Positions 1 through 64,000 of a DNA stretch of 64,000 bases are shown here, piece by piece. Origin of the DNA: Inhella proteolytica. GTDB taxonomy: Bacteria > Pseudomonadota > Gammaproteobacteria > Burkholderiales > Burkholderiaceae_C. Under the pieces are notes generated by a model that ran no database searches, had not been told where the DNA came from, and saw only the letters and a program-made list of their open reading frames with translations. Position 1 is the stretch's first letter. Every line of letters starts with the position of its first letter. The position numbers were made by a program, and so were the translations under genes. The stretch lies in contig NZ_JAEDAK010000005.1 in assembly GCF_016093275.1 (NCBI RefSeq), positions 1 through 64,000 on the forward strand, written 5' to 3'.

Positions 1-15
1 CGCAACTTCGGAGAT

Positions 16-363
16 GTGGCCGCTGCACAGCGGGCCTTCGATACCTGGCGTGCCATCTACAACTGCGAGCGGCCACATGAGGCGCTGGCCATGAGGCCAC
101 CCGTGGGCAGCTACCAGCCCAGCCCACTGCCCTACCGCGAAACCCCTGCCCCCTTCGAGTACCCCAGCACCGATGAAGTGGTGAAGGTGGGCTGGAATGG
201 CTTCATCCATTTCAAGGGACGGCGCATCCGAACCTCCAAAGCACTGCACCGCCTTTCCATCGGGCTGCGAGCGTGCGTCGACACCGATGGCGTGCATGAC
301 GTGTACTTCTGCCACCAGAGGTTCATGCAGATCGACCTGCGCAATTTCGCGCCCGACACTTGA
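16..363 (+). mobile_element. C-terminal part of an IS481/IS3-type transposase (integrase-core rve domain); 5' end lies outside the window
   Basis: Protein ends with the conserved '...WRAIYNCERPHEAL...' integrase-core C-terminal signature. The ORF abuts the window start. A tandem 13-bp repeat GTTACCCATGTCC follows just downstream (371-405). Confidence 0.6.
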
Positions 364-532
364 GTTCAAGGTGTTACCCATGTCCCGGCACACCTGTTAC
401 CCATGTCCTGACTCCGAACAGCGCAGCAAAGAAAGGCGGGTCGGGGTGCAGGGGTTGAAGACCCCTGCGGGCTCTCACAAGCGCCTCCAAGCACGCTTCA
501 ACGCCAAGGCCCTTGGCTTTCCCCTTAAGCGC

Positions 533-1414
533 TCAGAGCTGCTTCAGGTACAGATGCAGCGCCTGCGCGTCCACGTCGTTGAGTTCGCGCAGCGACTCGA
601 ACGGCATCACCTGGATGGCGCTGCCATCGGGCCGGCGGCCGCTCTTCAGCATCTGCTGGAAGCTGGCGGCGTCGGGGTAGCGGCTGATCACGCTCTGGGG
701 GCCCGAGAGCGCGGCGGCGGCGGGCCAGTCCGGTGGGCCACCGGGAATGCGACCGCCCTTCAGTTCGGGGCCATGGCAGCCCGCGCACATCTGCGCCACG
801 TAGGCACCGTGCTCCACGCTCACGCTGGCCGGCACGGGCTGCGAGGGTGGCGCGGGGCGGGCGGCGATCTTCTCGGCTGCGTCCTGGATCAGGCCCACCC
901 CGTAGGCGCCCACCATCGGCGGCGGCAGCTTCGCCACCAGGCCCTCGCCGGCCACGGGCGGCAGCTGGCGCACATGGGCCACCAGGGCGGCCAGGTCTTC
1001 CTGCGTCCAGCGGGCGTAGTCCTCGCTGGGCATGATGAAGGCGGGGCGGCCGTTGGGCTTGACGCCGTGGCGCAGCAGGCGGGTCCAGTCCTGCGGCGTG
1101 TAGCGCGCCGCCACCGAGCCGGTGCCGGGGCTGATGTTGGGCGCCTTCACCAGCAGGCTGTCGCCGTCCTGGATGAAGACCTTGCCGCCGCCGTCCTTGC
1201 CATGGCAGTCGGCACAGCCGCGCGAGGCGTACAGGTAGGCGCCGCGCGCCAGGGCTTCGGCGCTGCTGGGCACGGCCCAGGGGGCGCTGCTGGGGGTGCT
1301 GATCTGGCGGTCCATCTTGCGATGGCCCATCCAGACGGCGCCGGCGCCGGCCGTGGCCAGCAGGGCGGCGGTGGCCAGGGCCCCGAGGGTGAGGCGGCGG
1401 ATCCAGGGACGCAT
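533..1414 (-). CDS. Diheme c-type cytochrome (secreted)
   Basis: N-terminal signal peptide. Two CxxCH heme-binding motifs (CADCH and CAGCH). Strong GC3 codon bias on this strand. Confidence 0.8.
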   Translation of the reverse strand: MRPWIRRLTLGALATAALLATAGAGAVWMGHRKMDRQISTPSSAPWAVPSSAEALARGAYLYASRGCADCHGKDGGGKVFIQDGDSLLVKAPNISPGTGSVAARYTPQDWTRLLRHGVKPNGRPAFIMPSEDYARWTQEDLAALVAHVRQLPPVAGEGLVAKLPPPMVGAYGVGLIQDAAEKIAARPAPPSQPVPASVSVEHGAYVAQMCAGCHGPELKGGRIPGGPPDWPAAAALSGPQSVISRYPDAASFQQMLKSGRRPDGSAIQVMPFESLRELNDVDAQALHLYLKQL

Positions 1415-1605
1415 GGGGGCTCTCCTTTGTTCGATGGGCCGGCAGTCTCGCGCCCGCGTATCAATTTGTCATGGGCCGAACGGGCCAATGCGGGCGACCT
1501 CCAATGGCCCGCTGGCGGGCGGCCCACTGGCCCATACGGGCGATGTGCGCGGGCGGATGACTGGGAACACTGGCGTCCATTCCAAACCCACAACCCGACG
1601 CCGCC

Positions 1606-2301
1606 ATGACCACCGCCCAACGCCTCGACCTGTACGCCCCCATCCACAAGGCCCTGCGCCTGTTCATGGCCGACACGCTGACGCGCCTGGGCCGCCTGGA
1701 CGTGGACTGCGCCGCCGAGCGCAGCCAGGTGCTGGCCCAACTGCAGGAGCTGCTGCAGGAGTGCGAAAGCCATCTGCGCCACGAGAACGAGTTCGTGCAC
1801 ACCGCGCTGGAGGCGCGCCGCCCCGGCGCCAGCGCCCGCATCGGCGCCGAGCACGAGGGGCATGTGGACGCCATTGCCGGCCTGCAGGCGGAAGGCCAGG
1901 CCCTGGCCCAGCAACCCAGCGCCGCCGCCGCCCTGCATCTGTACCGCCGCCTGAGCCGCTTCGTGGCCGAGAACTTCGAGCACATGCTGGAAGAGGAAAC
2001 CCGCCACAACGCCCTGCTCTGGGAGCTGTACAGCGACGCCGAGCTCGAAGCCCTGCACCAGCGCCTGCTGGCCTCCATCCCGGCCGACGAGATGCTGCGC
2101 ACGCTGCGCTGGATGGTGCCGGCGCTGAGCCCGGCCGAGCGTGCCGGCCTGCTCGGCGGCATGCCCCCGCCGGTGCGCCAGGTGGTGCTGGAGCACGTGC
2201 AGCCGCATCTCGATGCCCACGGCTGGTCCAAGTTGTGCGCCGCCGTCGGCGCGCCTGCGGTCGTTCCCCTGCCGGCCCATGTCACACCGGTCAGTGCCTG
2301 A
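1606..2301 (+). CDS. Hemerythrin-like (HHE cation-binding) domain protein
   Basis: His/Glu-rich helical protein (HENEF, EHEGH, EHMLEEETRHN motifs) resembling hemerythrin HHE domains. Good codon bias. Confidence 0.55.
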   Translation: MTTAQRLDLYAPIHKALRLFMADTLTRLGRLDVDCAAERSQVLAQLQELLQECESHLRHENEFVHTALEARRPGASARIGAEHEGHVDAIAGLQAEGQALAQQPSAAAALHLYRRLSRFVAENFEHMLEEETRHNALLWELYSDAELEALHQRLLASIPADEMLRTLRWMVPALSPAERAGLLGGMPPPVRQVVLEHVQPHLDAHGWSKLCAAVGAPAVVPLPAHVTPVSA

Positions 2302-2311
2302 AAGGTTCTCC

Positions 2312-3133
2312 ATGTCGTCGCTTCGTCTGCGTCCCTTGCTCGTGTCCTGGCTGCTCCAGGTGGTCGGTGCCTGCCTGCCGCTGCCGGCGGCCGGCGCACC
2401 GGCCCTCGCCAGCCTCTCCGCCCCCGCGGCCCCCGCCCCCTGGCCGCTGTGGTTCCACGGCATCCAGGCCATCCAGACCCATGAACACCTGGCCGCCTGG
2501 CTGGGCAGCGCCCAGGGCCTGCTGGACACCCCGGTGCGCCTGGTGCTGGTGGACGGCCATGGTGGTGCACCGCGGCTGGAGCTGCAGCGCGGGGGCCTGG
2601 GCCTGGGCGATGCGCTGCGCTACAGCGAGGCCAACCTGGGCAGCTACCGCCTGGGCCTGCAGCGCCTGGCCCTGCAGGCCGGCGAGCCCGACCCGCTGGA
2701 CGCCGCCAACCGCCTGCTCAGCCTGGAACGCCGCCTGGCCGCACGCTGGGTGCAGCAGGACGGCGGCAAGCCGCTGGCCAGCCGCTCAGAGCTGCCCGCC
2801 GGCTTCAACTGGCCGGTCTTCCTGGCCGCCGCGCGCGTGCCGGCCGATGCTTCTCTGCACCTGGCCCAGCCGGCCAGCCTGGCCGGCCTTTCGCGCCTGC
2901 TGGCCGACGTACCCCTGGCCGACTGGAAGCTCTACCTGCGCCTGCACAGCGTGGCCCAGCTCAGCCAGGCGGCCGAGCGCCAGGGCCATACCGATGGCCA
3001 GCGCCTGACCCAGCAGGTGCATGCCGCGCTGGGCCGCTGGGACGAACGCATGCACGCCCTGCAGCAGCCTGGCCCCACCGTGGTCTCGCACCCCTCCAAA
3101 CCCCGACTGCCGGCCCTGCGCCGCGGCATCTAA
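2312..3133 (+). CDS. Hypothetical secreted protein (possibly peptidase-M13 N-terminal-like)
   Basis: Start chosen at the in-frame ATG 2312 with a signal-peptide-like N-terminus (MSSLRLRPLLVSWLLQVVGACLP). The longer ORF from 2141 overlaps the upstream gene. GC3-biased. Confidence 0.45.
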   Translation: MSSLRLRPLLVSWLLQVVGACLPLPAAGAPALASLSAPAAPAPWPLWFHGIQAIQTHEHLAAWLGSAQGLLDTPVRLVLVDGHGGAPRLELQRGGLGLGDALRYSEANLGSYRLGLQRLALQAGEPDPLDAANRLLSLERRLAARWVQQDGGKPLASRSELPAGFNWPVFLAAARVPADASLHLAQPASLAGLSRLLADVPLADWKLYLRLHSVAQLSQAAERQGHTDGQRLTQQVHAALGRWDERMHALQQPGPTVVSHPSKPRLPALRRGI

Positions 3134-3144
3134 GGAGCCCCTGA

Positions 3145-4125
3145 ATGAAAGCCGACACGCACTTCGATTCCCCCAGCGACCCTCAGAGCGACCTCGACCT
3201 GCTGGCCCGCATGCTGCTCATCCGCGCCTACGAGGAGCACCTGGCCGAGCTGGCCGCGCGCGGCCCCGCGCCCATGGTCTGCTCCTCGCAGGGCCAGGAA
3301 GCCTCGGCCGTGGGCCTGATGGCGGCGCTGCAGCCCGACGATGAAATCCTCACCGCCCACCGCAGCGCCGGCCACCTGCTGGCGCGCGGCGCCGACCCGG
3401 CGCGCCTGCTCGGCGAGCTGTATGGCAAGGCCACCGGCTACTGCGGGGGCAAGAGCGGCTCGCTGCACATCTCCGCCAAGGAGCTCGGCGTGGTGCTCAC
3501 GTCCACCATCGTGGGCGGCCAGCTCAGCATGGCCACCGGCGTGGCGCTGGCACGCAAGATGGCGCGCCGCCCCGGCGTCGTGGCCTGCCTGTTCGGCGAC
3601 GGTGCGGCCACCGAGGGCATCTTTCATGAATCGCTGAACCTCGCCGCCGTCTGGCAGCTGCCGCTGCTCTATGTGTGCGAGAACAACCAGTGGCAGGCCT
3701 TCGTGCCGCGCCGCGAGACCATGGTGGGCGAGCACATCGCCCCCTGGGCCGAGCGCTACGGCATCGCCCACCAGACGGTGGACGGCAATGACGTGCGTGC
3801 CGTGCGCGCCGCCGCCGAGGCCGCACGCGCCTACATCGAGGCCACCGGCCAGCCCTATCTGCTGGAGACCTGGACCTACCGCCAGCGCGGCCACTACTCG
3901 GGCGACAACGGCGCCCACATCGACCCCGCCGAGCGCGCCCACTGGCAGGCGCTGGACCCGATCACCCAGCTGGCCGACGCGTTGCAGATGCGCGGCGACC
4001 TGGACGCCGAGGGCCTGCAGATGCTGCGCCAGCTGGCCACCGAACAGATCCGCCTGGCGCACGAGGAAGCCAGCGCCGCCCCCGCGCCCGCCCCCGGCGC
4101 CTTGCTCACCGATGTCTACGCCTGA
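3145..4125 (+). CDS. TPP-dependent 2-oxoacid/acetoin dehydrogenase E1 component, alpha subunit
   Basis: Classic E1-alpha motifs (GDGA..EG, YxxxxRxxGHS-like 'YRQRGHYSGD'). RBS, stop at 4125, and immediately followed by the beta subunit. Confidence 0.85.
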   Translation: MKADTHFDSPSDPQSDLDLLARMLLIRAYEEHLAELAARGPAPMVCSSQGQEASAVGLMAALQPDDEILTAHRSAGHLLARGADPARLLGELYGKATGYCGGKSGSLHISAKELGVVLTSTIVGGQLSMATGVALARKMARRPGVVACLFGDGAATEGIFHESLNLAAVWQLPLLYVCENNQWQAFVPRRETMVGEHIAPWAERYGIAHQTVDGNDVRAVRAAAEAARAYIEATGQPYLLETWTYRQRGHYSGDNGAHIDPAERAHWQALDPITQLADALQMRGDLDAEGLQMLRQLATEQIRLAHEEASAAPAPAPGALLTDVYA

Positions 4126-4135
4126 GGAGCCTTCC

Positions 4136-5122
4136 ATGTCCCAACTTCTGACCCTGACCCAGAACGAGGCCATCACCCAGGCCCTGCACGAAGAGATGGC
4201 GCGTGACAGCCGCGTGCTGATGTTCGGCGAGGGCGTGGCCACCACCCGCCCCGACCTGCTGCAGGCCTTCGGCCCCGAGCGCGTCCGCAACACCCCGCTG
4301 GCCGAGGCCATCATTGCCGGCACGGCGGTGGGTGCTGCCGCCAGCGGCCTGCGCCCCGTCATCGACCTGCTCTACGCGCCCTTCCTGACCTACGCGATGG
4401 ACGCGCTCGTCAACAGCGCCGGCAAGCTGCGCTACCTCTCCGGCGGGCAGTTCAACTTCCCGCTCGTGGTGCTGGCGCAGACCGGTGCGGGCTGGGGTGT
4501 GGGCGCCCAGCACAGCCATAACCTGGAGGCCTGGTTTGCCCATGTGCCGGGCCTGAAGATCGCTTTCCCCTCCAACCCTGCCGACGCCAAGGGCCTGCTC
4601 AAGGCCGCCATCCGCGACGACAACCCGGTGCTGATGTTCCTGGACATGCCGCTCGGCTACGTGCCCGGCGCCGTGCCCGCCGAACCCGAGCAGACCCTGG
4701 TGCCGTTGGGCCGCGCCAGCACCCTGCGCGTGGGCCGCGACATCACGCTGGTGAGCTACGGCAAGACCGTGGCCACCTGCCTGGACGCCGCCAAGCAGTT
4801 GGAGGCCGATGGCGTGAGCGCCGAGGTGATCGACCTGCGCAGCCTCAAGCCCCTGGACAGCCGCACGGTGCTGAACTCGGTGCGCAAGACCGGCCGCCTG
4901 GTGGTGGTGCACGAGGCCGGGCCGATGTGCGGCATTGGCGCCGAGGTCATCGCCCGCGTGGCCGAAGAGGGCTTCGAGCACCTGCGCGCCCCGGCCCGCC
5001 GCATCACCAGCCCGGATGTGCCCACGCCCGCCGCCCACAGCCTGGAAGCCGCCTTCGTGCCCAGCGCCGCCGCGGTGCGCAGCACCGCGCTGCGCCTGTG
5101 TGAGGGCGTGGCAGTGCTGTGA
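4136..5122 (+). CDS. TPP-dependent dehydrogenase E1 component, beta subunit (transketolase-like)
   Basis: Real start MSQLLTLTQNEAI at 4136, preceded by GAGGAG RBS. The track ORF 3671.. is an out-of-gene N-terminal extension. Pyrimidine-binding and transketolase C-terminal-like sequence. Confidence 0.85.
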   Translation: MSQLLTLTQNEAITQALHEEMARDSRVLMFGEGVATTRPDLLQAFGPERVRNTPLAEAIIAGTAVGAAASGLRPVIDLLYAPFLTYAMDALVNSAGKLRYLSGGQFNFPLVVLAQTGAGWGVGAQHSHNLEAWFAHVPGLKIAFPSNPADAKGLLKAAIRDDNPVLMFLDMPLGYVPGAVPAEPEQTLVPLGRASTLRVGRDITLVSYGKTVATCLDAAKQLEADGVSAEVIDLRSLKPLDSRTVLNSVRKTGRLVVVHEAGPMCGIGAEVIARVAEEGFEHLRAPARRITSPDVPTPAAHSLEAAFVPSAAAVRSTALRLCEGVAVL

Positions 5123-5643
5123 TCGCGCGCCTGTCCGAACTGGGCCGCAGCGCCTGGCGCTGGCGTGGGGCGGAGCCTGCCCCGCTCAGCCAGTGCTTTC
5201 TGCGGCCGTACCGCGAGGTCGACTTCGAGGCCTTCGCGGCCTTGAATGCCGACCCGGTGGTGCGCCGCTTTGTGGGCGGCCCGCTGAGCGAGGCGCAGGC
5301 GCGCGAGCGCTTCGCCGCCTTGCGCGGCGCGCGCCTGCAAGCCTGGGCGGTGGAACGCGCCGACCGCTACGCCGGCCACGCCTGGCTGCTGGCGCCGGAC
5401 GCGCAGGGCGAATGCGAGCTCGGTGTGCTGATCGCGACCGAGCATTGGCGCCAGGGCCTGGGCCTGGCGGTGGTGCAGGCCTTGCGGCAGCAGGCGCAGG
5501 GGTTGGGCTGGCGGGTGCGGGCGAGCGTGGATCTGGGGAACGTGGCTTGCATCGCCTTGCTGGAGCGGGCGGGGTTGCGGTTGCGCGAGCGGGAGGTGGG
5601 CGAGGACGGGCCGTACTGCGTTTATGCGGAGTGGGTGGGCTGA
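5119..5643 (+). CDS. GNAT family N-acetyltransferase
   Basis: GTG start overlapping the E1-beta stop. Acetyl-CoA binding-like motif (WRQGLGLAVVQAL). Confidence 0.65.
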   Translation: MIARLSELGRSAWRWRGAEPAPLSQCFLRPYREVDFEAFAALNADPVVRRFVGGPLSEAQARERFAALRGARLQAWAVERADRYAGHAWLLAPDAQGECELGVLIATEHWRQGLGLAVVQALRQQAQGLGWRVRASVDLGNVACIALLERAGLRLREREVGEDGPYCVYAEWVG

Positions 5644-5707
5644 TCTGCCTGTTTGAGAAGGGGCGCGACTCGTTGCAGCCCGCAGGGGCTTCACCCCTGC
5701 ACCCGAG

Positions 5708-5739
5708 TTCCTTTTCTTTGCTTCGCCAAAGAAAAGGAA
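5708..5739. terminator. Perfect 13-bp-stem hairpin TTCCTTTTCTTTG-cttcgc-CAAAGAAAAGGAA (possible factor-independent-like terminator/structured RNA)
   Basis: Perfect inverted repeat ~65 nt downstream of the GNAT gene stop. AT-rich stem is unusual for this genome. No U-tract follows. Confidence 0.35.
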
Positions 5740-5802
5740 CCAAGAGAAAGGCGACCCCGATGCGCAGCCCCGGCCGATGGCCGGGGTCCCCTGCGATGCT
5801 CG

Positions 5803-5909
5803 CTTGGCTGGGCCGGCCCAAAACTCGCTGCGTTCGCTTCGCTCACTCCGCTCAGACAGTTGGGCCGAGTCAGATGGGAACGCGTGCTGGTGCACGCGGC
5901 CCAGCCAAG
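5803..5909. repeat. ~107-nt structured intergenic element bounded by a 13-bp inverted repeat (CTTGGCTGGGCCG ... CGGCCCAGCCAAG) with an internal CGCGTGC/GCACGCG hairpin
   Basis: Read directly from sequence. Lies between convergent genes, not coding on either strand. Confidence 0.5.
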
Positions 5910-5943
5910 CTGCGCTTCTCGGCAGCGCATAGGGGCAGCAGCC

Positions 5944-5973
5944 TCAACAGCCAACAGCCAACAGCCAACAGCC
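5944..5973. repeat. Heptamer microsatellite (CCAACAG)x~4
   Basis: tCAACAG CCAACAG CCAACAG CCAACAG cc read directly, in the convergent intergenic region. Confidence 0.8.
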
Positions 5974-5979
5974 GGCCGC

Positions 5980-6264
5980 TTACCGCCGCGGCGACCGCGC
6001 CACCCCCGCCTGGCGCCAGTACCCGAACTCCTCCTCATGCACCTCCAGGTCCAGCTCCGCCACGCGGGCCTGCAGGCGCTCCTGCACATCGGCCACCGCG
6101 CGGTTGTAGACCGTCGGGCCAATCTCCTGCAGAAAGAAGTTCAGCAGCGACGCCGCGGCCAGATTGCCGATGCGTTCCTCGCGCTCCTCCTGGAAGTAGC
6201 GCTCGATCGAGCGCACCGCCTGGTCGCGCAGTTCTTTGGGCAGTTCGATGGGCATGGTGCGCAT
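5980..6264 (-). CDS. DUF2164 domain protein
   Basis: Short conserved protein 'MPIELPKELRDQAVRSIERYFQEEREERIGNLAA..', typical of the DUF2164 family. Confidence 0.6.
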   Translation of the reverse strand: MRTMPIELPKELRDQAVRSIERYFQEEREERIGNLAAASLLNFFLQEIGPTVYNRAVADVQERLQARVAELDLEVHEEEFGYWRQAGVARSPRR

Positions 6265-6310
6265 GATGCCGGCTGGGCCGGCTGCCCCGTGCGCGCGTGG
6301 GTTCAGCCGT

Positions 6311-7822
6311 TCACGGGTTCAGGTAGACCGGCCGGCCACTGAGCTTGGCCTGGATCCAGGCCTCCTGCCTGCCCTGCATGCGCGCGTTGAGGCTTTCGTA
6401 CACGCGCCCGAACATCAGGCGTGCATCGAGCTGCCGTTCACCCAGGTGCTTCAGCAGCGCTTCGGCATAGGGGCTGTGCTCGCCCTCACCGTCGTAGCTG
6501 GGTTGGCCGGGGTCGGCCGCCAGCGCGATCAGGGTGCCCGGGCGTGCCTCCATCTCGGCCAGCCCTGCGGAAGACCGGCTGCCTTGAGCGCCCGGAAACG
6601 GGTTCTCCCGGCAGGCGTCCAGGATCAGGATGCGTGCCTGCTTGACGCCCGCCAGATGGTCCAGCACCTGCGCGACGGGGATGGTCTCTTCCTCCAGCTG
6701 CTCGTCGCTGAGCACCTGGGCATCGATGGGGACGAGAAAGTTCCGCCCCGCACTCTCCAGCCCATGCCCGGCGTAATAGATCAAGGCCAGCTCGGCCTCA
6801 CTGGCCTGGGCCTGGAACTGGCTTAGCGCGGTCCGAAATGCCTGACGCTCCAGGTTCATGTGCTCATGCACAGCGGCAAACCCCATGCCGCGCAGCGCCT
6901 TGGCAATGGCCCGGGCATCGTTCCCGGGGTTGAACAGCAGGCCCGCATGGCGGTAGTGCGCATTGCCGATCACCAGGGCCACGCGCCGCCCGGTGCTGCC
7001 CACCGCCGGCTCGGCGCGCCCGGGCCGGAACGCGTACGGACGCACCAGGCGATCCTCGATCCAGGGCAGCTGGCGCCCCTTGGTGCTTTCGGCCACGCGC
7101 ATCTGCACCTGCTTGAAGACGGCCTGGGCCTCCAGCCCCGGGCTGCGCAGGGCATCCGCGAGGGCGCTGGAAAAGGCGTTGTCGTCATGGGCCGGCACAC
7201 CCGGGCGCCCGCGCGCCACCAGCATGGCATTGGTTGCGATCTCCCGTGTGCCTGCGGGGCCGGCGAGCAGCTCCGGCTCGGGCGCGTCCAGATGCGAGTC
7301 GATGACGACGAAGTTCGCCTGGTTGCGCAGGGCGTTCAAGGCATGGGTGACCCGGCGCAGCGGCAGGCCGACGCGCGGCAGGGCGGCCTGGATGCTGTGC
7401 AGATGGGCCGGACCGAGGCCCTCCTTGCGCAGGATCTCGCGCGCCTGCGGCAGCGTCTCGTTGGCCACCAGGTAGTTTCTTTTGGCGCGCGCATCGGCCC
7501 AGCAGTGGCCCGAAAAGTAGAGGAAGCCGACGGCCGCCGGGCCGGCGGCCTTCAGCGCATCGAGCCAGGATGCCGTCACCGCCTCCAGCTGCCGCAGCGA
7601 GAGATCCTGGTGCGCAAGCACCTTGAAGTTCAGCTCCTGCAGGGCCTGCCCCACCAGCTCGGCGTCCCGATGCGTGGCCTCCAGGGGCCCAAGTTCCTGC
7701 GCATAGGCCTGCAGGCTGAGGACCAGGGCCAGTCTGGGCTCCGCGGCGGCGGCCGCTGCGCTCAGCGGGGGCACGGCGGCCAACGCCAGCCATTGCCGAC
7801 GCGAAAGCAGGGAATGGTTCAT
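6311..7822 (-). CDS. Caspase-family (peptidase C14) protein with two tandem caspase-like domains; Tat/Sec signal
   Basis: N-terminal 'SRRQWLALAAVPPLSAAAAAAEP' twin-arginine-like signal. C-terminal domain has His (YYAGHG) and Cys (ILDACR) of the catalytic dyad. N-terminal domain is caspase-like but with Cys replaced (YFSGHC ... VIDSHLD). Confidence 0.75.
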   Translation of the reverse strand: MNHSLLSRRQWLALAAVPPLSAAAAAAEPRLALVLSLQAYAQELGPLEATHRDAELVGQALQELNFKVLAHQDLSLRQLEAVTASWLDALKAAGPAAVGFLYFSGHCWADARAKRNYLVANETLPQAREILRKEGLGPAHLHSIQAALPRVGLPLRRVTHALNALRNQANFVVIDSHLDAPEPELLAGPAGTREIATNAMLVARGRPGVPAHDDNAFSSALADALRSPGLEAQAVFKQVQMRVAESTKGRQLPWIEDRLVRPYAFRPGRAEPAVGSTGRRVALVIGNAHYRHAGLLFNPGNDARAIAKALRGMGFAAVHEHMNLERQAFRTALSQFQAQASEAELALIYYAGHGLESAGRNFLVPIDAQVLSDEQLEEETIPVAQVLDHLAGVKQARILILDACRENPFPGAQGSRSSAGLAEMEARPGTLIALAADPGQPSYDGEGEHSPYAEALLKHLGERQLDARLMFGRVYESLNARMQGRQEAWIQAKLSGRPVYLNP

Positions 7823-7906
7823 CGGCCCAGTGTGCAGCGCGCGTGCGCGCATCCACCACCGGGTCAAGTACCAGCCTGAAGTCGGCCTTCATGACCCGTC
7901 AGGTCA

Positions 7907-8317
7907 TTGCCGCGCCGCGGCCCGGCCGCGAGCATGCGCGCCATGCGTCACCTCGTCCCCGCCGCCCTGCTGCTCGCCGGCCTGATCCACCTGCTGCCCC
8001 TGGCCGGCCTGCTCGGCCCCGAGGCCCTGCAGCGCCTCTACGGCCTGCCGGCCGAGGAGCCCAATCTGCAGATCCTGCTGCGCCATCGCGCGTTGCTGTT
8101 CGGGCTGCTCGGTGCCTTCCTGTGCGCGGCCGCCTTCCGCCCCGCCTGGCAGGGGCCGGCCCTGCTGATGGCCGGCCTGAGCATGGCCGGCTTCATCCTG
8201 TTGACCCTGGCCGTGGGCGGCGCCAACACGGCTTTGCAGCGTGTGCTCTGGATCGACGCCGGCGCGCTGGCCCTGCTGCTGTTGGCGCCGCTGCTGGGCC
8301 GGGTCAACCCGCAATGA
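7907..8317 (+). CDS. Hypothetical integral membrane protein
   Basis: Three to four hydrophobic helices and good codon bias. Start uncertain (ATG at 7907, 7934 or 7943). Confidence 0.4.
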   Translation: MPRRGPAASMRAMRHLVPAALLLAGLIHLLPLAGLLGPEALQRLYGLPAEEPNLQILLRHRALLFGLLGAFLCAAAFRPAWQGPALLMAGLSMAGFILLTLAVGGANTALQRVLWIDAGALALLLLAPLLGRVNPQ

Positions 8318-8376
8318 CGGACGGCAGGGGGGCCGCCAGCCCCTAGCCTGCGCGCCTTCTTCATCCGGGAGGCGCC

Positions 8377-8787
8377 ATGCCCGAGCAACGCGTTCGAGAA
8401 GCCCAGGCCCTGACGGCTCTGCGCCTGACCCTGGCCCTGCTGATCTTCATCCACGGCGCCTACCGGGCCTGGAGCGGCGGCTATGCGCCCTTCGGTGCCT
8501 GGCTGGACAGCCAGGGCATCCCGCTCGGCGCGGCCGTGGCCATCGGCATCACCGCGCTGGAAGTGCTGGGCGCGCCGCTGCTGGCCTGGGGACGCTGGGC
8601 GGTGATGCCGCTGTGCCTGCTGTTCGCCCTGGTCTATGCGGTGGGCATCGCGATGGTGCATGCGCCCTTCGGCTGGTTCGTCGTCGGCGCCGGGCGCAAT
8701 GGCGCCGAGTACTCGGTGCTGCTGATCGTCGGATTGCTGGCGACCGCGTGGGCCAGGCTGCCAGGGTTATCGGCTGGCCGGCAATGA
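8377..8787 (+). CDS. DoxX family membrane protein
   Basis: Four TM helices with the DoxX-like pattern 'LRLTLALLIFIHGAYRAW'. Confidence 0.65.
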   Translation: MPEQRVREAQALTALRLTLALLIFIHGAYRAWSGGYAPFGAWLDSQGIPLGAAVAIGITALEVLGAPLLAWGRWAVMPLCLLFALVYAVGIAMVHAPFGWFVVGAGRNGAEYSVLLIVGLLATAWARLPGLSAGRQ

Positions 8788-8971
8788 GCATCCGCAACGA
8801 GGCAGTGATTGAATGAGGCTCGCCCACGGCAGCCATTGAGACCTGCCATCACCACAGCCATCCGAGAAGAGGGCCAACTTCGCCGGCTTCGCATTGCTCC
8901 GCCGAACGGGCTGGTGTCTGGCGGCAGGCTAAGGACGTGAAGACAGCAGGCTCAAGTGAACATGTCACCTC

Positions 8972-9760
8972 ATGCGAAGCATCAACGCACTCACTGACTC
9001 ATTGGCCATCCCGGCCCTCCATCTGGTCGCCGCAGGCGAGCCTTCGAAGTCCCATCTTGGTGGATCGCCGCGCTTGCCTGCGAGCTTGAGTTGGCCTGAG
9101 TGGAAGGGTCGGAAACTCGGGTTTCTGGCCCGCCTTTCCCTGCCTGAACTTCAACGCGTGCACCCGATCGACTGGCTGCCGTCTACCGGGGCGCTGCTCT
9201 TCTTTTACGACGTAGAGGAACAGCCCTGGGGTTTCGATCCCAAGGACCAGGGCAGTTGCGCAGTGCTGCATGTCGCTGATCTGCAGCAAGCGCTCGCACC
9301 CTCGGCGGATGACGGCGATGACGAGACCTTCCCGCGGATGAATGTTCAGTTTCGAAAGATCGCGGTCTTCCCTTCGACCGAGCGCCCGCAGGTCGAGGCA
9401 CTCCAACTCGCTCGGGACGAGCACCATCAGTACTGGGACCAGCTGGACTCGCCCTATCAGGGCTTGCCGAAACATCAGGTGGCGGGTTTTCCAGCACCTG
9501 TGCAGGGCGACTGCATGGAGCTGGAATGCCAGCTGGTCAGCCATGGCTTGTATTGCGGAGACAGCACGGGCTACACCGATCCACGCGCCAAGCTTCTTGA
9601 AGACGGTGCAAAGGACTGGCGCCTGCTTCTTCAGCTCGACACCGATGACGACTCCGGCGTGATGTGGGGAGACTGCGGCACGCTCTTCTTTTGGGTTCGA
9701 GCCGACGAGGCCGCTGCCGGCAACTTCCAGAACCCCTGGCTCGTTCTGCAATGTTCCTGA
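8972..9760 (+). CDS. DUF1963 (YwqG-like) domain protein
   Basis: Characteristic C-terminal 'MWGDCGTLFFW' and 'SKSHLGGSP' motifs of DUF1963. The gene and ~180 bp upstream are visibly lower in GC than their surroundings. Confidence 0.65.
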   Translation: MRSINALTDSLAIPALHLVAAGEPSKSHLGGSPRLPASLSWPEWKGRKLGFLARLSLPELQRVHPIDWLPSTGALLFFYDVEEQPWGFDPKDQGSCAVLHVADLQQALAPSADDGDDETFPRMNVQFRKIAVFPSTERPQVEALQLARDEHHQYWDQLDSPYQGLPKHQVAGFPAPVQGDCMELECQLVSHGLYCGDSTGYTDPRAKLLEDGAKDWRLLLQLDTDDDSGVMWGDCGTLFFWVRADEAAAGNFQNPWLVLQCS

Positions 9761-9866
9761 AGCCACCGTCAGGACCTGCCGCGCACGGCCGCGCCGTGAG
9801 CGAGAACGCCAACAGCCTGCGGTTCAATGCGCCCCCGTTCCGCGCCCGCCGATTCGCCGATCCGCC

Positions 9867-10322
9867 GTGACCCCCTTTCAGATCCGCCCCGCCACCCTGG
9901 CCGACCTCGACCAGATCGCCCCCCTGTTCGACGCCTACCGCCAGTTCTACGAGCAGGTGCCCGATGCGGCCCTGGCGACGCGCTTCATCGCCGAGCGCCT
10001 GCAGCGCCAGGAGTCGGTGATCCTGCTGGCGGAGGACGCGCAAGGGCAGGGCTTGGGCTTCTGCCAGCTCTACCCCAGCTTCTGCTCGGTGGAGGCGGCG
10101 CCCATCTATGTGCTGTACGACCTGTTCGTGGGCCCCGCGGCGCGCGGCGGCGGCGTGGGCCGCGCCCTGCTGCTGGCGGCCGAGGCGCGCGCCGTGCAGG
10201 ACGGCAAGCGCCGCATGGACCTGACGACAGCCAAGACCAACCAGGTCGCGCAGTCGCTCTACGAGTCGCTCGGCTGGGTGCGCGACGAGGTGTTTTGGGC
10301 TTACAACCGCCGCCTGGGCTGA
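9867..10322 (+). CDS. GNAT family N-acetyltransferase
   Basis: 'RGGGVGRALL' acetyl-CoA binding motif, GNAT size. Confidence 0.8.
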   Translation: MTPFQIRPATLADLDQIAPLFDAYRQFYEQVPDAALATRFIAERLQRQESVILLAEDAQGQGLGFCQLYPSFCSVEAAPIYVLYDLFVGPAARGGGVGRALLLAAEARAVQDGKRRMDLTTAKTNQVAQSLYESLGWVRDEVFWAYNRRLG

Positions 10323-10352
10323 GCCCCCACCCACCCCGCCGAGGAGACCGCG

Positions 10353-10832
10353 ATGCCGAGCAAGAACACCATCTGCCTTTGGTACGACGGCGACGCTGAG
10401 GAGGCCGCGCGCTTCTATGCCGCGACCTTTCCCGACAGCGCCGTGGGCCGCATCCTGCGCGCGCCGGGCGACTACCCGGCCGGCCAGGCCGGCGACGTGC
10501 TGCTGGTCGAGTTCAGGTTGATGGGCATCCCCTGCATCGGCATGAACGGCGGGCCGGGCGTGCCGCATGGCATGGCCTTCTCGTTCCAGGTCTCCACCGC
10601 CGACCAGGCCGAGACCGACCGGCTCTGGCACGCCATCATTGACCACGGCGGTGCGCCCAGCGCCTGCGGCTGGTGCCAGGACCGCTGGGGCCTGTCCTGG
10701 CAGATCACGCCGCGCGCGCTGATGGACGCCCTGGCCGACCCCGACCCCGCGGTAGCCAAGCGCTGCTTCGAGGCCATGATGACGATGGGCAAGATCGACA
10801 TCGCCGCCATCGAGGCCGCACGGCGCGGCTGA
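10353..10832 (+). CDS. VOC/glyoxalase-superfamily protein (PhnB/3-demethylubiquinone-9 3-methyltransferase-like domain)
   Basis: 'MPSKNTICLWYDGDAEEAARFYAATFPDS..' is typical of the PF06983-type VOC proteins. RBS GAGGAG upstream. Confidence 0.7.
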   Translation: MPSKNTICLWYDGDAEEAARFYAATFPDSAVGRILRAPGDYPAGQAGDVLLVEFRLMGIPCIGMNGGPGVPHGMAFSFQVSTADQAETDRLWHAIIDHGGAPSACGWCQDRWGLSWQITPRALMDALADPDPAVAKRCFEAMMTMGKIDIAAIEAARRG

Positions 10833-10845
10833 CGGTCTCTCTCAG

Positions 10846-11418
10846 TCAGCGGCAGGCGCGCGCCTCCGCCAGGCGGCGCTGCAGATCGGCTTGCAGGCGC
10901 GCGTTGTCGCGGTTGGCGATCTTGCTGATCTCGATTTCCAGGTCGCGGATCTCGCGCGCGCTGGCGCAAGGCTTGGCGCGTTCGGTGGGCGGCAGGGCGC
11001 GTTCTTGCACCGCGGTGACCACGCCGTTCTGCGTGGTGACGGCGTACTGGCGGCCGTTGCGGCTGTAGAAGCGGTGCTCGTAGTGCCCCCCGACCTGCTG
11101 ACCGGACTGCACCTCCTCGGCGCGGCCCAGCGCCAGGTCCAGCTCGGCCAGGCTCATGCTGACCAGGGGCTGGCCCGCCTCGATGGCTTTGCGCACCGCC
11201 ACGCGGCGGTCCAGCTCGTCGAGCTGGGCCCGGCGGGCCTCGGTGCCGGGCGGGGGCGCGGCGCTGCGGGCCGGCAGCTTCAGCGCCGTCTCGGCCTCGC
11301 CGGAGGCACAGGGCGTTTGCTGGAAGCGCGTGGCGCCATCGGGCTGCCGGCATTGGTACTGGGCCTGGGCGCAGGCGCTGGCCAGCAGCAGCAGCGCAAG
11401 CAGGGTGGGGTGGCGCAT
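10846..11418 (-). CDS. DUF4124 domain secreted protein
   Basis: Start at MRHPTLLALLLLASACAQA (signal peptide). 'YQCRQPDGATRFQQTPC' matches the DUF4124 core. The track ORF extends further upstream without support. Confidence 0.6.
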   Translation of the reverse strand: MRHPTLLALLLLASACAQAQYQCRQPDGATRFQQTPCASGEAETALKLPARSAAPPPGTEARRAQLDELDRRVAVRKAIEAGQPLVSMSLAELDLALGRAEEVQSGQQVGGHYEHRFYSRNGRQYAVTTQNGVVTAVQERALPPTERAKPCASAREIRDLEIEISKIANRDNARLQADLQRRLAEARACR

Positions 11419-11585
11419 GACGGCTCCCTGTTCGGTTCTGGTTGGGAAGCCGGCAACGCCGCGGGCCCGATTGGGATGACCGGGCAAAGCCCCATGCGAG
11501 CCAGGGGGTAAATGTTGAATTTTCAGTAATTCCTGAAAATTGCAGATACGCTGACGCCCATCAAACACTCGTGACGGGCAATGTG

Positions 11586-12137
11586 ATGACTCCCTTGGTA
11601 CGTGCCTTCGTGGGCCATTTCGGCGAGATGGGCAGCCGCTGGGGCATCAACCGCACGGTGGGGCAGATCTATGCGCTGATCTTCGTCAGCCCCGAGCCAC
11701 TGAATGCCGACGACATCGCCGCGGCGCTGGAGTTCAGCCGCAGCAACGTCAGCATGGGCCTCAAAGAGTTGCAGGCCTGGCGCCTGGTGAAGCTGCGCCA
11801 CCTGCCGGGCGACCGGCGCGAGTACTTCGAGGCCCCCAGCGACGCCTGGGAGGTCTTCCGCACCCTGGCCGAGGAACGCCGCCGGCGCGAGATCGAGCCC
11901 ACGCTCTCGATGCTGCGCAACGCCCTGCTCGAAGAGCCCGCCAGCGAATCCGACCGCATCGCGCAGGAGCGCATGCGCGGCATGCACGACCTGATCGAGC
12001 TGATGACGACTTGGTTCGACGACGTGCAGCGCCTGGAGCCCGACACCCTGGCCAAGCTGATGAAGATGGGCGCCAAGGTGCAGAAGCTGCTCGAAGCGAC
12101 GGGTGCCATCAAGGTGCGGGAGCGCAGTGATGCCTGA
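11586..12137 (+). CDS. MarR/GbsR-type winged-helix transcriptional regulator
   Basis: wHTH segment 'GQIYALIFVSPEPLNADDIAAALEFSRSNVSMGLKELQAWRLV'. Its stop overlaps the start of the downstream cytochrome bd oxidase gene. Confidence 0.6.
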   Translation: MTPLVRAFVGHFGEMGSRWGINRTVGQIYALIFVSPEPLNADDIAAALEFSRSNVSMGLKELQAWRLVKLRHLPGDRREYFEAPSDAWEVFRTLAEERRRREIEPTLSMLRNALLEEPASESDRIAQERMRGMHDLIELMTTWFDDVQRLEPDTLAKLMKMGAKVQKLLEATGAIKVRERSDA

Positions 12138-13467
12138 TCCGACCGCGCTCCTGCTGGCGCGCGCCCAGTTCGCCGCCAACATCAGCTTCCACATCCTGTT
12201 CCCCACGCTGACCATCGCCCTGGCCTGGGTGCTGCTGTTCTTCCGCTGGCGCTGGCTGCGCACGCAAGACAGCGCCTGGCTGGCCGCCTACCGGCTCTGG
12301 ACCAAGGTCTTCGCGCTCAGCTTCGCGCTCGGCGTGGTCAGCGGCATCACCATGAGCTTCCAGTTCGGCACCAACTGGCCGGGCTTCATGGAGAAGGTCG
12401 GCAACATCGCCGGGCCGCTCTTGGGCTACGAGGTGCTGACGGCCTTTTTCCTCGAAGCCAGCTTCCTGGGCGTGATGCTGTTCGGCCATGGCCGCGTATC
12501 GGAGCGCGTGCACCTGCTCGCCACCCTGCTGGTGGCCCTGGGCACCAGCTTCTCGGCCTTCTGGATCCTGAGCCTGAACAGCTGGATGCAGACGCCCACG
12601 GGCTTTCGCATTGAGGGCGGCGAGTTCTTCGTCGAGAGCTGGGCCGCGGTGGTCTTCAACCCGAGCTTTCCGTACCGGTTCACGCACATGCTGCTGGCCT
12701 CGGGGCTCACCGGCGCCTTCCTGCTCGCCGGCGTCTCGGCCTGGCAGCAGCTGCGCGGCCACGCGAACCCCAGCACCGCCAAGGTGCTGCGCACCGGGCT
12801 GACGCTGGGTGCGCTCTTGATCCCGCTGCAGATCTTCGTGGGCGATCTGCACGGCCTGAACACGCTCAAGCACCAGCCGGCCAAGATCGCCGCGATGGAG
12901 GGCGTGTGGGAAACCGAGCGTGGCGCGCCGATGCTGCTGTTTGCCTGGCCCGATGAGGCCGAGCGCCGCAACCGCTTCGAGATCGGCGTGCCCAAGCTGG
13001 CCAGCCTGATCCTCACGCATGAGGCCGAGGGCGAGATCAAAGGCCTGAACGAGTTCCCGAACGCGCACCCGCCGGTGGCACCGGTGTTCTGGGGCTTTCG
13101 CCTGATGGTGGGCACGGGCCTCCTGATGCTGGCGAGCAGCTGGCTCGGCGTGTTCCTGCTGCGCCGCGCCGGCTGGCGCCCGGAAGGGCTGCCGCGCGCG
13201 CTGCTGCACGGCCTGGCTTGGATGTCCGTCTCCGGCTGGCTCGCCACGCTGGCCGGCTGGTACGTCACCGAGATCGGCCGCCAGCCCTTCCTCGTGTACG
13301 GCCTGCTGCGCACCGCGGACCTGGCCTCCAGCACACCCAGCAGCCACATCGGCCTCACCCTCACGGCCTATCTGCTGATGTATGCCGGCCTGCTCTATGC
13401 CTACTTCCGGGTGATGCGCCACCTCGCGCGCACGCCGGTCGAAAAACTGCTGGGAGTGAACGCATGA
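12130..13467 (+). CDS. cydA: Cytochrome bd-type (cyanide-insensitive, short Q-loop) quinol oxidase subunit I
   Basis: 'ARAQFAANISFHILFPTLTIALAW', heme-ligand His and the GWxxxEIGRQP motif. About 445 aa, consistent with the CioA type. Confidence 0.85.
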   Translation: MPDPTALLLARAQFAANISFHILFPTLTIALAWVLLFFRWRWLRTQDSAWLAAYRLWTKVFALSFALGVVSGITMSFQFGTNWPGFMEKVGNIAGPLLGYEVLTAFFLEASFLGVMLFGHGRVSERVHLLATLLVALGTSFSAFWILSLNSWMQTPTGFRIEGGEFFVESWAAVVFNPSFPYRFTHMLLASGLTGAFLLAGVSAWQQLRGHANPSTAKVLRTGLTLGALLIPLQIFVGDLHGLNTLKHQPAKIAAMEGVWETERGAPMLLFAWPDEAERRNRFEIGVPKLASLILTHEAEGEIKGLNEFPNAHPPVAPVFWGFRLMVGTGLLMLASSWLGVFLLRRAGWRPEGLPRALLHGLAWMSVSGWLATLAGWYVTEIGRQPFLVYGLLRTADLASSTPSSHIGLTLTAYLLMYAGLLYAYFRVMRHLARTPVEKLLGVNA

Positions 13468-14462
13468 ACGCCGCGCACTGGCTGCCGCCAGTCTTCCTGG
13501 CCCTGATGGGCCTGGCCATGCTGGCCTATGTGGTGCTCGATGGCTACGACCTGGGTGTGGGCCTGCTGCTGCCGCGCGCCGGCAGCGAGGCCGACAAGGA
13601 CCTGATGGTGGCCTCCATCGGCCCCTTTTGGGACGCCAACGAGACCTGGCTGGTGCTGGGCGTGGGGGTCTTGCTGATCGCTTTCCCCAAGGCCCATGGC
13701 CTGGTGCTCACGGCGCTGTACCTGCCGGTGGCCGTCATGCTGATCGGCCTCACGTTGCGCGGTGTCGCCTTCGACTTCCGCAGCAAGGCCGAGGCGCACC
13801 ACAAGGGCTGGTGGAACGCCGCCTTCGTCGCCGGCTCGGGCCTGGCCGCCGCGGCCCAGGGTTGGATGCTCGGGCGCTACATCACCGGCTTTGCCGAAGG
13901 CGGGGCGGCGCAGGGCTTCGCGCTGCTCATCGGCCTGGCCCTGCCCGCCGCCTACGTGATGCTGGGCGCGAGCTGGCTGCTGATGAAGACCGAAGGGCCG
14001 CTGCAGCAGCGCGCACGCCTGTGGGCGCGCCAGGCCTGGTGGCCGGTGCTGCTGGGCATCGGGCTGATCTCCATCGCCACGCCCATCGTCAGCGCCACCG
14101 TGCGCGAGCGCTGGTTCGCGCTGCCCGAGTTCATCGCCCTGCTGCCGATCCCGCTGTGCACCCTGCTGGCACTGGGCGCGCAGCGCGCGGTGCTGAAGAG
14201 CGACCGCGTGCTGGGCCGCCTGTGCTGGCTGCCCTTCGCGCTCAGCGTGCTGCTCTTCGTGCTGGCCAGCCTGGGCCTGGCCTACAGCCTCTACCCCTAT
14301 GTGGTGATGGACCGACTCACGCTCTGGCAAGCCGCCAGCCATGTCGATTCGCTGATCGTCATCGGCATCGGTTGCGCCATCACCGTGCCGGCCATCGTGG
14401 GCTACACGGTGTTCGCCTACCGGGTGTTCTGGGGCAAGGCGACCGAACTGCACTACGGCTGA
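13464..14462 (+). CDS. cydB: Cytochrome bd-type quinol oxidase subunit II
   Basis: Start overlaps the cydA stop (ATGA). 'LDGYDLGVG', 'IGPFWDANETW', and 8-9 TM helices. Confidence 0.85.
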   Translation: MNAAHWLPPVFLALMGLAMLAYVVLDGYDLGVGLLLPRAGSEADKDLMVASIGPFWDANETWLVLGVGVLLIAFPKAHGLVLTALYLPVAVMLIGLTLRGVAFDFRSKAEAHHKGWWNAAFVAGSGLAAAAQGWMLGRYITGFAEGGAAQGFALLIGLALPAAYVMLGASWLLMKTEGPLQQRARLWARQAWWPVLLGIGLISIATPIVSATVRERWFALPEFIALLPIPLCTLLALGAQRAVLKSDRVLGRLCWLPFALSVLLFVLASLGLAYSLYPYVVMDRLTLWQAASHVDSLIVIGIGCAITVPAIVGYTVFAYRVFWGKATELHYG

Positions 14463-14488
14463 GCCCCCCCTTCCCAAGGACCTGACCC

Positions 14489-15340
14489 ATGAAGCTTCTC
14501 CACCCGACCTTCGGCCTGCTGCTCACCCTCGCCCTCGCCCCCTTGGCCCAGGCCGTCGAGCCGGCGCGCACCGAGGCGCGCCAGCGCGTCGGCGCGCACG
14601 AACTGTCCTGGGAATGCCGCGGCAGCGGCCCGCAAACCGTGGTGCTGGTGGCCGGCATGGGCCTGGACGTGCGCGCCACCTTCCGCAACACCTACCGCCA
14701 CTTCCCCGTCGAGGGCGTGCGCCTGTGCCTGTACGACCGCGCCGGCGTGGGCCAGAGCAGCCCCCTGCCGGCGGCGCGCCCGCTGCAGGCCCTGAGCGAT
14801 GAACTGGCCGGCCTGGCCCAGGCGCTGAACTGGGGGCCCATGGTGCTGGTGGCCCATTCCTTCGGCGGCCTGGTGGCGCGCTCCTTCGCGCTCGACCACC
14901 CCGAGCAGGTGCGCGGCATCGTGTTCGTGGACGCCGTGCATGAATCCTGGTGGTCGGGCCTGCAGCAGGCCCTCAGCCCGGCGGGCTGGCAGCTGATGCA
15001 GAACATCATTCGCTGGGAGCGCGACGTGCACGCGCACGAAGACTTCGCCGAGGCGGTGCAGAGCCTGCAGGCGCGCCGCCGCCCGCTGCCGCTGCCGATC
15101 ACGGTGCTGAGCCGCGGCATCCCGCACACCCAGCTGCGCCAGGCGCGCTTCAGCTACGCCGACGTCGACGCCTACAACGCCAGCTGGGACGTGGCGCAGG
15201 CCCGGCTCGCGCAGGAGTCGAGTGACACGCGCCAGCGCCGCATGCACTACGCCTCGCACCTGTTCGACGAGCAGGACCCCTGGCTGGTGATCGAGGAGAT
15301 CCAGACGCTGCTGCAGCGCCTGCCGGCGCGCGCGGACTGA
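14489..15340 (+). CDS. Secreted alpha/beta-hydrolase
   Basis: Signal peptide; nucleophile elbow 'AHSFGG'; Asp/His further downstream. Confidence 0.7.
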   Translation: MKLLHPTFGLLLTLALAPLAQAVEPARTEARQRVGAHELSWECRGSGPQTVVLVAGMGLDVRATFRNTYRHFPVEGVRLCLYDRAGVGQSSPLPAARPLQALSDELAGLAQALNWGPMVLVAHSFGGLVARSFALDHPEQVRGIVFVDAVHESWWSGLQQALSPAGWQLMQNIIRWERDVHAHEDFAEAVQSLQARRRPLPLPITVLSRGIPHTQLRQARFSYADVDAYNASWDVAQARLAQESSDTRQRRMHYASHLFDEQDPWLVIEEIQTLLQRLPARAD

Positions 15341-15369
15341 GAAGGCGATAGGGCGAGAGGACGCGCCGC

Positions 15370-15723
15370 TCAGCGCGCGCGCCGCTGCTCCAGGCTCACC
15401 CGCTCCACGCGGCCCGCCGCATTGCGGTGCAGGTGCAGGCGCTGCAGGCCATCGGGGCTGACGATCAGCTCGGGGCTGACGAGCTGCCAGCGCTCCTCGG
15501 GCTGGAAGCCGACGGCCACGCTGACGCGCTGGCCGCGCACATGCAGGGAGAGCGAACGCCCGTCCTGCAGCTCGTACTCGCCTTCGGCGTCCCACAGCGC
15601 GCGCACGGCGGCGGCGGTGGCCGGCGGTGTGCCTTCCGCCACCGCCGCCTGGGCGGGTGCGTGGGCCAGATTCAGAACCAGGGCCACCACGGTCAGGGGC
15701 TGCGCCAGGGTCAAGGTCTTCAT
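15370..15723 (-). CDS. Hypothetical small secreted protein
   Basis: Start at MKTLTLAQPLTVVALVLNLAHAPAQA (signal peptide). Good codon bias. Confidence 0.5.
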   Translation of the reverse strand: MKTLTLAQPLTVVALVLNLAHAPAQAAVAEGTPPATAAAVRALWDAEGEYELQDGRSLSLHVRGQRVSVAVGFQPEERWQLVSPELIVSPDGLQRLHLHRNAAGRVERVSLEQRRAR

Positions 15724-15942
15724 GGTGTGAACTCCTTTGTGTGCCCGGGGCCCGTCGCCCCGGCTATCCGGATAGCGCAAGCGGCGTGCCAGGCCGGGCT
15801 GCGTGCACGGGCCGCGTTTTGGCCCCGCTTCGGTGCCACAAGCCTGCCGTGCTGCCTTGAATTGGGCCGCTGCGCCCCGTCTCGGCGCGGGGCCTGGGGC
15901 GGGTCACCCGTTCGCGTCACACTGCAGCCCGCCCCCAACTGC

Positions 15943-16596
15943 ATGCAACGCCCCATGTCCCTGGCGCTTCGGTTTCGCCCACTGGCTTTGCTGGCTCTGC
16001 TGGCCTGCGCCGGCAGCAGCGCGCCCTCGTGGGCGGAGCCCGGCAGCCGCACCGTCATCCCGCTGCACGGCCAGCTGCTCGTGTTCCAGCAGCCCGCCGG
16101 CTTTGTGTTGCTGGGCGAGCAGCAGCAGGGCGGGCTCTACCTGCGCGAGGCCCTGCCCGAGGGTGAGGACCGCGGCAACTGGACGCAGATGCTGACCGTG
16201 CTGGTGCACCGCGGCAGCCCCGACGGCCTGGAGGCCTCGCCCGGGGCGCTGGTGCGCGGCCTGGCGGCGGCCTACCAGCAGGCTTGCCCGCGCAGCTTCG
16301 CCACCCGCACCCTGGCCGACGCCGCCTTGCCCGAGGGCCACCCCCTGCATGCCGCCGTGCTGGGCTGCGGTGCGCTGGGCGAAGGGGCGCAGCGCCGCGG
16401 CGAGCAGGTGCTGGTGGTCAGCATCAAGCGCGCCGAGCTGTACTTCACGTTGCAGTGGACCGAGCGCGCGGCGGCGCTGGAGCAGGCACCGGTGCTGGCC
16501 ATGGAGCAATGGGCCGCGCGCTTCCAACAGCTGGCGCCGCTGAAGGTCTGCGACCGCCTGCCGGGCGAGCGCGCGCCCTACGCCAGCTGCCGCTGA
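15943..16596 (+). CDS. Hypothetical secreted protein
   Basis: Start at MQRPMSLALRFRPLALLALLACAGSSAPSWA (signal). The long track ORF from 15427 is an unsupported 5' extension that overlaps the convergent gene. Confidence 0.5.
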   Translation: MQRPMSLALRFRPLALLALLACAGSSAPSWAEPGSRTVIPLHGQLLVFQQPAGFVLLGEQQQGGLYLREALPEGEDRGNWTQMLTVLVHRGSPDGLEASPGALVRGLAAAYQQACPRSFATRTLADAALPEGHPLHAAVLGCGALGEGAQRRGEQVLVVSIKRAELYFTLQWTERAAALEQAPVLAMEQWAARFQQLAPLKVCDRLPGERAPYASCR

Positions 16597-16655
16597 TACA
16601 GCTCCTCACAAAGAACGACTTGACATGAAATGTCAAGCCGCTATCGTGCGCCGAC

Positions 16656-17108
16656 ATGTTATGTCTGGAGAACACGGTGAGCCTGGCAACCCCTTTGATG
16701 GATGTGCTGAAGGGCCTGGACGGGCTGCTGAGCGAGCAGCTTGGCGGCCTGGCTGTGCAGCTGCAGCCGATTCCCGGCGCGGTGACGGTGCTGCAGGTCA
16801 GCATCGAAGGGCGCGAGGAGCTGCCGATCTTCCTCACCGGCTCCGAGCACCAGATCCTCTGCATCTGCTACCTCTGGGACGAAGCCCAGGTGCGGCCCGA
16901 GCGCCGCACCGAGCTGCTGGAGACCCTGCTGGACCTGAACCCGTCGGTGCCGCTGTCGGACTTCGGCCGCGTCGGTGAGCGCTATGTGCTGATCGGCGCG
17001 CTGCGCCGCGAGGCCGCGGTGCAGGACGTGGCCAAGGAGCTGGCCGTGCTGAGTGACAACGCACTCGACGCGCTGGATGCGCTGGCCGAGTTCCTGATCG
17101 AGGAGTGA
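16656..17108 (+). CDS. YjfI-like (DUF2170) protein; first gene of the PspA-flotillin operon
   Basis: 'DGLLSEQLGGLAV...ELPIFLTGSEHQILCICYLWDE' resembles the E. coli YjfI/DUF2170 family. Its stop overlaps the start of the PspA-like gene. Confidence 0.65.
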   Translation: MLCLENTVSLATPLMDVLKGLDGLLSEQLGGLAVQLQPIPGAVTVLQVSIEGREELPIFLTGSEHQILCICYLWDEAQVRPERRTELLETLLDLNPSVPLSDFGRVGERYVLIGALRREAAVQDVAKELAVLSDNALDALDALAEFLIEE

Positions 17109-17776
17109 CCATGCCCAACGCCATCCGCCACATGCTGACCAGCCTGCGCGCCAGCGTGCAGGAACTGGGCGAGACCCTGCTCGGCCCCGAGCTGGACGCG
17201 CAGCGCCTGCAGTCCGCCCAGGCCGATCTGCGCGACGCGCGCCAGCACCTGGAGACGCTGCTGACGCAGCAGCTGCGCCTGGGCCGCGAGCAGGAGCAGG
17301 GTGCGCAGGAAACGGCGCGCCTGGAAGATCTGGCCACCAAGGCCTTGGCCCAGGGGCGCGAGGACCTGGCCGAGGCGCTGGCCGACCGCATCCTGGCCCA
17401 GCAGGCCGATGCCCAGGCTCGCCTGCAGCAGCTGGAGCTGCTGGGCACCCAGGCCCAGCAGCTGCGCACGCAGATCCAGGCCGCCGAGGCGCGCCTGCGC
17501 GAGTTCGAGCGCGAGCTGCAGATGGCCGAGACGCGCGCCGCGGTGGCGCGCACCACCCGCACGGTGGCCGATCAGCTGGCCGACGGTGCGGCGCTGCGCC
17601 GCCTGCGCGAGCGCCGCCAGGCCGAGGCCGACCGCAGCGCCGCCGCCGCCCAGATGGCTGGCGAAGACGCGCTGGAGCGCCAGCTGGTGGAGGCCGGCCT
17701 GATGCCCGACCCCGCCACCGAGCCGCGCCGCCGCCTGCTCGAGCGCCTGCGCGCGCGCAGTCAGGACCTGCGCTGA
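17105..17776 (+). CDS. PspA/IM30 (Vipp1/ESCRT-III-like) family protein, YjfJ-type
   Basis: All-helical, coiled-coil pattern. 'MPNAIRHMLTSLRASVQELGETLLGPELDAQRLQSAQADLRDARQHLETLL' matches the PspA/IM30 N-terminus. No pspB/C/F nearby. Confidence 0.8.
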   Translation: MTMPNAIRHMLTSLRASVQELGETLLGPELDAQRLQSAQADLRDARQHLETLLTQQLRLGREQEQGAQETARLEDLATKALAQGREDLAEALADRILAQQADAQARLQQLELLGTQAQQLRTQIQAAEARLREFERELQMAETRAAVARTTRTVADQLADGAALRRLRERRQAEADRSAAAAQMAGEDALERQLVEAGLMPDPATEPRRRLLERLRARSQDLR

Positions 17777-18141
17777 TGGCCATCCGCAAACCCGCCCGCT
17801 GGAAAAGCACGGACGAGGCCTTGAAAGCCGTGCAGGTCGCCTTTGATGTCGAGCTCAGCGTGATGGACGCGGTGCGCACCGCGGCCTTTCTGAACGAGGT
17901 CTCGCCCTCGGACCAGATCCGCCGCCTGCTGCAGCTGCCCACGGCCGAGCGCCCCAAGCGCCCGCGCCTGACCGTCACCCTCGGAAGCGAGGATTACGCG
18001 CTGCTGGCCGAGCGCTATGGTCTGGACCCGGAGGACCGCCTCGCCATCAAGGAGCAGGTGACGGCCGAGCTGATCACCTTTGCCGAACAACACCCGGCGC
18101 TGCCGCGCAAGGCCGCGCTGCGCCAGAAGGGGAAGAGCTGA
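17776..18141 (+). CDS. Hypothetical small protein in the PspA-flotillin operon
   Basis: TGATG start/stop overlap on both sides (translational coupling). No recognisable motif. Confidence 0.5.
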   Translation: MAIRKPARWKSTDEALKAVQVAFDVELSVMDAVRTAAFLNEVSPSDQIRRLLQLPTAERPKRPRLTVTLGSEDYALLAERYGLDPEDRLAIKEQVTAELITFAEQHPALPRKAALRQKGKS

Positions 18142-18758
18142 TGGGATTCATCGACGCTGCGCTGAGCTACCCGACGGGTTTGCTGAGCGCCCTGCTGGCC
18201 GTGGTGCTGGTGTACTGGCTGCTGGCCCTGGTGGGCCTGGCGGACTTTGAAACCGATGGCCTGGAATGGCAGGCCGATGTGGACGCCGGCGAACTCAGCG
18301 GCGCGGCCGCGCTGCTGGTGGGCCTGGGCCTGGGTGGCGTGCCCTTCTCCATCGCCGCCAGCCTGGTGGTGCTGCTGGCCTGGACCTTCTGCTGCCTGGC
18401 CGCCATGTGGGTGCTGCCCACCGAGCCGGGGCTGCTGATGCAGATCGGCGCCGGCACCGGCGTGCTGCTGCTTGCGCTGGCCTGGGGCGTGCTGCTCACC
18501 AGCCGGCTCATCCGCCCGCTGCGCCCGCTCTTCAAGACGCACCAGGCCCAGCTGAACGCCGACCTGGTGGGCCAGCCCTGCACGGTGCTCACCGGCAGCG
18601 TGGACGAAAAGCTCGGCCAGGCCGAGATCAAGCAGGCGGGCGCCAGCCTGAACGTGCGCGTGTGGGCTGCCAGCCCGAACGATTTCAAGCGGGGCTCCAC
18701 CGCCCGCATCGCCGAATACGACGCGGCCCGCGGCCGCTATCGCATCGAACCCGTCTAA
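18141..18758 (+). CDS. YqiJ/NfeD-like membrane protein (OB-fold C-terminus)
   Basis: N-terminal TM helices plus C-terminal beta-rich 'GQPCTVLTGSVDEKLGQAEIKQAGASLNVRVWAA...RIAEYDAARGRYRIEPV', typical of NfeD/YqiJ partners of SPFH proteins. Confidence 0.65.
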   Translation: MGFIDAALSYPTGLLSALLAVVLVYWLLALVGLADFETDGLEWQADVDAGELSGAAALLVGLGLGGVPFSIAASLVVLLAWTFCCLAAMWVLPTEPGLLMQIGAGTGVLLLALAWGVLLTSRLIRPLRPLFKTHQAQLNADLVGQPCTVLTGSVDEKLGQAEIKQAGASLNVRVWAASPNDFKRGSTARIAEYDAARGRYRIEPV

Positions 18759-18786
18759 GAACCCCAATCACCCCCGGAGGAGAGCC

Positions 18787-20988
18787 ATGGAGCCCCTGAT
18801 CGTTGCTGTCGTCATCCTCGCCGTCCTGCTGCTCGGCATGGTGGCGCTGTTCGCCAAGTTCTATCTGAAGATCGACCAGGGCTATGCGCTGATCGTCAAC
18901 ACCCTGCGCGCCGAGCCCGAGGTCACCTTCACCGGGCGCATGGTCTACCCGATCATTCACCGCGCCGAGCTGATGGACATCTCGCTCAAGACCATCGAGA
19001 TCGACCGCAGCGGGAACGAGGGCCTGATCTGCAAGGACAACATCCGCGCCGACATCAAGGTCAAGTTCTTCGTGCGCGTGAACAAGACGGCCGACGACGT
19101 GCTCAAGGTCGCGCAGGCGATCGGCTGCGCGCGCGCCAGCAGCCAGGAAACCCTGGAAGAGCTGTTCTCCGCCAAGTTCTCCGAGGCCCTGAAGACGGCC
19201 GGCAAGGCGCTCGACTTCGTCGACCTCTACCAGGCGCGCGACCGCTTCCGCGACGAGATCCTGCGCCAGATCGGTGACGACCTGAGCGGCTACGTGCTCG
19301 AAGACGCCGCCATCGACTACCTGGAGCAGACGCCCATCCAGAAGCTCGACAGCAACAACATCCTCGACGCCCAGGGCATCAAGAAGATCACCGAGCTCAC
19401 CGCCGTGGAGCACGTGCGCACCAACGAGCTGCGCCGCAACGGCGAGATGCAGATCAAGAAGAAGGACGTCGAGACCCAGGAGACCATGCTGGAGCTGGAG
19501 CGCCAGGCCGCCGATGCCCAGGCCAAGCAGAGCCGCGAGATCGCCAGCGTGAAGGCGCGCGAGGAAGCCGAGACGCAGAAGATCCAGGCCGAGGAGCGCA
19601 CCAAGGCCGAACTGGCCCGCCTGCAGGCCGAACAGCAGCTCGCCGTGCAGCAGGAGAACGTGCTGCGCGAGAAAGAGGTGGCCGAGAACAACCGCAAGCG
19701 TGCGGTGGCCATCGAAGAAGAGAAGGTCACCCGCGCCCGCGAGCTGGAGGTGGTGGACCGCGAGAAGGAAGTGACCCTGCAGCGCATCGACAAGGACCGC
19801 GCGGTGGAGGTGCAGAAGAAGGCGATTGCCGACGTGGTGCGCGAGCGCATCGTGGTGGAGCGCACCGTGGCCGAGCAGGAAGAGGCCATCAAGGAACTGC
19901 GCACCGTGGCCGAGGCCGAGCGCAACAAGAAGGCCACCGTGGTGATGGCCGAAGGCCAGGCCGAAGAGAAGCTGCTGCTGGAGGTGAAGGCCGCCGAAGC
20001 GCAGGAGCGCCGCGCCCGCCACAAGGCCGCCGAGGAACTGACGCTCGCCGATGCCAAGCTGAAGGTGGCCGAGCGCGAAGCCGAGGCCAAGAAGCGCGAG
20101 GCCGAGGGCCTGGAGGCCATCACCGCCGCGCCCGGCTTTGCCCAGGCCAAGGTGGCCAAGGTGGGTGCCGAGGCCAAGCTGGCGCAGATGGAGGCCGAGG
20201 CCGCGGGCAAGCAGAAGATCGGTCTGTCGGAAGTGCAGGTGCGCACCGCCGAGGCCGAGGCCACGCTCAAGGCCGGCCAGGCCGAGGCGCAGGTGGTGCA
20301 GGCCAAGATGACGGCCGAAGCCGAGGGCAAGGGCAAGCTCGGCCTGGCCGAGGCGCAAGCCGTGCAGGCCAAGCTGCTCGCCGAGGCCGAGGGCAAGGAA
20401 AAGCTCGGCCTCGCCGACGTGCATGTGCGCGCCGCCGAATCGGACGCGCTGATCAAGGTGGGCGAAGCCGAGGCCCGCAACATCGAGCTGCGCTTCCAGG
20501 CCGAGGCCAAGGGCCTGCGCGAGAAGTTCGACGCCATGAAGGCCATGAGCCCGGACACCCGCCAGCACGAAGAGTTCCGCATGGCGCTGGAGAAGCAGCA
20601 CACCGAAACCATGAAGGGCATCGACGCCCAGACCTCGATCGCCCGCGAGCAGGCCGAGGTGCTGGGTGGCGCGCTCTCGAAGGCGAACATCGACATCGTC
20701 GGCGGCGAGGGCGACTATTTCGACCGCTTCGTGCGCGCGCTCTCCATCGGCAAGGGCATCGACGGCGTGATCCAGAACAGCCGCACCCTGCAGGTGGGCC
20801 TGAAGGACCACCTGACCGGCGAGCGCGATCTGGTGGGCGACTTGAAGGGCCTGGTGGGCGCGCTCGGCGGTGCGAGCGGCGAACTGCAGAACCTGACCGT
20901 GGCCAATCTGCTGGCCAAGGTGGCCAAGGATGGGACGGAGCCGCAGAAGGCCGCGCTGGCCACGCTGCTCAACGGCTTGAAGAACTGA
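18787..20988 (+). CDS. Flotillin-family (SPFH/band-7) protein, YqiK-like, with a long Ala/Glu/Lys-rich coiled-coil repeat region
   Basis: N-terminal TM helix. SPFH domain (GYALIVNTLRAEPEVTFTGRMVYPIIHRAELMDISLKTIEI...). About 350 aa of EA-repeat coiled coil. C-terminal flotillin tail. Confidence 0.85.
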   Translation: MEPLIVAVVILAVLLLGMVALFAKFYLKIDQGYALIVNTLRAEPEVTFTGRMVYPIIHRAELMDISLKTIEIDRSGNEGLICKDNIRADIKVKFFVRVNKTADDVLKVAQAIGCARASSQETLEELFSAKFSEALKTAGKALDFVDLYQARDRFRDEILRQIGDDLSGYVLEDAAIDYLEQTPIQKLDSNNILDAQGIKKITELTAVEHVRTNELRRNGEMQIKKKDVETQETMLELERQAADAQAKQSREIASVKAREEAETQKIQAEERTKAELARLQAEQQLAVQQENVLREKEVAENNRKRAVAIEEEKVTRARELEVVDREKEVTLQRIDKDRAVEVQKKAIADVVRERIVVERTVAEQEEAIKELRTVAEAERNKKATVVMAEGQAEEKLLLEVKAAEAQERRARHKAAEELTLADAKLKVAEREAEAKKREAEGLEAITAAPGFAQAKVAKVGAEAKLAQMEAEAAGKQKIGLSEVQVRTAEAEATLKAGQAEAQVVQAKMTAEAEGKGKLGLAEAQAVQAKLLAEAEGKEKLGLADVHVRAAESDALIKVGEAEARNIELRFQAEAKGLREKFDAMKAMSPDTRQHEEFRMALEKQHTETMKGIDAQTSIAREQAEVLGGALSKANIDIVGGEGDYFDRFVRALSIGKGIDGVIQNSRTLQVGLKDHLTGERDLVGDLKGLVGALGGASGELQNLTVANLLAKVAKDGTEPQKAALATLLNGLKN

Positions 20989-20997
20989 GGACCGGCC

Positions 20998-21540
20998 ATG
21001 TACACGCCCCTGATGAGCCCCTGCGCGCCGCAACAGACGCTGCAGCGCGGTGAGCTGGCGCCCGGCCTGCTGGCCTGGCTGTGCAAGGAATCCGGCGGCG
21101 CGCTGCTGGACCTGCAGGACTACCGCCGCTGGGCCGAGCAGGCCGTGGCCGTGCCGCTCACCGTCACGGCCGAGACCGCCTTGCACGACGGCCAGGGCGT
21201 GCGCCGCTGCCCCAACTGCACCCGCCTGATGCAGCGCCTGCGCTCGGGCACCGAGCAGGGCTTCCGCATCGACCGTTGCGCCGCCTGCCAGCTCGTCTGG
21301 CTGGACCGCGGCGAATGGGACGCCCTGGCCGCCGCCGGCCACGCGCTGCACCTGCAGGCCCTGCTCTCCGACGCCGGCCAGCGCCTGGCCCAGGAGGACG
21401 AGCTGCGCGAACGCCGCGAGGCCGAACTGGCCGAGCGGCTGGGGCTAGACACCCTGCGCGAGCTGCAGCGCATGCGCGTCTGGCTCGACGGCCGTTCCGA
21501 CCGCGATGAACTCTTGAACCTCCTCCGCAATGGCTGGTAG
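20998..21540 (+). CDS. Zinc-ribbon (CxxC...CxxC) domain protein
   Basis: 'CPNCTRLMQRL....RIDRCAACQLVWLDRGEWD' is a TFIIB-type zinc ribbon. Only 10 bp downstream of the flotillin stop. Confidence 0.55.
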   Translation: MYTPLMSPCAPQQTLQRGELAPGLLAWLCKESGGALLDLQDYRRWAEQAVAVPLTVTAETALHDGQGVRRCPNCTRLMQRLRSGTEQGFRIDRCAACQLVWLDRGEWDALAAAGHALHLQALLSDAGQRLAQEDELRERREAELAERLGLDTLRELQRMRVWLDGRSDRDELLNLLRNGW

Positions 21541-21684
21541 GACGTGACCCACCCCCGAAGCGCCTTTGGCGCTTCCCCCTCAAGGGGGCGCCACTGGCGG
21601 CCCGGCAAAGCCGGTTCCGCGGTGGCCCCTTGATCAATCTGGCGCTGCTGCTGTTGTCGCATTGAGTTGCCACCGGAATTCCAC

Positions 21685-24600
21685 ATGACCACCATGCCCG
21701 ATGCCGCCGACAGCGCCAGCTTCGAGCTGCTCAAAAAACGCCTCGCCACCCAAGGCGAGGCGCTGGCCGCGCAAACCTGCGCGCTGAACGACGCGCGCCT
21801 GCAGGCCTTCGGCCGCAGCGAGCTGGCCCTGCTGCTGCGCACCCGCGCCCGCACCGAGAACAACTGCCATGCGCGCGACCTCGTGCGCATTGGCGAGCAG
21901 CTGCTGTTCGGCTTCAACGTCTTCATCGGCCTGCGCAAGGAAACCTCGGTCGCCGATGTGTTCGCGCTCTATCGGCTGGGCGCGGGCGATGAGCTCGAAG
22001 CCCTGCCGCTGGCCGGCAGCTTCCTGGACGAAGCCCGCTTCACGCAGGACTTCCGCGAGCTCTACGCCTATTACAAGAACGCCACGCTGATCCAGCTGCG
22101 CGTCACCGCGGACAAGCTGCTCGCCGCCTTCCAGATCGGCCAGCAGCTGCACGACCTGCGCGTGTTCCGCTGGCAGATCGAGCGCGATGGCAGCCTGAAG
22201 TACATCGACAACCGCGGCGAGCGCGACATGCAGCTGCCGCCCACGCACGACTTCGAATGGACGCCCACCGCGCGCGAGCACCAGGTGGCCGGCCGCCACC
22301 CGCACGTCAACATCCTCGACACCGTGTTCGTCGAGACCACCGGCGGCGACCTCACCGTCAAGGTGGAGAACAACACCGAGAGCGGGCTGGGCATCTACAG
22401 CGAGCCGGTGGAAGACAGGAACCAGAGCCTGGCCGATGCCGAGATCGCCTACGCCCGGCTCGGCGCCTTGATCCTGCTGCGCATCAAGCCCTACCGCGAG
22501 ACGGTCACGCGCTACCTGGTGTTCAACACGCGCACCCGCGCGGTCGAGCGCATCGACGCCATCGGCTCTTCCTGCGTGCAGCTGCCCGAGGACCACGGCA
22601 TCCTCTTCCCCGGCGGCTGCTACCTGCAGAACGGCGAGACCAAGCGCTTCGACCTACCCGAGGCCATCACCGCCGGCCTGCGCTTCAAGCGCATGGTGCG
22701 CTCGCCCAATGGCGAGGACGTGCTGTTCGTCTTCTACGAACCGACAAGCGGGCATTACGCGCTCTTCACCTACAACCTCATCAACAAGGCCCTGGCCACG
22801 CCCCTGCTGGCCAACGGTTATGCACGCTTCCCCGATGGCCGCGTGCTCGTCTTCCTGACCGAAGGCGCCGAGCCCACGCGCGTGCACCCCATGCAGCTGT
22901 GGCAAACGCCCTTCTTCAGCGAAGAGCATGCGCTGGCGCAACCGAAGGCCGAGGGCTTCTTCGGCCGCATCGGCAACGCCGAGCTGGTGCGCGGCATTGC
23001 CGAGCTGAATGGCATCGCCCGCGCGCTGGCCGACCAGCCGCCCACCCGCACCGCCTACGAAGACCTGCTGCGCCAATGCGGCCGCGTCGTCGATGCCTAT
23101 TTCTGGCTGGATGAGACGGAAGCCGGCGGCCTGCTGCAGGCGCTCAAGGCCATCCAGGACGGCGCCCGCGCCACCCTCACCGAATTCGAGAAGGTCGAGG
23201 CCATCCGCCAGGACACCGCCAAGGCCTTTGCCCAGGCCGAAGGCCAGCAGCGCGAACTGCTCACGGTCATCGCCAGCACCCTGTGGAAGCAGCCGGACGA
23301 CTTCATCCAGGCGCTGGCGCGCCTGCGGGAACGCCGCGGCCAGCTGCAACTGCTGAAGGAGCTGCGCTACGCCGATCTGGCACGCGTGCAGGCCTGGGAC
23401 GAGGCCCTGGCCACCGAACAGCAGCGCGTGGGCGAAAAGGCCCTCGCCTTCCTGGCCGGCGACAAGGCCTTCGACAGCCAGCGCGCGGCGCTCACCAACC
23501 TGGCCGCCGAACTGCCCCAGGCCAGCACCACCACGCAGATCGCCGCCCTGCTCGCCACCCTGGACGAACAGGCTGCCGGCCTGGACCTGCTGACCGAGCA
23601 GCTCGGCAGCCTGCCGGGCGGCGACGCGGTGACGCGCACCCAGATCCTCGACCGCATCTCGGCCCTCTACGCCGACATCAACCGCCTGCGCGCCGAAGCG
23701 CGCCAGCGCCGCAAAAGCATGGGCGCGGCCGAGGCCACGGCCGAGTTTGGCGCCCAGTTCAAGCTGTTCGGCCAGGCGGTGGACAACGCGGTGTCCTTTG
23801 CCGACACGCCCGAGGCCTGCGACGAGGCCCTGACCCGGCTGCTGGCCCAGCTGGAAGAGCTGGAAGGCCGCTTTGCCGAGCACGACGAGTTCCTGCTCGA
23901 CATCACCACCAAGCGCGAGGCTGTGGTCGAGGCCTTTGCCGCGCGCCGCCAAACCCTGGTGGACGCGCGCCAGCGTCGCGCCCAGGCCATCACCGACGCG
24001 GCCGGTCGCATCCTCGACGGCCTGCCGCGCCGCCTGGCCAATCTGGCCGATCTGGCGGCCGTGCACAGCCTGTTCGCCGCCGACCCCCTGGTGGGCAAGC
24101 TGCGCAGCCTCATCAAGGACCTGCGCGACTTGGGCGCCGCCGTGGCCGCCGATGAGCTGGACACCCGCCTCAAGACCGCACGCGACAACGCCCTGCGCGT
24201 GGTGCGCGACCAGAAGGACCTGGCCAGCGACGGCGGCAAGGCGCTCAAGCTCGGCCGCCATGCCTTCAGCGTCAACCACCAGGCGCTGGAACTGACCCTG
24301 GTGCCGCGCAACGAAGCGCTGAGCTTCCACCTCACCGGCACCGACTATTTCGCCCCCGTGCAGGACGAGCGCCTGAACGCCCTGGCCCCCTACTGGCAGC
24401 AGGCCCTGGTGAGCGAAACCGCCGAGCTGAGCCGTGCCGAATACCTGGCCGGCTGCGTGCTGCAGGCCGCGCTGGCCGGTGAGGAAGGCGATGCCCTGCC
24501 GGAGCTCTTGGGGCACGCCCTCGCCGGCCCGGACGGCCACGCGGCCCTGCTCGAAGCCGTCCGCCGCTTCGCCGCCCCGCGCTACCAGGAGGGCTACCAG

Positions 24601-26754
24601 AAGGGCGTGCACGACGAAGACGCGGCGCGTCTGCTCGGCCCCCTGCTGGTGATGCAGGACAGCGCCGGCCTGCTCGCCTTCGAGCCCGCCGCCCGCGCCC
24701 TGGCCATGCGCTTCTGGGCCGGCGCGCTTGACGAGCCGGCCCAGGCCGCGCTGCAACGCCGCGCCCGCGCCGCCGCGCAGATGCGCGCCCTCTTCAAGGC
24801 CGCCGAGCCGCAAGCCCAGCTGGAAGCCGAGCTGGCCCCGCAGCTCGCCGCCTTCGCGCCCGACCAGGCCGAACACGCCCCCCGCGCCGCCGCCTACCTG
24901 GCGCGCCAGCTCGCTGCCGCACACCCCGCCTGGCCGCTGGCCAATGGCGCCGGCGAATTGGTGGACCAACTCTGGCGCGCGCTGGAGCGCAGCGGCCAGG
25001 CCGGCCCCTTGCGCCACGACCTGGAAGCCGCCAGCCCGACCGAGCGCTGGCAGCAGGCGCGGGCCTGGCTGCAGGCCTTCGCCCAGGCCCAGCACCCGCA
25101 GCTGCTGCAGTGGCTGGACGATGCCGCGAGCAGCCTGGCCATCCCCAAGCTGCCGCGCGAACGCCTGGGCGTGGAGCTGGAGCATGCGGTGAGCGGCCTG
25201 CTCAGCGAACACCCGCGCATTCAGCAAGGCCAGCTGCTGCTGAACCTGAACGAGTTCTGGCGCCGCTTTGCCCACCACCAAGCCGTGGTGCTGCCGGCCT
25301 TCCAGGCCTTGCAGGCGCGCCGGCTGGAACTCGTTCAACAGGAAAAGCAGCGCCTGCGCCTGGAGCAGTTCCAGGCCAAGCCGCTCTCCAGCTTCGTGCG
25401 CAACCGCCTGATCGACGAGGTCTACCTGCCCCTGGTGGGCGACAACCTGGCCAAGCAGCTCGGCACCGCCGGCGAAGGCGCCCGCACCGACCGCATGGGC
25501 CTGCTGCTGCTCATCTCGCCGCCCGGCTACGGCAAGACCACCTTGATGGAGTACCTGGCCGAACGCCTCGGCCTGATCTTCGTGCGCATCAACTGCCCGG
25601 CGCTCGGCCACGACATCACATCCGTCGACCCGAGTGCGGCCACGCACAGCGCCGCGCGCCAGGAGCTGGAAAAGCTCAACCTCGGCCTGGCCATGGGCAA
25701 CAACGTGATGCTGTACCTGGACGACATCCAGCACACCCACCCCGAGTTCCTGCAGAAGTTCATCGCCCTGGCCGACGGCACGCGCCGCATGGAAGGCGTG
25801 TGGAACGGCCAGCCGCGCTCGTACGACCTGCGCGGCAAACGCTTCGCCATCGTCATGGCCGGCAACCCGTATACCGAGAGCGGCGAGGTCTTCAAGATCC
25901 CCGACATGCTGGCCAACCGGGCCGACATCTACAACCTTGGCGACGTGCTGTCAGGCCGCGAGCAGCTGTTCGCGCTCAGCTACATCGAGAACGCGCTCAC
26001 CGCCAACCCGGCCCTGCAACCCCTGGCCAGCCGCGACCCCGCCGACGTGCACAAGTTGGTGCGCCTGGCGCAAGGCCAGGAGGTGCCCGCCACCGACTTC
26101 GCCCACCCCTACAGCGCGGCCGAACTGGACGAGCTGCGCGAGCTGATGCAGCGCCTCTTCAAGGCGCGCGACCTGCTGCTCAAGGTCAACCTCGCCTACA
26201 TCGAGAGCGCCGCCCAGGCCGACGCCTACCGCAGCGAGCCGCCCTTCAAGCTGCAGGGCAGCTACCGCAATATGGGCAAGCTGACGGCCAAGATCACCGC
26301 CCTGATGCGCGACGAGGAGCTGGATGCGCTGCTGCGCGACCACTACCGCGGCGAGGCCCAAACGCTCACCAGCGGGGCCGAAGAAAACCTGCTCAAGCTC
26401 GCCCACCTGCTCGGCTCCCCCACCGACGAGGAGCGCACGCGCTGGGCTGCCATCTGCGAGGAATACGTCAAGCGCCGCAAGCTAGGCGGCGCCGGGCAGG
26501 ACGGCCACACGCGCATCGCCGCGTCCTTGCTCGACGTGGCCGGCGCGGTCAAGGACCTGCACCTGAACCCGCCCATGACCGAGGGCATGAAGATGGCCGA
26601 GGCTCTGCTGCAGCTCTCCATCACCTACCGCAAGATCCTGATGCCCTTGGTCTCGGCGACCGAGAAGCGGCTGGAGCTGGATCAGTCGCTGCATGAGCAG
26701 GTGGAGCGGTTGGCGCGTGGGGTGGAGGGCGATCCTCTGGAGGATGGGGTCTGA
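21685..26754 (+). CDS. Giant (~1690 aa) uncharacterised protein with C-terminal AAA+ ATPase domain
   Basis: Single uninterrupted GC3-biased ORF. Beta-rich N-terminal ~450 aa. About 800 aa of Ala/Leu/Glu/Arg-rich helical region. AAA+ module near the C-terminus: Walker A 'ISPPGYGKTTLMEY', Walker B 'VMLYLDDIQ', sensor-1-like 'IVMAGNPYT', Arg 'DMLANRADIYNLG'. Confidence 0.8.
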   Translation: MTTMPDAADSASFELLKKRLATQGEALAAQTCALNDARLQAFGRSELALLLRTRARTENNCHARDLVRIGEQLLFGFNVFIGLRKETSVADVFALYRLGAGDELEALPLAGSFLDEARFTQDFRELYAYYKNATLIQLRVTADKLLAAFQIGQQLHDLRVFRWQIERDGSLKYIDNRGERDMQLPPTHDFEWTPTAREHQVAGRHPHVNILDTVFVETTGGDLTVKVENNTESGLGIYSEPVEDRNQSLADAEIAYARLGALILLRIKPYRETVTRYLVFNTRTRAVERIDAIGSSCVQLPEDHGILFPGGCYLQNGETKRFDLPEAITAGLRFKRMVRSPNGEDVLFVFYEPTSGHYALFTYNLINKALATPLLANGYARFPDGRVLVFLTEGAEPTRVHPMQLWQTPFFSEEHALAQPKAEGFFGRIGNAELVRGIAELNGIARALADQPPTRTAYEDLLRQCGRVVDAYFWLDETEAGGLLQALKAIQDGARATLTEFEKVEAIRQDTAKAFAQAEGQQRELLTVIASTLWKQPDDFIQALARLRERRGQLQLLKELRYADLARVQAWDEALATEQQRVGEKALAFLAGDKAFDSQRAALTNLAAELPQASTTTQIAALLATLDEQAAGLDLLTEQLGSLPGGDAVTRTQILDRISALYADINRLRAEARQRRKSMGAAEATAEFGAQFKLFGQAVDNAVSFADTPEACDEALTRLLAQLEELEGRFAEHDEFLLDITTKREAVVEAFAARRQTLVDARQRRAQAITDAAGRILDGLPRRLANLADLAAVHSLFAADPLVGKLRSLIKDLRDLGAAVAADELDTRLKTARDNALRVVRDQKDLASDGGKALKLGRHAFSVNHQALELTLVPRNEALSFHLTGTDYFAPVQDERLNALAPYWQQALVSETAELSRAEYLAGCVLQAALAGEEGDALPELLGHALAGPDGHAALLEAVRRFAAPRYQEGYQKGVHDEDAARLLGPLLVMQDSAGLLAFEPAARALAMRFWAGALDEPAQAALQRRARAAAQMRALFKAAEPQAQLEAELAPQLAAFAPDQAEHAPRAAAYLARQLAAAHPAWPLANGAGELVDQLWRALERSGQAGPLRHDLEAASPTERWQQARAWLQAFAQAQHPQLLQWLDDAASSLAIPKLPRERLGVELEHAVSGLLSEHPRIQQGQLLLNLNEFWRRFAHHQAVVLPAFQALQARRLELVQQEKQRLRLEQFQAKPLSSFVRNRLIDEVYLPLVGDNLAKQLGTAGEGARTDRMGLLLLISPPGYGKTTLMEYLAERLGLIFVRINCPALGHDITSVDPSAATHSAARQELEKLNLGLAMGNNVMLYLDDIQHTHPEFLQKFIALADGTRRMEGVWNGQPRSYDLRGKRFAIVMAGNPYTESGEVFKIPDMLANRADIYNLGDVLSGREQLFALSYIENALTANPALQPLASRDPADVHKLVRLAQGQEVPATDFAHPYSAAELDELRELMQRLFKARDLLLKVNLAYIESAAQADAYRSEPPFKLQGSYRNMGKLTAKITALMRDEELDALLRDHYRGEAQTLTSGAEENLLKLAHLLGSPTDEERTRWAAICEEYVKRRKLGGAGQDGHTRIAASLLDVAGAVKDLHLNPPMTEGMKMAEALLQLSITYRKILMPLVSATEKRLELDQSLHEQVERLARGVEGDPLEDGV

Positions 26755-27037
26755 GCCGATGGCAGAAGGCGCCCCCTGCGCTACAACGCGGAGCGTCATG
26801 CCCTCAACGAAAGGGCAGGCACCAGGGAGGAGCGAGAAGTGCCGGCTTCAAACATTGGACGGGTCATTGCCAAGGAGGCCCAGCAGCAGCAGCGGCGGCC
26901 TGCACCGCTGCTCAGTGCGGGCAGCGGGCCGAGCTGCAGCGGCGACTCGCGGCCCATGAAAGAGAGCCCACTCGAGTTGTGCCTTGGGAGGCGGTCCGCG
27001 TCGCACTGGGGCTTTCCACGACCGAGGCGGCTTCGCG

Positions 27038-27646
27038 ATGAGCCAAGCGCTGCAGCCCCTGATCCAGAGCCGCATCCTGACCCTGCGCGGCCAGCGGGTC
27101 CTGCTCGACGCCGACCTTGCTCAGCTCTACGGCGTCGAAACCCGGGCACTTGTGCAAGCCGTCAAGAGAAACCTTGCGCGCTTTCCCGAGGACTTCATGT
27201 TCACCCTCAGCGCCGAGGAGTTTGCCGACTTGAGATCACAGACTGTGATCTCAAGTGCCGCTCTTCCCGCTGTGCGCCATGGCGGTCGGCGCACCCCGCC
27301 TCTCGCCTTCACGGAGCAAGACGTCGCCATGTTGTCCTCGGTGCTGAACAGCCCGCGCGCGATCGCGGTCAACATCGAGATCATGCGCACCTTCGTGCGC
27401 GTACGTGCCTTGGCGGCCACCCATGCCGACCTGGCCCAGCGCCTGAGTGAACTGGAGGACAAGACGGCTTCGCTGGCGCTGGACCACGAACTGCTGGGGC
27501 GCAATACCCGGGCGCAGTTGAAGCAGGTGTTCGATACCTTGCGGCAATTGATGACGCCCGTGGAGCCCCCTACGCCGCCCAAGCGGCCTATCGGGTTCGT
27601 GCAACCCGACGAGTCGAATCGGGGCAAGGCCAAGGGGCGGCTATGA
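27038..27646 (+). CDS. ORF6N-domain (KilA-N-related, phage-associated) protein
   Basis: 'ILTLRGQRVLLDADLAQLYGVETRALVQAVKRNLARFPEDFMFTL' is the hallmark ORF6N motif. Real start at 27038; the track ORF adds an unsupported N-terminus. Confidence 0.75.
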   Translation: MSQALQPLIQSRILTLRGQRVLLDADLAQLYGVETRALVQAVKRNLARFPEDFMFTLSAEEFADLRSQTVISSAALPAVRHGGRRTPPLAFTEQDVAMLSSVLNSPRAIAVNIEIMRTFVRVRALAATHADLAQRLSELEDKTASLALDHELLGRNTRAQLKQVFDTLRQLMTPVEPPTPPKRPIGFVQPDESNRGKAKGRL

Positions 27647-27818
27647 GCGGGCGGCCGGGCCATGTGTCGGAACCCCTGCTGATTGAAGGCCTGCCCCCGG
27701 GTATCCGTGCCCCCGGTATGCGGCCTTTAGGACGCCTCTGGGACGCGCCTCGGGTTCTTGCATCTTTCATCGGTGAGTGCAAATTGAAAGACCCCGTCCC
27801 TGGTGCGCCCCGGGGGAA

Positions 27819-28298
27819 TTAATTTGAGACAACAATGAAAGCGCTCAACGAAGTCGCTATTGATTGTCTGTCCGCGTACGTCGCGCGAACTCGAAATACA
27901 CCAATACTATTGGCCTTCACAGAAACAGATACGGTAGAGAATCCGTCGGTTCCGATGGCAACGACTGACGGCGCTACTATGGCTCCGTGATCAATTGCTC
28001 CAAATGAATCCACAATATCCAGCATGACTTCGCCGCCAGGATTGGCCTTACGCACGTCGTCGAAATATACAGACCTCAGCCAAATTGGAACTGTTTCGCC
28101 TGCCCGAATCGTCCAAGACAAGTCTTGTCTCTGTGGCAATATGCAACACTTAGGAACTGTGCCAATTCCGACTAATACATATGTGCTATTGCGGTCTCGA
28201 ATTGGCTGAATTCGATTAGCCTGCAATGCGCAGCAGCCAACGAGCAAAAATAGAACGCCCACCGACAGTGCATGCTTGGTTCGTTGCAGGCCGCTCAT
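27819..28298 (-). CDS. Hypothetical lipoprotein/secreted protein in AT-rich islet
   Basis: Signal/lipobox-like 'LFLLVGCCALQA'. AT-rich codon usage unlike the host genome. Confidence 0.5.
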   Translation of the reverse strand: MSGLQRTKHALSVGVLFLLVGCCALQANRIQPIRDRNSTYVLVGIGTVPKCCILPQRQDLSWTIRAGETVPIWLRSVYFDDVRKANPGGEVMLDIVDSFGAIDHGAIVAPSVVAIGTDGFSTVSVSVKANSIGVFRVRATYADRQSIATSLSAFIVVSN

Positions 28299-28329
28299 GT
28301 CCCTAGCATTGCCTCATGGTGAGTGGCGT

Positions 28330-29778
28330 TTATTTACGAATTCCCAGTGCCTCTGCCTCAAGGCGATTCAATTCAGCGTCGGTCAGACTTTGAATGCGGG
28401 CAAACCGCTCGCCTGAAAATGCAGGTAGAACCTTGCCCATTTCCGCAGCCGCTGGGCTAAATGTTTCGCAGAATGACGTTCGATTGTAGAGTGCCAAGAG
28501 TCGATCGTACTGCGCTGTATTAATTTCACCGAGAGCAAGCTTTTCTTCCAACTTCAGAAGCTTGGGCTGTTTGGCTTTTGCCTCGCAGGCCATGCGCGCA
28601 TTAAAGGTGTCGATCTTTTGCTGAGTAATGCACGCTTCGCTGGCATTGCTCAAATCAGAGAACATTGATTTGGTAGCACTATTGCAGCTAACAGCAAGCA
28701 CCATCGAGGCCGGAATCCGGTAATTGAAGCGCCCCGTATAGGAAACCGTGTCTTTGTACTCAATTGTTTGCTTGAAGTGTGCACTGCTGTATCCTGCATT
28801 CACACTAACACTCCAAGGCCATGTAGCGCTGGCTCCACCGCCGCCGGGATCGCCGGCGTCCGGATTCGGTTCAAATCGAAAGAATCCATCCCCTTCGACC
28901 GCTAGTTTGTTGACGGCCTCATATATTTTTTTGACCATATCAAACACTTGACGGCCATATTTTTCGTTGTCAAGCGACCCTTCCTTCATATCAAAAGTGC
29001 AGGCCTTGGATTTTTCCAATTCCTGCTGAACCTTTGAATAGTTGAGTGAGCCGACCTTGAACCAGCCAAGCGACGCAGAGGCGCTAAATTTCGAGCGAAT
29101 TTGGGACCAAACCTGCGATAGGTCACATGATATCTTTGCGGTCCATGGGTCGCCGACAAATTCCGTCTCACCTACAAAATTTACGGCAAAAGTGGGATTG
29201 GGTTGAATGTCGAAATTGGAAGACTGTCGAGCTCCGACCACTTGTGCGAAAAGCGAATTCCCGGTGCCAATGGAGTAGGCAAAATCAGATGTGAAATTGA
29301 TTATTGATGGAAACACGACCGTAACATCCTTCTTGCCAAGCGACAACGTCTCGCTATCAAGTACAGGAGTAACGGTAACGTTCTTCAGCGAAAGTGGAAG
29401 TAGTTTTGGGTTGGCTACCCCATATGCCTTTTTGATTTCTGCAGTGAGCTCTGTTCTTTGTTTTGCCGTTATGTCAATATTGGCCGAGCCAGAGACAATG
29501 GCGCCAACAATTGAGTAAATTGCACCTGATGAATCTTGTGCCCAATGAGTCGGGCCGATTCCCCAATACTGGGCCTTAAACGCCTTGAGATTTACACCGA
29601 GGGCAAGGTCAATGCGACCAGGCTGGTAGTGGAACTGATTCTTGTCAGTGTCGTCCTGATACGCAATTACGCCGGCAACTGCAGTGCCCTTGCTGAAAAG
29701 CGGAGCGGCTGCGGCATTGCCAGAGCCCAGAATGAACATAAAGGTGAAACACCCAATTGTTGCTGAATAAGAGCGCAT
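28330..29778 (-). CDS. Hypothetical secreted 482-aa protein with SHOCT-like C-terminal helix (AT-rich islet)
   Basis: Signal peptide 'FTFMFILGSGNAAAAP'. Beta-rich body. C-terminal 'KLLKLEEKLALGEINTAQYDRLLALY' resembles a SHOCT motif. Compositionally foreign (~45-50% GC). Confidence 0.6.
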   Translation of the reverse strand: MRSYSATIGCFTFMFILGSGNAAAAPLFSKGTAVAGVIAYQDDTDKNQFHYQPGRIDLALGVNLKAFKAQYWGIGPTHWAQDSSGAIYSIVGAIVSGSANIDITAKQRTELTAEIKKAYGVANPKLLPLSLKNVTVTPVLDSETLSLGKKDVTVVFPSIINFTSDFAYSIGTGNSLFAQVVGARQSSNFDIQPNPTFAVNFVGETEFVGDPWTAKISCDLSQVWSQIRSKFSASASLGWFKVGSLNYSKVQQELEKSKACTFDMKEGSLDNEKYGRQVFDMVKKIYEAVNKLAVEGDGFFRFEPNPDAGDPGGGGASATWPWSVSVNAGYSSAHFKQTIEYKDTVSYTGRFNYRIPASMVLAVSCNSATKSMFSDLSNASEACITQQKIDTFNARMACEAKAKQPKLLKLEEKLALGEINTAQYDRLLALYNRTSFCETFSPAAAEMGKVLPAFSGERFARIQSLTDAELNRLEAEALGIRK

Positions 29779-29895
29779 GCAGTTCTCCGGTTTAGTAATT
29801 CAACTCAGTTGAGGCCTATGTTTTGCTCAGTGTGCTAGTCGACTCTCGGCAACTGTTCACCGGGAAGATGGGCAGCACCATAGGGTTTGCGCTAA

Positions 29896-29913
29896 CTCCT
29901 CATTAATGAGGAG
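29896..29913. promoter_or_regulatory. Perfect 18-bp palindrome CTCCTCATTAATGAGGAG in divergent promoter region
   Basis: Self-reverse-complementary. Lies between the start of the AT-rich 482-aa gene (minus, 29778) and the NYN gene (plus, 30052). Confidence 0.5.
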
Positions 29914-30051
29914 GACGAAGGGCCATCTGCTCGCTTCGGGGCGTTGCCTTTCGCGGCTTCGGGGAAAGGCCTTAAATCGAACCCCTTCGAACCAAAGGCC
30001 CCAGTGGGCCTCCGTGCCCCGATTAATGCTTGCCAGCCCGAACGCCGTAGC

Positions 30052-30672
30052 ATGGTTCAAACACCAGGCTGGGAGCCCCGCTTGATCCACGACGACACCG
30101 GCCGCTCGGTCGCCCTCTACTGGGACTTCGAGAACCTGCACGCCGGCCTCTTGGAGGCCAAGCAGGGCGAGGGCGCTTACGCCAACCCCGACATCCGCTT
30201 CAGGCCGCAGGAGCCGCTGGTCGATGTGCAGGCGCTGGTCGATCTGGCCAGCGCCTTCGGCCCCATCGCCATCAACCGGGCGTTCGGCAACTGGCAGTAC
30301 TTCAGCCGCTATCGCGATGCTTTGCTGCAAAACGCCATCGAGCTGATCCAGCTCTTCCCGCCGGGTGCGGCTACCAAGAATGGCGCCGACATCCGGCTGT
30401 GCCTGGACGCCACCGAGGACCTCGCCCGCTTCGCGCATATCGGCACCGTCATCGTCATTGGCGGCGACAGCGACTTCATGCCGCTCGCCCAGAAGATCAA
30501 GGCCGCCGGGCGCCGGCTGATTGGTGTGGGCACGCGGCCGAACACCAACAGGCACTGGGCCCGAAGCTGCCACGAGTTCAGGTACTACGAGAGCCTGGTG
30601 GGGGCAGAGGCGGCTGCGTCAGCGTCATCTTCTGATGCCGAGGGCGGCGGGGCCACAGGCAAGGCCCCATAG
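30052..30672 (+). CDS. NYN-domain (PIN-like nuclease fold) protein
   Basis: 'VALYWDFENL', 'ADIRLCLDA', 'VIVIGGDSDFMPLAQK' are the conserved acidic motifs of PF01936 NYN domains. Confidence 0.75.
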   Translation: MVQTPGWEPRLIHDDTGRSVALYWDFENLHAGLLEAKQGEGAYANPDIRFRPQEPLVDVQALVDLASAFGPIAINRAFGNWQYFSRYRDALLQNAIELIQLFPPGAATKNGADIRLCLDATEDLARFAHIGTVIVIGGDSDFMPLAQKIKAAGRRLIGVGTRPNTNRHWARSCHEFRYYESLVGAEAAASASSSDAEGGGATGKAP

Positions 30673-30852
30673 CCCAGCTTCTGAGGATGCCGGGGCAGGT
30701 CCCTCGCTTGAAGGGGTTCAAGTTGAAGGCCCTCTTGCCACGCTCCCGCCAGGTGGGTCACGCTGGATGGGGCTAACGGCAGACTCGCTTATCGTGATGT
30801 CCATGTTGGACCGCGAGCACCAGGCCCGTGCGGGCCAAGCGACTGGAGTGAG

Positions 30853-31794
30853 ATGAGGGAATTTTTGTTCCGCAGCCTGGGGCCCTGGCTGCTGGCCGGC
30901 CTGAGTACCAGTGTGGCGGCTGACGCACCACGCTTTGAGTTCCACAACCACTTTCTGCTGAACCTGCACCACCGGCTCTACAGCGGCGCACGCAGGCCCG
31001 CGCAGCTGACCGAGGCCGAACGTCAGGCGTGGGAGCCGGCCTTGGCGCTGTACCGGCGCGAGTACCTGCAGCGCCACCCGCTGTTTGACGAGCAGATGGA
31101 CGCCATCAAACAGAGCCTTCGACGCGCGCCGGATGCGGTTCGCACGCCGCAGGGCTTGGGCCTGCCCAAAGAGCTTGAGCAGGCCTTGGGCCTTGCCGCA
31201 TCGCTCTATGCCGAGGAATCCTGGCCGCTGGACCGGGCGCGGAATGCGCGCTGGCAGGCGGGCCTGGAAGCGCTGCAGCGGCGCCATGGTGCCGCCATCG
31301 CGAGCGGGCTTGAATTCCAACTGGGGCAGGGATTTCCGGCCGAGCCGATCCGGGTGGATCTGGTGGTCCGCACCGGGACGTTCGAAGGGGCCTACACCAC
31401 CCAGGCGCCCGCCCATGCCGTCATTGCGACCGGGCTACCCGCGCATGCAGGCCTGCACGCCTTGGAGGTGCTGTATCACGAGGCAACGCACACGGGGCCG
31501 GCGGATCGGGTGTTTGAGGCGGTCAATGCCGCTTTTCGGGATCAGGGCGGGCACGACGTGAAGAACCAATGGCACGGCGTGCAGTTCTTCATCGTGGGCG
31601 CGGTGGTGCGTGAGGCGTTGGCCCAGGCGGGGCTGCCAGGCTATGTGCCCTATGGGGAGCTGCAGGGCGTGTTTGCACGGGCCTGGCCGGGGCTGCCGCA
31701 GCGTCTGGAGTCCTTGTGGTTCCAGGGCCGCCAGCAGGGCCGCAGCGTGGAAGCGCTGGCGTCGGCTCTGGTGGCTTCGGTGCCGGCGGACTGA
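30853..31794 (+). CDS. Hypothetical secreted protein
   Basis: Signal peptide (MREFLFRSLGPWLLAGLSTSVAADA). Good codon bias. No recognised motif. Confidence 0.5.
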   Translation: MREFLFRSLGPWLLAGLSTSVAADAPRFEFHNHFLLNLHHRLYSGARRPAQLTEAERQAWEPALALYRREYLQRHPLFDEQMDAIKQSLRRAPDAVRTPQGLGLPKELEQALGLAASLYAEESWPLDRARNARWQAGLEALQRRHGAAIASGLEFQLGQGFPAEPIRVDLVVRTGTFEGAYTTQAPAHAVIATGLPAHAGLHALEVLYHEATHTGPADRVFEAVNAAFRDQGGHDVKNQWHGVQFFIVGAVVREALAQAGLPGYVPYGELQGVFARAWPGLPQRLESLWFQGRQQGRSVEALASALVASVPAD

Positions 31795-31866
31795 GCAGCG
31801 GCGCAGGCCGGGCTGAATGCCCGGCAAGGGCAGGTCATTGCCCTTCACCTCTCCCCGCCTATCGGC

Positions 31867-33102
31867 TCAGGGGTTTCGTCGGCTCTGCGCGGCCATCTCA
31901 AACGTCAGCCCCGCCCGCTCATGCAGCCGCCGCACCAGCGCCAGGCCCATGGCGCTGCCGGGGGTCCAGACGCCACCGGGCGTGGCGCTGCGGGGGATGT
32001 CCTCCACCAGGCACAGCGCGGCTTCGCTGATGAGCTTGCAGGTGGAGCCGTAGCCGGGGTCGCGGTCGCCTTTGACGATGGCCCGCAGCAGCTCGCCGGA
32101 GGCGCTCTTGCCGCTGAACCACACCTCGTAGTGGCCGGCCTCGCGGGCGGCCTTGTTGGGGCCGTCGCCCGGTTGCGTCAGCACGAAGCGGCGCAGCAGG
32201 GCGCGCGCGGGGCCGAAGCCCAGCACGCGGTTCTGCCAGCGGGTCATGCGGGCCAGCGCCTGGGCCTTCTTGGCGCCCTTGTCGGGCGTGCCGGGGCGGC
32301 CGGTGAGCATCTTTTCGCTGTACACGAAGTCCCGGCCCCAGGGGTGGCCGCGCAGGGCGTTGCTGCGGTGCACGTTCTTGGTGTTGATGGCGGCCATCAC
32401 GAAGGGCCCGGCCCAGAGGTCCGCCCAATCGTCCAGGGCGGCGCCCTGGTCATCGGGCTGCGTGGGGCCCTTGAACCCGGGCGTCAGGGCAAAGGGGTCG
32501 CTCATCGTCTGGCCCAGCGCGGGTTCGCGGCGGATGGCCTCGAAGGTCTCCATCATGCTGGCCAGCGTGCCGCCTGAGGCCGCGCCCTTCATGCGCGCCA
32601 TGCGGGCGCGCACCTCGCGCAAGGGGGCGCCCAAGCGCTCCTGCGCCTGGGCCTGCAGATAGACCACGCCGAGGTCGAAGGGGATGGAGTCGAAGCCGCA
32701 CGAGAACACGATGCGCGCGCCGCTTTGCTGCGCCAGCGGCGTGAGCTTGTCGATCATCCGGGCCATCCACAGCGGCTCGCCGCAGAGGTCCACGTAGTCG
32801 GTGCCGGCCTCGGCGCAGGCGGTGACCAAGGGCTCGCCATGCAGCTGATACGGACCGACGGTGCTGATGACGACCCGCGTGCGCGCCACCAGGGCCCGCA
32901 GCGCGGCCGCATCGCCGGCATCGGCCTGGAGCAGGGGCAGGTCCTTGGGCAGGCCCAGCTCGTCGCGCACGGCGGCCAGCTTGGCGGCGTTGCGGCCCGC
33001 GATGGCCCAGCGGGTGGCGCCGCGGGCCTGCAGGTATTCGGCCACCAGGCGGCCGGTGAATCCGGTGGCGCCGAAGACGATCAGGTCGAAGTCGGGGTTC
33101 AT
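31867..33102 (-). CDS. Saccharopine dehydrogenase NAD(P)-binding domain protein (trans-acting enoyl reductase-like)
   Basis: 'DLIVFGATGFTGRLVAEYL' Rossmann motif and the overall pattern of the saccharopine dehydrogenase-like oxidoreductase family. Confidence 0.8.
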   Translation of the reverse strand: MNPDFDLIVFGATGFTGRLVAEYLQARGATRWAIAGRNAAKLAAVRDELGLPKDLPLLQADAGDAAALRALVARTRVVISTVGPYQLHGEPLVTACAEAGTDYVDLCGEPLWMARMIDKLTPLAQQSGARIVFSCGFDSIPFDLGVVYLQAQAQERLGAPLREVRARMARMKGAASGGTLASMMETFEAIRREPALGQTMSDPFALTPGFKGPTQPDDQGAALDDWADLWAGPFVMAAINTKNVHRSNALRGHPWGRDFVYSEKMLTGRPGTPDKGAKKAQALARMTRWQNRVLGFGPARALLRRFVLTQPGDGPNKAAREAGHYEVWFSGKSASGELLRAIVKGDRDPGYGSTCKLISEAALCLVEDIPRSATPGGVWTPGSAMGLALVRRLHERAGLTFEMAAQSRRNP

Positions 33103-33417
33103 GGGGTGTCCTGCTTGGCTGAGGGGCGGGTGGCGCGGGAGCCCGCCGCGTGGAAGGCGCCGCAGCGGTGGGCGGCTGAGGTTCAGCCTTGCGCCAGAGG
33201 CTTCAGTGGCAGATCTTGCCTTTTGCTTTCAATGGCAAGAGCGTCACGCGCGGGCTCTCGCTGCCACAGGCTTGGCCGGGCAGGTCATTGCCTATTTGGC
33301 GCCCGGCCTGGGGTGGGTGACTCCTGCGCTGCCGATCATTGCCCTTCAGCAAGCCATTGGGGGGGCATGGCCCTGCGATAGGCTCGCCTGCTCCGCCAGC
33401 GCCCCACCTCACCTCCC

Positions 33418-34599
33418 TTGGTAGCACCAATGTTCATGAAATTGCATGCGCCGCGATGCACGCCCCAGGCCGTCATCAAGCACTGGTGCGGGCTGCTGAT
33501 CGGTATGGCCTTGATTCAGCCAGGCTTTGCCGCCACGGCTGGAGATGCGGGGACTGCCACGGCAAGACAGCGGGCGCGCAACGACAACACGATCGTGGCG
33601 GTGTCGCGCATCTTTGAGCTTCGCCGTATCGCGGCACCGCTGTGCAGCGCAGAGCCGCAATGGGATTGGGTCCAGCAACTCATCTTGGTGCGAAAGCCTG
33701 AACGCTGGGCGTTCTCCACGGACCGGGCTCTGGCTGAGATCCTGAATCGGCACTTCGAAGCCAAGCCAGGCGAGTTGATTGTGTTGGTGGACCAGCGAAG
33801 CGGTTCGTTCAAGCTGCCCGGTGGTCTGAAGGCGGGTGACCGCATCTTGGCCGCCGACGCGTCCGAAGCCGAACTCTTGATCCGTCGGCCCTTGGAAGGC
33901 GAGTTCCATGCCGACACCCAGGAACGTTTGCGTCGAGCCAATGAATGGGCTCGGAGCCAACCCTCACGAACCCTCCAGCTGATTCGTCAAGGCCAGACCC
34001 TGAAGCTCGACATTGAGCCGATTCCGATCTGCGCGATGCGCTTTGGCGTGGTGAACAGCGAGACCGCCTATGCGGCTGCTCGGTCTGATCTCATTCTGGT
34101 CACCCATCCTCTTCTGGAGCAACTGAGCGCAGACGAACTCACGATGGTGCTGGCCCACGAGGCGGCTCAGGTGCTGCTGGCCCTGACGGATCCCAACAAG
34201 CCAACCAACTGGAAATCAGGAGCTTGGCCCTTGTTGGGCGGCAACTCGCAATGGAATCGCGAGCTGGGACTCGGCGCGCCGACGCTGGAGAGCTTGATCG
34301 AGGCCGATCGTCTGACGGTGATGCTGCTGGAGCCCTTCGGGCTGGGGCCCCAGGAATACCTCGAGTTTCTGGCGCGGGTTCAAGCGGCGGAGCCAGGTGG
34401 CATGTTCCGTCCGACCTACGCCAACTTGCGGCCCGTGGCTGAACAGAGGCTGGAAGCCGTGCGATCGCTGCACGCGAATCGCCAGGCGGAAGGTCGCTGG
34501 ACGCTGAAGCCGCAAGGCATTTCCGAAGCAGCGTTTCGGGCCTTCCTCGATCACCTGGGCAACGAACAGACCCGCATCAAGGCGCAGTCGAATCCTTGA
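33418..34599 (+). CDS. Hypothetical secreted protein (PDZ-like segment; degenerate metalloprotease-like 'HEAAQ')
   Basis: Hydrophobic N-terminus. 'GDRILAADASEAELL' is PDZ-like. 'MVLAHEAAQVL' is HExxH-like but lacks the second His. Start uncertain. Confidence 0.45.
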   Translation: MVAPMFMKLHAPRCTPQAVIKHWCGLLIGMALIQPGFAATAGDAGTATARQRARNDNTIVAVSRIFELRRIAAPLCSAEPQWDWVQQLILVRKPERWAFSTDRALAEILNRHFEAKPGELIVLVDQRSGSFKLPGGLKAGDRILAADASEAELLIRRPLEGEFHADTQERLRRANEWARSQPSRTLQLIRQGQTLKLDIEPIPICAMRFGVVNSETAYAAARSDLILVTHPLLEQLSADELTMVLAHEAAQVLLALTDPNKPTNWKSGAWPLLGGNSQWNRELGLGAPTLESLIEADRLTVMLLEPFGLGPQEYLEFLARVQAAEPGGMFRPTYANLRPVAEQRLEAVRSLHANRQAEGRWTLKPQGISEAAFRAFLDHLGNEQTRIKAQSNP

Positions 34600-34747
34600 C
34601 GCGCGCCGATCGTGCCCCACGCCGCTCAGGATTGCCAGAAGCACGCAACCACCCTGCCGCTTCTGGGTCGGGTCTTACTCCCTGACTTCAATAGCAAGAC
34701 TTCAATCCGGCCCTCGCGAGGGCCCCTTGGCGCCGGGCGCGTGAAAC

Positions 34748-34984
34748 TCAGTCCCACCTCCCGCAACAAGCGCATCACCTGGGGGGTGATGATGTCCACC
34801 GCCGGGCCGTTGGCGCCGTGCGGCAGGATCACGTCGGCGTTGCGCTCGGTCGGTTCGATGAACTGCTTGTGCATCGGGCACACGGTTTCCAGGTACTGAT
34901 TGACCACCTATGTGCTGCGGCCGCGCTCGGAAATGTCGTGCTGCAGGCGGCGGATGAAGCGCATGTCCGAGGCCGTGTCCACGT
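34748..34984 (-). pseudogene. Duplicated, frameshifted copy of the 3' end (about the last 80 codons) of uridine kinase
   Basis: About 90% nucleotide identity to 37706-37945. Translates as '...VVNQYLETVCPMHKQFIEPTERNADVILPHGANGPAVDIIT...', but a short indel near 34905 breaks the frame. No upstream kinase portion (P-loop) is present. Confidence 0.7.
34748..34984. repeat. Direct repeat copy 1 (~240 bp) of the udk 3' region
   Basis: Aligns with 37706-37945 with only a few mismatches/indels (e.g. ...GTGATGATGTCCACCGCCGGGCCGTTGGCGCCGTGCGGCAGGATCACGTCGGCGTTGCGC...). Confidence 0.8.
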
Positions 34985-35002
34985 ATAGCCGGCGTGCGGA
35001 GT

Positions 35003-37501
35003 TCACCCTTCCAAATAGGGCAGTCCGCTGCCCGCCAAGCCCACGAGGTCGATTTGCTGCGCGGTCATTGGAAGTTCACAGGCCATTCGAGCCAGTACCG
35101 CCTGACTGGTCTCCCCGCGATCCAGTTGACCGACGAACTCAGCCAGGGTCGCTTCCGATGGGGCTTGCCCGACCACGTTCTGGTAGACCGTCCGGACGAA
35201 ATCAGCGTGTCCGTGCGATCCGGCGCGCTCGGCAAACAAGTCCGAAGCCACGGCCGCTGCGACCAACTCTCCAAAGGCCATGCCGCCATCGAGGTATCGC
35301 AAGCCAAGGCCAACCAGTGACGCATCGGTCAAGGTGGCTTTGCCAAACAGCGCACCGATCAGCCGGGCCACTTGACCGGCATGACCTTCCAAATCAAGTG
35401 CCAGCGCCGGACCCTGGCTGAACACCAAGCGCTCAACCTGCTGCAAGAGATCTCCCTGGCTTTCGGCGCCAGATCCTTCGACGACCACCTGCTGCGCCGA
35501 GATTTGCACTCGATGCTGCGCAAGGCTGTAGGAATACAGGGCTCGGTCTATTCCATTCCCGCCATCAATGACATCGGCGCCCGGCCCGCCCTCAATGCGG
35601 TCGGCGCCATCACCACCGAATAGCCAGTCGGCTTCGGCCCCACCCCGCAAGATGTCGGCGCCCGGGCCGCCCCTGACCAAGAGTCCCTGGAAGTTCAGAC
35701 CTGGCAGGGGGCCTAGCGAGGCAAGCTGGGAACCTCCCCCAGGGTGATCATCAGGGCGGATTTCGGTGACGCTCAGTGTGTAGGTGCCCAAGCCCATGCT
35801 CTTGAGGTAATAACTTCCGCTCCGGCCTGGCTCAACCTCCAGCACGCCCGTAGGTGGCATCTCAAAACCCGTGGGGTGCAACTTGTCGTCCAACAGGTGC
35901 AGACTGTCGGCAACTCCGTCGCGGCCGCCTTTGTGTTCAATCTGGTACCGCTTGCCTGCTTCGAGATTCAGTCGAAATAGGTCAATATCACCCAGCGTCA
36001 ATTCGTGCTGGAGTACCTGATTCAGATTGACTGGTGTTGAGCTGTTCGAAGTTTCTCCGTGATCATCCTGTTCAATCCGAATGCGCTGAATGGTGTAGCC
36101 GCGCGAGCTACGATCCACGGGATGGTCGTTGGCGCCAATGATTAGATGCTGAAGACCACTGGTACTTGGGGTAAAGCTAAAAATGTAGGCCTTGGGGTTG
36201 TCCGGATCTTGCTGGAACCAGCTGTCAATCGAGCCTTCGCTGAATCCTTCAAATGTGCCCCGGTCTTTGAGAAGCTGAAGCAAGGGGCGCGAGCCGCTAC
36301 CCACTTCCACCCGGAATAAGGAACGCTCATATATTGTCGAGACCGAGAACCGGTACCAATCAGTATCGCCGGCGCCGTATAGAGTTGATTGTTCCAAGCG
36401 CCCAACCGGCATGAACAAGGCATTCTGCGGGCCGTTGTTCTGATCGCTTTCAGGATAGGGCGACCTCAGACGCGCCTCATAGTCCGATGGCAATGCAGAG
36501 CTGTTTGCCTCGGGGGCCGCTCGAAGCCAATAACTACCGGTTGTCGGAGGGATGAATAGCACTTCGCCAACGCCCCGGACAAATTCGATCCCTTGGGCAT
36601 CATGGATGCTGACCTTGGATTCCGATGGCAAGCCCTTCTTCAGCACAGTAATGTTGATCGGGGTGCCGGCAACCAAATAGACCGGAACCCAATCCACATC
36701 CTGAGGATTGCTTAGATCGAGTGGTGCTATTGGGAACTGGGCTTGCAGTGATTGCACTAATCTGAGATCGCTCGGTGCAAGTGGGAAATTCGGGTAATCG
36801 TCTTCGGCAGCAAAGCTGTACTGAGTAAGGCCAAGACGATAGTTTGTTGCGGAATATTCTTGAGTGGCTGCCTTGCCTGACGGTGTTGCCCCAACGGTCA
36901 CAAAGTAGGAGCTGCCCGACGGTGTGGAGAAATCAAAATCTATCAGGCCATCGCTATTGGACTGCCACTCATTGATAAGGGTCGCATCCCTCTCGTCAAA
37001 ACCTCGGTAGAGTTTGACAACAATTCCCGACGCGGCGTTTGAAGCACCCGTCAGATCCAGCTGGAACTGATAACGCTGGCCAGAGTTCAAGTCCAGAGAG
37101 AAGCTGTCCACGTCGCCGCGTGTCTCCAGTTGGCCGGGAAGTGTTTGGCCCACCAGCAGCTTCTCGGTCCGAGTGACGCGATCGGAATGGTCATCGACCG
37201 GCAACGGTGCGGCCTCAATCTCGTACTGAACCGAATGGTTCAAGCCCGAGTGACCGGTCAGGACAAGCTGATACCAGCCCGTAGTTTCAGGCGAACCCAC
37301 GAGCTCCGCGCCTTGAGAAACGGAGCTGGCAGTGGAAAAAAGGACCTTGCCTTCGCCGCTTTGAAGCTTGAGTTCGCTGCCAAAGCTCGAGGCTCCTGAA
37401 GGCGTCTTGACAGTGAAACGGTAGCGCTGGCCTGCCTGCAGAAAGACGCTGAAGGCGTCGGCGTCTCCATCGCCATCCATCTGGCCCTGAACGGTGCTCA
37501 T
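35003..37501 (-). CDS. Secreted Ca2+-binding RTX-repeat protein with pre-peptidase-C-terminal-like (PPC) domains and C-terminal DUF4214
   Basis: Start at 37501 with GGGAGGG RBS. Repeated 'GDxDxFxxxLxxGQRYxF' PPC-like units. 'GGPGADILRGGAEADWLFGGDGADRIEGGPGADVIDGGNGID' hemolysin-type nonapeptide repeats. 'FVRTVYQNVVGQAPSEATLAEFVGQL' is DUF4214. GC lower than host (~55%). Confidence 0.75.
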   Translation of the reverse strand: MSTVQGQMDGDGDADAFSVFLQAGQRYRFTVKTPSGASSFGSELKLQSGEGKVLFSTASSVSQGAELVGSPETTGWYQLVLTGHSGLNHSVQYEIEAAPLPVDDHSDRVTRTEKLLVGQTLPGQLETRGDVDSFSLDLNSGQRYQFQLDLTGASNAASGIVVKLYRGFDERDATLINEWQSNSDGLIDFDFSTPSGSSYFVTVGATPSGKAATQEYSATNYRLGLTQYSFAAEDDYPNFPLAPSDLRLVQSLQAQFPIAPLDLSNPQDVDWVPVYLVAGTPINITVLKKGLPSESKVSIHDAQGIEFVRGVGEVLFIPPTTGSYWLRAAPEANSSALPSDYEARLRSPYPESDQNNGPQNALFMPVGRLEQSTLYGAGDTDWYRFSVSTIYERSLFRVEVGSGSRPLLQLLKDRGTFEGFSEGSIDSWFQQDPDNPKAYIFSFTPSTSGLQHLIIGANDHPVDRSSRGYTIQRIRIEQDDHGETSNSSTPVNLNQVLQHELTLGDIDLFRLNLEAGKRYQIEHKGGRDGVADSLHLLDDKLHPTGFEMPPTGVLEVEPGRSGSYYLKSMGLGTYTLSVTEIRPDDHPGGGSQLASLGPLPGLNFQGLLVRGGPGADILRGGAEADWLFGGDGADRIEGGPGADVIDGGNGIDRALYSYSLAQHRVQISAQQVVVEGSGAESQGDLLQQVERLVFSQGPALALDLEGHAGQVARLIGALFGKATLTDASLVGLGLRYLDGGMAFGELVAAAVASDLFAERAGSHGHADFVRTVYQNVVGQAPSEATLAEFVGQLDRGETSQAVLARMACELPMTAQQIDLVGLAGSGLPYLEG

Positions 37502-37705
37502 GAGTTGTCCCTCCCCGAAAAGGCGGCGGATGCTACGTGAGGGGGGCCGAGTGCGATGCGCCATGCCCGCTGGGCGTGGGAAGCGCTGGTGTCAGGCCCA
37601 TAGCTTGGGGCGGACTTCGGCGACTGTCCTGCCGAAGACTGACTTCCATAGGGGAATCTGTCCCCAGCCCTGAGCCGCCCCGATGTCAGAGCGTCAAGCG
37701 CGGCA

Positions 37706-37945
37706 GGCTCAGCCCTGCCCCATCTCCCGCAACAAACTCATCACCTTGGTGGTGATGATGTCCACCGCCGGGCCGTTGGCGCCGTGCGGCAGGATCACGT
37801 CGGCGTTGCGCTTGGTCGGTTCAATGAACTGCTTGTGCATCGGGCGCACGGTTTCCAGGTACTGATTCACCACCGATTCGGTGCTGCGGCCGCGCTCGGA
37901 AATGTCGCGCTGCAGCCGGCGGATGAAGCGCACGTCCGAGGCCGT
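37706..37945. repeat. Direct repeat copy 2 (inside intact udk)
   Basis: See copy 1. Together they bracket the ~2.7-kb RTX-gene insert. Confidence 0.8.
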
Positions 37946-38350
37946 GTCCACGTAGATCTTCAGCGACATCATGTTGCGCAGCTTGGTGTCGTACAGCGCG
38001 AACAGGCCCTCGACCACGATGATGGGCGCCGGCTTGACGGTGATGGTCTCGTGCGAGCGGTTGTCGGCCGCGAAGTCGTACACGGGCATCTCGATGGCCT
38101 CGCCCTTGCGCAGTGCGGCCAGATGCTGGGCCATCAGCGGCCAGTCGAAGGCATCCGGGTGGTCGTAGTTCTGCTTGCGCCGGTCTTCCGGCGGCATGTG
38201 GGATTGGTCGCGGTAGTAGTCGTCCTGCATCACCACCGCCACTTTCTCCGGCCCGATGGCGGCCAGCACCTGGCGAGTCACCGTGGACTTGCCGCTGCCG
38301 CTGCCCCCGGCGACACCGATGACGAAAGGTTTGTGGGGGTTCTTGGGCAT
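37709..38350 (-). CDS. udk: Uridine kinase
   Basis: P-loop 'VIGVAGGSGSGKST' and full-length uridine/cytidine kinase pattern. Confidence 0.85.
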   Translation of the reverse strand: MPKNPHKPFVIGVAGGSGSGKSTVTRQVLAAIGPEKVAVVMQDDYYRDQSHMPPEDRRKQNYDHPDAFDWPLMAQHLAALRKGEAIEMPVYDFAADNRSHETITVKPAPIIVVEGLFALYDTKLRNMMSLKIYVDTASDVRFIRRLQRDISERGRSTESVVNQYLETVRPMHKQFIEPTKRNADVILPHGANGPAVDIITTKVMSLLREMGQG

Positions 38351-38432
38351 GGGGGTCCGGCGCGGGGTGGGGGAAGCCGGCGAATTTTGCCGGCTGGCAC
38401 ACTGCCGCCGCCCTCCACCCGATCACGCCGTC

Positions 38433-38951
38433 ATGAACCCAGCTGAAATCCCGTCGTCTGCTGTCCGCGGTATCGAGGCGCGGCAAGTGTTCCAGTGGCT
38501 GAGCTATGCGCAGTACCCCGCCCTGCTGGTGACGACGGTCTACATGGTTCAAGCCGTGATCGCGCTGACCGCCTTCCGCACCGCGGGCTGGGGGCCGGTG
38601 TTCGATCTGCTGAACCTGGTGCTGCTCTACGGCGGCGTGGCCATCGGCCTTTCGTCGTTGCAGGACCCGAGCAAGACGCAGAACAAGATCTCGCGACGCG
38701 TCTGGATGGATCCGGCCAAGGGCCGGGTGCTGCTCTGGGTCCTGGCCCTGGAGGCCTTCGTGCCGATCGCGCTGGGCCTGGTGGGGGCCTCGCTCGCCAA
38801 AGACACGGTGGTGAGCCAGCTGGCCTTGGGCCTGGTGGCCTTCGGCCTGGGCATGATCGGCCTGCTGAAGACGGCCATCGAGATGCGCGAGCACCATCGC
38901 CTGGATCGCGTGCCGGCAGCGCCCCCGGCCGCGGCCGGCGCTGGGTCCTGA
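38433..38951 (+). CDS. Hypothetical integral membrane protein
   Basis: Four predicted TM helices and codon bias. Start at MNPAEIP. Confidence 0.5.
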   Translation: MNPAEIPSSAVRGIEARQVFQWLSYAQYPALLVTTVYMVQAVIALTAFRTAGWGPVFDLLNLVLLYGGVAIGLSSLQDPSKTQNKISRRVWMDPAKGRVLLWVLALEAFVPIALGLVGASLAKDTVVSQLALGLVAFGLGMIGLLKTAIEMREHHRLDRVPAAPPAAAGAGS

Positions 38952-39062
38952 TCCGCAGCCGTGCCCCGCTGGGGGCGCAGGCGCTCCCAGACGGCGCTGC
39001 CCCGACAATGCGCGCCCGCCAAGTCTTGGCCCCCTTTCCCTTCAAGCAATCGACGTACGGCC

Positions 39063-39374
39063 ATGGACCTGAAGCTCCCCATCCAAATCATTGACGAACT
39101 CAGCGACGGCGAGGTGCGCGCCACCGGCGAGCTGGACCTGGCCTGCGGCGAGATCCGCAACGTGCGCTACGAGGACTACGACGTGGCCACCCAGGGCGTG
39201 CCCGCTGCGCAAGAGGACTACGAGTTCACCGTGGGCATCCTGAGCAACGGCACGCGCGAGGTGGAGTTCCGCGTCGAGGCCGATGCCGTCAGTGGCCGCT
39301 ACTCCATCACCGCCAGCGAGCTGCTGGAACTCAAGGGCCGCGCCGCCAAGCTGTTCACGCGCGCGCCGGGCTGA
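39063..39374 (+). CDS. Hypothetical small acidic protein
   Basis: GC3-biased ORF starting MDLKLPIQIIDELSDGEV. Confidence 0.4.
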   Translation: MDLKLPIQIIDELSDGEVRATGELDLACGEIRNVRYEDYDVATQGVPAAQEDYEFTVGILSNGTREVEFRVEADAVSGRYSITASELLELKGRAAKLFTRAPG

Positions 39375-39419
39375 GGCGCCCCGCACGCTGGGTTCGAGGG
39401 CGTTCGGCGAAGGACACAA

Positions 39420-40154
39420 GTGGTGAGTTCGAAGCCCTGCAGCTACAGGTGCCTGAGCCCATCGAACGCGCAGCAGGCTGGGGCGAGCTCAAAGAACTTG
39501 AGTCTGACCCTCGCGCTGTGGGGGGCCTTGGCTTGGACCGCGAGTGCGTCCGCCCAAGGCCTGGAGCTGCAGGGCGCACACCATGACGAGGTGAGCACCA
39601 TCCGGCAGCTTGGGCAAGGCCGGATTGAGCGTGTCAGTCCCACGCGCTTGCGGATCAGCCTGCCCCGCAAGGCATTGGTTTTCGACGACCGGCCGCCATA
39701 CGACGAACCTTTGGCAGGCACCCGCTACCGATTCCTTGATCGGCGTGGAGGCTTCATCCTGCTCGGGTTGGAAGAGGATGAACATTCCCATGGGCTGCTG
39801 ATCGATGAAGAGACGGCGGCCGTGACGCCAGGGGGTGAGCGCGTCCTCTTCGCCCCCGATGGCCGCGCCTACTTCGCGGTGGAGCAGCACAACGGCATGG
39901 ACGCCGAGGTCTGGAAGGTCTACCACCGCGATGGCCGTGAAGCCTGGGCCGGTGCCAGCTACGTGCCCGACCCCCAGGAGCCCTTGCGCGCACGCTACTA
40001 CCTGGATGGCGTCAGCTGGTCGGCAAAAGGCGAGTTGCAGGCGCGGGCGGCCTGCGCTCAGCAGCCGCTGGAGCGCTGGTCCGTCAAGCTGATTCGGAAT
40101 GCTCAGGCCGAATGGACCTGGCGGCCGCTGCGGCCTTGTGGAACGAAGCGTTGA
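39420..40154 (+). CDS. Hypothetical secreted protein
   Basis: Signal-like 'LSLTLALWGALAWTASASAQG'. Start (GTG/ATG) uncertain. Confidence 0.45.
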   Translation: MVSSKPCSYRCLSPSNAQQAGASSKNLSLTLALWGALAWTASASAQGLELQGAHHDEVSTIRQLGQGRIERVSPTRLRISLPRKALVFDDRPPYDEPLAGTRYRFLDRRGGFILLGLEEDEHSHGLLIDEETAAVTPGGERVLFAPDGRAYFAVEQHNGMDAEVWKVYHRDGREAWAGASYVPDPQEPLRARYYLDGVSWSAKGELQARAACAQQPLERWSVKLIRNAQAEWTWRPLRPCGTKR

Positions 40155-40269
40155 ACCCGCTGGAACACCGGGCCGAGATTTCGCTGACGCGCTTCGTCAA
40201 GCTCAGCCTCTGAGCCTCACAGGCTCATGGCCTGGGCGCTACTTGAATTCTCCGCACTGCTGGGGCCAC

Positions 40270-41142
40270 TCAGAGCTCCGCCGGCTGCGTCGGCGCAAAC
40301 CCCGGGCCCGAGCCGGGCGCGGTCTCGTCGAACCCTGCCGGCACGGTCGGCGCAAAGCCGCGCGCGCGGGCCTCGTAGTCGGCGTCGTCGTCCAGCAGCT
40401 GCGCCGGGTCGGTGAAGGTCTCGGGTTGCGAGTCGGTGGGACCGGGCCAGAACACCTGCAAGGGTAGGCCGGCGGCCTGGCAGGCGCGCACCAGCGGGGC
40501 TTCCCATTCCATCGGGCCCTGCACCAGCAGGCGCAGCGCCTGGGTGCGCGGGGCCTGTTCCAGCAGCACGGCCACGAGCTCGGGTAGGGCGACGGACAGC
40601 AGCGGGTCGAACACGATCAGCGTGGCACGGCGCGGCTGGAACGCGCGCAGCAGGGCGCGGTGCTCGGAGCTGTAGTTGAGGTAACCGCAGTCCCAGGGGT
40701 CGTCGGCCTGGTGGCTGCGCCACCAGCACAGGTCGTTCAGCTTGACGCGCAGGCGCAGCCCCAGACCGGCTGCGCCACTGAGCGCTTGCAGCCGCGGCGC
40801 GCCGTCCAGGCTGCGGCAGGCGGCCTCCAGCGTGGCGGCATGGCGGGCTTCCGGGTCCAGCCAGAGGCCCACGGCCAGCGGCCGCTGCAAGGCCGTCGCT
40901 CCCCAAGGGCGCCACCAGGGGCGGTTGGCCGGGCCGGCGCCTTCCTGGCACCAGTGCTGCAGCGCGGCGAGCAGGGCGGGGTCGGCCTGGGTGGCGGCGC
41001 CTTGCCAAAGCGGCTGCGGCTGCACGCGCAGCAGGCGGCTGTCGAAGCGCCGGCTCAGCACCCAGGCGCTGCGCAGCAGCAGGGCCAGGACCGGCAGCAG
41101 CAGGAGCAGAGACAGGGTGGGCAGCGAGAAGGGCAAGTCCAT
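40270..41142 (-). CDS. Hypothetical membrane-anchored protein
   Basis: Start at MDLPFSLPTLSLLLLLPVLALLL (N-terminal TM anchor). The long upstream extension in the track is unsupported. Confidence 0.5.
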   Translation of the reverse strand: MDLPFSLPTLSLLLLLPVLALLLRSAWVLSRRFDSRLLRVQPQPLWQGAATQADPALLAALQHWCQEGAGPANRPWWRPWGATALQRPLAVGLWLDPEARHAATLEAACRSLDGAPRLQALSGAAGLGLRLRVKLNDLCWWRSHQADDPWDCGYLNYSSEHRALLRAFQPRRATLIVFDPLLSVALPELVAVLLEQAPRTQALRLLVQGPMEWEAPLVRACQAAGLPLQVFWPGPTDSQPETFTDPAQLLDDDADYEARARGFAPTVPAGFDETAPGSGPGFAPTQPAEL

Positions 41143-41456
41143 GACGCAGGCGGCAGGCTGGGCGAGGGCTGCCAGCTTAGTTCTGCTTGCGCGTGGGCCA
41201 GGGGTTGGCAGCGCGCGCAGGGGCGGGAAGGCGGCATAAGGTCGCACGGCTGCGGGTCGGCCCTGGGCAGCGGAGCAGGCGGCTGCCGGCCAGCCCCCGA
41301 TAGAGTCGCGCCCCGGCCCGCTTGACTCCAGAGTGGAATCCGGATGGGCCGCGGAATGGCCGAAGTAGCCGGAGTTGCGGGCCTCGCGGCGCCGCATCCC
41401 ATCGAACGCATCGCGATCAGAGGGCGAGTGCACTTGCCCCATCAGGAAGGAGCCCC

Positions 41457-43145
41457 ATGTCCCACCCATCCATGGCCAGGGTCGCTGCGGCCTCGCCACA
41501 GCCCGCAACGGTCTGGCAGATGCTGCCGTTCTGTCTGCGCCTGCCGTTGCGCTTCGGCCCCTTGGTGTTCCTGGGCAGTCTGGCCCTCGCCGCCGTTCTG
41601 GCCAGCCTGGTGCTGGGCGCCTTTGGGCTGGTGTTCAAGGGCATCCTGATCTTTCTGGGCCTGCGCTACGGCTTCAACATGCTGGAGCTGCTGTCGCGGG
41701 GGCGGTTCGAGGGGGAATCACCGAACTTCTCGGTCTGGGGCGGCAGCGACCGCCGCCCGGGCAAGTTGGCGCTGGTGCTGACGCTGTTCATCGTGCTCGG
41801 CGGCCTGCTGGGCAATCTGGTGCTCGATCGTCGTATCGCCAATGACACCAAGACGCAGGACGCGCTGGTGCGCATCTACGAGGCGCAGAACGCCGAGTCC
41901 CTGCAGGTCTTGCGCCGCGAGCACGAGGCACTGGCCGCGGCACGTGCGGCCGCGGTGGCTGAACGCGAGCGTCAACGCGCGCGGCAGCTGGCGGCCGCGC
42001 CGGCAGAGGGAGAAGACGGCGCCGAAGGCGAGTCGGCAGTGGAGCTGGGCCCTGCCGATCTGGAAAGCGAGTTCACGGCGCATGCCCTGCCCAGCCGGGA
42101 GGAGATGGTGCAGGCCGCCCGCCCCCAGACCTTTGCCGCGGCCTGGTTTTCGCTGCTACCGGCCTGGTACTGGCTGGTGGCCGCGCTCACGAGCCTGCTG
42201 CTGCCGGCGGCGGCGCTGGTCATCGCCACCGAGGATGCGTTCTTTCAAAGCCTGAACCCGCTGAACGTCGCCCGCTTCGTGGGCGCCATGGGGGCCGAGT
42301 ACTTCACGCTCTGGGGCCTGTTCCTGTTGATTGCCGGCGTGCGCCACGCGGTGCTGGTGATGGGCACCGGCTGGCCGACAGCGGTGGCCTTTCCCATCGA
42401 GCTGACGCTGGCCACCTATCTGTTCTGGGTGCTGTGCGCGCTGATGGGCTATGCGCTGTACCGCCATCACGAGGCGCTGGGCCACGAAGTGGAGTTTGAC
42501 TTCGAGACCCAGCAGCGCGCCGGTGGCGTGGAAGCCATTGCCCGCGCCGGCAGCACCGAACGCGCGCTGCGTGCCCAGCAGCCGACCGACCCCTTCGAAC
42601 GCCGCGTGCACGAGCTGCTGGCCGACGGAAAGATCGACGCTGCGATTGATGTGGTGCGCGACGAAATGCGCTACGACCGCTTGGACGCGCCGCTGAACCT
42701 GCGCCTGCACGCGCTGCTGCAGCGCCAGGGGCAGCGCGAGGCCATCCTGGCCCATGGGCCGCAACTGCTGCGCGCCTTGGCGCGGGCGGAACGCGGCAAG
42801 GACCTGCTGGCGGCCCTGCAAGATTTGCGCAAGCTCGATCCGTCGGTCGAGCTGCCCGACGGGGTGGGCACGGCAGCCGCCGCCGAGGCCGCCCTCGCGA
42901 AGGGCGACGCAAGCAGCGCCACGCAGCTGCTCAAAGGCTTCGACAAGCGCTGGCCCCAGCACCCCGAAGCGCCGCGCGTCTACTTTCTGGGCGCTCGCCT
43001 GATGAGCGAGCACGGGCGCGACCACGACCGTGCCGCACGCCTGCTGCAAGGGCTGCTCGCGCGCTTCCCCGAGCACGCCGTGGTGGCCGAGGCGCAGCAG
43101 TACCTGCAGGTGCTGGAACGCATGCGCAAGCCCGGCGCGGCCTGA
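41457..43145 (+). CDS. Polytopic membrane protein with C-terminal TPR-like helical domain
   Basis: Start MSHPSMARV preceded by GGAAGGAG RBS. About 8 TM helices. C-terminal helical repeats. Confidence 0.55.
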   Translation: MSHPSMARVAAASPQPATVWQMLPFCLRLPLRFGPLVFLGSLALAAVLASLVLGAFGLVFKGILIFLGLRYGFNMLELLSRGRFEGESPNFSVWGGSDRRPGKLALVLTLFIVLGGLLGNLVLDRRIANDTKTQDALVRIYEAQNAESLQVLRREHEALAAARAAAVAERERQRARQLAAAPAEGEDGAEGESAVELGPADLESEFTAHALPSREEMVQAARPQTFAAAWFSLLPAWYWLVAALTSLLLPAAALVIATEDAFFQSLNPLNVARFVGAMGAEYFTLWGLFLLIAGVRHAVLVMGTGWPTAVAFPIELTLATYLFWVLCALMGYALYRHHEALGHEVEFDFETQQRAGGVEAIARAGSTERALRAQQPTDPFERRVHELLADGKIDAAIDVVRDEMRYDRLDAPLNLRLHALLQRQGQREAILAHGPQLLRALARAERGKDLLAALQDLRKLDPSVELPDGVGTAAAAEAALAKGDASSATQLLKGFDKRWPQHPEAPRVYFLGARLMSEHGRDHDRAARLLQGLLARFPEHAVVAEAQQYLQVLERMRKPGAA

Positions 43146-43158
43146 GGCCCACCAGGGC

Positions 43159-43629
43159 TCAGCCGGCCTTGCGCTCCACCACCGCCACCGCCGGCGTGCA
43201 GCGCAGCTGGGCCTCGGCCTGGCCGCGCCGCTTGGGCAGGAAGTGGCAGTGCCGCACGGGCTCGGGCAGTTGCAGCACGCGCCGTGTCTGGTCCTGGTAC
43301 TGGCAGTGCACCCAGACCTGGCGGCCGGCCTGGTAGACGTAGGCCAACGGCCAGCTGTCGCGGCCCTGCGCATCGGGTTCGGGCACCAGCGAGGCCAGCT
43401 CTTCCGGTGGGCCGTCGAACACGGTCACCTGGCGCAGGGCGCTTGCAGGCTGGCTGGGGCAGACGGATACCCAGGGGCTTGGGTCGGCCCGCGCCAGCAG
43501 CGGTGCGGCCAGGGCCAACAGGGTGACCGCCCCGCTCCAAAGCGGGCTGAGGCTCGCCCTGACCCCAGAGGGCCGCCGGCCGTCGCGGGTCGGGGTGATG
43601 CAGGGGTCGGGGCGGGCCATGTCAGGCAT
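43159..43629 (-). CDS. Hypothetical secreted protein
   Basis: Signal-like N-terminus, Cys-containing. Weak evidence only. Confidence 0.35.
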   Translation of the reverse strand: MPDMARPDPCITPTRDGRRPSGVRASLSPLWSGAVTLLALAAPLLARADPSPWVSVCPSQPASALRQVTVFDGPPEELASLVPEPDAQGRDSWPLAYVYQAGRQVWVHCQYQDQTRRVLQLPEPVRHCHFLPKRRGQAEAQLRCTPAVAVVERKAG

Positions 43630-43684
43630 GAAGTGAGGGTGCGAGTGCAGGTGCGGGCACTCTAGCCAGCCAGGGTCTGCCAGC

Positions 43685-45742
43685 TCACAACCACAGGCGC
43701 AGCAGCCCGAAGTCGTTGTTGCTGCTGCTCACCTCGCCGCCCAGGATGGCGCGCACCGTGGGCACGCGCTCGTCGCTCTGCAGCACCATGCCGCGGGCGT
43801 TGTCGGCGCGGGTGCCGGCGGCCACGGGGCGCAGGGCGATGCCGGCTTCGCCGAAGGAGGTGTCGAGCGCGCCGCTGGGCAGCAGGCGCACGGCCACGAA
43901 GTCGCCGGCGGAGCTGTTGTCGCGGTAGCTCCAGCCACCCAGCAGCAGCTTGCCGTCGGCCTGGCGCGCCACGGCGGTGGCGTTGTCCCAGTTGGCCGGG
44001 TTCACCGGCACGGTGACGAGGCCGCCCTGGCCGAAGCTGGCGTCGAGCGTGCCGGCGGGAGTGAGCTGGGCGGCGGCGAAGTCGTTATAGATGCCGCCGG
44101 CCAGCACCATCTGCCCGCCGGGCAGCAGCGCCACCGAGCGCGCCGCGCCGATGTTGCGGCCGAACAGGCCGACCACCTTGCCGCCGTTGCCGAAGCTGGC
44201 GTCCAGCGTGCCGTTGGGCAGGTAGCGCGCGGCCTGGAAGTCGCCCTCGCCGCCCACGGCCAGGATGCGCTGCTGGCCATCAATCACCGGCAGGGCCAGG
44301 GCGTAGACGAGGTCGCCGCCGCTGTTGGCCGTCATGGGCGTGACCACCTTGCCGCCGTTGCCGAAGCCGGCGTCGAGCGTGCCGTCGGCGTTCAGACGGA
44401 TGAGCGCGAAATCCTGGCCGGTGGTGCTGGTGCTGGTGAGCGTGGTCCCGGCGGCGACGATCTTGCCGTCCGCCTGAATGGCGACGGCGTAGGCGCGGTC
44501 GGTGCCATTGCCGGTGCCGATGGGCAAGATGAAGCGGCCGCCGTCGGCAAAGCTCGGGTCGAGCGTGCCGTCAGGGCGGTAGCGCAGCACCAGGAAGTTG
44601 GCGTCGATGCCGGTGGCGTCCGTCCAGCCGGCGACGACGATCTTGCCGTCGGCCTGCACGGCCACCGCACGCGCGCTGTCGCCGCGCGCGCCGACCTGAG
44701 TGATGACCTTGCCGCCGTTGCCGAAGCTGGGGTCGAGGCCGCCGTCGCGCAGATGGCGGGTGAGGGCGACCACGGTGCCGGCGCTGATGGCGGTGGTGCC
44801 GGCGGTGAGGATCTTGCCGTCCGCCTGCACGGCCACGGCATGCGCGTAGTCCTCGCTGCTGGCCACTGGGGTGATCTGCGTGCCGCCGCCGAAGGAGGTG
44901 TCCACCGCGCCGGCCACGCCGCGCACGGTGAGGGTGAGCGGGGCGCTGGCTGCGGCCTCGAGCGCGCCTGCTGCCGGGCTCGTGCCGGCGGTGACCGGTC
45001 CGCCGAAGCTCGCGCGGGCCGTCAGCTGGATGGCCGTGGGCAGGGTGTGCGCGGCTGAGGCCTGCGCGACCAGGGTGAGCTCAACCTCGCTTGCGCCCGC
45101 CGCCACGGTGACCGGCGCCGCGCTGACGCCCTCCGGCAGGCCGGACAGCGACAGCTGCACCGGGCCGCTGAAGCCGTTCAGGCGTTCGACGTTGACGCGC
45201 AGCTTGGTGCTGCTGCCCTGCACCAGCTGCAGCTTGTCGACCGCGGGGGTGCTGCGGGCGCCGGCGGCATTGGGGCTGATGAAGTCGCTCACCGCGCCCA
45301 CATGCACCGGGTTGTTGCCGAAGGCACCGCCCATCACGTAGACGCCATTGCGCACGTAGGGGCCGTCTTGGAGCACGACGCCCAGGTAGACGCCCGTGCT
45401 GGGGTAATGGCGGAAGGCGAAGGGCGATAACCAGTTGGTGGCAGCCGGCCCCGCGAAGTACTGCGGGAAGTTGGCGACGGCGAAGTCCATCAGCTGATTG
45501 GCAGCGGCCAGCGGGTCGTGGAGCACGAGGCTGGGCGGGGCTTCGGTGGCGCTGGCGGCCAGCGCTTGGCGGCGGGTGCCACCGGCGGTGGCCAGGGCGC
45601 TGGCGGCGGCCTGGGCGGTGGGCGCGGCGGCCGCCAGGCTGAGTTCGGCGTGCTCGTCGCCGCCGCCGCAGGCGCTCAGGGTGGCCGCCATGGTGGCGGC
45701 CAGCAGCGTGGTGGTGGCCCAGCGGCCCAGTCGGGAGTGCAT
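43685..45742 (-). CDS. Delta-60 repeat lipoprotein
   Basis: Lipobox 'ATLSAC'. About 9 tandem 'LDxSFGxxGxV...GK(I/L)V(V/L)AG' delta-60-type repeats. Confidence 0.7.
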   Translation of the reverse strand: MHSRLGRWATTTLLAATMAATLSACGGGDEHAELSLAAAAPTAQAAASALATAGGTRRQALAASATEAPPSLVLHDPLAAANQLMDFAVANFPQYFAGPAATNWLSPFAFRHYPSTGVYLGVVLQDGPYVRNGVYVMGGAFGNNPVHVGAVSDFISPNAAGARSTPAVDKLQLVQGSSTKLRVNVERLNGFSGPVQLSLSGLPEGVSAAPVTVAAGASEVELTLVAQASAAHTLPTAIQLTARASFGGPVTAGTSPAAGALEAAASAPLTLTVRGVAGAVDTSFGGGTQITPVASSEDYAHAVAVQADGKILTAGTTAISAGTVVALTRHLRDGGLDPSFGNGGKVITQVGARGDSARAVAVQADGKIVVAGWTDATGIDANFLVLRYRPDGTLDPSFADGGRFILPIGTGNGTDRAYAVAIQADGKIVAAGTTLTSTSTTGQDFALIRLNADGTLDAGFGNGGKVVTPMTANSGGDLVYALALPVIDGQQRILAVGGEGDFQAARYLPNGTLDASFGNGGKVVGLFGRNIGAARSVALLPGGQMVLAGGIYNDFAAAQLTPAGTLDASFGQGGLVTVPVNPANWDNATAVARQADGKLLLGGWSYRDNSSAGDFVAVRLLPSGALDTSFGEAGIALRPVAAGTRADNARGMVLQSDERVPTVRAILGGEVSSSNNDFGLLRLWL

Positions 45743-46018
45743 TGCAAAGTCCTTGGTGACGATGCCTGGCACTCTAGGAATCCGGCGTGCCGCCGGCATC
45801 GGCCAAACGGGCCATTGCGGGGCTCAAGAAGGACCAGAGACCCCTGGGTGCGGGGGGCCTGGCGGGGCTGTCCATGTCGGAAGTGATGGGGTGGGCATGG
45901 ACGCCCAGCCCGCAAGACCTCGAATTGGATGTTTTTTGGATCGCCCACCGGCGCACCGGCGCCCCGCTGAGGCGCCGCCTCGTGAATCATGGCCGCACCA
46001 CTTCCAAGAGGGTCTCCC

Positions 46019-46294
46019 ATGCAAGGAAAGTACTTCGTCGCCGGCCTCTGCCTGAGCGTGCTGGCCGCTTCGGCCGGCGCCCAGTCCAAGGGCCCCACCG
46101 AGGCGCAATGCCGCAGCCTGATCGACGGCATGCTGGACACCATGAAGGCCACGCCGCTCAAGACCGACAAGGAGAAGCAGGGCGCGCGCGAACTGATCGA
46201 GCGCGTGGAGAAGCTGGTGAAGGGCAACCGCGCGCGCGGCGTGCCGGAGTGCGAGACCTACGCGGCGATGGCCAAGATCATTGCCAATCAATGA
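46019..46294 (+). CDS. Hypothetical small secreted protein
   Basis: Signal peptide MQGKYFVAGLCLSVLAASAGAQS. Two Cys. Confidence 0.4.
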   Translation: MQGKYFVAGLCLSVLAASAGAQSKGPTEAQCRSLIDGMLDTMKATPLKTDKEKQGARELIERVEKLVKGNRARGVPECETYAAMAKIIANQ

Positions 46295-46345
46295 AGGGGG
46301 CTGGCGCCCGGGTGGCGCTCGTGCAGTGTCAGATCCGCCGCCGCC

Positions 46346-47116
46346 TCAGCCCAGCGCTGAAGGCGTCCGCCCGTACTCCGCCCGGAACGCGCTGCTGAAA
46401 TGGCTGTGTGACGAGAAGCCCAGGTCCAGGGCCAGTTCTGTCAGCCGGCCGCGCAGATCCGGCAGGCGGAACAGCGCCTCGCGCAGGCGCAGGCGGTTGA
46501 GCTGGCGGTGCAGGCTGCTGCCGGTGACGCGCCGGTACACGCGGCTGGCGTGGAAGGGCGAGGCGCCGCAGTCCTGCGCCAGGCGCTCCAGGCTCAAGGC
46601 CTCGCCGAAGCCTGTGGCCAGGCGTTCGTCCAGGGCGCGGGCCAGGCGCTGCCAGGCGGGGCTGGGGGGCGGGCCCGCGGGCCGCGCGGGGCCGGCGTCG
46701 CCCAGCACGCTCTCCACCAGCATCAGCGCCAGCTCGTCGCGGTCCAAGGTGTCAGTCGGGGCCTGGCGCAGCCGCCACTGCAGCAGCGCGCTGCGCGCCG
46801 AGGTGTGCACGGCACCCGGCCGGAACGAGGGGCCGAGTTCGTCCAGCAAGGCGTCGTCCAGCCCGATCGTGGTGGCGCGGCGCGGGCGCGCGGTGGGCGA
46901 GGCGTAGCCGTACACCTCGTGCGCGCCGTGCAGCAGCGCGGTGCCGGCGCGGGCCACCAGCTCCTGCCCGCGCAGGCGACGTAGATCCATGCCCGTGCTG
47001 GGCAGCTCGATCAAGGCCAGCGCCGGCTGCTCCTCCTGCCAGCCGCTTTGCTGCCCGGGGCAGTGCCACTCGCTGACGCGGGGCCGGGTGGGGTGGGCGG
47101 CGCGGTTGGGGGGCAT
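46346..47116 (-). CDS. AraC-family transcriptional regulator
   Basis: C-terminal AraC HTH ('LAQDCGASPFHASRVYRRVTGSSLHRQLNRLRLREALFRL...LGFSSHSHFSSAFRAEYGRTPS'). Start uncertain. Confidence 0.7.
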   Translation of the reverse strand: MPPNRAAHPTRPRVSEWHCPGQQSGWQEEQPALALIELPSTGMDLRRLRGQELVARAGTALLHGAHEVYGYASPTARPRRATTIGLDDALLDELGPSFRPGAVHTSARSALLQWRLRQAPTDTLDRDELALMLVESVLGDAGPARPAGPPPSPAWQRLARALDERLATGFGEALSLERLAQDCGASPFHASRVYRRVTGSSLHRQLNRLRLREALFRLPDLRGRLTELALDLGFSSHSHFSSAFRAEYGRTPSALG

Positions 47117-47173
47117 GGAGGGCGAGCAGGAATTTGATAGCGCGGTGGGGCGGGGCTTTGAAGAATAGGCCTC

Positions 47174-47770
47174 ATGAACTCCGAGCCGCCTGTCTGGACC
47201 CCCATCACCCCTGCAGCGCCGCGCCATCTCTTCATCCTGGGTAGTGCCCGCCAGGGTGGCAATGCCGAACGGCTGGCACGCCACGCGGCCGCGCACCTGC
47301 CCGCAGCCACCCCCGTGCAGTGGTTGTCGCTGCGTGAGCACCCCCTGCCGCCCTTCGAGGACCGCCGCCACGAACCCGGTGCGGTGTTCGCGCCGCCGCG
47401 CGGGCCCGAGGCCGAGCTGCTGGCGCACACCCTGGCGGCCGACCACCTGGTGTTCGTGGTGCCGGTCTACTGGTACAGCCTGCCGGCCGATGCCAAGCGC
47501 TACCTGGATTACTGGAGCGCCTGGCTACGCGTGCCGGGGGCGGAATTCCGTGCCCGCATGGCGGGCAAGACCCTGTCCGTCATCACCTGCCTGAGCGACG
47601 ACGACCCGGCGCTGGCCGAGCCCCTGCTCCAGACTCTGCGCCTGGGCGCGAGCTACATGGGCATGCGCTTCCATGGCGCGCTGGTGGCCTACGGCAACCG
47701 CCCGGGCGATGCATTGGCGCGGCCCGCCCAGCTGGCGGCGGCGGCACGGCTTTTTCAGCCGCCCGAGTAG
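47174..47770 (+). CDS. NAD(P)H-dependent FMN reductase-like flavodoxin-fold oxidoreductase
   Basis: 'HLFILGSARQGGNAERLARHAAAHL...LVFVVPVYWYSLPADAKRYLDYW' matches the NADPH-dependent FMN reductase family. Divergent from the AraC regulator. Confidence 0.65.
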   Translation: MNSEPPVWTPITPAAPRHLFILGSARQGGNAERLARHAAAHLPAATPVQWLSLREHPLPPFEDRRHEPGAVFAPPRGPEAELLAHTLAADHLVFVVPVYWYSLPADAKRYLDYWSAWLRVPGAEFRARMAGKTLSVITCLSDDDPALAEPLLQTLRLGASYMGMRFHGALVAYGNRPGDALARPAQLAAAARLFQPPE

Positions 47771-48069
47771 TGTGTCCAGGCACCGTGGCTTGTTGCGGGA
47801 TTTGCGGGCGCAAAACCACCTTGCCGTATGCAACCGAGCTTGGCGTTCGCGACGATCGGAGCATTCGCGCCACGCCGAATCGCCAGGTCCCGCGGCGCGT
47901 ACGCAGTCCGTTGCACTGGATCCAACTGGTCAGCGCGCTCACTTGGACAGCAGACTTGGAGTATTCAAAGGCGTCAGGGCGGCTGCGGACACCAGTCTCC
48001 CCAGAGGGCGTGGTGCTAAGGTGCCGCGGCGCCGTCTGATCGGCGCTTTCCTTTTTGCTTGAAGTCTTG

Positions 48070-49230
48070 ATGCGATTCCTCTTCCCCTCCTCTCTCCTGA
48101 CACTGGTCTTGGGCCTCAGCGCCTGCGGCGGCGGGAATTCCACTGATATCCCGGTTGCATCCGCATTCGTGACTCGCATGCATGCGGCGCAGGCTCGCTC
48201 CGAGGCGTCCACGGCGTCGCGCTCTTTGAGCTCCATCGGCGCCAAAGAGTTGTTCGACTGGGCCGAATACAAGTACCCCAACCTGTTCCCCAAGGGGTCG
48301 CAGAACTTCAGCCTGATCCATGAGGGCGTTGCCTACACCGTGCGCGCCTATCCCGGCGGTACCTATCTGGGCCTCACCGAAGACGGTCGTGTCTATGGCC
48401 TTGGGGCCTTCACCAACGGTGCCCTGCAGGGGTTCGGTCGGCTGTCCGACTACACGGCCCAGATCCAGGCCGACAACTGCACGCTCTACCCTGGCAGCTG
48501 CTATTCCAATGACCCACTCGGGCCGCTGAATGAGTGCTTCAGGCCGGCATCCCAGGCCCTGGCTTTGGGCAGCCACTACAGCCTTGTCTACAGCCATGCG
48601 GGCACCGGCAAGGACGGTGAGGCCACGGGCGAGATGAAGGTGGAGTCCCTGGTCGAGCAGAACGCGACCTTTGCGGGCCAGAGCGCGGTGCAGACGGCGA
48701 TGAATACCGAGTTCACGATCACGCAGGGCGGCCAGACCAGCACCACCCGCTATCGCAGCAAGCACTACGCCCAGGCTGCAGCGAATGAGCTGATGCTGTT
48801 GCTGGGCGGGGAGACCGCCATCGAGAGCCGCTCCGCTCAAGGCCTTTACACGGTGAACGCGCGCCAGGTGTACCAGCCGGCCTACCTGAACAGCGAGGCC
48901 ACGCTCAGCGTCGGCCAGTCACTCACTCGTCGCCTGGTCTCTGAATTGACCACCACGACGGTCATTTCAGGGATGCCCCTGCCGACCACCACGGACACCG
49001 AGACCGAGAACGAAACCCATGTGTATGAGGGTCGCGAGATGGTTACCGTGCAGGGGCGCCGCTATGACACCTGTCGCTACCGCCAGAGCGACCCCACCAG
49101 CCCCGGCGAAAGCACGTTGAGTTGGCTGCTGGTGGGCAAGGGCATCCCGGTGCGCACGGTGTCCACCGATGCGGACGGCACCGTGACGCAAGAGCTCAAG
49201 AGCGGCACGCTCAACGGGCAGGCGCTTTAG
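48070..49230 (+). CDS. Hypothetical lipoprotein
   Basis: Lipobox 'LGLSACGGG'. Slightly lower GC than surroundings. Confidence 0.55.
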   Translation: MRFLFPSSLLTLVLGLSACGGGNSTDIPVASAFVTRMHAAQARSEASTASRSLSSIGAKELFDWAEYKYPNLFPKGSQNFSLIHEGVAYTVRAYPGGTYLGLTEDGRVYGLGAFTNGALQGFGRLSDYTAQIQADNCTLYPGSCYSNDPLGPLNECFRPASQALALGSHYSLVYSHAGTGKDGEATGEMKVESLVEQNATFAGQSAVQTAMNTEFTITQGGQTSTTRYRSKHYAQAAANELMLLLGGETAIESRSAQGLYTVNARQVYQPAYLNSEATLSVGQSLTRRLVSELTTTTVISGMPLPTTTDTETENETHVYEGREMVTVQGRRYDTCRYRQSDPTSPGESTLSWLLVGKGIPVRTVSTDADGTVTQELKSGTLNGQAL

Positions 49231-49261
49231 CCAGAGGGCGCCCCATGCCCTTCGGACCCGC

Positions 49262-50191
49262 TCAGGCGCCCAGCAGGTAGTCGATCGCGCGGCTGACGGT
49301 GACGGCCTGGGCCTCGTTGCACTGCGCCGGTGTGGTGCGCGGGCTGTCGGGGTAGACCTCGGTGGTGGTGTGCAGGCGCGCGGCCGTCATGCCGCCGCAC
49401 AGGCCCAGCGGGCCCATGTCGTAGTGGATGACGCCGGGCTGCTGCACCGGCGTGCCGATGAGGCAACCCTGCGGGTCGGCTGCGGCGATGGGGGTGACGC
49501 GCGCCACCGCCTCGATCAGCGCGCGCTGAAAGTCCGGTTCGGGGCGGGCGCTGTCGGCCACCAGGTAGAAGCCGTCGGGCACCTCATGCCATTCAGAGGC
49601 CTTGCCATCGCGCGCCGCGCGGGCCGGGCCGAACTCGCTGTTGTCGCTGTCGGTGGTCTCGTGCAGGTCCACATGCAGGTCTACCTGCGGCGCCTGTGCG
49701 GCCACGCAGGCCCAGGCCAGGCGCGCTTCCAGCGCGGGGCTGTCGGGCCGGAACAGGCGGTTCGGGTCCAGCGCCAGCGGGTTCCAGCGGTTGATGGTCT
49801 CGTAGGCCCAGGGGCTGATGGCGGGCAGCATCAGCACATTGACATCCTTGGCGTAGCGCTCGAAATCGCGCCGCAGCCACAGCAGCGCACCCTGCACGCC
49901 GCTGGTCTCGTAGCCGTGCACGCCGCCGGTCACCAGCACCGTAGGCCGCCCGGCGCGCCAATCTCGGCTGCGCACCGCCATCAGCGGGTAGCGCCCAGCG
50001 CCCAGCGCCGTGTAGTCCAGCTCGCCGTACTGAACGCATTCAGCGCCTGCGGGGCCTTGCGCCTGCAGCGGCGCCAGCACCTCGTCGGCGTAGCTTCGCT
50101 GCACGGTCTGGCGCGCCAGCCAGGCGGCGCGTTCGGCGGCGCCCCAGGGCCGGCCGGGGGTGCCGATGGGATAGGGGGTGGTGGGATGCAT
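49262..50191 (-). CDS. M14-family zinc carboxypeptidase-like protein (succinylglutamate desuccinylase/aspartoacylase type)
   Basis: 'VLVTGGVHGYETSGVQGAL' is the Zn-binding HxxE motif. A later 'VDLHVDLHETT' His. Confidence 0.65.
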   Translation of the reverse strand: MHPTTPYPIGTPGRPWGAAERAAWLARQTVQRSYADEVLAPLQAQGPAGAECVQYGELDYTALGAGRYPLMAVRSRDWRAGRPTVLVTGGVHGYETSGVQGALLWLRRDFERYAKDVNVLMLPAISPWAYETINRWNPLALDPNRLFRPDSPALEARLAWACVAAQAPQVDLHVDLHETTDSDNSEFGPARAARDGKASEWHEVPDGFYLVADSARPEPDFQRALIEAVARVTPIAAADPQGCLIGTPVQQPGVIHYDMGPLGLCGGMTAARLHTTTEVYPDSPRTTPAQCNEAQAVTVSRAIDYLLGA

Positions 50192-50404
50192 GGAGGGTGC
50201 TGGAGCCTTGGGCGGGCCTGCATTCTTCCTGCGCACGCCGTCGGGTTGAAACAGCTGCTCACGCGGGCGGTCTGAAGCTCGATAAGGTCGCACCTTCGTA
50301 TCAGGGAGAACACAGTGGGACGACAAGGCTTCAGGCTCGCGTGGGGCATGTGCCAGTTTGGCTTGGCCATGTCGGCAGCAGCAGCGGACTCAGGCGGCTA
50401 GGCG

Positions 50405-51283
50405 ATGCGAGTGGCAATCCAAACGGACCACCTGGAGCCGCGGGCTGCGCAGCCCGCCGGCCCGCGATGTCACCCGTTGACCCGCTGGCTCGGTCTGGCA
50501 ACCGGCCTGCTGCTCCCCGGCCAGGCCTGGGCGGACATGGGCAACATCGGCGACGGCTTCATTTACACCCTGGTCGCCATTGGTCTGCTGGGCCTGCTGG
50601 CCTGGACGCTCGTGCCTTGGCTCGTCTACCGCTCCCTAAGGGGCCGTGGCACCGCGCTGCGGGTGCTTGTGGCGGTGCTGGTGTGGACGATGCCGGCCTG
50701 GGCGCTGCTGGGCGCAGGGGCGTTCGCAGCCTTTGAGCAGCGGCCGCGCGCGCCTGAGGTCGTGGAGCGGTCGACCGCGCCGCAGACGCTGCTGGATCTT
50801 GAGTTCCCGGCGGGCAGCCGCCTGGAGTACGCCCATGACGGCTCGTATGGGCGGCGCCTGGTGGGGGCTTGGGCTCAGACGGAGCGGGACTTCAGTGGCC
50901 TGAAGATTCTCGGCTTGAGGCTGGCCAGCACGGCCAGCGAGAGCCGTTTGCAGGTTCAGCTGAGCCGAGCGCAACTCATCGACGGCTGGCTGTGCGGCAC
51001 CGAGGAACAGGTTGGGCTGCAGTTCATCCAATCGAGCTATGGACTGAGCCACTGCATCCTGGCCGGACAGGCCGTGGGGGAGGTGCACTGGCCCGCAGGC
51101 ACACGCGTCCGATTCGACGGCCAAGCCTGGGCCTTAGTGGCCTCCACAGTGACGGGCCTGGATGCGGCTCAGCGATGCGAGCGGCCCATCGTGATTGGCA
51201 CGGGGCGCTACATCCAGGTGATGGCGCAAGTCGACCTGGAAGGGAGGCAGGTGACGGCAACCGCAGGCGTGCACTGCAAGTAG
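50405..51283 (+). CDS. Hypothetical membrane protein
   Basis: Three N-terminal TM helices and codon bias. Confidence 0.45.
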   Translation: MRVAIQTDHLEPRAAQPAGPRCHPLTRWLGLATGLLLPGQAWADMGNIGDGFIYTLVAIGLLGLLAWTLVPWLVYRSLRGRGTALRVLVAVLVWTMPAWALLGAGAFAAFEQRPRAPEVVERSTAPQTLLDLEFPAGSRLEYAHDGSYGRRLVGAWAQTERDFSGLKILGLRLASTASESRLQVQLSRAQLIDGWLCGTEEQVGLQFIQSSYGLSHCILAGQAVGEVHWPAGTRVRFDGQAWALVASTVTGLDAAQRCERPIVIGTGRYIQVMAQVDLEGRQVTATAGVHCK

Positions 51284-51314
51284 CGGCCGGGCGTTGAGGC
51301 CAGCTTGTGCGACC

Positions 51315-52424
51315 TCAGGGTCGTGGCGCGAGGCTGCCGCTGGCGTCCAGCCGCAAGGTGTGCGGCACCGCGCCGTTCTCCACCGGCTTGCGCGCCAGGA
51401 AGGCGCGGCTCTCGGGGGCCTGCTTGAGGTGCGCGTCGAGGAAGTGACGTACGTACAGCGCCACCATGCCGAAGGCCTGCCGCACCTCGGCCTGGCTGTA
51501 CTCGTCGTAGGCGGTCGGCGGCGCCTCGCGCAGGCGCCGCGAGACGAAGTCCTCGTGCCGCATGGGGTAGACGATGAGCTGGGTGACGGGGCTGTGCCGG
51601 GCCTCGTTGAGCAGGCTGAAGCGGGTGTCGATGCCGCGGCGGTTGATCTCGGAAATCGTGTCCGGCGTGCGCGAGACATAGAGCCAAGGGGCGATCAGCC
51701 GTGTCACGTCGATCTGTCGCGTGAGCTCGGGCTCGCGGGTGCCGTCCAGGCTGACGAGGGCCTGCACCCGGGCCTCCTGCGTCGCCGCGAACAGCTGCGT
51801 CATGCCGCCCCAGCTCCAGCCCAGCAGGGCCAGGCGCCGCGCGTCGGCCTGTGGGTCCGATTCGGCCAGGCGGATCAAGGCGCGGATGTCCGCCACCTGG
51901 GGTTCGACGCCGGCCAGGCTTTCCTCTACGTCCTTGCCGTCGGCCCCCATGCCGATGCTGGACAGCACCACATAGCCGTGGCTGGCCAGGTCTTCGAGCA
52001 GCTCGGCGTTCTCGTCTGCCGGCCCGCCCACGCCGGGTGCGTAGACGATGACGGGAAATGCCGCGCCCGCGGGCGCTGCGTGCAGGGTGGCGCGCATCGG
52101 TGCCTCCAGCAGCGCCTGCGCCGTGGCGCTGCCCAGGCGCTGGCCGAGCCGGCTCGCCTGCTGGCCGCGCAGGGCCTGCAATTCGTCGGGAGAGCGATCC
52201 TGCCGCAGGGCGGTGAGGCGGGTGGCCAGGTAATCGGCATAGCGCAGCGTCGAGCCCGGCGCACCGGCCGGGTACCACTGCAAGACCTGCGCCGGCTGGC
52301 GACCCTGGGCCTGCTGGATGACACGAAAGCCGACCGGGTAAGGACCGGGCGGATGCGCGAGCAGCGGCTCCGCGCCGTGGGCGGCCAGGCTGGATAGGGC
52401 CAGGCAGAGAACGAGGTGGCGCAT
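51315..52424 (-). CDS. Secreted alpha/beta hydrolase (dienelactone hydrolase/PAF-acetylhydrolase-like)
   Basis: Signal peptide and nucleophile elbow 'GWSWGG'. Confidence 0.7.
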   Translation of the reverse strand: MRHLVLCLALSSLAAHGAEPLLAHPPGPYPVGFRVIQQAQGRQPAQVLQWYPAGAPGSTLRYADYLATRLTALRQDRSPDELQALRGQQASRLGQRLGSATAQALLEAPMRATLHAAPAGAAFPVIVYAPGVGGPADENAELLEDLASHGYVVLSSIGMGADGKDVEESLAGVEPQVADIRALIRLAESDPQADARRLALLGWSWGGMTQLFAATQEARVQALVSLDGTREPELTRQIDVTRLIAPWLYVSRTPDTISEINRRGIDTRFSLLNEARHSPVTQLIVYPMRHEDFVSRRLREAPPTAYDEYSQAEVRQAFGMVALYVRHFLDAHLKQAPESRAFLARKPVENGAVPHTLRLDASGSLAPRP

Positions 52425-52436
52425 GGGGATCGAGGC

Positions 52437-53075
52437 TCAGACGGCCTGTGCCGAAGGGGGTGCCAGCACCAGGGCATGGTTCGCTGTCCAGGGCTTCAAG
52501 CTCCATTCGTCACGCAAGCCCCAGCCGCGCTGGGTGGCCTCACGCAGCCAGTGGTCACGGGTCTGGTACCGAACCCGGTCACCGGTGATGTAGCGATCGC
52601 TGAGGTAGCCGAGGTGGTAGATCGGTGTGCGGTTGCGCACCCACTCCTTCAACACCAGCCGTCCTTGAAGTGGTTCCACCAACTGGGCTGCGACGCTCCA
52701 TAGAGCTTCGCGTGCCGCCTCGTCGGCATGGTGCATCACGTCGCACACCAGCACCAGGTCGGCTCGTGCTCTGAGATGCGAAAGCAACTGTGTGGCGTCG
52801 CCATGGATGAACTGCGCGCGCTCCGTTGAGCCCTGAAAGAGGCGGCCCACGCGCGGCGAAATGTCGATCCCGACATAGCGTGCCGCAGGAAGCCTGGGAA
52901 GGAGCGCGCAGGCCAAAGCGCCCTCGCCGCATCCGATCTCAACCACTTGCTGAGGACGACCCAGGGCCGCGATACGGTCCGCAAACGCTTCAATGTTGAA
53001 GAAGAAGCCGCGGTAGGCAGATGCCAGGGCTGGCTCAAAGGGGCCAGCCAGCCGGCGCACAAGGCGACCGATCAT
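52437..53075 (-). CDS. Class I SAM-dependent methyltransferase
   Basis: Motif I 'VVEIGCGEGAL'. Start at MIGRLVRRL; the track ORF adds about 215 unsupported residues. Confidence 0.7.
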   Translation of the reverse strand: MIGRLVRRLAGPFEPALASAYRGFFFNIEAFADRIAALGRPQQVVEIGCGEGALACALLPRLPAARYVGIDISPRVGRLFQGSTERAQFIHGDATQLLSHLRARADLVLVCDVMHHADEAAREALWSVAAQLVEPLQGRLVLKEWVRNRTPIYHLGYLSDRYITGDRVRYQTRDHWLREATQRGWGLRDEWSLKPWTANHALVLAPPSAQAV

Positions 53076-53317
53076 GGATGAGAGCGCTCCGGGGAAGTGC
53101 AGGACCCTGATGATGCGGCCCGGCTCCAGTGAAATTATCGAGGTCGGGGCACAACGCTCCGCATCTTGAGCACCGCCCCGCAGAACGCCATCAAGGGCTC
53201 CGACCGACTGGCTGGTGCGCTGGCGGCGTGCGTGACCAACTCCGCCGAGATGCTGCGCCATCGGCCTGCGGGAGTTCTGGGCGTGAGCGGGTCGAGGGCG
53301 TGAGCGCCTGCCACTCT

Positions 53318-54052
53318 TCAAGCCCAGTGCCGGGCCCAGATGCGGTCGTGGAAGCCCATCAGGTTCGGCTGGGCCTGCACATAGTCCTGCACCGGGCTCT
53401 GGAAGGGGTGGCGCGCGAGCGTGTGGATCCAGGCGAACAAGGTGGCGTCCACGCAGCTGGGCTGGTCGCCGAACAGATAGGGCTGATCGCCCAGCAGGGT
53501 GCTCAGCGCCTGCCAGCCCTGCAGGCCCTGGGCCACCACCTCGTCCGGACCGTGCCGCCCGATGCCCTGCTGCCAGGCCTGCTGACGCATGCGCTTGGCC
53601 AGGCCGCTGACGATCGGCGTGGCCAGGGCCTTGACGAGCGGGCGCTGCCAGTCCGGCACGGCGCGCAGCGCGTAGTCGATCAGCAGCGGCTTGTAGCGCT
53701 CGACATTCGCCGGCACGCACCAGCGCAGGTAGAGCCCGACCCAGTACAGGCGGTCTTCCAAAAGGGCCTGGACGGCCAGGCTTTGCGCCTGCTGGGCGGG
53801 GCTGAGGTGCTCGTCGCGCAGGGCGCGGGCATCATGGGCCTGCAGGTGCGCCACGATGGCAGTGGAATCCGGGATCAGGCGCCCGTCGATCTGCGCCACC
53901 GGCAGCTTGGCCTTGGGCATCACGCTGCGGTCGCCGGTGCGGCCCTCGTAGGGGATGCCGGACAGGCGCAGCCAGGTTTCGAGCTTGATGACGAAGGGGC
54001 TGATGTCGGGCGTGCCGTGGCCGGCGGGGTAGCCGAATTTGTAGACGATCAA
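53318..54052 (-). CDS. Glutathione S-transferase family protein
   Basis: GST N-terminal domain 'LIVYKFGYPAGHGTPDISPFVIKLETWLRLSGIPYE...LPVAQIDGRLIPDSTAIVAHL'. Predicted TTG start preceded by GGGAG. Start uncertain. Confidence 0.6.
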   Translation of the reverse strand: MIVYKFGYPAGHGTPDISPFVIKLETWLRLSGIPYEGRTGDRSVMPKAKLPVAQIDGRLIPDSTAIVAHLQAHDARALRDEHLSPAQQAQSLAVQALLEDRLYWVGLYLRWCVPANVERYKPLLIDYALRAVPDWQRPLVKALATPIVSGLAKRMRQQAWQQGIGRHGPDEVVAQGLQGWQALSTLLGDQPYLFGDQPSCVDATLFAWIHTLARHPFQSPVQDYVQAQPNLMGFHDRIWARHWA

Positions 54053-54221
54053 GAGAGCTCCCGTTGGATGTGTTCTGGTGGACGCGCGTGCTGCGAGCCG
54101 GGGCGCAGTGTCCCGAATCGGGCGCCCTTCAATCCCTGCTCCCTGCACTTCATCGCAAGTCCAGGGCCCGTCCGGGCGTTTGCGCCGACGATGCCGGCTC
54201 GGCTTCCGACCCCTTTCCGCC

Positions 54222-55685
54222 ATGCTGCTTGCCAAACCCCTCGCCACCCTGGCCCTGCTCGGGCTTGCCCTCCACGCCACGGCCGCCGAGCCCGACTGGC
54301 GCGAACAGGCGCGCATCGATCTGGATTTCGCGGCCCAGGCGATTGCCGAGCGGCATGCCGGAGCGGTGCTCGGGCATGCGCACATCCTGAACCAGCTGGA
54401 GCGCGGCCTGCGCCATGCGCGTGCCGACCTGCCCCGGGTGCACAGCGCCGCAGACCACCGTGCGCTGCTGCGCCGCTTCGTGGCCGGCTTTGGCGACCCG
54501 CATCTGGGCCTGCAGACGGTGGGCAAGCTCAAGGGCTGGAACGGCCTGCTGATCGACGCGGCCGAGGGCCGATTCGAGGTCGTGCACACCGAACCCGATG
54601 CCGACCTGCCGCCGGTGGGCAGCGAACTGCTGGACTGCGACGGCGTGTGGATCGGCAGCTACCTGAAGGCCCAGGTGGCGCCCGGCGTCACCGAGGGACT
54701 GGAGCAGCCCAGCGGCCTGAGCCAGCTGGCCCGCCGCGTGATGTTCGACAACGACCTCGGCTGGGCCCCCGGGCGCTGCCGCTTCCGCCTGGCCGACGGC
54801 CCGCTGCGTGAGTGGTCGCTGCCGGCGCGGCCCTTCAGCGCCAGCTGGCCCGAGGAGCGGCTGGATCGCGCGCTCGCGCAGACCGGCTTCACACCCCTGC
54901 CCATCGGGCTGACGCAGCCGGCGCCGGGTGTGCTGTGGGCCGCCATCGGCAGCCTGAACCTGGGCGACCCCAAGACCGCGCAGGCGCTGGACACGCTGAT
55001 CGCGCAGCTGGCCGAGCAGGGCCCGAGGGCGCAGTGGGTGGTGTTCGACCTGCGCGGCAATGGCGGCGGCGCCTCCAGCCCCGGCGGCCGGGCGTTGAAG
55101 GCCTTGTATGGGGAGGCCTACGGCGGCCGCTTGGCTGAGCTGCCCTACAACGGCAAGCAGGTCGTGGTGCATCCGGACGCCGTGCAGATGCTGCGCGGGC
55201 TTGCCGCGCGCACGGACCTGCCCGCCGAGGTGCAGGGCCAGGTGCGCGAGGCCCTGCAGGCGCTGGAGGCCGCCCAGCAACGCGGCGAGCGCGTGGCCAC
55301 GCTGAGCCCGGTGGCGCCGCCCGCTGCCCGTGACGCGCTGCGCGCCCAGCTGCGCCAGCGCCCCGGCGGCCCGCGCTTGGCGGCGCTGATCGACCGCGGC
55401 TGCTTCAGCTCCTGCATGGCCTTGCTGCAGATGCTGCAGGGCCCGGCAGACACCCTGGTGCTGGGCGAGGCCACGGTGGGCTACTCGCCCTACGGCGAGA
55501 TTGCACCCCTGCCCCTACCCAGCGGCCAGGGCACGCTGCGCCTGCCCGCGGCCTACTTCGTGAGCGAGCAGGCGGCGCAGCAGCCCTTTGTGCCGCAGCG
55601 CCGCTACCCGGGCCGGATGCACGACGGCGCCGCCGTGCAGGCCTGGGTGCTGCAGCAGCTGCAGGCGGCGACTCAGCCGCGCTGA
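54222..55685 (+). CDS. S41-family (C-terminal-processing-like) peptidase, secreted
   Basis: Signal peptide. 'VVFDLRGNGGG' and the S41 pattern. Start at MLLAKPLATLALLG. Confidence 0.7.
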   Translation: MLLAKPLATLALLGLALHATAAEPDWREQARIDLDFAAQAIAERHAGAVLGHAHILNQLERGLRHARADLPRVHSAADHRALLRRFVAGFGDPHLGLQTVGKLKGWNGLLIDAAEGRFEVVHTEPDADLPPVGSELLDCDGVWIGSYLKAQVAPGVTEGLEQPSGLSQLARRVMFDNDLGWAPGRCRFRLADGPLREWSLPARPFSASWPEERLDRALAQTGFTPLPIGLTQPAPGVLWAAIGSLNLGDPKTAQALDTLIAQLAEQGPRAQWVVFDLRGNGGGASSPGGRALKALYGEAYGGRLAELPYNGKQVVVHPDAVQMLRGLAARTDLPAEVQGQVREALQALEAAQQRGERVATLSPVAPPAARDALRAQLRQRPGGPRLAALIDRGCFSSCMALLQMLQGPADTLVLGEATVGYSPYGEIAPLPLPSGQGTLRLPAAYFVSEQAAQQPFVPQRRYPGRMHDGAAVQAWVLQQLQAATQPR

Positions 55686-56245
55686 CGGCGCGCGACGCCG
55701 GCCATCAGGCCCAGGCCCACCAGGGCCAACGCCAGGGCGGCGGGCTCGGGCACGGCGTTGGCGGCCTGCTGCAGGGTGACGCGCACGTTGTCCAGGCGGT
55801 AGAAGGACGGGTCGTTGCGGCCGCTGAAGGACAGCTTGGTGCTGTCGCTGTCCGCCACCAGGTCGGTGAAGGTGAAGTGCGTCCAGTTGTAGGCGAGATT
55901 GGCGGTGCTGAACACCAGGTCGCCGTCGAAGCTGGCCGTGAATGCCACGGCGCCGCTGGTGGCGGTGTTGTAGAGGTCGAACTCCAGCGTGTACATCTCA
56001 CCGGCCACCGTGCTGAGGAACTGGCTGATGACGGCGGCCGAGCCGGTGGCACCGACGCGCCAGACGTAGCTGTGGTTGGAGGTCACCGTGTTGGCGATGA
56101 TGTCGCTGAGGCTGGTGTTGCCCGACTTCGTCCAGCCGCTGAAGTTGCCGGTCTGGAAGTCGCCATTGGCCACCAGGTTGACGGGGTTGGCCTGCGCGGC
56201 GAACGCGGCAAGGGAGAAAAGGCTGGCGAGGGCAAGTTGACGCAT
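55673..56245 (-). CDS. PEP-CTERM sorting-domain protein
   Basis: C-terminal 'VPEPAALALALVGLGLMAGVARRQRG' (PEP motif + TM + Arg-rich tail). N-terminal signal. Confidence 0.7.
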   Translation of the reverse strand: MRQLALASLFSLAAFAAQANPVNLVANGDFQTGNFSGWTKSGNTSLSDIIANTVTSNHSYVWRVGATGSAAVISQFLSTVAGEMYTLEFDLYNTATSGAVAFTASFDGDLVFSTANLAYNWTHFTFTDLVADSDSTKLSFSGRNDPSFYRLDNVRVTLQQAANAVPEPAALALALVGLGLMAGVARRQRG

Positions 56246-56443
56246 GGAGTTTCCGCAACAAGAGGGGGCAAACAGGGGGTGAAGCGTGTCGGCAGCGGCA
56301 TCCCGCCCGGCCTTGACGTTTGCTGACACTTTTCCATGCCCTGCGGGCCCGGCACCGGGCGGACACCCCCCGATCTGCAGGCGGGCGGGTGCGCGCGAAT
56401 GCCAAGAAAGTCACGCAGCCCGCGCCCGGCTGCGTGAACCCGC

Positions 56444-56869
56444 TCAGCCCTCGCGCCGGCTGCCGCTGTCCTGCGCCTCGATGAAGGCCTTGCGAAAGGC
56501 CATCGGCTCGGCGATGCCGGTCAGCGGCGCGTGGGAGGTGCCGGTACCTGAGATGACGAGGGTGCCGAAGTCGAACAGGCGGCCCAGCACGCCCTGATCG
56601 ACCTGGATGCTCTCGGCCTTGTTCAGATTGATCTCGATCGTCTGCCGGCTGATGAAGCCGTGCTTGACGATGATGCGCTTGGTCGTGACCGCCAGCTCGG
56701 TGGACTTGTAGCGGATGTAGGCCGCCACCAGGAACACCAGGCCCAGGCCAAACAGCGGCAGCGTGATGAGGCCCAGCGCAATCAGGTGCGCCAGCCCCCA
56801 CAGGCTGAGGTGGCCTTCGTGCAGGATGGTTTCGCCCTTGACCAGCGCGCCCTCGACATAGCTCGACAT
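56444..56869 (-). CDS. Bacterial PH-domain (bPH_2/YdbT-like) membrane protein
   Basis: Two TM helices followed by the 'TTKRIIVKHGFISRQTIEI..KAESIQVDQGVLGRLFDFGTLVI' bPH_2 pattern. Confidence 0.6.
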   Translation of the reverse strand: MSSYVEGALVKGETILHEGHLSLWGLAHLIALGLITLPLFGLGLVFLVAAYIRYKSTELAVTTKRIIVKHGFISRQTIEINLNKAESIQVDQGVLGRLFDFGTLVISGTGTSHAPLTGIAEPMAFRKAFIEAQDSGSRREG

Positions 56870-57115
56870 CGGTGTTCCTTGGAGATGCAGACAGACAGCC
56901 CGCGCCGTGCCGACGCGGGGCCGCGCATTCTCACCACGCCGGCCGCGCAGCTTCGCACCGGCGCGCGGGTCTCGCTTTTGTTGCGTTCCCGGCAACAACG
57001 GGTTGCAGCCTGCCGTCTTTTTCTGCAACGCCGCGATCTCCAGAATTTCAACCACTCACCCAGGCCAGGGCCTTACGGCGGCCGGGTGTCCCAACAGTCG
57101 AAGTCAGGAGTTCCC

Positions 57116-57415
57116 ATGTCCATCCCCCGCATCCTTGTTCTTGCCACCGCCCTGCTGGGCACCGGTGCCGCCATGGCGCAGAGCAGCAGCGAGGCGCAGG
57201 CGCTCAGCCGTGCCGAGGTGCTGGCCGATCTGGAGATCTACCAGCGCTCGGGCCTGGGCGCCATCGAGCAGGACGATCTGCAGATGTTCCGCGGCGAGCG
57301 CTACCGCGCCGCGCTGGCGCGCTACCGCGCGCTGCGTCAGTCGCCCGAGTTCGCGGTGCGCGTGCAGGCCATCGCCCAGCGGCGCGGCGAGACGCTGACC
57401 GCGACCGCGCCCTGA
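57116..57415 (+). CDS. DUF4148 periplasmic protein
   Basis: Signal peptide plus 'LSRAEVLADLEIYQRSGL', typical of the Burkholderiales DUF4148 family. AGGAG RBS. Confidence 0.6.
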   Translation: MSIPRILVLATALLGTGAAMAQSSSEAQALSRAEVLADLEIYQRSGLGAIEQDDLQMFRGERYRAALARYRALRQSPEFAVRVQAIAQRRGETLTATAP

Positions 57416-57495
57416 TCGGGTCCTGTTCGGGCCCTGACCCGGGCGCTCGCACAATCGATCTCCCTGGGGCCTAGCGCCCCCGTACCGGAGCGAAC

Positions 57496-58455
57496 GTGGA
57501 CAAGTTCAGCGCAATGAGGGCCTTCGTGCGCGTGGTCGAGGCCGGCAGCTTCACCCGCGCCGCCGAGGCCCTGGGCGTGCCCAAGGCGCAGGTGACGCGG
57601 CAGGTGCAGGCCCTGGAGCAGGAGCTGCGCACCCTGCTGCTGAACCGCACCACGCGTCGCGTCACCGCCACCGCCGAGGGCGCCGCCTATTACGAGCGCG
57701 CGGTGAGCGTGCTGGACGATGTGGAGGAGCTGGAGTCCAGCCTCTCCCACGCCAAGGCCCACCCGCGCGGCCGCCTGCGCGTGGACGTGCCCTCGCCCGC
57801 CGCCACCCTGGTGCTGCTGCCGGCGCTGCACGAGTTCTGTGCCCAGTACCCCGACATCCAGATCGACCTGGGCATCAGCGACCGCGTGGTGGACTTGGTA
57901 GCCGAGCGGGTGGATTGCGCGATCCGCGGCGGCACCATCACCGACCCCTCGCTGATCGCGCGGCGCCTGGGCGAGATCCGCCGCGTGGCCTGCGCCTCGC
58001 CCGAGTACCTGCGGCGCCACGGCATGCCCCAGCACCCCTCCGATCTGGAGGACGAGACGCACCGGGTGATCAGCTACTTCGCGCATGGCAGCGAGCGGCT
58101 CACCTACGTGATGGAGCGCGGCAAGGAACGCGTGGAGGTGCACCCCAAGTCCGGCATCGCGGTGAACGACAGCTCGGCCATGCTGGCTGCCGGCCTGGCG
58201 GGGCTGGGCATCGCGCGCACCGGCGCCTTCATGGCCGCCCCCTATGTGGCGGCCGGCAGCCTGCAGATCGTGCTGCCCGAGTGGTCGGCCGGCGTTTCGC
58301 CGCTCTACCTCGTCTACCCGCCCAACCGCCATGTGCCTGCGCGCCTGCGCGTGTTCATCGACTGGGTCGTCAAGCTGTTCGACTGCGCGCTCAGCGGCCA
58401 GACGCGCGGGCCGGCCACCGGCCTGCCCAATGTGCACAAGGAGCTGGCGCTGTAG
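57496..58455 (+). CDS. LysR-family transcriptional regulator
   Basis: N-terminal 'MDKFSAMRAFVRVVEAGSFTRAAEALGVPKAQVTRQVQALEQELRTLLLNRTTRRV' HTH. LysR substrate-binding domain. Confidence 0.85.
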   Translation: MDKFSAMRAFVRVVEAGSFTRAAEALGVPKAQVTRQVQALEQELRTLLLNRTTRRVTATAEGAAYYERAVSVLDDVEELESSLSHAKAHPRGRLRVDVPSPAATLVLLPALHEFCAQYPDIQIDLGISDRVVDLVAERVDCAIRGGTITDPSLIARRLGEIRRVACASPEYLRRHGMPQHPSDLEDETHRVISYFAHGSERLTYVMERGKERVEVHPKSGIAVNDSSAMLAAGLAGLGIARTGAFMAAPYVAAGSLQIVLPEWSAGVSPLYLVYPPNRHVPARLRVFIDWVVKLFDCALSGQTRGPATGLPNVHKELAL

Positions 58456-58561
58456 GGCGCCCTTCGCGCTTCCCCCGTTGTGCGCCCGGTGCCGCCTTGG
58501 GTACAACCGGGCGACGGGGAGACACAGAGCGGCGGCCTGAGCCGCGCGAGCGGAGCTTGGC

Positions 58562-59248
58562 ATGCGTGTTTCCTGGTGGGGGTGCGGCGCCCTGTTGGCG
58601 GCGCTGATGGACCCGGCCGCCGGCCAGACCCTGCTGCGCGGCGGCACCCCCGAAGGCCTGCCCGGCTATGCGCTGGGGCCGCAGGGCGAGCTGCGCGTCG
58701 AGTCGCCACAGAAGGCCGCGCTGCTGCAATGCGTCGAGCAGGCCCTGAATGTGCGCATCGTCTGGTCCGCCTACCCCACGCGGCGCGTGCTGCAGATGGT
58801 GGCGGAGCAGCAGCTCGACCTGGCCTTCCCGATGGGCTTCAACGAGGAGCGCGCCGCCCGCCTGCTGCAAAGCGAACCCGGCTGGGACAACCCCGACGTC
58901 TGGGTCTCGCTCAAGCCCATCCAGGTGCAGGACAAACGCCTGCGCCTGGGGGCCCGTCTGGGCTCACCCCAGCACGACGACCACCAGGGCCAGGGCTACG
59001 CCCGCGTGGTGGGCGCCGTGACCTATGAGGAACTCGCCAAGCTGCTGCTGCGCGACATGGTGGATGCCGTCATCCTGCCGCGCTCGCTGTTCGAGGACAT
59101 GAATGCCATCTGGCCCGCCGGCTACCAGCTGAGCGAGGGCAAGCCGCGGCGTTCCGGCTTCTACCTGGCGAAGTCCGACCCGCGCCAGCTGGCCGTGCCG
59201 CTGGACCAGGCCATCCGGCGCTGCCGGGGGGTGGGCAAGCCCGTCTGA
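58562..59248 (+). CDS. Periplasmic solute-binding protein (family 3) domain protein
   Basis: Signal peptide plus pattern typical of polar amino-acid-type SBP_bac_3. Confidence 0.55.
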   Translation: MRVSWWGCGALLAALMDPAAGQTLLRGGTPEGLPGYALGPQGELRVESPQKAALLQCVEQALNVRIVWSAYPTRRVLQMVAEQQLDLAFPMGFNEERAARLLQSEPGWDNPDVWVSLKPIQVQDKRLRLGARLGSPQHDDHQGQGYARVVGAVTYEELAKLLLRDMVDAVILPRSLFEDMNAIWPAGYQLSEGKPRRSGFYLAKSDPRQLAVPLDQAIRRCRGVGKPV

Positions 59249-59348
59249 TGATGGGTCTGAAGCGGCGAAGGGGCGCGCTATCCTGAGCCCCGCTGCCCCT
59301 TCAGGCCCCGGTTTGGTTCCCAGGGAAGCAGCGCAGAGCGGAGGGGAG

Positions 59349-61469
59349 ATGAGCGCGCGCGAGACCTTGCATCGCGAAGTCGGCCTGGCCTGGGTGGGCG
59401 CGGACGGGCAGCTGCTCTCGTTCAATGCCACGCTGCGCGGCTGGCTGGGCGAGGCCCGGCCCGAGCGCCTGGAGCAGCTGTTGCCCGTATTGACCCCCGC
59501 GCGCTGGGCGCGCTGGAAGGCCGAGGGCTTTGCCGACGTGCTGTCGCTGGAGCTCGGCGCGCCGGGCGGCGAACCCCTCGTGGTGCAGGTGCAGGCCGAC
59601 CCGGCGCCCGACGGCCTGTGCATGCTCAGCCTGTTGGGCAGCCTGCCAGCAGCCGAGCGCCTGGCCATCGACGCGCTGCAGCGCGCCGTGCTGGGCGCGG
59701 TGGCCAGTGGCGAGCCCCTGCGCGCCGTGATGGACCTGCTGTGCCGCGAGGTGGAGGCGCTTGCGCCCGAGCTGATGTGCAGCGTGCTGGCGGTGGATGC
59801 CCAGGGCCATGTGCACCCCCTGGCCGGCCCCAGCCTGCCAGTGGCCTACACGCAGGCGCTGGAAGGCCTGCCGATCGGACCCGTGGCGGGCAGCTGCGGC
59901 ACGGCCGCCTGGCGCCGCGAGCCGGTGGATGTGCGCTCGATCGCCACCGATCCGCTCTGGGCCCCCTACCGTGACTTGGCTTTGTCCTTCGGCCTGGCCG
60001 CCTGCTGGTCCACCCCGGTGCTGACGGATGTGGAGCGGCGCGTCGGCGCCACCTTCGCGTTGTACTACCGCGAGGAAGCGCCGGTGGCCGATTCCCACCG
60101 CCACCTGGTGCAGGCCTGCAGCCAGATGGTGCGCGTGGCCCTGCTGCACGACGAGCGCGAGCGCCGCATCCAGCAGCTGGCCTATGGCGACGACATCACC
60201 GGCCTGCCCAATCGCGCGCGCTTCACGCAGCGCGCCGAGGCCCTGCTGCAGGTTCAGGCCGCCGCGGGCACTGGCGGCGCGCTGCTGCTGATGGACCTGG
60301 ACCGCTTCAAGGCCGTCAACGAGCTGCAGGGCCATGCGGTGGGCAACGAGGTGCTGCGCCGCATCGGCGCGCGGCTGGCGCAGGCCCTGCCGGGCCTGGA
60401 CACCCTGGCGCGCCTGGGCGATGACGAGTTCGTCGTACTGCTGCCCGGCGCGGACCGCGCCGCCGCCGAGCGTGAGGCCCTGCGCCTGTGCGCGCTGGCG
60501 GCCGAGCCCCTGGTGCTGGAACGCGGCCAGCAGCTGCGCCTGGGCCTGAGCGTGGGCTTCAGCCTGTTCCCGCAGGATGGCCACACGCTTGACGCCCTGC
60601 TCAAGCACGCCGACATCGCACTCAACGCCGCCAAGCTCAGCGGGCGCAACACCGCGCGCGGCTTCAGCGCGGAGCAGGCGCAGGCCCTGCAGGAAAAGGC
60701 CTGGATGGAGGGCGAGCTGCGCGAGGCCCTGGCCCGCGGTGGCTTCGTGCTGCACTTCCAGCCGCAATGCAGCCTGCAGGATGGCCGCGTGCTCGGCGCC
60801 GAGGTGCTGCTGCGCTGGCCCCACCCGCAGCGCGGCCTGATCCCGCCGGACCGCTTCATCCCCGTGGCCGAGGAATGCGGCCTGATCGTGGCGCTTGACG
60901 CGTGGGTGCTGGACGCCGCCCTGCGGCAGCTGGCGCGCTGGCACGCCCAGGGCCTGGCCCTACCCAGCCTGGCGGTGAACCTCTCCCCGCCGCGTTTGCT
61001 GCATGGCGATCTGCAGGACCAGGTGCTGCGCCTGCTGGCGCAGACCGGCCTGCCGCCCTCGGCCCTGACGCTGGAGGTGACCGAGCGCCTGATGCTGGAC
61101 GAGCGCCAGGACCGCCGCGCCGTGGAGCCGCTCAGCCAGCTGCGCGCGCTCGGCGTGGGCGTGTCCATCGACGACTTCGGCACCGGCTATTCCTGCCTCG
61201 GCTATCTGCGCCGCCTGCCCATCTCGGAGCTGAAGATCGACCGCAGCTTCGTCCACGAACTGGCCGAGCGCCCCGAAGACCGCGCCCTGGTGGCCGCGAT
61301 GGTGACCATGGCGCGCGGTTGCCGGCTCCAACTGGTGGCTGAAGGCGTGGAAACCGAGGCCCAGGCCCAGGTGCTGCGCGAGCTGGGCTGCGACGCCTAC
61401 CAGGGCTACGGCCTGGCCCGGCCGATGCCGGCGGCGGAGTTGGAGGCCTGGCTGCGCGGGCGCTTGTAG
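59349..61469 (+). CDS. GAF-GGDEF-EAL signalling protein (c-di-GMP)
   Basis: GGDEF-site variant 'RLGDDEF'. EAL-domain motifs 'EVLLRWPHP', 'EVTERLML', 'DDFGTGYS', 'KIDRSFV', 'EGVETEAQ'. GAF-like region 'SVLAVDAQGHVHPLAG...'. Confidence 0.85.
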   Translation: MSARETLHREVGLAWVGADGQLLSFNATLRGWLGEARPERLEQLLPVLTPARWARWKAEGFADVLSLELGAPGGEPLVVQVQADPAPDGLCMLSLLGSLPAAERLAIDALQRAVLGAVASGEPLRAVMDLLCREVEALAPELMCSVLAVDAQGHVHPLAGPSLPVAYTQALEGLPIGPVAGSCGTAAWRREPVDVRSIATDPLWAPYRDLALSFGLAACWSTPVLTDVERRVGATFALYYREEAPVADSHRHLVQACSQMVRVALLHDERERRIQQLAYGDDITGLPNRARFTQRAEALLQVQAAAGTGGALLLMDLDRFKAVNELQGHAVGNEVLRRIGARLAQALPGLDTLARLGDDEFVVLLPGADRAAAEREALRLCALAAEPLVLERGQQLRLGLSVGFSLFPQDGHTLDALLKHADIALNAAKLSGRNTARGFSAEQAQALQEKAWMEGELREALARGGFVLHFQPQCSLQDGRVLGAEVLLRWPHPQRGLIPPDRFIPVAEECGLIVALDAWVLDAALRQLARWHAQGLALPSLAVNLSPPRLLHGDLQDQVLRLLAQTGLPPSALTLEVTERLMLDERQDRRAVEPLSQLRALGVGVSIDDFGTGYSCLGYLRRLPISELKIDRSFVHELAERPEDRALVAAMVTMARGCRLQLVAEGVETEAQAQVLRELGCDAYQGYGLARPMPAAELEAWLRGRL

Positions 61470-61479
61470 GGCAGCGGCT

Positions 61480-61962
61480 TCAGCGTGGCCGCTCGAACCC
61501 GCTCGCCACCCAGGCCTCGGCCGCGGCCTTGGTGAAGCGGAACTCGGCCGGTACGCGCTGCTCGGCCAGCTGCTTGCCGGCCGCGTCCTCGGCGCGCAGC
61601 AGCGCGTAGGGCTCGTCCTCCAGCGGCACGATCTCCAGGCTCACCTTCAGCCACTCGCCGTCCTGCGCCACGTAGAGCGATTTGTGCAGCTGCGCGCGCA
61701 GCTGCTGCTCGTGACGCTGGATCACCTCGCTGGCGGTCTTCACGAGGGTGTTGAAGGCGCTGCTGTCCAGCGGCTTGGGGTTCTTCTTGTCGCGCCCCAT
61801 GGTCCAGGGGCCCACCAGCGCGGGCTCGGACTGGCCGTCCAGGTACATCGCCACGGCCCAGCCCTCGTCGTCCTCGTTCTTGATGACCTGGGCCGTCCAG
61901 CCCTTGTCGCGCCAGCGGCGCGGTTCCTGCACCAGCGCCGGTTCGTCGTGTTCGTTGTCCAT
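61480..61962 (-). CDS. Hypothetical protein
   Basis: Start MDNEHDEPALVQEPRRW. Good codon bias. The track ORF is extended unsupported. Confidence 0.5.
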   Translation of the reverse strand: MDNEHDEPALVQEPRRWRDKGWTAQVIKNEDDEGWAVAMYLDGQSEPALVGPWTMGRDKKNPKPLDSSAFNTLVKTASEVIQRHEQQLRAQLHKSLYVAQDGEWLKVSLEIVPLEDEPYALLRAEDAAGKQLAEQRVPAEFRFTKAAAEAWVASGFERPR

Positions 61963-62496
61963 GGGCCGGCATTGTCCGTGCCGCTGCCGGAGGCACAGCA
62001 ATCGAGGCCCGCCGTGATCCGCTTCACGCCGCGCGGGGTGGCCCCGTATGGCGCCCACCGAAGGTGCTGGATAGCCTTGCGCCGCTCTTGCAACACCCCT
62101 CAGAAAAGCCACCATGCCCCATCGCCTGCTTGCCCGTTCCAGCGCCGACGACAGCCGCCACGCCCTGTCCATGAGCTTTGCGTTCTCCGAGACCCTGCCC
62201 TCGGTGAGTTGGGCACCGCCGCCCGCGGAGCTGCTGTACGACCAGACGCTGGCGCAGGAGCGCAGCGCGGCGCTGGAGCTGCCCGCCCTGGAAACGGCCT
62301 GGGCCGAGACCGAGCGCATGGGTCTTTGAGGCCGGCGCACGTCGCTACAAATTCAAGACAAATCCCCGACAGTCCGCGGATGCCTGGGAAGGGCACGCTT
62401 CATAGGATTCCGGCCAGTCCTCGGGATGCGGCTTGACTGCTCCACGAGGGAGGCTTGAACGGGGCGCCTAGACGCCCCTCTTGTGGAGCAACCCCT

Positions 62497-64000
62497 ATGC
62501 AATTCCCCTTGCTTTCGCGCTGGGCCGCCGGCCTGGCGCTGGGCGGCAGTGCGGCCCTGCTGGCCGCCTGTGGCGGTGGTGGCGCGGCCGAAGCCGGCGC
62601 CCCCGCGGTCTCGCGGCCGCTGGCCATCAGCGGCACCGCCGCCGTGGGCACCGCACTGGGCAATGCCACCGTGCAGGCCAAATGCCTGGCCGGTACCGGC
62701 CAGACCCAGACGGCCGCCGACGGCAGCTACAGCCTGCAGCTCACCGGGGCCCAGCTGCCCTGCGTGCTGCGCGTGCGCAATGCCGCCGGCCTGCAACTGC
62801 ACACCGTCACGCAGGACCAGGGCAACACCGCCGTGGCCAACATCACCCCGCTGACCGAGCTGCTGCTGACGCGCGCCGCGCAGCTGCCCGCCGCGCAGGT
62901 GTTCGACGGCTTCTCGCCCCAGCTGGCCGCCAGCCTCAAGCCCGATGCGCTGGCCGCCGCGCAGAGCCAGGTGGTGAGCCTGCTCAACGGCACGGTGGAC
63001 GCGAGCGGCATTGCCAGCTTCGTGCGCAGCCCGCTGAAGGCGGCGCAGCCCGGCGCGGCCTCGAGCGACCCGCATGACCAGGTGCTGGACCGCCTGCAGG
63101 AGCGCCTGCCGGCCGACAAGTTCGCCGCCCTGAACCAGCTGCTGGCCACCAAGGGCCCGCTGCCCGACCCGCAGCCCTTCAAGCCCGAGCTGTACGTGCG
63201 CAGCAGCACCTTGAGCCTGAGCGTGGGTGAGTCCCTGCCCCTGGTGGCCGATCTGAACTACCCGCCCAATGTGCGCTACATCCGCCCGCCGCTGAGCTGG
63301 AGCGTGGTGGAAACCGACGGCGGCACGCTGCGCAATGAAGGCCAGGGCTGGACCTACACCGCGCCCAACCAGGCCGGCACCTACCACCTGAAGGTGCAGC
63401 GCGACGACTTCGCGCAGGTCAGCGCCACCATCACCGTGCAGGTCACGGCCTTCGAGCCGCGCCTGGCCATCGAGCCGAGCGATTCCGCCGTGGTGCTGAT
63501 GCCCGGCCAGAAGCACTGGTTCCATGCCCGCTTCAATTACCAGCCCGGCTACGCCTACATCCGCCCGCCGGTGAGCTGGAAGGTGCTGGATGCCGACGGC
63601 GGCAGCATCACCCTGGACGGTGAGTACACCGCGCCGGCCAAGCCCGGGGTCTACACGCTGCGCGTGCAGCGCGACGACTTCCCGAACGTGAACCTGAGCT
63701 TCACGGTGCGCGTGGCGTCCTTCCAGAGCCTGAGCCACATCGCGCTGCCGCTGCAGCCCGCCGGCCTGAAGCCCGAGCAGACGGTGATCCGCAGCGAGGC
63801 CGCCTGGGCCGAGTGGAAGAAGTCGCGCCTGGTGCCGGCCGAGCCGCAGTCGGACGACGTCATCGACTTCGAGCGCCACATGGTGCTGGCCATCGTCTGG
63901 CCCGCGCTGAACCCCTGCGCCTCGGCGGATGTGCTGGACGTGGCGCCGGTGAACGGCAGCCTGCAGGTGACGGTGCAGACCCGCCCGGCCCCGCCCGGGG
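62497..64000 (+). CDS. Lipoprotein with tandem Ig-like (BIG_2-type) repeats; 3' end beyond the window
   Basis: Manually translated. ATG 62497 gives 'MQFPLLSRWAAGLALGGSAALLAACGGGG' (lipobox). Two ~85-aa repeats '..YIRPP(L/V)SW.V...DGG...YTAP..G.Y.L.VQRDDF...'. No stop before window end, so it is absent from the ORF track; the 508-aa minus ORF 62353..63879 is its antisense shadow. Confidence 0.6.
   Translation, partial: MQFPLLSRWAAGLALGGSAALLAACGGGGAAEAGAPAVSRPLAISGTAAVGTALGNATVQAKCLAGTGQTQTAADGSYSLQLTGAQLPCVLRVRNAAGLQLHTVTQDQGNTAVANITPLTELLLTRAAQLPAAQVFDGFSPQLAASLKPDALAAAQSQVVSLLNGTVDASGIASFVRSPLKAAQPGAASSDPHDQVLDRLQERLPADKFAALNQLLATKGPLPDPQPFKPELYVRSSTLSLSVGESLPLVADLNYPPNVRYIRPPLSWSVVETDGGTLRNEGQGWTYTAPNQAGTYHLKVQRDDFAQVSATITVQVTAFEPRLAIEPSDSAVVLMPGQKHWFHARFNYQPGYAYIRPPVSWKVLDADGGSITLDGEYTAPAKPGVYTLRVQRDDFPNVNLSFTVRVASFQSLSHIALPLQPAGLKPEQTVIRSEAAWAEWKKSRLVPAEPQSDDVIDFERHMVLAIVWPALNPCASADVLDVAPVNGSLQVTVQTRPAPPG

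What the first reader, a model, noticed from the sequence alone, without database searches (positions are those of the whole stretch)
16656..26754. Coupled PspA/IM30 - YjfI - NfeD/YqiJ - flotillin - Zn-ribbon operon followed by a giant AAA+ ATPase
Six genes (16656-21540) are packed with overlapping or 1-nt TGATG start/stop junctions. They are YjfI(DUF2170), a PspA/IM30 YjfJ-type protein, a 121-aa unknown, a YqiJ-like NfeD OB-fold membrane protein, a 733-aa flotillin with a long EA-rich coiled coil, and a CxxC zinc-ribbon protein. A 1690-aa AAA+ protein begins 145 bp later on the same strand.

In E. coli the yjfIJ and yqiJK pairs are separate loci. Here the two membrane-scaffolding systems (ESCRT-III-like PspA and SPFH/flotillin + NfeD) are fused into one transcription unit and juxtaposed to a huge ATPase. 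No pspBCF is present. This looks like a dedicated multi-component membrane-remodelling / envelope-stress or anti-phage module that, to my knowledge, has no experimentally defined function.
Basis: partly seen in the sequence, partly recalled or inferred. Interest (0 to 1): 0.8.

Follow-up and report, generated by a model that had tools for sequence, protein, structure and literature searches.

The report
PspA–flotillin–NfeD operon with giant ATPase
This is a real, tightly conserved seven-gene membrane-maintenance operon (a PspA scaffold with its chaperone, a small probable DNA-binding regulator, an NfeD/flotillin pair, a zinc-ribbon protein and a 1,689-residue AAA+ ATPase), but it is the Burkholderiales version of an operon type already described by comparative genomics and studied in Pseudomonas aeruginosa as the 'bac' cluster.

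Summary
All seven ORFs sit at the stated coordinates on one strand, and the first three junctions overlap (GTGA, TGATG, TGATG). DUF2170, PspA_IM30, Zn-ribbon and DUF3686+AAA pass Pfam. The flotillin call fails Pfam but is proved by homology to E. coli YqiK (SPFH region alone, E 1e-29). The NfeD call is proved by a predicted structure whose best PDB matches are YbbJ and YuaF.

The ATPase is not a chance neighbour. It lies downstream of the flotillin gene in 67 of 70 species-level loci. NfeD-flotillin-ATPase is the invariant core. DUF2170-PspA-121aa is an add-on (58 of 71 loci) and the Zn-ribbon gene is optional (38 of 70).

The arrangement is not new. Ravi et al. 2024 describe this operon class. 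P. aeruginosa bacABCDEF is a homologue with shown co-transcription and with biofilm and virulence phenotypes.

New here:
- The 121-aa "unknown" is probably a ribbon-helix-helix regulator.
- A 13-bp palindrome, GACAT-N3-ATGTC, overlaps the promoter. It occurs upstream of the operon in 58 of 60 loci that carry this gene and in 0 of 19 that lack it.

The mechanism, an ATP-driven flotillin/PspA scaffold, remains inference. There is no support for anti-phage defence or DNA repair.

The parts
16620..16647 (+). sigma-70-type promoter: -35 TTGACA (16620-16625), 16-nt spacer, -10 TATCGT (16642-16647)
   Evidence: 10 of 12 consensus match. A TTGACA lies upstream of g1 in nearly all related loci. There is no sigma-54 site.
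16622..16634 (.). Operator-like palindrome O1, GACATGAAATGTC, overlapping the -35 hexamer
   Evidence: It is one of only two matches in the 64-kb window, with 0 expected in 100 shuffles. The motif is conserved upstream of g1 in 58 of 60 loci.
16653..16665 (.). Operator-like palindrome O2, GACATGTTATGTC, at the predicted transcription start, 31 bp from O1
16656..17108 (+). g1: DUF2170 / YjfI / BacA-type protein with a CesT-like chaperone fold. The likely start is GTG 16677.
   Evidence: Pfam DUF2170, 5.6e-28. Matches PDB 8q8o (BacA) at 1.2e-5. BLASTP against E. coli YjfI gives 2e-7.
17105..17776 (+). g2: PspA/IM30-family protein (ESCRT-III-like scaffold)
   Evidence: Pfam PspA_IM30, 2.7e-17, covering positions 6-216 of 220. 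The ORF at the same position in relatives scores up to 1e-41.
17776..18141 (+). g3: 121-aa protein, a probable ribbon-helix-helix DNA-binding regulator and candidate autorepressor
   Evidence: It has no Pfam hit itself. Among 78 diverse relatives the recurrent weak hits are RHH families: NikA-like 9, FitA-like_RHH 4, RHH_1 4, RHH_10 3. It co-occurs perfectly with g1 (58 loci with both, 13 with neither) and with the palindrome.
18141..18758 (+). g4: YqiJ-like NfeD membrane protein, with membrane helices and a C-terminal OB-fold at aa 143-205
   Evidence: AlphaFold model. Foldseek top hits are YbbJ (8z5g) and YuaF (2k14). hhalign against YqiJ gives E 3e-4, prob 39%. It lies upstream of the flotillin gene in 80 of 80 loci.
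18787..20988 (+). g5: flotillin/YqiK-family SPFH protein, with an N-terminal TM, an SPFH domain (about aa 30-200) and a long EA-rich coiled coil
   Evidence: BLASTP against E. coli YqiK gives 8e-37; the N-terminal 205 aa alone give 1e-29. More than 8000 homologues, named flotillin/YqiK by sources.
20245..20417 (+). 66-bp tandem repeat (2.6 copies), equal to a 22-aa EA-rich unit inside g5
   Evidence: TRF score 220. This accounts for 733 aa here against 711 aa in close relatives.
20998..21540 (+). g6: double zinc-ribbon protein. The first ribbon is degenerate here; the second is intact at aa 70-112. It is an optional accessory.
   Evidence: Pfam Zn_ribbon_TFIIB, 4e-9. Family alignment. Present in 38 of 70 loci and absent in Inhella sp..
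21685..26754 (+). g7: 1,689-aa DUF3686-type AAA+ ATPase (the ORF is open from TTG 21667)
   Evidence: Pfam DUF3686 2.5e-192, DUF7902 9.9e-24, AAA_5 4.5e-7, AAA 6e-6. Present downstream in 67 of 70 loci. 100% identical to the I. proteolytica 'DNA repair ATPase'.
21763..23103 (+). g7 N-terminal DUF3686 domain (aa 33-479), described in the literature as beta-propeller repeats
   Evidence: The description is from Ravi et al. 2024. The fold was not tested here.
25504..25887 (+). g7 AAA+ core (aa 1280-1407): Walker A G1287-K1290-T1291, Walker B D1352-D1353, N1400
   Evidence: These residues are invariant in 16 homologues down to 46% identity. Pfam AAA_5 covers positions 2-127 of 139. The Foldseek top hit is NorQ.

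Best explanation
WHAT IT IS (well supported). This is a chromosomal operon of Inhella proteolytica. It belongs to the known class of PspA-flotillin-AAA+ membrane systems, whose studied representative is P. aeruginosa bacABCDEF. It is built from modules:
- An invariant core: a YqiJ-like NfeD membrane protein, a YqiK-type flotillin and a roughly 1,700-aa DUF3686 AAA+ ATPase.
- An add-on cassette: a DUF2170 chaperone-like protein, PspA and a small regulator.
- An optional double zinc-ribbon protein.

HOW IT MOST LIKELY WORKS (inferred).
1. The flotillin oligomerises on the cytoplasmic face of the inner membrane into an SPFH cage or dome, with the NfeD protein as its membrane partner. This is by analogy with QmcA-YbbJ, HflK/C and the human flotillin dome.
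2. That platform recruits the ESCRT-III-like PspA to stressed membrane, as SPFH protein YdjI does for PspA in B. subtilis.
3. The CesT-like DUF2170 protein binds PspA and keeps it from polymerising prematurely.
4. The giant ATPase uses ATP to assemble, remodel or recycle the scaffold. Its primary client is the flotillin/NfeD assembly, because it co-occurs with that pair even where PspA is absent.
5. The 121-aa protein is a ribbon-helix-helix repressor. It binds two GACAT-N3-ATGTC palindromes over the -35 element and the transcription start of a sigma-70 promoter, so the operon is autoregulated.
For: Identity of the parts.

Synteny in 80 species-representative loci retrieved with a flotillin profile:
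- NfeD gene present in 80 of 80.
- ATPase present in 67 of 70, on the same strand and immediately downstream.
- g1 and g3 present in 58 of 71, never one without the other.
- Ten fully assessable loci, including Myxococcota, carry only NfeD-flotillin-ATPase.

PspA confirmed at its slot in 7 of 10 loci where BLAST missed it.

P. aeruginosa-type contigs, found with published PA14 primers, carry:
- DUF2170 and PspA;
- NfeD (34-38% identity);
- flotillin (53-55%);
- ATPase (50-52% over about 1,700 aa);
- a PLD protein.
The 16190/16200 junction primers flank the 3' end of the ATPase gene, so BacE is the ATPase.

Literature:
- bacA-F are co-transcribed, and BacB-F rise 6- to 13-fold in a bacA mutant (PMC10948618).
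- PA14_16190 is described as an ATPase and is RsmA-controlled (PMC8855297).
- The operon class is described in PMC11237479.
- YdjI is required to bring PspA to the membrane (PMC8581546).

Regulation:
- The palindrome occurs twice in the window, both upstream of g1, with 0 expected.
- 86 of 88 exact sites in 1.48 Mb of related loci lie in the 230 bp upstream of g1.
- It is present in 58 of 60 loci with g1-g3 and in 0 of 19 without.
- RHH-type Pfam hits recur among g3 relatives.
- The promoter was found.
Against: - No experiment exists for this organism.
- Every mechanistic step (cage formation, PspA recruitment, the ATPase's client, g3 binding the operator) is inferred from homologues or from co-occurrence.
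- The flotillin does not reach any Pfam SPFH model.
- g3's RHH assignment rests on weak, scattered hits. hhalign against RelB and MetJ is not significant, and no internal repeat is detectable.
- I saw no canonical aromatic pore loop between Walker A and Walker B by eye, which argues against a simple Vps4-like unfoldase.
- The published P. aeruginosa phenotypes (biofilm, rhamnolipid, swarming) are indirect.
- The bacA::Tn proteome effect could be polar or a read-through artefact.
- The synteny sample is the 80 closest of more than 581 relatives, so the frequencies are not family-wide.
Confidence: 0.65

Rival explanations
1. The ATPase is a Vps4 analogue. Its client would be the ESCRT-III-like PspA polymer, which it disassembles, and flotillin/NfeD would be only a membrane anchor.
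For: PspA adopts the ESCRT-III fold and eukaryotic and archaeal ESCRT-III needs Vps4; Ravi et al. draw this analogy. The profile search aligns the stretch before Walker A with classical-clade AAA (Rpt3, Rix7, p97). The g3-family profile gives a borderline hit to the Vps4 MIT domain (E 0.022).
Against: Ten fully assessable loci, including all the Myxococcota ones, keep NfeD-flotillin-ATPase with no linked PspA, whereas only one assessable locus keeps PspA without the ATPase. I saw no aromatic pore-loop motif by eye. The best full-length Pfam model is AAA_5 and the Foldseek top hit is NorQ, not the classical clade. The MIT hit is not significant and conflicts with the prolines in the aligned segment.
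Confidence: 0.2
2. It is an anti-phage or abortive-infection defence module. A membrane sensor/effector (PspA, flotillin) would be coupled to a large NTPase, as in many defence systems.
For: The ATPase is giant with unknown domains. The operon lies next to a variable region: an ORF6N gene at 26984-27646 and a 50%-GC segment at 28-30 kb. Small toxin-antitoxin-like genes are inserted between the flotillin and ATPase genes in some relatives. PspA is historically 'phage shock' protein.
Against: PADLOC gives no meaningful hit for any of the seven proteins. The operon has the same G+C as its surroundings. Protein identities appear to fall with taxonomic distance from Inhella to Myxococcota, read from the locus list without a tree, which would suggest a vertically inherited housekeeping locus. 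A homologous operon in P. aeruginosa PAO1 and PA14 is stress- and RsmA-regulated.
Confidence: 0.06
3. The ATPase is a DNA-repair enzyme, as NCBI and Pfam name it, and is functionally unrelated to the membrane genes upstream.
For: The database name 'DNA repair ATPase' / 'ATPase involved in DNA repair' is attached to DUF3686 and to this protein.
Against: A full-text search for DUF3686 finds no paper. No nuclease, helicase or DNA-binding domain was detected. The gene is co-directional with and adjacent to NfeD/flotillin in 67 of 70 loci. It is co-transcribed with the membrane genes in P. aeruginosa.
Confidence: 0.03
4. The conserved palindrome is bound by an unlinked global regulator, or by the DUF2170 or PspA protein, and not by the 121-aa protein. 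That protein would then be a protein-protein adaptor.
For: Co-occurrence cannot separate g1, g2 and g3, since the three always travel together. g3-like domains also occur at the C-terminus of 390-580-aa proteins. In P. aeruginosa the negative regulator inferred from proteomics is BacA (DUF2170).
Against: RHH families are the only recurrent Pfam signal in the g3 family. DUF2170 has a CesT-like chaperone fold and PspA a coiled coil, and neither is a DNA-binding fold. P. aeruginosa-type loci lack g3 and lack this palindrome. Instead they have a 60-aa N-terminal extension on BacA and a different upstream repeat.
Confidence: 0.2

Closest known systems
Pseudomonas aeruginosa bacABCDEF (PA3732-PA3727 / PA14_16140-16200), the 'biofilm-associated cluster'
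   Same: Same order and strand: DUF2170 (BacA), PspA (BacB), NfeD-like TM protein (BacC), flotillin-like 76-kDa protein (BacD) and DUF3686 AAA+ ATPase (BacE). On P. aeruginosa-type contigs the flotillin is 53-55% and the ATPase 50-52% identical to the window proteins. Co-transcription has been shown experimentally.
   Different: P. aeruginosa-type loci have no 121-aa g3 and no Zn-ribbon gene. They end with a PLD (HKD) protein, BacF (PLDc_2, 5.9e-30), which is absent here. BacA is 206 aa with a 60-aa N-terminal extension. Their upstream repeats are TTACATGTGA-like, not GACAT-N3-ATGTC. A sigma-54 promoter has been proposed there, whereas the window has a sigma-70-like one. The DUF2170 proteins are only about 30% identical.
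CesT/Tir-PspA + band-7/flotillin + YqiJ/YuaF + AAA+ operon class (Ravi et al., mSystems 2024)
   Same: The described component list matches the window gene for gene, including the note that abbreviated operons without PspA are more widespread.
   Different: In the sections I read, that paper does not mention the 121-aa protein, the palindromic operator or the Zn-ribbon gene for this group. It gives no frequencies.
E. coli yqiJ-yqiK and yjfI-yjfJ
   Same: g5 is homologous to YqiK (E 8e-37). g4 resembles YqiJ (hhalign E 3e-4, same length, order and topology). g1 is homologous to YjfI (E 2e-7). g2 is a PspA-family protein like YjfJ.
   Different: In E. coli the two pairs are 1.2 Mb apart. yjfIJ sits in a polyamine-related operon (yjfKLMC). 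Neither pair has an adjacent AAA+ ATPase. g2 against YjfJ is only marginal (E 0.004).
Bacillus subtilis pspA-ydjGHI
   Same: A PspA gene is hard-wired to an SPFH protein, membrane partners and a zinc-ribbon protein. The SPFH protein is required to bring PspA to the membrane.
   Different: The partners differ: YdjH has a TPM domain and YdjI is a soluble SPFH protein. There is no NfeD, DUF2170 or AAA+ ATPase.
SPFH-NfeD cages (E. coli QmcA-YbbJ, PDB 8z5g; HflK/C-FtsH; human flotillin dome)
   Same: The g4 model's best structural match is YbbJ in the QmcA-YbbJ complex. An SPFH gene is preceded by an NfeD gene. HflK/C provides a precedent for an SPFH cage working with an AAA+ machine.
   Different: FtsH is a membrane-anchored classical AAA+ protease enclosed by the cage. 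The ATPase here appears soluble (no TM segment noted, not tested), is four times larger, has no protease domain and has a DUF3686 N-terminus.
ESCRT-III / Vps4
   Same: A polymerising ESCRT-III-fold protein is genetically coupled to an AAA+ ATPase.
   Different: The ATPase is not Vps4-like in architecture. It tracks flotillin rather than PspA.

Membership tests
PspA/IM30 (g2) | Match to the family profile above the curated threshold over the whole length | tested here: met
   PF04012: 63.6 bits against a cutoff of 33.9, covering positions 6-216 of 220.
PspA/IM30 (g2) | ESCRT-III-like helical hairpin fold, oligomeric rings or rods, and membrane binding | not tested
Oligomerisation cannot be tested with these tools.
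Classical Psp system (pspFABC) | PspB, PspC and the sigma-54 activator PspF are present, with a sigma-54 promoter | tested here: not met
   tblastn with E. coli PspB/C/D/F finds nothing at E<0.01 in the window. There is no TGGCAC-N5-TTGC site upstream of g1.
DUF2170 / YjfI / BacA (g1) | Profile match, and similarity to the solved BacA structure sequence | tested here: met
   PF09938, 97.9 bits. PDB 8q8o at 1.2e-5. YjfI at 2e-7. The NCBIfam BacA equivalog gives only 41.9 bits against a cutoff of 300, so g1 is not an ortholog-level match.
SPFH / flotillin, YqiK type (g5) | N-terminal membrane anchor followed by an SPFH (band-7) domain homologous to a bona fide flotillin | tested here: met
   31% identity over 205 aa to E. 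coli YqiK residues 9-210, E 1e-29.
SPFH / flotillin, YqiK type (g5) | Match to Pfam Band_7 / Flotillin models | tested here: not met
   No family at E<=10. Only 1 of 120 close homologues carries a precomputed PF01145 hit. The PDB profile search is empty.
SPFH / flotillin, YqiK type (g5) | Long C-terminal EA-rich coiled coil ('flotillin domain') | tested here: met
   The sequence shows it directly. A 22-aa EA-rich tandem unit is present. The YqiK alignment continues to residue 436.
NfeD / YqiJ (g4) | Membrane helices plus a C-terminal OB-fold NfeD domain | tested here: met
   The AF2 model has helices at 12-30, 49-61, 69-90 and 98-132 and five strands at 146-204. Foldseek matches are YbbJ 8z5g (E 1.6e-4), YuaF 2k14 (TMt 0.67) and 1510-C 3wwv (TMt 0.71).
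NfeD / YqiJ (g4) | Sequence-profile match to NfeD or YqiJ models | tested here: inconclusive
   No Pfam hit for the window protein. In 22 relatives, YqiJ_N hits 2 (E 0.35) and NfeD hits 1 (E 0.023). hhalign against YqiJ gives prob 39%, E 3e-4. One homologue is named DUF1449 by UniRef.
NfeD / YqiJ (g4) | Encoded immediately upstream of its SPFH partner | tested here: met
   80 of 80 loci, the same arrangement as yqiJ-yqiK.
AAA+ ATPase (g7) | Walker A, Walker B and sensor-1 motifs, and a profile match | tested here: met
   GYGKTT at 1287-1292, DD at 1352-1353 and N1400 are invariant in 16 homologues. AAA_5 scores 30.4 bits against 22, and AAA 27.2 against 21.2.
AAA+ ATPase (g7) | Assignment to a clade (classical/Vps4-like versus MoxR/dynein-like) | tested here: inconclusive
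P. aeruginosa bac operon | Homologues of BacA-E in the same order | tested here: met
P. aeruginosa bac operon | Terminal PLD protein BacF, the 206-aa BacA with its N-terminal extension, and the proposed sigma-54 promoter | tested here: not met
   No PLD follows g7; the next gene is an ORF6N gene. g1 is 143-150 aa. There is no sigma-54 site.
Ribbon-helix-helix regulators (g3) | Profile or fold match to RHH families | tested here: inconclusive
   Among 78 relatives: NikA-like 9 (best 7.7e-6), FitA-like_RHH 4, RHH_1 4, RHH_10 3, SeqA_N 3. The window protein itself has no hit. hhalign against RelB gives prob 8%.
Ribbon-helix-helix regulators (g3) | A cognate palindromic operator at its own promoter | tested here: met
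   Binding itself is not testable here.
Known anti-phage defence systems | Match to any PADLOC model | tested here: not met
   Only coiled-coil and P-loop noise at E>=9e-4.

The most novel reading that the evidence does not exclude
The DUF3686 giant ATPase may be a dedicated ATP-driven assembly or disassembly machine for bacterial flotillin/NfeD cages. That would be the first energy-consuming remodeller of an SPFH scaffold other than a caged protease. PspA and its chaperone would plug into it as an optional repair module. In the Burkholderiales/Lysobacterales branch the whole unit would be switched by a previously unrecognised RHH autorepressor acting on GACAT-N3-ATGTC operators.
Probability: 0.25. 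Interest if true: 0.7.

Novelty: new member of a known kind. Interest (0 to 1): 0.4.

Why it matters
How SPFH/flotillin scaffolds and PspA polymers are assembled, positioned and recycled in bacteria is still open, and bacterial PspA has no established Vps4 counterpart.

This operon class links a flotillin/NfeD pair to a very large, structurally uncharacterised AAA+ ATPase, and often adds PspA. It is therefore a natural place to look for an energy source for membrane-scaffold dynamics. It is present in P. aeruginosa, where it affects biofilm formation and virulence.

The window does not reveal a new system. This analysis does sharpen the hypotheses:
- The ATPase tracks flotillin, not PspA.
- The widespread database name 'DNA repair ATPase' has no supporting evidence.
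- The non-Pseudomonas branch has a simple, testable regulatory circuit of a small regulator and a 13-bp palindrome. That circuit could be used to find the inducing signal.

Tried and rejected
- **Library scans.** Pfam, NCBIfam and PADLOC gave nothing for g3, g4 and g5, even at E<=10.
- **PDB sequence and profile searches.**
  - g5 and its family profile: empty.
  - g4 and its profile: nothing meaningful.
  - g3 profile: only noise, plus a borderline Vps4-MIT hit that I regard as spurious.
  - g7: only the Walker A stretch matched.
- **g3 tests.**
  - No internal repeat between its halves.
  - Not significant against E. coli RelB or MetJ.
  - No similarity to the N-terminal extension of Pseudomonas BacA.
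- **Concatenated g3+g4 query.** It was meant to recover homologues of both proteins in one search but returned only g4 relatives.
- **Sigma-54 promoter.** Tested as in P. aeruginosa and rejected.
- **Intrinsic terminators.** None found on the + strand inside the operon or after g7 with the simple scan.
- **Literature.** A search for 'DUF3686' returned no papers.
- **Chance adjacency of the ATPase.** Rejected by the synteny counts.

Full report
**1. Observation**

The window has about 70% G+C. Its giant ORF is 100% identical to the 'DNA repair ATPase' of Inhella proteolytica, a member of the Burkholderiales.

The junctions are as follows:
- g1/g2: a 4-nt overlap (GTGA).
- g2/g3 and g3/g4: TGATG.
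- g4/g5: a 28-nt gap with a strong Shine-Dalgarno.
- g5/g6: a 9-nt gap.
- g6/g7: 144 nt to the ATG at 21685.

So "tightly packed" is right for the first four genes, and the rest are merely close. No intrinsic terminator was seen on the + strand within the unit.

**2. Domain calls**

Four of the calls pass curated Pfam thresholds:
- g1: DUF2170, 5.6e-28.
- g2: PspA_IM30, 2.7e-17.
- g6: Zn_ribbon_TFIIB, 4e-9.
- g7: DUF3686 2.5e-192, DUF7902 9.9e-24 and AAA_5/AAA.

I tested them in other ways.

*Flotillin (g5).* I fetched E. coli yqiJK and yjfIJ.
- g5 aligns with YqiK at 28% identity over 451 residues (E 8e-37).
- The membrane anchor plus SPFH part alone gives 31% identity and E 1e-29, so the score does not come from the low-complexity coiled coil.

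*NfeD (g4).*
- BLAST against YqiJ finds nothing.
- A family profile aligns colinearly with YqiJ (hhalign E 3e-4, probability 39%).
- An AlphaFold model built on 17 homologues (pLDDT 76) shows membrane helices followed by a five-stranded barrel.
- Its two best PDB matches are NfeD proteins: YbbJ in the QmcA-YbbJ SPFH-NfeD complex, and the YuaF soluble domain. The archaeal 1510-C domain also matches.

Both calls are therefore right, and profile libraries alone would have "refuted" them wrongly.

*Other comparisons.*
- g1 matches the crystal-structure sequence of P. aeruginosa BacA (8q8o, 1.2e-5) and E. coli YjfI (2e-7).
- g2 against YjfJ is only marginal.
- No PspB, PspC or PspF homologue is detectable in the window.

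**3. Is the ATPase a real partner?**

A scan of one genome per GTDB species with a flotillin profile returned more than 581 relatives. The best 80 loci were kept. They span Burkholderiales, Rhodocyclales, Lysobacterales, Thiotrichales-like MAGs and Myxococcota.

Mapping the seven window proteins onto them gave these counts:

| Gene | Position | Present / assessable |
|---|---|---|
| NfeD (g4) | directly upstream of flotillin | 80 / 80 |
| ATPase (g7) | downstream, same strand | 67 / 70 |
| g1 and g3 | upstream cassette | 58 / 71 (never one without the other) |
| Zn ribbon (g6) | between g5 and g7 | 38 / 70 |

Where BLAST missed the fast-evolving PspA, the ORF in its slot is PspA_IM30 in 7 of 10 cases.

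Among the 66 fully assessable loci:
- 33 have the full seven-gene form.
- 19 lack only the Zn ribbon.
- 10 have only NfeD-flotillin-ATPase.

The closest relative, Inhella sp. (95% identical flotillin), goes straight from flotillin to ATPase with a 4-nt gap. Other lineages have unrelated small genes inserted at that junction.

The unit is therefore modular, and the ATPase tracks the flotillin pair rather than PspA. One caveat applies: these are the 80 nearest relatives, not the whole family.

**4. What is already known**

Ravi et al. (mSystems 2024, PMC11237479) describe "CesT/Tir-PspA" dyads combined with three components:
[quoted passage not shown] - a YqiJ/YuaF protein.

They note that a PLD hydrolase is sometimes added, and that abbreviated PspA-less forms are more widespread.

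For the P. aeruginosa 'bac' cluster, published work shows the following:
- The cluster was defined in 2008 as PA3732-PA3729.
- It was extended in 2024 to six co-transcribed genes, bacA-F (PMC10948618).
- bacA and bacB mutants are defective in biofilm, rhamnolipid production, swarming and virulence.
- BacB-F accumulate 6- to 13-fold in a bacA mutant.
- Other papers call PA3728/PA14_16190 an "ATPase (involved in DNA repair)" and place it in the RsmA regulon.

To test the homology directly, I scanned metagenome contigs with a published PA14 primer.
- Several contigs carry two or three of the published primers.
- They encode DUF2170, PspA, an NfeD-like protein (34-38% identical to g4), a flotillin (53-55%) and an ATPase of about 1,746 aa (50-52% over the full length), in that order.
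- The PA14_16190/16200 junction primers flank the 3' end of the ATPase gene.
- The next ORF is a 230-aa PLD-like protein (PLDc_2, 5.9e-30).

So BacE is the DUF3686 ATPase and BacF is the PLD. The window operon is a homologue of bacABCDE. It differs by having g3 and g6 and lacking the PLD.

**5. New detail: a regulator and its operator**

The 59-bp region upstream of g1 holds a sigma-70-like promoter: TTGACA, 16 nt, TATCGT. It has no sigma-54 site.

Two copies of the palindrome GACAT-N3-ATGTC lie there, at 16622-16634 (over the -35) and 16653-16665 (at the predicted start).
- They are the only two copies in the 64 kb, with none expected by chance.
- In the related loci the palindrome is present upstream of g1 in 58 of 60 cases, or 60 of 60 allowing one mismatch. 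It is usually present in two copies 15, 24 or 28-29 bp apart.
- It is present in 0 of 19 loci that lack g1-g3.
- Of 88 exact sites in 1.48 Mb of related loci, 86 fall in the 230 bp upstream of g1.

The 121-aa g3 is the obvious candidate binder.
- Its family is small: 131 cluster representatives among 1.84 billion proteins.
- Across 78 diverse members, the only recurrent Pfam signals are ribbon-helix-helix families: NikA-like 9 (best 7.7e-6), FitA-like_RHH 4, RHH_1 4, RHH_10 3, SeqA_N 3.
- Direct hhalign tests against RelB and MetJ, and an internal-repeat test, were not significant. I could not obtain a structure.

I rate "RHH autorepressor" as probable, not shown.

P. aeruginosa-type loci lack g3 and lack this palindrome. 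Instead BacA carries a conserved 60-aa N-terminal extension, and two TTACATGTGA-like repeats lie about 25 bp apart upstream. That would fit the published negative effect of BacA on the operon.

**6. The ATPase**

- Walker A (GYGKTT, 1287-1292), Walker B (DD, 1352-1353) and N1400 are invariant down to 46% identity.
- Pfam AAA_5 covers the whole core, whereas the classical AAA model covers only its first half.
- A model of residues 840-1695 (pLDDT 70) has a confident all-helical middle domain with no structural match and a moderately confident AAA+ core.
- Foldseek ranks NorQ (MoxR family) first at E 2.8e-3, followed by FtsH, Cdc48, ClpX and RuvB.
- hhalign is inconclusive.
- No solved structure is related beyond the P-loop.

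The clade, and therefore the mode of action (threading versus MoxR-like remodelling), stays open. The name 'DNA repair ATPase' has no support from domains, context or literature.

**7. Mechanism and verdict**

The best-supported reading is a membrane-scaffold system, in which:
- an NfeD/flotillin assembly on the inner membrane is served by a giant AAA+ ATPase;
- a chaperone-guarded PspA module is recruited to it, as shown for the SPFH protein YdjI and PspA in B. subtilis;
- the whole unit is autoregulated by a small repressor.

Composition and linkage are shown. Cage formation, recruitment, the ATPase's client and repressor binding are inferred.

Defence, DNA repair and chance adjacency are poorly supported. 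A Vps4-like role directed at PspA is a live but less likely variant.

The finding is real and biologically interesting. It is a new member of a described operon class rather than a new kind of system.

Noticed in passing
L093:902-1531, L094:2840-3478, L107 and L109 (P. aeruginosa-type contigs): In these loci the BacA reading frame is about 206 aa. A conserved N-terminal extension (MESKSSAHYQRLYRQRLREQGLVKKEVWILPEH...) precedes the DUF2170 domain. Two TTACATGTGA-like palindromes lie about 25 bp apart just upstream. The solved BacA structure (8q8o) is a 146-aa chain. The extension may be the DNA-binding part behind BacA's reported negative control of the bac operon.
   Followed up: partly
L091, reverse strand, ORF after the ATPase gene (L091:3271-3963): The gene after the ATPase in the P. 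aeruginosa-type locus, at the position of bacF, encodes a 230-aa PLD/HKD protein (PLDc_2, 5.9e-30). The bac papers call it hypothetical. The window operon has no such gene.
   Followed up: yes
window 20245-20417: A 66-bp tandem repeat (2.6 copies) inside the flotillin gene encodes a 22-aa EA-rich unit. Close relatives are 711 aa against 733 aa here, so the coiled-coil length varies by whole repeat units.
   Followed up: partly
window 20998-21540 (g6) and alignment A9: The g6 family has two zinc-ribbon modules. In the window copy the first has lost two of its cysteines (CKESGG instead of CxxCxG). In Massilia/Duganella-type copies it is the second that has decayed. Each lineage keeps at least one intact ribbon.
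   Followed up: partly
L049:12275-12809, L051:12202-12702: In some Lysobacterales the flotillin-ATPase junction holds unrelated small genes. One pair looks like a toxin-antitoxin pair by sequence pattern only (not profile-tested). Another is a small helical protein. The junction seems to tolerate insertions.
   Followed up: no
window 26984-29778: Directly after the operon come an ORF6N-domain gene (26984-27646, 1e-30) and a segment of only 50% G+C (28001-30000). That segment has two minus-strand ORFs (159 and 482 aa, the latter with a signal-peptide-like start) and no Pfam match. It is probably foreign DNA. The Inhella sp. relative also has ORF6N and antitoxin-like genes there.
   Followed up: partly
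P0333, P0348, P0352 (relatives of g3): A g3-like domain forms the C-terminus of 390-580-aa proteins. These share a conserved N-terminal domain (DVIADFWKP...INTYQFG...LVSDSNEH) joined by a long low-complexity linker. None has a Pfam hit at E<=0.01. From memory the N-terminal part resembles the DUF4178-type proteins of other PspA operons; this was not tested.
   Followed up: partly
g3 family profile A8 against the PDB: There is a borderline match (E 0.022, 18 bits) of the C-terminal half of the g3 family to the MIT domain of Vps4, the domain that binds ESCRT-III tails. It is probably chance, because the aligned segment contains the conserved PxRPR motif. It is worth noting because PspA is ESCRT-III-like.
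   Followed up: no
window 17105-17776: The Inhella PspA scores much lower against PF04012 (64 bits) than PspAs at the same position in other genera (109-140 bits for six of the seven confirmed; one scores 48). E. coli PspA does not find it by tblastn. It is an unusually divergent, Q/A/R-rich copy.
   Followed up: no
window 21685-26754: NCBI and UniRef name this protein and its relatives 'DNA repair ATPase', apparently inherited from the Pfam DUF3686 description. Nothing in its domains, its neighbours or the searchable literature supports a DNA-repair role.
   Followed up: yes

Follow-up and report, generated by a model that had tools for sequence, protein, structure and literature searches.

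The window analysed here, 64,000 nucleotides of Inhella proteolytica DNA, holds a long gene whose product is named 'DNA repair ATPase' in the databases. We thus ask here whether the protein deserves that name and, if it does not, which cellular structure its ATPase is likely to work on. The features on which the answer rests are collected in Table 1.

Table 1. Features of the ATPase gene, its product and its operon, with positions in the window
Feature	Position	Strand	Basis
Candidate operon promoter/operator, TTGACA ... TATCGT over palindrome TTGACAT-gaa-ATGTCAA	16621..16650	+	read from sequence
DUF2170 protein, YjfI/BacA-like	16656..17108	+	Pfam E 5.6e-28; NCBIfam BacA model E 7e-11, below cutoff
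PspA/IM30-family protein, YjfJ/BacB-like	17105..17776	+	Pfam E 2.7e-17
121-aa accessory protein	17776..18141	+	weak RelB/DinJ-like match, E 0.036
205-aa short-NfeD-like protein, YqiJ/YuaF-type, about three TM	18141..18758	+	TM prediction, position
733-aa flotillin	18787..20988	+	Band_7 E 5.2e-11 on aa 1-238; TM 1-30
Zn-ribbon protein, 180 aa	20998..21540	+	neighbour survey
Whole ATPase gene, 1689-aa DUF3686-DUF7902-AAA+, named 'DNA repair ATPase'	21685..26754	+	ORF, Pfam, homologues
N-terminal long helix, aa 5-42	21697..21810	+	AlphaFold model m45599cb0d6c4, pLDDT 87.9
All-beta domain, aa 48-407, about seven four-stranded sheets; core of DUF3686	21826..22905	+	model strands, Foldseek, Pfam
Elongated helical-bundle arm, aa 413-841	22921..24207	+	model
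Pfam DUF7902 within the helical-bundle arm, aa 594-678	23464..23718	+	Pfam
Small beta module, aa 854-891; G857 invariant, F861 and T886 nearly so	24244..24357	+	alignment, model
Second helical domain, aa 895-1152	24367..25140	+	alignment, model
AAA+ alpha/beta core, aa 1268-1440, MoxR/midasin/dynein class	25486..26004	+	
Walker A/P-loop SPPGYGKTT, aa 1278-1286, K1284	25516..25542	+	alignment, loci
beta2-alpha2 loop, aa 1305-1321; P1305, S1313 and P1316 invariant; helix-2-insert position	25597..25647	+	alignment, model
Walker B MLYLDDIQH, aa 1342-1350; Q1349 and H1350 invariant too	25708..25734	+	alignment, loci
Pre-sensor-1 beta-hairpin insert, aa 1368-1381	25786..25827	+	model strands 188-193, 196-201
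Sensor-1 strand and MAGNPYTES, aa 1391-1399, N1394	25855..25881	+	alignment, model
R1412 in LANRAD, end of helix alpha4	25918..25920	+	alignment, model
Helical lid and C-terminal helical extension, aa 1441-1689	26005..26751	+	alignment, model

Gene, family and domain layout

In the ORF scan the reading frame runs uninterrupted from TTG 21667 or ATG 21685 to a stop at 26754, and the product that starts at the ATG is identical (100%, full length) to the NCBI/UniRef entry 'DNA repair ATPase [Inhella proteolytica]'. The window has about 70% GC and both strands are rich in long ORFs, such as an antisense ORF of 1028 aa at 22654-25740; the length of the frame is thus no proof on its own. The coding frame is settled by homology: the Pfam DUF3686 profile (cutoff 25) scores 639.8 bits, E 2.5e-192, with aa 27-473 spanning its positions 2-448 of 448, and homologues number more than 5000. 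Relatives are found in the genomes of at least 593 species. For comparison we used the 80 best-scoring genomic loci, 71 of them complete, 64 informative for neighbours and 69 for downstream genes, together with a MAFFT alignment of 73 full-length sequences, namely the window protein and 72 representatives of 50%-identity clusters. In 69 of the 71 complete loci the gene is a single ORF of 1500 codons or more, as the initial annotation of a single gene would have it, and two genes joined by a frameshift are excluded. The protein has a mass of roughly 186 kDa and is soluble, with no TM segment predicted.

Beyond DUF3686, Pfam matches DUF7902 (83.8 bits, cutoff 26) and, as the third domain, AAA_5/AAA, a layout that is also kept in the longest and most divergent members. 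Ravi et al. 2024 (PMC11237479, section 19, Table S3) describe 'Betapropeller+Coiled-coil+AAA-ATPase' proteins, with the identical three Pfam domains in the identical order, in a CesT/Tir-PspA-YqiJ/YuaF-flotillin operon. Layout and operon had already been noted computationally, and the Inhella gene is a member of a catalogued, uncharacterised family. DUF3686 yielded no papers in a literature search, and no paper describing the biochemistry of the ATPase was found either.

The N-terminal all-beta domain is predicted to be a beta-propeller of about seven blades, because the model builds it from that number of four-stranded sheets, and its Foldseek matches are propeller proteins without exception. 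What follows it had been described as a helical stalk of about 800 aa, and consists instead of several modules: long helices, a beta module, a second helical domain and a beta unit (aa 1158-1187) that precedes the ATPase core in the model. Within the second helical domain lies an invariant G974-x-H976-D977-x-D979 motif (GVHDxDA, nt 24604-24624). A canonical HD phosphohydrolase centred on H976-D977 was considered and dropped, as the alignment holds no further conserved His. Behind the ATPase core, the C-terminal extension has PPFKLQGSYRNM conserved at aa 1519-1530, and its final ~90 aa are variable.

The AAA+ module and its Walker B motif

The ATPase module is of the MoxR/AAA_5 class, in the pre-sensor-1 hairpin clade. 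Its fold is an alpha-beta-alpha core with a helical lid, as in the AAA+ superfamily, its nearest solved structures and profile are MoxR/AAA_5, and the hairpin typical of that class is present before sensor-1 in the model (strands at aa 1368-1373 and 1376-1381). At the helix-2-insert position there is a conserved 17-residue loop, modelled without a hairpin, which is a candidate pore or substrate loop. Sequence searches of the PDB, with the single sequence and with a profile, gave weak, P-loop-centred matches only (Rix7, p97, NVL, midasin) and no solved relative. CbbQ (6l1q) and NorQ (9qh4), on the other hand, are the nearest folds, at 16-18% identity to the module. They total 267 and 254 residues, whereas the Inhella ATPase adds a 1200-residue N-terminal propeller-arm and a longer C-terminal helical extension. 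Midasin/Rea1 and the dynein heavy chains carry six concatenated AAA modules per chain, while the Inhella ATPase carries one; any ring it forms must thus be a homo-oligomer. The putative binding module also differs, being an N-terminal propeller rather than a C-terminal MIDAS (midasin/Rea1) or microtubule-binding domain (dynein).

K1284, D1346, D1347, N1394 and R1412 are invariant across the 73 diverse full-length sequences, in which SPPGYGKT, DDIQH and GNPYT do not vary, and GYGKT together with [LVI]DDIQH is found in 80/80 genomic loci. The Mg-coordinating Asp of Walker B is kept (D1346), whereas the position usually held by Glu is occupied by D1347 in 153/153 sequences (the full-length set plus the genomic loci), giving hhhhDD and not hhhhDE. 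CbbQ and NorQ have Asp-Glu, and in a sub-threshold alignment the DE of midasin falls on the DD of the ATPase. Asp-Asp Walker B motifs are known among AAA+/STAND NTPases of the DnaA, DnaC/IstB and Apaf-1 types. For the MoxR class the motif is unusual, and it is a hallmark of the DUF3686/DUF7902/AAA family. An Asp in place of the catalytic Glu could mean very low or zero hydrolysis. In the model, strand beta4 (aa 1387-1393) leads straight into N1394, and R1412 closes the helix spanning aa 1407-1412, at the canonical arginine-finger position, which makes this residue a candidate Arg finger.

Much of the initial annotation is borne out by these data. The three motifs it had picked (SPPGYGKTT, MLYLDDIQH and MAGNPYTES) all lie within 25480-26000, as it had placed them; the Asp-Asp Walker B is confirmed and does not vary among the sequences compared; the sensor-1-like Asn does end the sensor-1 strand in the model; for the possible arginine fingers it mentioned, the alignment offers one invariant candidate; and Pfam, the model and structure comparison agree on a genuine AAA+ module with a P-loop NTPase fold. 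Its contrast with the split heads of SMC/RecN proteins likewise stands, since the ATPase domain is one contiguous unit, and its doubt about the database label was well placed, as there is no DNA-related domain and all conserved or recurrent neighbours are membrane-associated. A scaffold or remodeller, the class it proposed, is judged reasonable. The architecture is not new, given the earlier description by Ravi et al., the single stalk does not hold, and the operon context, which is the decisive clue, had been missed.

The operon and its counterparts

The gene order here is DUF2170, PspA, small protein, short NfeD, flotillin, Zn-ribbon and, last, the ATPase. The operon of Ravi et al., with a CesT/Tir-like DUF2170 protein (whose fold the literature gives as that of a CesT/Tir-type chaperone), PspA, a YqiJ/YuaF-type NfeD, flotillin and ATPase, is the same; Inhella differs in having two additional genes, for the 121-aa and Zn-ribbon proteins, and in lacking a PLD gene downstream. 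The flotillin consists of an N-terminal TM anchor, an SPFH/Band_7 domain and a long Glu/Ala coiled coil; a search for a conserved docking peptide on it found none, and its extreme C-terminus is variable. It does have a conserved IVGG block in its C-terminal part. Judged by eye, the soluble C-terminal tail of the 205-aa protein resembles an OB fold. The protein gave no match in a family-model search; the P. aeruginosa gene at the same position, PA14_16160, is called a short NfeD (PMC13086221). The first five genes are spaced by -4 to 28 nt. In the 144-nt gap 5' of the ATPase neither a terminator nor a promoter was found, and the stability of the hairpins there only marginally exceeds that of shuffled sequence (z -1.94). 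The candidate promoter of the operon is sigma-70-like, whereas for P. aeruginosa bacA a sigma-54 promoter has been reported; no site of that kind was found here.

Across the 64 informative loci, the flotillin gene lies 5' of the ATPase on the same strand in 63, as does the NfeD-like gene (63/64), with the ATPase gene following directly on the pair, and this linkage spans five phyla. PspA and DUF2170 occur in 41/64 loci, always as a pair, and the Zn-ribbon gene in 21/64, on either side of the ATPase. Downstream accessories in other loci (a PLD-like hydrolase, a rhomboid protease, a Zn-ribbon protein) are lineage-specific; a downstream partner conserved across the 69 loci, for instance a VWA protein, was looked for and not found. 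Canonical MoxR proteins act with a VWA/MIDAS partner, whereas the Inhella operon has none, and a profile search found no VWA/MIDAS domain in any neighbour within the window. On pQBR103 the short-NfeD/flotillin/ATPase triad is joined to a yjfK-L-M-C-type cluster. In the window, a low-GC patch lies just downstream of the system.

In P. aeruginosa we infer the counterpart to be BacE (PA3728/PA14_16190), from gene order in other Pseudomonas and from annotation text rather than from sequence: the gene order of P. linyingensis fits bacA-F with the ATPase in fifth place, and the annotation of PA14_16190 reads 'ATPase involved in DNA repair'. The genes bacABCDEF are co-transcribed, and a bacA mutant accumulates BacB-F (PMC10948618). 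[quoted passage not shown] Phenotypes may be subtle, since the biofilm defect of a paFlo3 (flotillin) mutant is only ~20% (PMC13086221). In B. subtilis, an SPFH protein is reported to connect PspA with the membrane (PMC8581546).

Proposed role and its alternatives

On balance, we lean towards the ATPase being a cytoplasmic enzyme that remodels the membrane-stress scaffold of flotillin and NfeD (and of PspA), probably with slow ATP hydrolysis. Remodelling of this scaffold is the most likely role because the ATPase gene almost always sits beside the flotillin gene pair. In such a mechanism, the AAA+ modules would form a ring in the manner of the MoxR class, and the long arms would carry the propellers, which may dock on the cytoplasmic side of the flotillin/NfeD scaffold and on PspA polymers where these are present. 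ATP binding and slow, regulated hydrolysis would then power the assembly of the scaffold, its disassembly or its exchange of clients under envelope stress, the slow rate being suggested by the Asp in place of the Walker B Glu. These steps are drawn from context. A fuller picture, which is offered tentatively, is that of an ATP-driven remodeller in the form of a homo-oligomeric MoxR-class ring with six propeller-tipped helical arms, which would build up or dismantle flotillin (SPFH) cages and the ESCRT-III-like polymers of the associated PspA. Such a machine, of another AAA+ clade than Vps4, would be its functional analogue and would run on an unusual, slow and gated Asp-Asp engine.

SPFH-family scaffolds that work with a dedicated AAA+ machine have a precedent in the HflK/C-FtsH and prohibitin-m-AAA pairs. 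The FtsH-SPFH interaction has also been noted in PMC2636767. FtsH, however, is a membrane-anchored classic-clade AAA+ protease inside its SPFH cage, whereas the Inhella ATPase is soluble, of MoxR class and without a protease domain. Vps4/ESCRT-III and the archaeal CdvC/CdvB likewise couple an AAA+ ATPase genetically to a membrane polymer of the ESCRT-III superfamily, which is PspA here, and an assembly/disassembly logic analogous to that of Vps4 plausibly applies. Vps4, on the other hand, has an N-terminal MIT domain and a classic-clade core, and the Inhella ATPase has neither. Bacterial flotillins and the ESCRT-III-like PspA/Vipp1 proteins form large membrane scaffolds, and this family is a leading candidate for their energy-consuming component because its linkage to flotillin/NfeD is nearly without exception in the loci examined and because so many species have a relative. 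The significance is family-wide rather than particular to the Inhella gene, and the finding is a well-characterised lead rather than a discovery.

Alternatively, the ATPase could be the missing bacterial counterpart of Vps4, recycling or disassembling the YjfJ-type PspA polymer with flotillin as merely a membrane platform. This would account for PspA and DUF2170 being co-encoded in 41 of the 64 loci, the window included; for associations of PspA with an AAA+ protein, Ravi et al. (PMC11237479) put forward a remodelling that is ATP-dependent and ESCRT-like, and the role is vacant, since bacteria appear, according to a 2025 review (PMC7619361), to lack a Vps4-like ATPase. We consider this rather unlikely. 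Somewhat more doubtful again is a nucleotide-gated scaffold or switch with no motor, a pseudo-ATPase or slow timer, in which Asp-Asp would abolish turnover and ATP binding would set oligomerisation or arm conformation. The replacement of Glu by Asp in every sequence is consistent with it, as is the presence of Asp-Asp in the switch-like DnaA, DnaC/IstB and Apaf-1; the strict invariance of the sensor-1 Asn and of the candidate Arg finger argues, however, for selection on hydrolysis and not on binding alone. The switch overlaps with our preferred remodeller, for which slow hydrolysis is already assumed.

A canonical MoxR-type maturation chaperone, which would insert a cofactor into or activate an unrelated client enzyme and be no more than co-localised with flotillin, draws on the likeness to CbbQ (a Rubisco activase) and NorQ and on the 'MoxR-like ATPase' label that some members bear in JGI annotation; yet the conserved neighbourhood offers neither a VWA/MIDAS partner nor a candidate client enzyme, CbbQ and NorQ lack the 1200-aa propeller-arm extension, and such a role is very unlikely. 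So too is an anti-phage or abortive-infection module at the membrane. The induction of PA3728-PA3732 by phage (PMC12041424) would be expected of any phage-shock-type envelope-stress response, and although some megaplasmids, pQBR103 among them, carry the system and the low-GC patch lies just 3' of it in the window, the system is chromosomal and syntenic in five phyla, with housekeeping-like conservation, and PADLOC gave only weak matches, confined to the P-loop (best E 9e-4). Finally, the database label would make the protein an SMC/RecN/SbcC-like DNA repair ATPase, for which the name and the long helical segments speak, and nothing else. The single contiguous AAA+ module stands at the C-terminus in place of a split ABC-type head and a propeller stands at the N-terminus, the NCBIfam search gave no SMC/RecN/SbcC match, the Pfam search gave no DNA-binding or nuclease domain, and the neighbours are membrane proteins; the label is almost certainly wrong. 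The name most likely descends from Pfam's description of DUF3686 and not from function, and thousands of database entries titled 'DNA repair ATPase' are probably misnamed.

Fold, conservation and nucleotide site of the ATPase

The reading frame at 21685-26754 (+) runs through 1690 codons without interruption and, from its ATG start, gives the 1689-aa protein entered at NCBI/UniRef as 'DNA repair ATPase [Inhella proteolytica]' (P0001, an identical database match). Both strands of the window, at ~70% GC, carry long ORFs, and ORF length by itself is thus no proof of coding; the frame is settled by homology, namely the Pfam DUF3686 match and more than 5000 homologues. When residues 1181-1689 were searched against all 1.84 billion cluster representatives, 358 passed the cut-off of E <= 1e-30, and in nearly all of these the AAA+ module is C-terminal in host proteins of 1600-2000 aa. 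The domain architecture is unchanged between the most divergent and the longest members examined, and the ATPase belongs without difficulty to the DUF3686/DUF7902/AAA family. The possibility that a frameshift had made one gene of two is rejected, since a single ORF of at least 1500 codons (median 1771) is found in 69 of 71 complete loci. Two metagenome-assembled loci, from Thiomargarita (L024:9908-11794) and Kofleriaceae (L079:6212-8302), carry the AAA+ module in ORFs of 629 and 697 codons, which could be frameshifts, assembly errors, or genuinely split or stand-alone versions.

The AlphaFold2 model of residues 1181-1689 (pLDDT 82.6) shows a canonical AAA+ core. In PDB sequence-profile searches the matches were confined to the P-loop half, and one sub-threshold midasin alignment, which sets LDDIQH...GNPYTESG opposite midasin's LDEISL...MNPGGDYGK, puts D1347 at the Walker-B Glu and N1394 at sensor 1. 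The modelled module is a genuine AAA+ and falls in the MoxR/midasin/dynein class, a structural placement added by the present analysis. SPPGYGKT, DDIQH and GNPYT show no substitution in any of 73 full-length sequences, namely the window protein and 72 cluster representatives (clustering at 50% identity). Equally invariant are E1289, E1327, R1367, R1412, R1516 and R1528 and, beyond the ATPase module, G974, H976, D977 and D979; GYGKT with [LVI]DDIQH recurs in 80/80 retrieved genomic loci. All the AAA+ defining features tested are present save the Walker-B Glu. The Asp-Asp Walker B is a fixed trait of the family, unusual for this class, and its universality is likewise added here.

Residues 1-1200, modelled from a 71-sequence alignment (pLDDT 87.9), are predicted to form several modules, among them a propeller that the model places at the tip of a long arm of helices. 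The G-x-H-D-x-D motif of the second helical domain (aa 974-980, window 24604-24624) is invariant family-wide and had no fold or family match.

The initial annotation is borne out in its observations as a whole: its three motifs lie where it had placed them, its non-canonical Asp-Asp Walker B is real and conserved without exception in the alignment and the retrieved loci, as is R1412 in the alignment, and its sensor-1-like Asn is N1394, directly after beta4 in the model and at sensor 1 in the sub-threshold alignment. It had allowed that the Walker segments might lie outside a P-loop NTPase fold, or that the ORF might be two genes split by a frameshift; the modelled core and the complete loci uphold the P-loop fold and the single gene. 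Its interpretation holds in part, in that the AAA+ module and the Asp-Asp Walker B stand and the single helical 'stalk' gives way to a domain map, a further addition.

Genes of the operon, and motifs, profile matches and predicted elements of the ATPase (AF2, AlphaFold2 model)
Feature	Residues (aa)	Window (nt)	Strand	Remark
DUF2170 protein		16656-17108	+	first gene
PspA/IM30 protein		17105-17776	+	second gene
121-aa protein		17776-18141	+	third gene, between PspA and NfeD-like
205-aa NfeD-like protein		18141-18758	+	fourth gene; about three TM segments, C-terminal tail OB-like by eye
733-aa flotillin		18787-20988	+	fifth gene; one N-terminal TM segment, long Glu/Ala coiled coil
Zn-ribbon protein		20998-21540	+	sixth gene, next before ATPase
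Long helix	5-42			AF2
DUF3686	27-473			Pfam, E 2.5e-192
All-beta domain	48-407			AF2; strands in about seven groups of four
Very long helices	413-841			AF2
DUF7902	594-678			Pfam
Small beta module	854-891			AF2
Second helical domain	895-1152			AF2; invariant GVHDxDA motif
Beta unit	1158-1187			AF2
AAA_5/AAA	1271-1407			Pfam, weak yet above threshold
beta1	1274-1277			AF2; then P-loop and alpha1
Walker A, SPPGYGKTT	1278-1286	25516-25542
beta2	1298-1303			AF2; then alpha2
beta3	1341-1346			AF2; D1346-D1347 at its end, then alpha3
Walker B, MLYLDDIQH	1342-1350	25708-25734
beta-hairpin	1368-1381			AF2
beta4	1387-1393			AF2; N1394 next
Sensor-1 motif, MAGNPYTES	1391-1399	25855-25881
Helix	1407-1412			AF2; R1412 at its end
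beta5, helical lid, long C-terminal helical extension	after 1407-1412			AF2

The operon and its partners across genomes

The six same-strand genes upstream of the ATPase are spaced, in order, by -4, -1, -1, 28 and 9 nt (negative values are overlaps), and 144 nt separate the Zn-ribbon gene from the ATPase gene. No site resembling a promoter or a terminator was found in this gap (21541-21684). It contains many GC hairpins, e.g. GAAGCGCC-TTT-GGCGCTTC, and its folding is only slightly more stable than expected from shuffled sequence (z -1.94). Residues 1-238 of the flotillin match SPFH/Band_7 (E 5e-11), whereas the full-length protein has no Pfam match, presumably because of the compositional bias of its coiled coil; this low-complexity segment seems to hide Band_7 and is a trap for automatic annotation. 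The 121-aa protein has a weak RelB/DinJ-like (ribbon-helix-helix) match (E 0.036) and could be a small regulator. Just 5' of the DUF2170 gene, a perfect palindrome, TTGACAT-gaa-ATGTCAA (16621-16650), overlaps a sigma-70-like -35/-10 pair (TTGACA ... TATCGT).

The family and operon are already on record, and the window protein is neither a new discovery nor window-specific: Ravi et al. 2024 (PMC11237479) described exactly this operon, with shortened flotillin-YqiJ-ATPase operons more widespread (their Table S3). The P. aeruginosa genes bacABCDEF (PA14_16140 to PA14_16200) are transcribed together, reportedly under sigma-54 control, and BacB-F build up when bacA is mutated (PMC10948618); in contrast, no sigma-54 site was found at 16621-16650 in the window. 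PA14_16160 is the short NfeD and PA14_16180 the SPFH protein PaFlo3 (PMC13086221). In P. linyingensis a 1752-aa ATPase is fifth in the gene cluster, and from this gene order BacE (PA3728/PA14_16190) is very probably the orthologue of the window ATPase. PA3728, listed as 'ATPase', is recurrently mutated in cystic-fibrosis isolates (PMC8190622). Our literature search found no paper on the biochemistry of the ATPase.

At one genome per species, relatives occur in at least 593 species of Beta- and Gammaproteobacteria, Myxococcota, Actinomycetota and Bacteroidota, with Deinococcus megaplasmids as a fifth phylum. Neighbours were counted by iterated HMM searches of the ORFs of the 80 best loci, 64 of which were informative (ATPase ORF at full length, upstream stretch long enough). 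Flotillin lies upstream on the same strand in 63/64, the single outlier having it 3.3 kb off, and an NfeD-like gene takes the corresponding position in 63/64; the DUF2170 and PspA genes are found in 41/64, never one without the other, and the Zn-ribbon and 121-aa genes in 21/64 each. The flotillin/NfeD pair is therefore the invariant partner and PspA a frequent accessory, which adds a quantitative measure of the association. Co-encoding of the ATPase with flotillin and short NfeD, both membrane-anchored, is near-obligate.

Across 69 loci no conserved gene was found downstream; the commonest accessories are PLD-like hydrolase (16), rhomboid protease (8) and Zn-ribbon protein (7), lineage-specific (e.g. 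L002:11503-12246, L032:11716-12288, L029:11723-12277) and all of membrane- or lipid-related type. A GGDEF cyclase gene comes next after the ATPase in P. linyingensis (L057:11711-12949). On the Pseudomonas megaplasmid pQBR103 (L081, NC_009444.1 86998-106635), the NfeD-like/SPFH/ATPase triad comes straight after DUF2491, DUF350, DUF1190 and glutathionylspermidine-synthase-family genes. These are of the yjfK-L-M-C type, which makes up the other operon class linked to PspA; the locus unites both classes, and has a PLD-family gene ~8.6 kb downstream.

Proposed mechanism and alternatives

We lean, with modest confidence, towards a ring-forming ATPase that acts on a flotillin/NfeD scaffold, and on PspA where it occurs, by slow ATP turnover. 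The ATPase has no hydrophobic segment and is soluble; most of the flotillin would lie toward the cytoplasm, as suggested by the positive-inside rule on its N-terminal anchor and by known bacterial flotillins. The AAA+ modules would assemble into a ring, with arms and propellers binding the scaffold and, if present, PspA polymers, and slow, regulated ATP turnover could bring about assembly, disassembly or client exchange under envelope stress. The system is a good experimental lead on how bacterial flotillin/PspA scaffolds are powered.

The frequent presence of PspA might point to a PspA-specific analogue of Vps4, which we hold to be unlikely. Bacteria seem to lack a Vps4-like ATPase according to a 2025 review (PMC7619361), which leaves that role vacant. 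In type the ATPase itself is not a Vps4. With the MoxR class it shares the fold and the pre-sensor-1 hairpin, but no VWA partner was found among its neighbours, and 1200 further residues extend its N-terminus; we would therefore credit it with a 'MoxR-type engine' without calling it a canonical MoxR protein, and a classical MoxR maturation chaperone is improbable. Asp-Asp is also the Walker B of DnaA, DnaC/IstB and STAND NTPases; these act as switches, not fast motors. The nucleotide-site set is complete and invariant in the family except for Asp in place of the Walker-B Glu, and a nucleotide switch that works without hydrolysis is a doubtful reading. Phage infection induces PA3728-PA3732 (PMC12041424), and NCBIfam and PADLOC scans of the ATPase gave no meaningful match; we give little credence to a role in a phage-defence module. 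A true DNA repair protein, as the database name would have it, is hardly credible: the ATPase is not of the SMC/RecN type, as the initial annotation had held, its modelled AAA+ core lying at the C-terminus, and no DNA-related gene was found in its neighbourhood, so that the 'DNA repair' label is unsupported; the initial annotation had allowed for a database mis-annotation.

Base composition of the window

Immediately downstream of the operon, at 28001-30000, GC falls sharply to 0.50 from ~0.70. The ORFs there, 28330-29778 (-) and 27819-28298 (-), matched nothing in Pfam, NCBIfam or PADLOC, and no tRNA was found nearby; the patch could have been inserted from a foreign source. GC is lowered a second time, to 0.57-0.63, at 34001-38000.

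Follow-up and report, generated by a model that had tools for sequence, protein, structure and literature searches.

The low-GC segment at 27692–29969 of the window, the 64,000-nucleotide stretch of Inhella proteolytica DNA analysed here, is horizontally acquired cargo in an insertion hotspot between resident ORF6N and NYN genes. The cargo is a self-contained two-gene cassette for a 482-aa protein with predicted export and a 159-aa predicted lipoprotein partner, and the same pair is also present in phage and prophage DNA. The locus contains the following features.

26984..27646, plus strand: left flank, an ORF6N/KilA-N-type gene with likely start ATG 27038 (PF10543, E = 1e-30)
27670..27713, plus strand: left copy of an imperfect direct repeat of about 44 nt (GAACCCCT..AAGGCC..TCCGTGCCCC; repeat families D2 and D18) at the islet boundary
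27692..29969, no strand: variable low-GC islet of 2278 bp, without homology in the closest relatives by blastn (GC 0.49 versus 0.69)
27797..27816, no strand: GC-rich hairpin just 3' of the 159-aa stop codon, a terminator-like site from a pattern scan
27819..28298, minus strand: ORF for the 159-aa predicted lipoprotein partner with a modelled Ig-like beta-sandwich
28330..29778, minus strand: ORF for the 482-aa predicted exported protein of a rare uncharacterised family
28471..28551, minus strand: C-terminal helical, SHOCT-like "GxITxxQY" segment, residues 410–436, from model helices and family consensus
28828..28851, minus strand: Gly-rich, predicted disordered loop in the beta-rich core, residues 310–317 (DPGGGGAS), from AF2 pLDDT
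29704..29778, minus strand: predicted signal-peptide coding part, residues 1–25 (MRSYSATIGCFTFMFILGSGNAAAA|PLF), from the hydrophobic N-terminus and an AxA motif
29896..29913, no strand: perfect 18-bp palindrome CTCCTCATTAATGAGGAG inside the islet, about 120 nt upstream of the 482-aa start
29944..30672, plus strand: right flank, an NYN-domain gene with likely start ATG 30052 (PF01936, E = 8e-21)
29979..30020, plus strand: right copy of the direct repeat, in the conserved region upstream of NYN

The GC content in 300-nt windows falls from 0.65–0.67 to 0.45–0.53 across about 27750 to about 29900 and then returns to 0.66–0.70. The 2.1-kb core (27761–29860) has a GC content of 0.492, against 0.694 ± 0.032 in all other 2-kb windows (z = −6.3), the lowest of which stands at 0.565, and no other 1-kb bin across the 64-kb window falls below 0.53. 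The abrupt fall that an earlier note had described is thus borne out by the sliding-window analysis. That note had placed the islet at 27700–30060; the low-GC segment is real, and its limits are refined to 27692–29969 by comparative breakpoints. GC3, which is also low, is 0.503 in the 482-aa gene and 0.463 in the 159-aa gene, against 0.80–0.94 in five neighbouring genes. Because the composition shift is strongest at GC3, it reflects foreign codon usage and not amino-acid content.

The window was compared with its two closest relatives, L013 and L014, at about 90% nucleotide identity. In blastn against L014, the window aligns at 87–90% identity up to 27691 and again from 29970 onwards, and the alignment with L013 is picked up again at 29955. 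L014 has the order giant gene, ORF6N, other cargo, NYN and p411 at 87–91% nucleotide identity to the window, and L013 retains NYN and p411 with a different gene upstream. The cassette was not found in L014, nor in the available part of L013, and other low-GC genes occupy the slot. Because the low-GC cargo between ORF6N and NYN differs among all three close genomes, the slot is an insertion hotspot, and the variability suspected there by the earlier note is confirmed by this synteny comparison. Because the segment deviates in composition and is absent from the two closest genomes, it is foreign DNA. These three Inhella-like genomes make the slot a compact natural system in which to study the exchange of integrase-less cargo.

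The flanking genes themselves are resident and lie outside the cargo. The ORF6N and NYN identifications of the earlier note agree with the Pfam matches listed above. The ORF6N gene also matches the PADLOC candidate PDC-S05 (E = 4e-51) and a PHROG anti-repressor (E = 3e-27), and it is syntenic with 91% amino-acid identity in L014, the only relative with enough flanking sequence. NYN relatives occur in 421 genomes, mostly Burkholderiales, with 62–90% identity among the 80 loci kept, and the neighbours of NYN differ in most of these relatives' loci. The proposal that the whole 26.8–30.7 kb is a mobile or defence-associated accretion zone does not hold, because NYN is widespread and both NYN and ORF6N are syntenic at about 87–90% nucleotide identity in L014. 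Nor does the islet lie immediately downstream of the giant AAA+ gene, as had been stated, because ORF6N stands between them.

The left homology breakpoint at 27691 falls inside the left copy of the direct repeat, and the spacings of D2 and D18 match (2309 and 2307 nt). The score of this repeat is weakly significant, being equalled in 16 of 500 shuffles. The right copy is kept in L013 and L014 and lies 32–73 nt upstream of the likely NYN start. The hairpin at 27797–27816 is a possible terminator of the cassette, perhaps also of ORF6N from the opposite side, and is weakly supported, the number of terminator-like sites in the region not exceeding shuffle expectation. The 18-bp palindrome, checked to be its own reverse complement, is a possible operator or terminator. 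No phage structural genes flank the cassette in the window.

It could be argued that this is a stretch of local AT-richness whose two genes encode ordinary core envelope proteins, or that they are a decaying, non-functional remnant. A consensus scan gave no sigma-70-like promoter upstream of the first cassette gene, there is no tRNA in the 64-kb window and no integrase in the islet (ORF list and Pfam), and the 159-aa gene apparently has no entry in public protein sets, all of which would suit such an origin. However, the cassette is missing from the two closest genomes with other cargo in its slot, the family is rare, both ORFs are intact, the 482-aa gene has a good Shine-Dalgarno sequence and keeps both Cys pairs of its product, and the composition shift is strongest at GC3. 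This explanation is therefore largely refuted and very improbable.

The minus-strand 482-aa ORF with a signal peptide was correctly recognised by the earlier note. The sole hydrophobic segment of the protein lies at its N-terminus and ends in AAA|AP, and the cleavage site given above is a heuristic call. An N-terminal extension of signal type is present in 46 of 103 full-length family members and ends at the register where the signal-less members start. The protein is thus predicted to carry a Sec-type signal peptide and to be exported. Its predicted structure is confident, with AF2 pLDDT below 50 at residues 308–317; this Gly loop is present and variable across the family alignment and forms, together with residues 446–462, the low-confidence linkers of the model. 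Helices are modelled at residues 386–415 and 421–433, and the GxITxxQY motif is conserved in the family consensus.

The 482-aa protein has no Pfam family at E ≤ 0.1, no NCBIfam match, no PDB sequence match and no structural neighbour of solved fold. PADLOC gave no match for either cassette protein, and the best PHROG matches reach only E = 0.017 and 0.05. The predicted structure of the large protein is hence unlike anything solved, and the protein is in no domain, defence or phage-protein library. Neither cassette protein thus contains a recognisable known domain, in agreement with the earlier statement that the 482-aa protein has none beyond a SHOCT-like C-terminus. The SHOCT likeness stands as a weak, sub-threshold one: PF09851 gives no match to the 482-aa protein at E ≤ 0.1, and among 47 relatives 7 are matched at E ≤ 0.05 (best, 0.0015). 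A short C-terminal helical G-x-I-T-x-x-Q-Y motif after a long helix is common to both, but about 45 more residues follow the motif in the 482-aa protein, so that it is not strictly C-terminal. Pfam does not bear out the UniRef label "YARHG", with no match of the 482-aa protein at E ≤ 0.1 and no YARHG among the families matched by the 47 relatives.

The 159-aa gene begins 31 nt downstream of the 482-aa gene. In its product, an n-region with K/R residues and then a hydrophobic stretch precede the lipobox L19-V20-G21-C22. By this canonical lipobox it is a predicted lipoprotein, in agreement with the earlier description of the minus-strand ORF as lipoprotein-like. Lipoboxes are also present in the partner homologues of four other loci (L011, L098, L103 and L112). 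The structural model is of moderate confidence (pLDDT 67), and its closest folds are the Big domains of intimin and invasin. The likeness to these domains and to macroglobulin (MG) domains is at the fold level only, with 10–18% identity. The partner differs from them in having no Pfam Big or MG match and in being a single, predicted lipid-anchored domain instead of a repeat array. On the model, the Ig-like resemblance is best regarded as generic.

Linkage between the two genes is tight. A partner homologue lies directly downstream of the large gene in all 14 distinct loci of the clade with enough sequence, and the partner stays with the large gene throughout the clade, down to about 40% identity of the large protein. 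The spacing by longest ORF ranges from overlap to about 70 nt, and in L103 and L108 the tblastn matches of the partner begin 130–350 nt downstream. The partners are always predicted to be exported, with differing anchors (lipobox, TM anchor or Sec signal), and have an invariant Cys pair in common. In the large protein, C365/C383 is invariant in all members, and C218/C260 is present in 16 of 24 exported members versus 1 of 23 non-exported ones. The partner diverges faster, with 30–43% identity versus 43–67% for the large protein. The P0050 subfamily keeps the lipoprotein partner even though its large protein has lost the signal peptide, and one locus has a second partner paralogue in tandem. 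Faster divergence, retention in P0050 and the tandem paralogue are protector-like traits. Essentially all exported members fall into one clade, so signal peptide and partner may have come together just once. The pattern shows long co-retention, not repeated independent gain. In the other clades (cyanobacteria, Bacillus, Clostridium and Streptomyces), no partner was detected and there is no signal peptide either.

The family of the large protein is rare. Its core motifs are strongly conserved across the several phyla in which it occurs, and neither sequence nor structure links it to a protein of known function. Three forms of the family occur: exported members with a lipoprotein partner, signal-less members that stand alone, and protease-fused members. 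The IMG/VR contig L093 carries a homologous pair between the TerL (gpA) and portal genes of a lambda-like phage with an S24 CI-type repressor, and the GC content of this cassette is 0.46 versus 0.65 in its flanks. In hosts with a flank GC of at least 0.58, the cassette GC is always lower (0.46–0.51). In Rhizobium, the cassette comes first between a truncated Mg-chelatase/ChlI-domain gene (216 aa), which we read as comM-like, and prophage genes. In B. ambifaria, it adjoins AlpA, CP76 and VapE genes, a set that in our reading is a P4-like element; B. ambifaria AMMD is a cultivable natural carrier of the cassette. Neighbourhoods of conflict type around family members include DUF4062 with a weak TIR match, TPR-CHAT, weak Schlafen/AlbA_2 and weak NB-ARC matches, toxin-antitoxin genes and prophages.

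These contexts bear on the main rival explanation, phage-borne superinfection exclusion or envelope defence, in which the periplasmic protein and the lipoprotein, expressed from a prophage or islet, would jointly block adsorption or DNA entry of incoming phages at the envelope, as do the morons Cor, Llp, Ltp and gp15. Exclusion factors usually consist of a lipoprotein together with a periplasmic protein, the make-up predicted for the cassette. The L093 cassette, with a GC content unlike its flanks, occupies a moron-type place in a temperate phage, with the terminase gene on one side and the portal gene on the other. By definition, morons deviate in GC content and carry expression signals of their own, and an exclusion protein was the first of them to be characterised (PMC3594210). 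In Rhizobium, Bacillus and Burkholderia, the cassette lies on the edge of a prophage or satellite, its neighbours are typical of defence islands, and the left flank in the window is a PADLOC candidate-defence gene. However, neither protein has a significant PHROG or PADLOC match, and a search of 50,697 sequenced phages gave no match. A signal-less large protein with a retained lipoprotein, as in P0050, is hard to square with an obligate periplasmic two-protein blocker, and whole clades are cytoplasmic and partner-less, some of them protease-fused. We regard exclusion as a serious possibility, though an unlikely one.

Protease associations recur in the family. C-terminal trypsin fusions are present in P0092 and P0104 and a C39-like fusion, just under the Pfam cut-off, in P0118; P0118 and P0088 also have C-terminal extensions with Cys/His motifs that are papain-like in our reading. 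Such C-terminal protease fusions are a toxin-like architecture. Same-strand protease neighbours are a trypsin-PDZ gene in Dulcicalothrix and an S8 peptidase gene in Calothrix. These ties to several protease classes would suit a gasdermin-like mechanism, in which the C-terminal helices would keep a latent pore-forming or lytic module, the beta-rich N-terminal part, in check until a fused or neighbouring protease cleaves it free, with abortive-infection death as the outcome. Bacterial gasdermins likewise adjoin proteases of several classes (bioRxiv 10.1101/2021.06.07.447441). The low-confidence linkers (308–317 and 446–462) and the strictly conserved position of the mature N-terminus across the family are consistent with such a mechanism. 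However, the 482-aa fold has no structural similarity to gasdermins or any pore-forming toxin, and the protein has no N-terminal cysteine. No protease gene adjoins the cassette in the window, the other exported members are also without an associated protease, and the convergent TPR-CHAT gene of L098 belongs to a separate operon. Protease neighbours were found at only 2 of 8 non-exported loci. This mechanism is improbable.

The hosts of the family are soil, rhizosphere and freshwater bacteria, including the Bacillus cereus group, Burkholderia, Rhizobium, Pseudomonas, Streptomyces and filamentous cyanobacteria. This range would fit a factor directed at eukaryotes or surfaces, either a binary pesticidal or anti-grazer toxin or an adhesin or colonisation factor, with the Ig-like lipoprotein as second component or anchor. 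Patchy cross-phylum spread at about 40% identity and a beta-rich protein of about 50 kDa are typical of pesticidal protein families, and the 482-aa family has both. The partner-less clades would fit a toxin that needs no self-immunity, and the intimin/invasin Big domains are the closest folds to the partner. However, the Ig-like similarity is generic, there is no structural match to solved pesticidal or pore-forming toxins and no secretion system for release, and the association is with phages and defence islands, not with virulence loci. A role of this kind is quite improbable. Of the toxin, adhesin and phage-receptor-blocking roles suggested by the earlier note, an adhesin is less well supported than a function in conflict, whether as toxin/immunity or exclusion.

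The reading that we propose, with a confidence a little short of even, is that the pair consists of an effector and a cognate protector anchored in the envelope, much like a bacteriocin-type toxin and its immunity protein. The large protein would attack the cell envelope from its periplasmic or outer face, which it would reach by Sec export or, in signal-less members, by release from lysing cells. The lipoprotein at the envelope would neutralise or sequester it, and carrier cells would be spared. The C-terminal SHOCT-like helices would probably mediate oligomerisation, and in other clades the same N-terminal module would bear a C-terminal protease instead. Because there is no toxin, enzyme or pore-forming domain and the fold matches nothing solved, the term effector is drawn from context alone. 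Several observations weigh against the effector/protector reading. A Sec signal takes a protein only to the producer's periplasm, and the window contains no outer-membrane route or lysis gene for the large protein. The partner-less clades sit uneasily with an antibacterial toxin, unless immunity there comes from non-homologous genes or the target is non-bacterial. The cassette in Inhella has no promoter-like site upstream in the consensus scan, and the partner model reaches a pLDDT of only 67 with a generic Ig-like fold.

More broadly, the 482-aa family may represent bacterial conflict effectors of a class not recognised before and of a new fold, carried between phyla by phages and satellites in three forms (Sec-exported with an Ig-like lipoprotein protector, cytoplasmic and stand-alone, or protease-fused), a possibility that we consider real but lean against. 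If this were true, a new system, of toxin/immunity type or with anti-phage action at the envelope, would be added to what current defence and toxin catalogues list. The type of element, moron-like foreign cargo in a chromosomal hotspot, is familiar; the cargo itself is not. The three forms of the family and its travel in phage and prophage DNA make it a concrete candidate for a new toxin/immunity or phage-exclusion system.

Among known systems, the phage morons (HK97 gp15, lambda bor and lom, phi80 cor) have in common with the cassette a small self-contained unit with GC content unlike its surroundings, patchy occurrence among close relatives, envelope proteins including a lipoprotein and, in the temperate phage contig L093, a place flanked by the terminase and portal genes. 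In contrast to them, the cassette in the window stands alone in a chromosomal hotspot instead of inside a prophage, has no detected promoter and no homology to known moron products, and consists of two co-evolving genes instead of one. Bacterial gasdermin-protease systems likewise occur in defence-island or mobile contexts, have protease links of several classes including fusions, and place a beta-rich N-terminal module before a C-terminal segment that is possibly inhibitory here. However, the 482-aa protein is about twice the size of gasdermins, has another fold and lacks the N-terminal cysteine, and its clade in the window is predicted to be Sec-exported and is protease-free. Bacteriocin and polymorphic toxin-immunity pairs, such as colicin M-Cmi, pesticin-Pim and periplasm-acting T6SS effectors with lipoprotein immunity, differ from the cassette, which has no recognised toxin, translocation or receptor-binding domain and no lysis or secretion gene, and many clades of the large-protein family have no detectable immunity-like partner. 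What the cassette shares with these pairs is a large gene with a small gene closely behind it, whose faster-evolving, predicted envelope-anchored product is kept even beside a signal-less large protein, together with a tandem small gene at one locus and variable C-terminal protease domains in other members of the family.

The GC content in 300-nt windows falls abruptly from 0.65-0.67 to 0.45-0.53 at ~27750-29900 and returns to 0.66-0.70, and no 1-kb bin outside this islet lies below 0.53 in the whole 64-kb window. The 2.1-kb core of the islet (27761-29860) has a GC content of 0.492, compared with 0.694 ± 0.032 in all other 2-kb windows (minimum 0.565; z = −6.3). GC3 is 0.50 in the 482-aa gene and 0.46 in the 159-aa gene, whereas it is 0.80-0.94 in five neighbouring genes. 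Because the shift is greatest at third codon positions, foreign codon usage, not odd amino-acid content, is indicated as its source. The composition break described in the earlier note is thus confirmed by window GC, by the 2-kb z-score and by GC3, and the two minus-strand genes placed there are present as ORFs:

28330..29778, minus strand, 482-aa gene (product hereafter called the large protein)
27819..28298, minus strand, 159-aa gene (product hereafter called the partner)

At 29896-29913, within the islet and ~120 nt upstream of the 482-aa gene, the sequence CTCCTCATTAATGAGGAG forms a perfect 18-bp palindrome that could serve as an operator or terminator. An Rfam scan of the region gave no match. 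A milder second GC dip (0.53-0.55) at 35750-37250 lies inside an ORF at 35003..37564 (minus strand) that encodes an 853-aa product. This product contains RTX calcium-binding repeats, a PPC domain and a DUF4214, and is possibly a further secreted protein that is either foreign or rich in repeats.

The islet is flanked by an ORF6N gene (PF10543, E = 1e-30) and a NYN gene (PF01936, E = 8e-21), as read earlier from the sequence. Because ORF6N stands between the islet and the giant AAA+ gene, which encodes a DUF3686/DUF7902/AAA protein, the islet does not lie immediately downstream of the giant gene as had been claimed. In a Burkholderiaceae MAG with ~90% nucleotide identity (L014), the order giant gene, ORF6N, NYN, p411 (the gene beyond NYN) is kept, and neither islet gene has a homologue. 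The blastn homology between the window and this MAG ends at 27691 and restarts at 29970. Between the breakpoints the MAG carries 3.8 kb of unrelated DNA, of which the right-hand ~2 kb is low in GC (0.39-0.55), with four ORFs, among them one for a lipoprotein of 309 aa and one whose product weakly resembles DUF5677. In an Inhella MAG (L013), the same 309-aa lipoprotein gene directly abuts NYN. Since three close genomes have three different low-GC fillings between ORF6N and NYN, this slot is, by synteny, an insertion or exchange hotspot, with the islet limits at 27692-29969; the variability of the region had been anticipated. Scanning genomes with the NYN protein revealed relatives in 421 of them. 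Eighty loci were kept (62-90% identity, mostly Burkholderiales), and in most of them the neighbours of NYN differ from those in the window. Such a distribution shows that NYN is resident in this lineage and does not belong to the mobile cargo. The mobile zone of 26.8-30.7 kb proposed in the earlier note was therefore drawn too wide, as both ORF6N and NYN are resident flanks.

Several features of these flanks were also observed. The low-GC lipoprotein gene that fills the slot in both relatives (7949-8878 in L014, 326-1255 in L013) encodes a long E/R/A-rich middle, probably coiled-coil, and its product has no Pfam match. ORF6N (26984-27646; likely true start ATG 27038) has a match to PDC-S05, a candidate defence family of PADLOC (E = 4e-51), and contains a perfect 14-nt inverted repeat, ACTTGAGATCACAG / CTGTGATCTCAAGT, at 27228-27256 that also aligns in L014. 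The likely start of NYN (29944-30672) is ATG 30052, and the ~80 nt upstream of it, conserved in the three close genomes, may be a promoter or leader. Beyond NYN, at 30679-31890, there is another variable slot: it holds a gene for a 313-aa signal-peptide-like protein without a Pfam match (30853..31794) in the window, an Rce1-like CPBP protease gene in L014 and a minus-strand gene for a 268-aa product in L013. In contrast to the islet, these genes have host-like GC. The giant gene (1695 aa) belongs to a three-gene set at 18787-26754 together with those for a 180-aa zinc-ribbon protein and a 733-aa protein; the 733-aa gene has a strong A-over-T skew (+0.3 to +0.4) and its product no Pfam match. 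Relatives of the giant (65%) and of the 733-aa protein (74%) occur together again in a more distant genome (L060).

There are no tRNA genes in the 64-kb window and no integrase in the islet. An imperfect ~44-nt direct repeat, GAACCCCT…AAGGCC…TCCGTGCCCC, is found at both islet junctions with matching spacing. The right copy, upstream of NYN, is conserved in all three close genomes, and the left homology breakpoint falls within the left copy. The repeat score is statistically weak, being reached in 16 of 500 shuffles for the window and 71 of 500 for L014, and the repeat is a possible att-like duplication.

The 482-aa gene has a good Shine-Dalgarno sequence, and its product is identical (100%) to WP_198110636.1, a hypothetical protein of Inhella proteolytica. 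A search of 5.8 billion proteins found 95 relatives with 31-68% identity, all annotated as hypothetical, and an exhaustive profile search of 1.84 billion representatives gave only 151 matches. Named hosts are Rhizobium, Burkholderia ambifaria, Pseudomonas putida, Calothrix, Dulcicalothrix, Fortiea, the Bacillus cereus group, Clostridium cavendishii and Streptomyces. A search of a literature library found no paper on this genome or family, the species name appearing only in an unrelated silage-microbiome study. The N-terminus of the large protein is a signal-peptide-like segment ending AAA|AP, with no other hydrophobic segment, and the partner has a lipobox (LVGC, residues 19-22); the two proteins had thus been recognized correctly as putatively exported. 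A signal-peptide-like extension is present in 46 of 103 full-length members, whereas the other 57 begin exactly at the residue of the would-be cleavage. The exported members form essentially one clade in a distance tree. C365 and C383 are kept in all members, and a second pair, C218/C260, occurs in 16 of 24 exported versus 1 of 23 non-exported members, which fits an extra disulfide in the periplasm. Both products appear from their sequences to be built for the envelope. That the pair is a factor aimed at eukaryotes or surfaces is improbable.

Neither protein has a significant match in Pfam, NCBIfam, PADLOC or PHROGs (the last gave insignificant matches only), and single-sequence and profile searches against PDB sequences gave none. 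The earlier statement that no other domain is recognizable in the 482-aa protein therefore holds. Its likening of the C-terminus to SHOCT stands in part: a C-terminal 'GxITxxQY' motif is conserved in the family and 7 of 47 members have sub-threshold SHOCT matches, but the window protein itself is unmatched. A UniRef 'YARHG' label for the large protein was not reproduced. The AlphaFold model is confident (pLDDT 81.7, pTM 0.69) and consists of a beta-rich core (residues ~26-375), a 30-residue helix and then shorter helices. Foldseek with this model gave nothing at E ≤ 0.001 (best E = 0.047); matches to phage tail-terminator/neck proteins had low probability (<= 0.12) and were judged not significant.

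The two genes form a conserved cassette. In B. ambifaria, a partner homologue (31% identity, E = 2e-19) is encoded by the very next ORF downstream of the large gene, and homologues lie directly downstream also in Rhizobium, two metagenomic lineages, a phage contig and further metagenome loci. The anchor varies between a lipobox, a TM helix and a Sec signal, whereas a cysteine pair is invariant. No homologue was recovered when the 159-aa protein was the sole query of a word-index search, and a profile built from four partners added just three. Because the 159-aa sequence is absent from a 15-billion-protein collection in which the neighbouring 482-aa protein is present, its gene appears to have been left out of public annotation or called in another way there. 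The partner is found in 14 of 14 loci of the exported clade and in 0 of 8 loci of other clades. A perfect link between signal peptide and partner (13/13 vs 0/8 in the census) was withdrawn, as it involves essentially one clade and the signal-less P0050 subfamily within it keeps the partner. With the exported members confined in this way, one origin may account for the link. P0050 is nested in this clade and retains a lipoprotein partner (E ≈ 5e-15); it truly has no signal peptide, since the start has a strong ribosome-binding site and is preceded by only 16 open codons. The partner thus seems to remain an envelope protein with exported and signal-less forms of the large protein alike. In the subfamily of P0050, P0031 and P0052, the large protein starts with a signal-less N-terminus, and at the P0050 locus (L112, 6001-7892) the cassette has a GC content of 0.445 versus 0.549 for the flanks. 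The partner shows 30-43% identity among loci and the large protein 43-67%, so the partner evolves faster, and one locus has a tandem second partner paralogue. Co-inheritance of the two genes is long-standing. That these are ordinary or decaying genes is highly improbable.

We infer, tentatively, that the large protein would act as an effector and the lipoprotein as its envelope-anchored protector. This reading is favoured because gene order, spacing and the faster-evolving small gene fit toxin/immunity pairs, because the partner is kept at the envelope even with a cytoplasmic large protein, because a site of action outside the cytoplasm is hinted at for all forms by the invariant cysteine pair, and because protease-fused relatives resemble toxins with swappable C-terminal domains. 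Against it, no toxin domain is recognizable, the protein has no route out of the periplasm, and several clades have no partner.

The non-exported clades carry the N-terminal module with C-terminal protease fusions: trypsin-like domains in P0092 and P0104 and, just under the Pfam cut-off, a C39-like cysteine peptidase in P0118. Among the longer and distant relatives, Pfam gave only two protease fusions and NCBIfam no domain. P0118 and P0088 have C-terminal extensions with Cys/His motifs that are read as papain-like. A same-strand protease lies nearby in two cyanobacterial loci (S8 peptidase in Calothrix, trypsin-PDZ in Dulcicalothrix). A lytic effector activated by such proteases is unlikely, the window's clade having no protease.

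The effector and its protector, if such they are, travel with mobile DNA. In an IMG/VR contig (L093), the pair lies between the large terminase and portal genes of a temperate phage that is lambda-like and encodes an S24 repressor, and the cassette GC is 0.46 versus 0.65 for the flanks. The Rhizobium large gene comes first in the interval between a truncated Mg-chelatase/ChlI-domain gene, read as comM-like, and prophage genes. The pair adjoins AlpA/CP76/VapE genes, read as a P4-like element, in B. ambifaria, and a partner-less member adjoins a PBSX-like lysis module in Bacillus. Other neighbours are DUF4062 with a weak TIR match, a TPR-CHAT protease operon, toxin-antitoxin genes and weak matches to Schlafen/AlbA_2 and NB-ARC. 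The cassette therefore occurs in phage and prophage DNA and beside mobile-element and defence-type genes. Among 50,697 sequenced phages and 72,556 plasmids, tblastn of the 482-aa protein found no match. As an alternative to the effector reading, exclusion of phages at the envelope is possible but less likely. The TPR-CHAT operon (L098, 8659-12746, minus strand) encodes a 1051-aa caspase-like protease with a 310-aa gene just upstream. This protease was rejected as a functional partner of the cassette, as its gene is oriented convergently and is accompanied by an upstream gene of its own; the two genes could be a neighbouring gasdermin-type system, pointing to a defence island.

The cassette GC is about 0.45-0.55 throughout, equal to the flanks in mid-GC hosts and always below them where flank GC is ≥ 0.58. 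Because of this, the Inhella copy seems to have been imported recently from a pool with ~50% GC. In sum, a foreign cassette of two genes occupies a hotspot here.

Bacterial gasdermins adjoin proteases of several classes (bioRxiv 10.1101/2021.06.07.447441). The large-protein family resembles them in its protease association. However, its fold is unmatched to gasdermin. The cargo is an uncharacterised protein family, whose predicted fold matches nothing solved, but the type of element is already known, namely moron-like hotspot cargo. A moron is an added unit with deviating GC, and the cassette of the phage contig agrees with this definition (PMC3594210).
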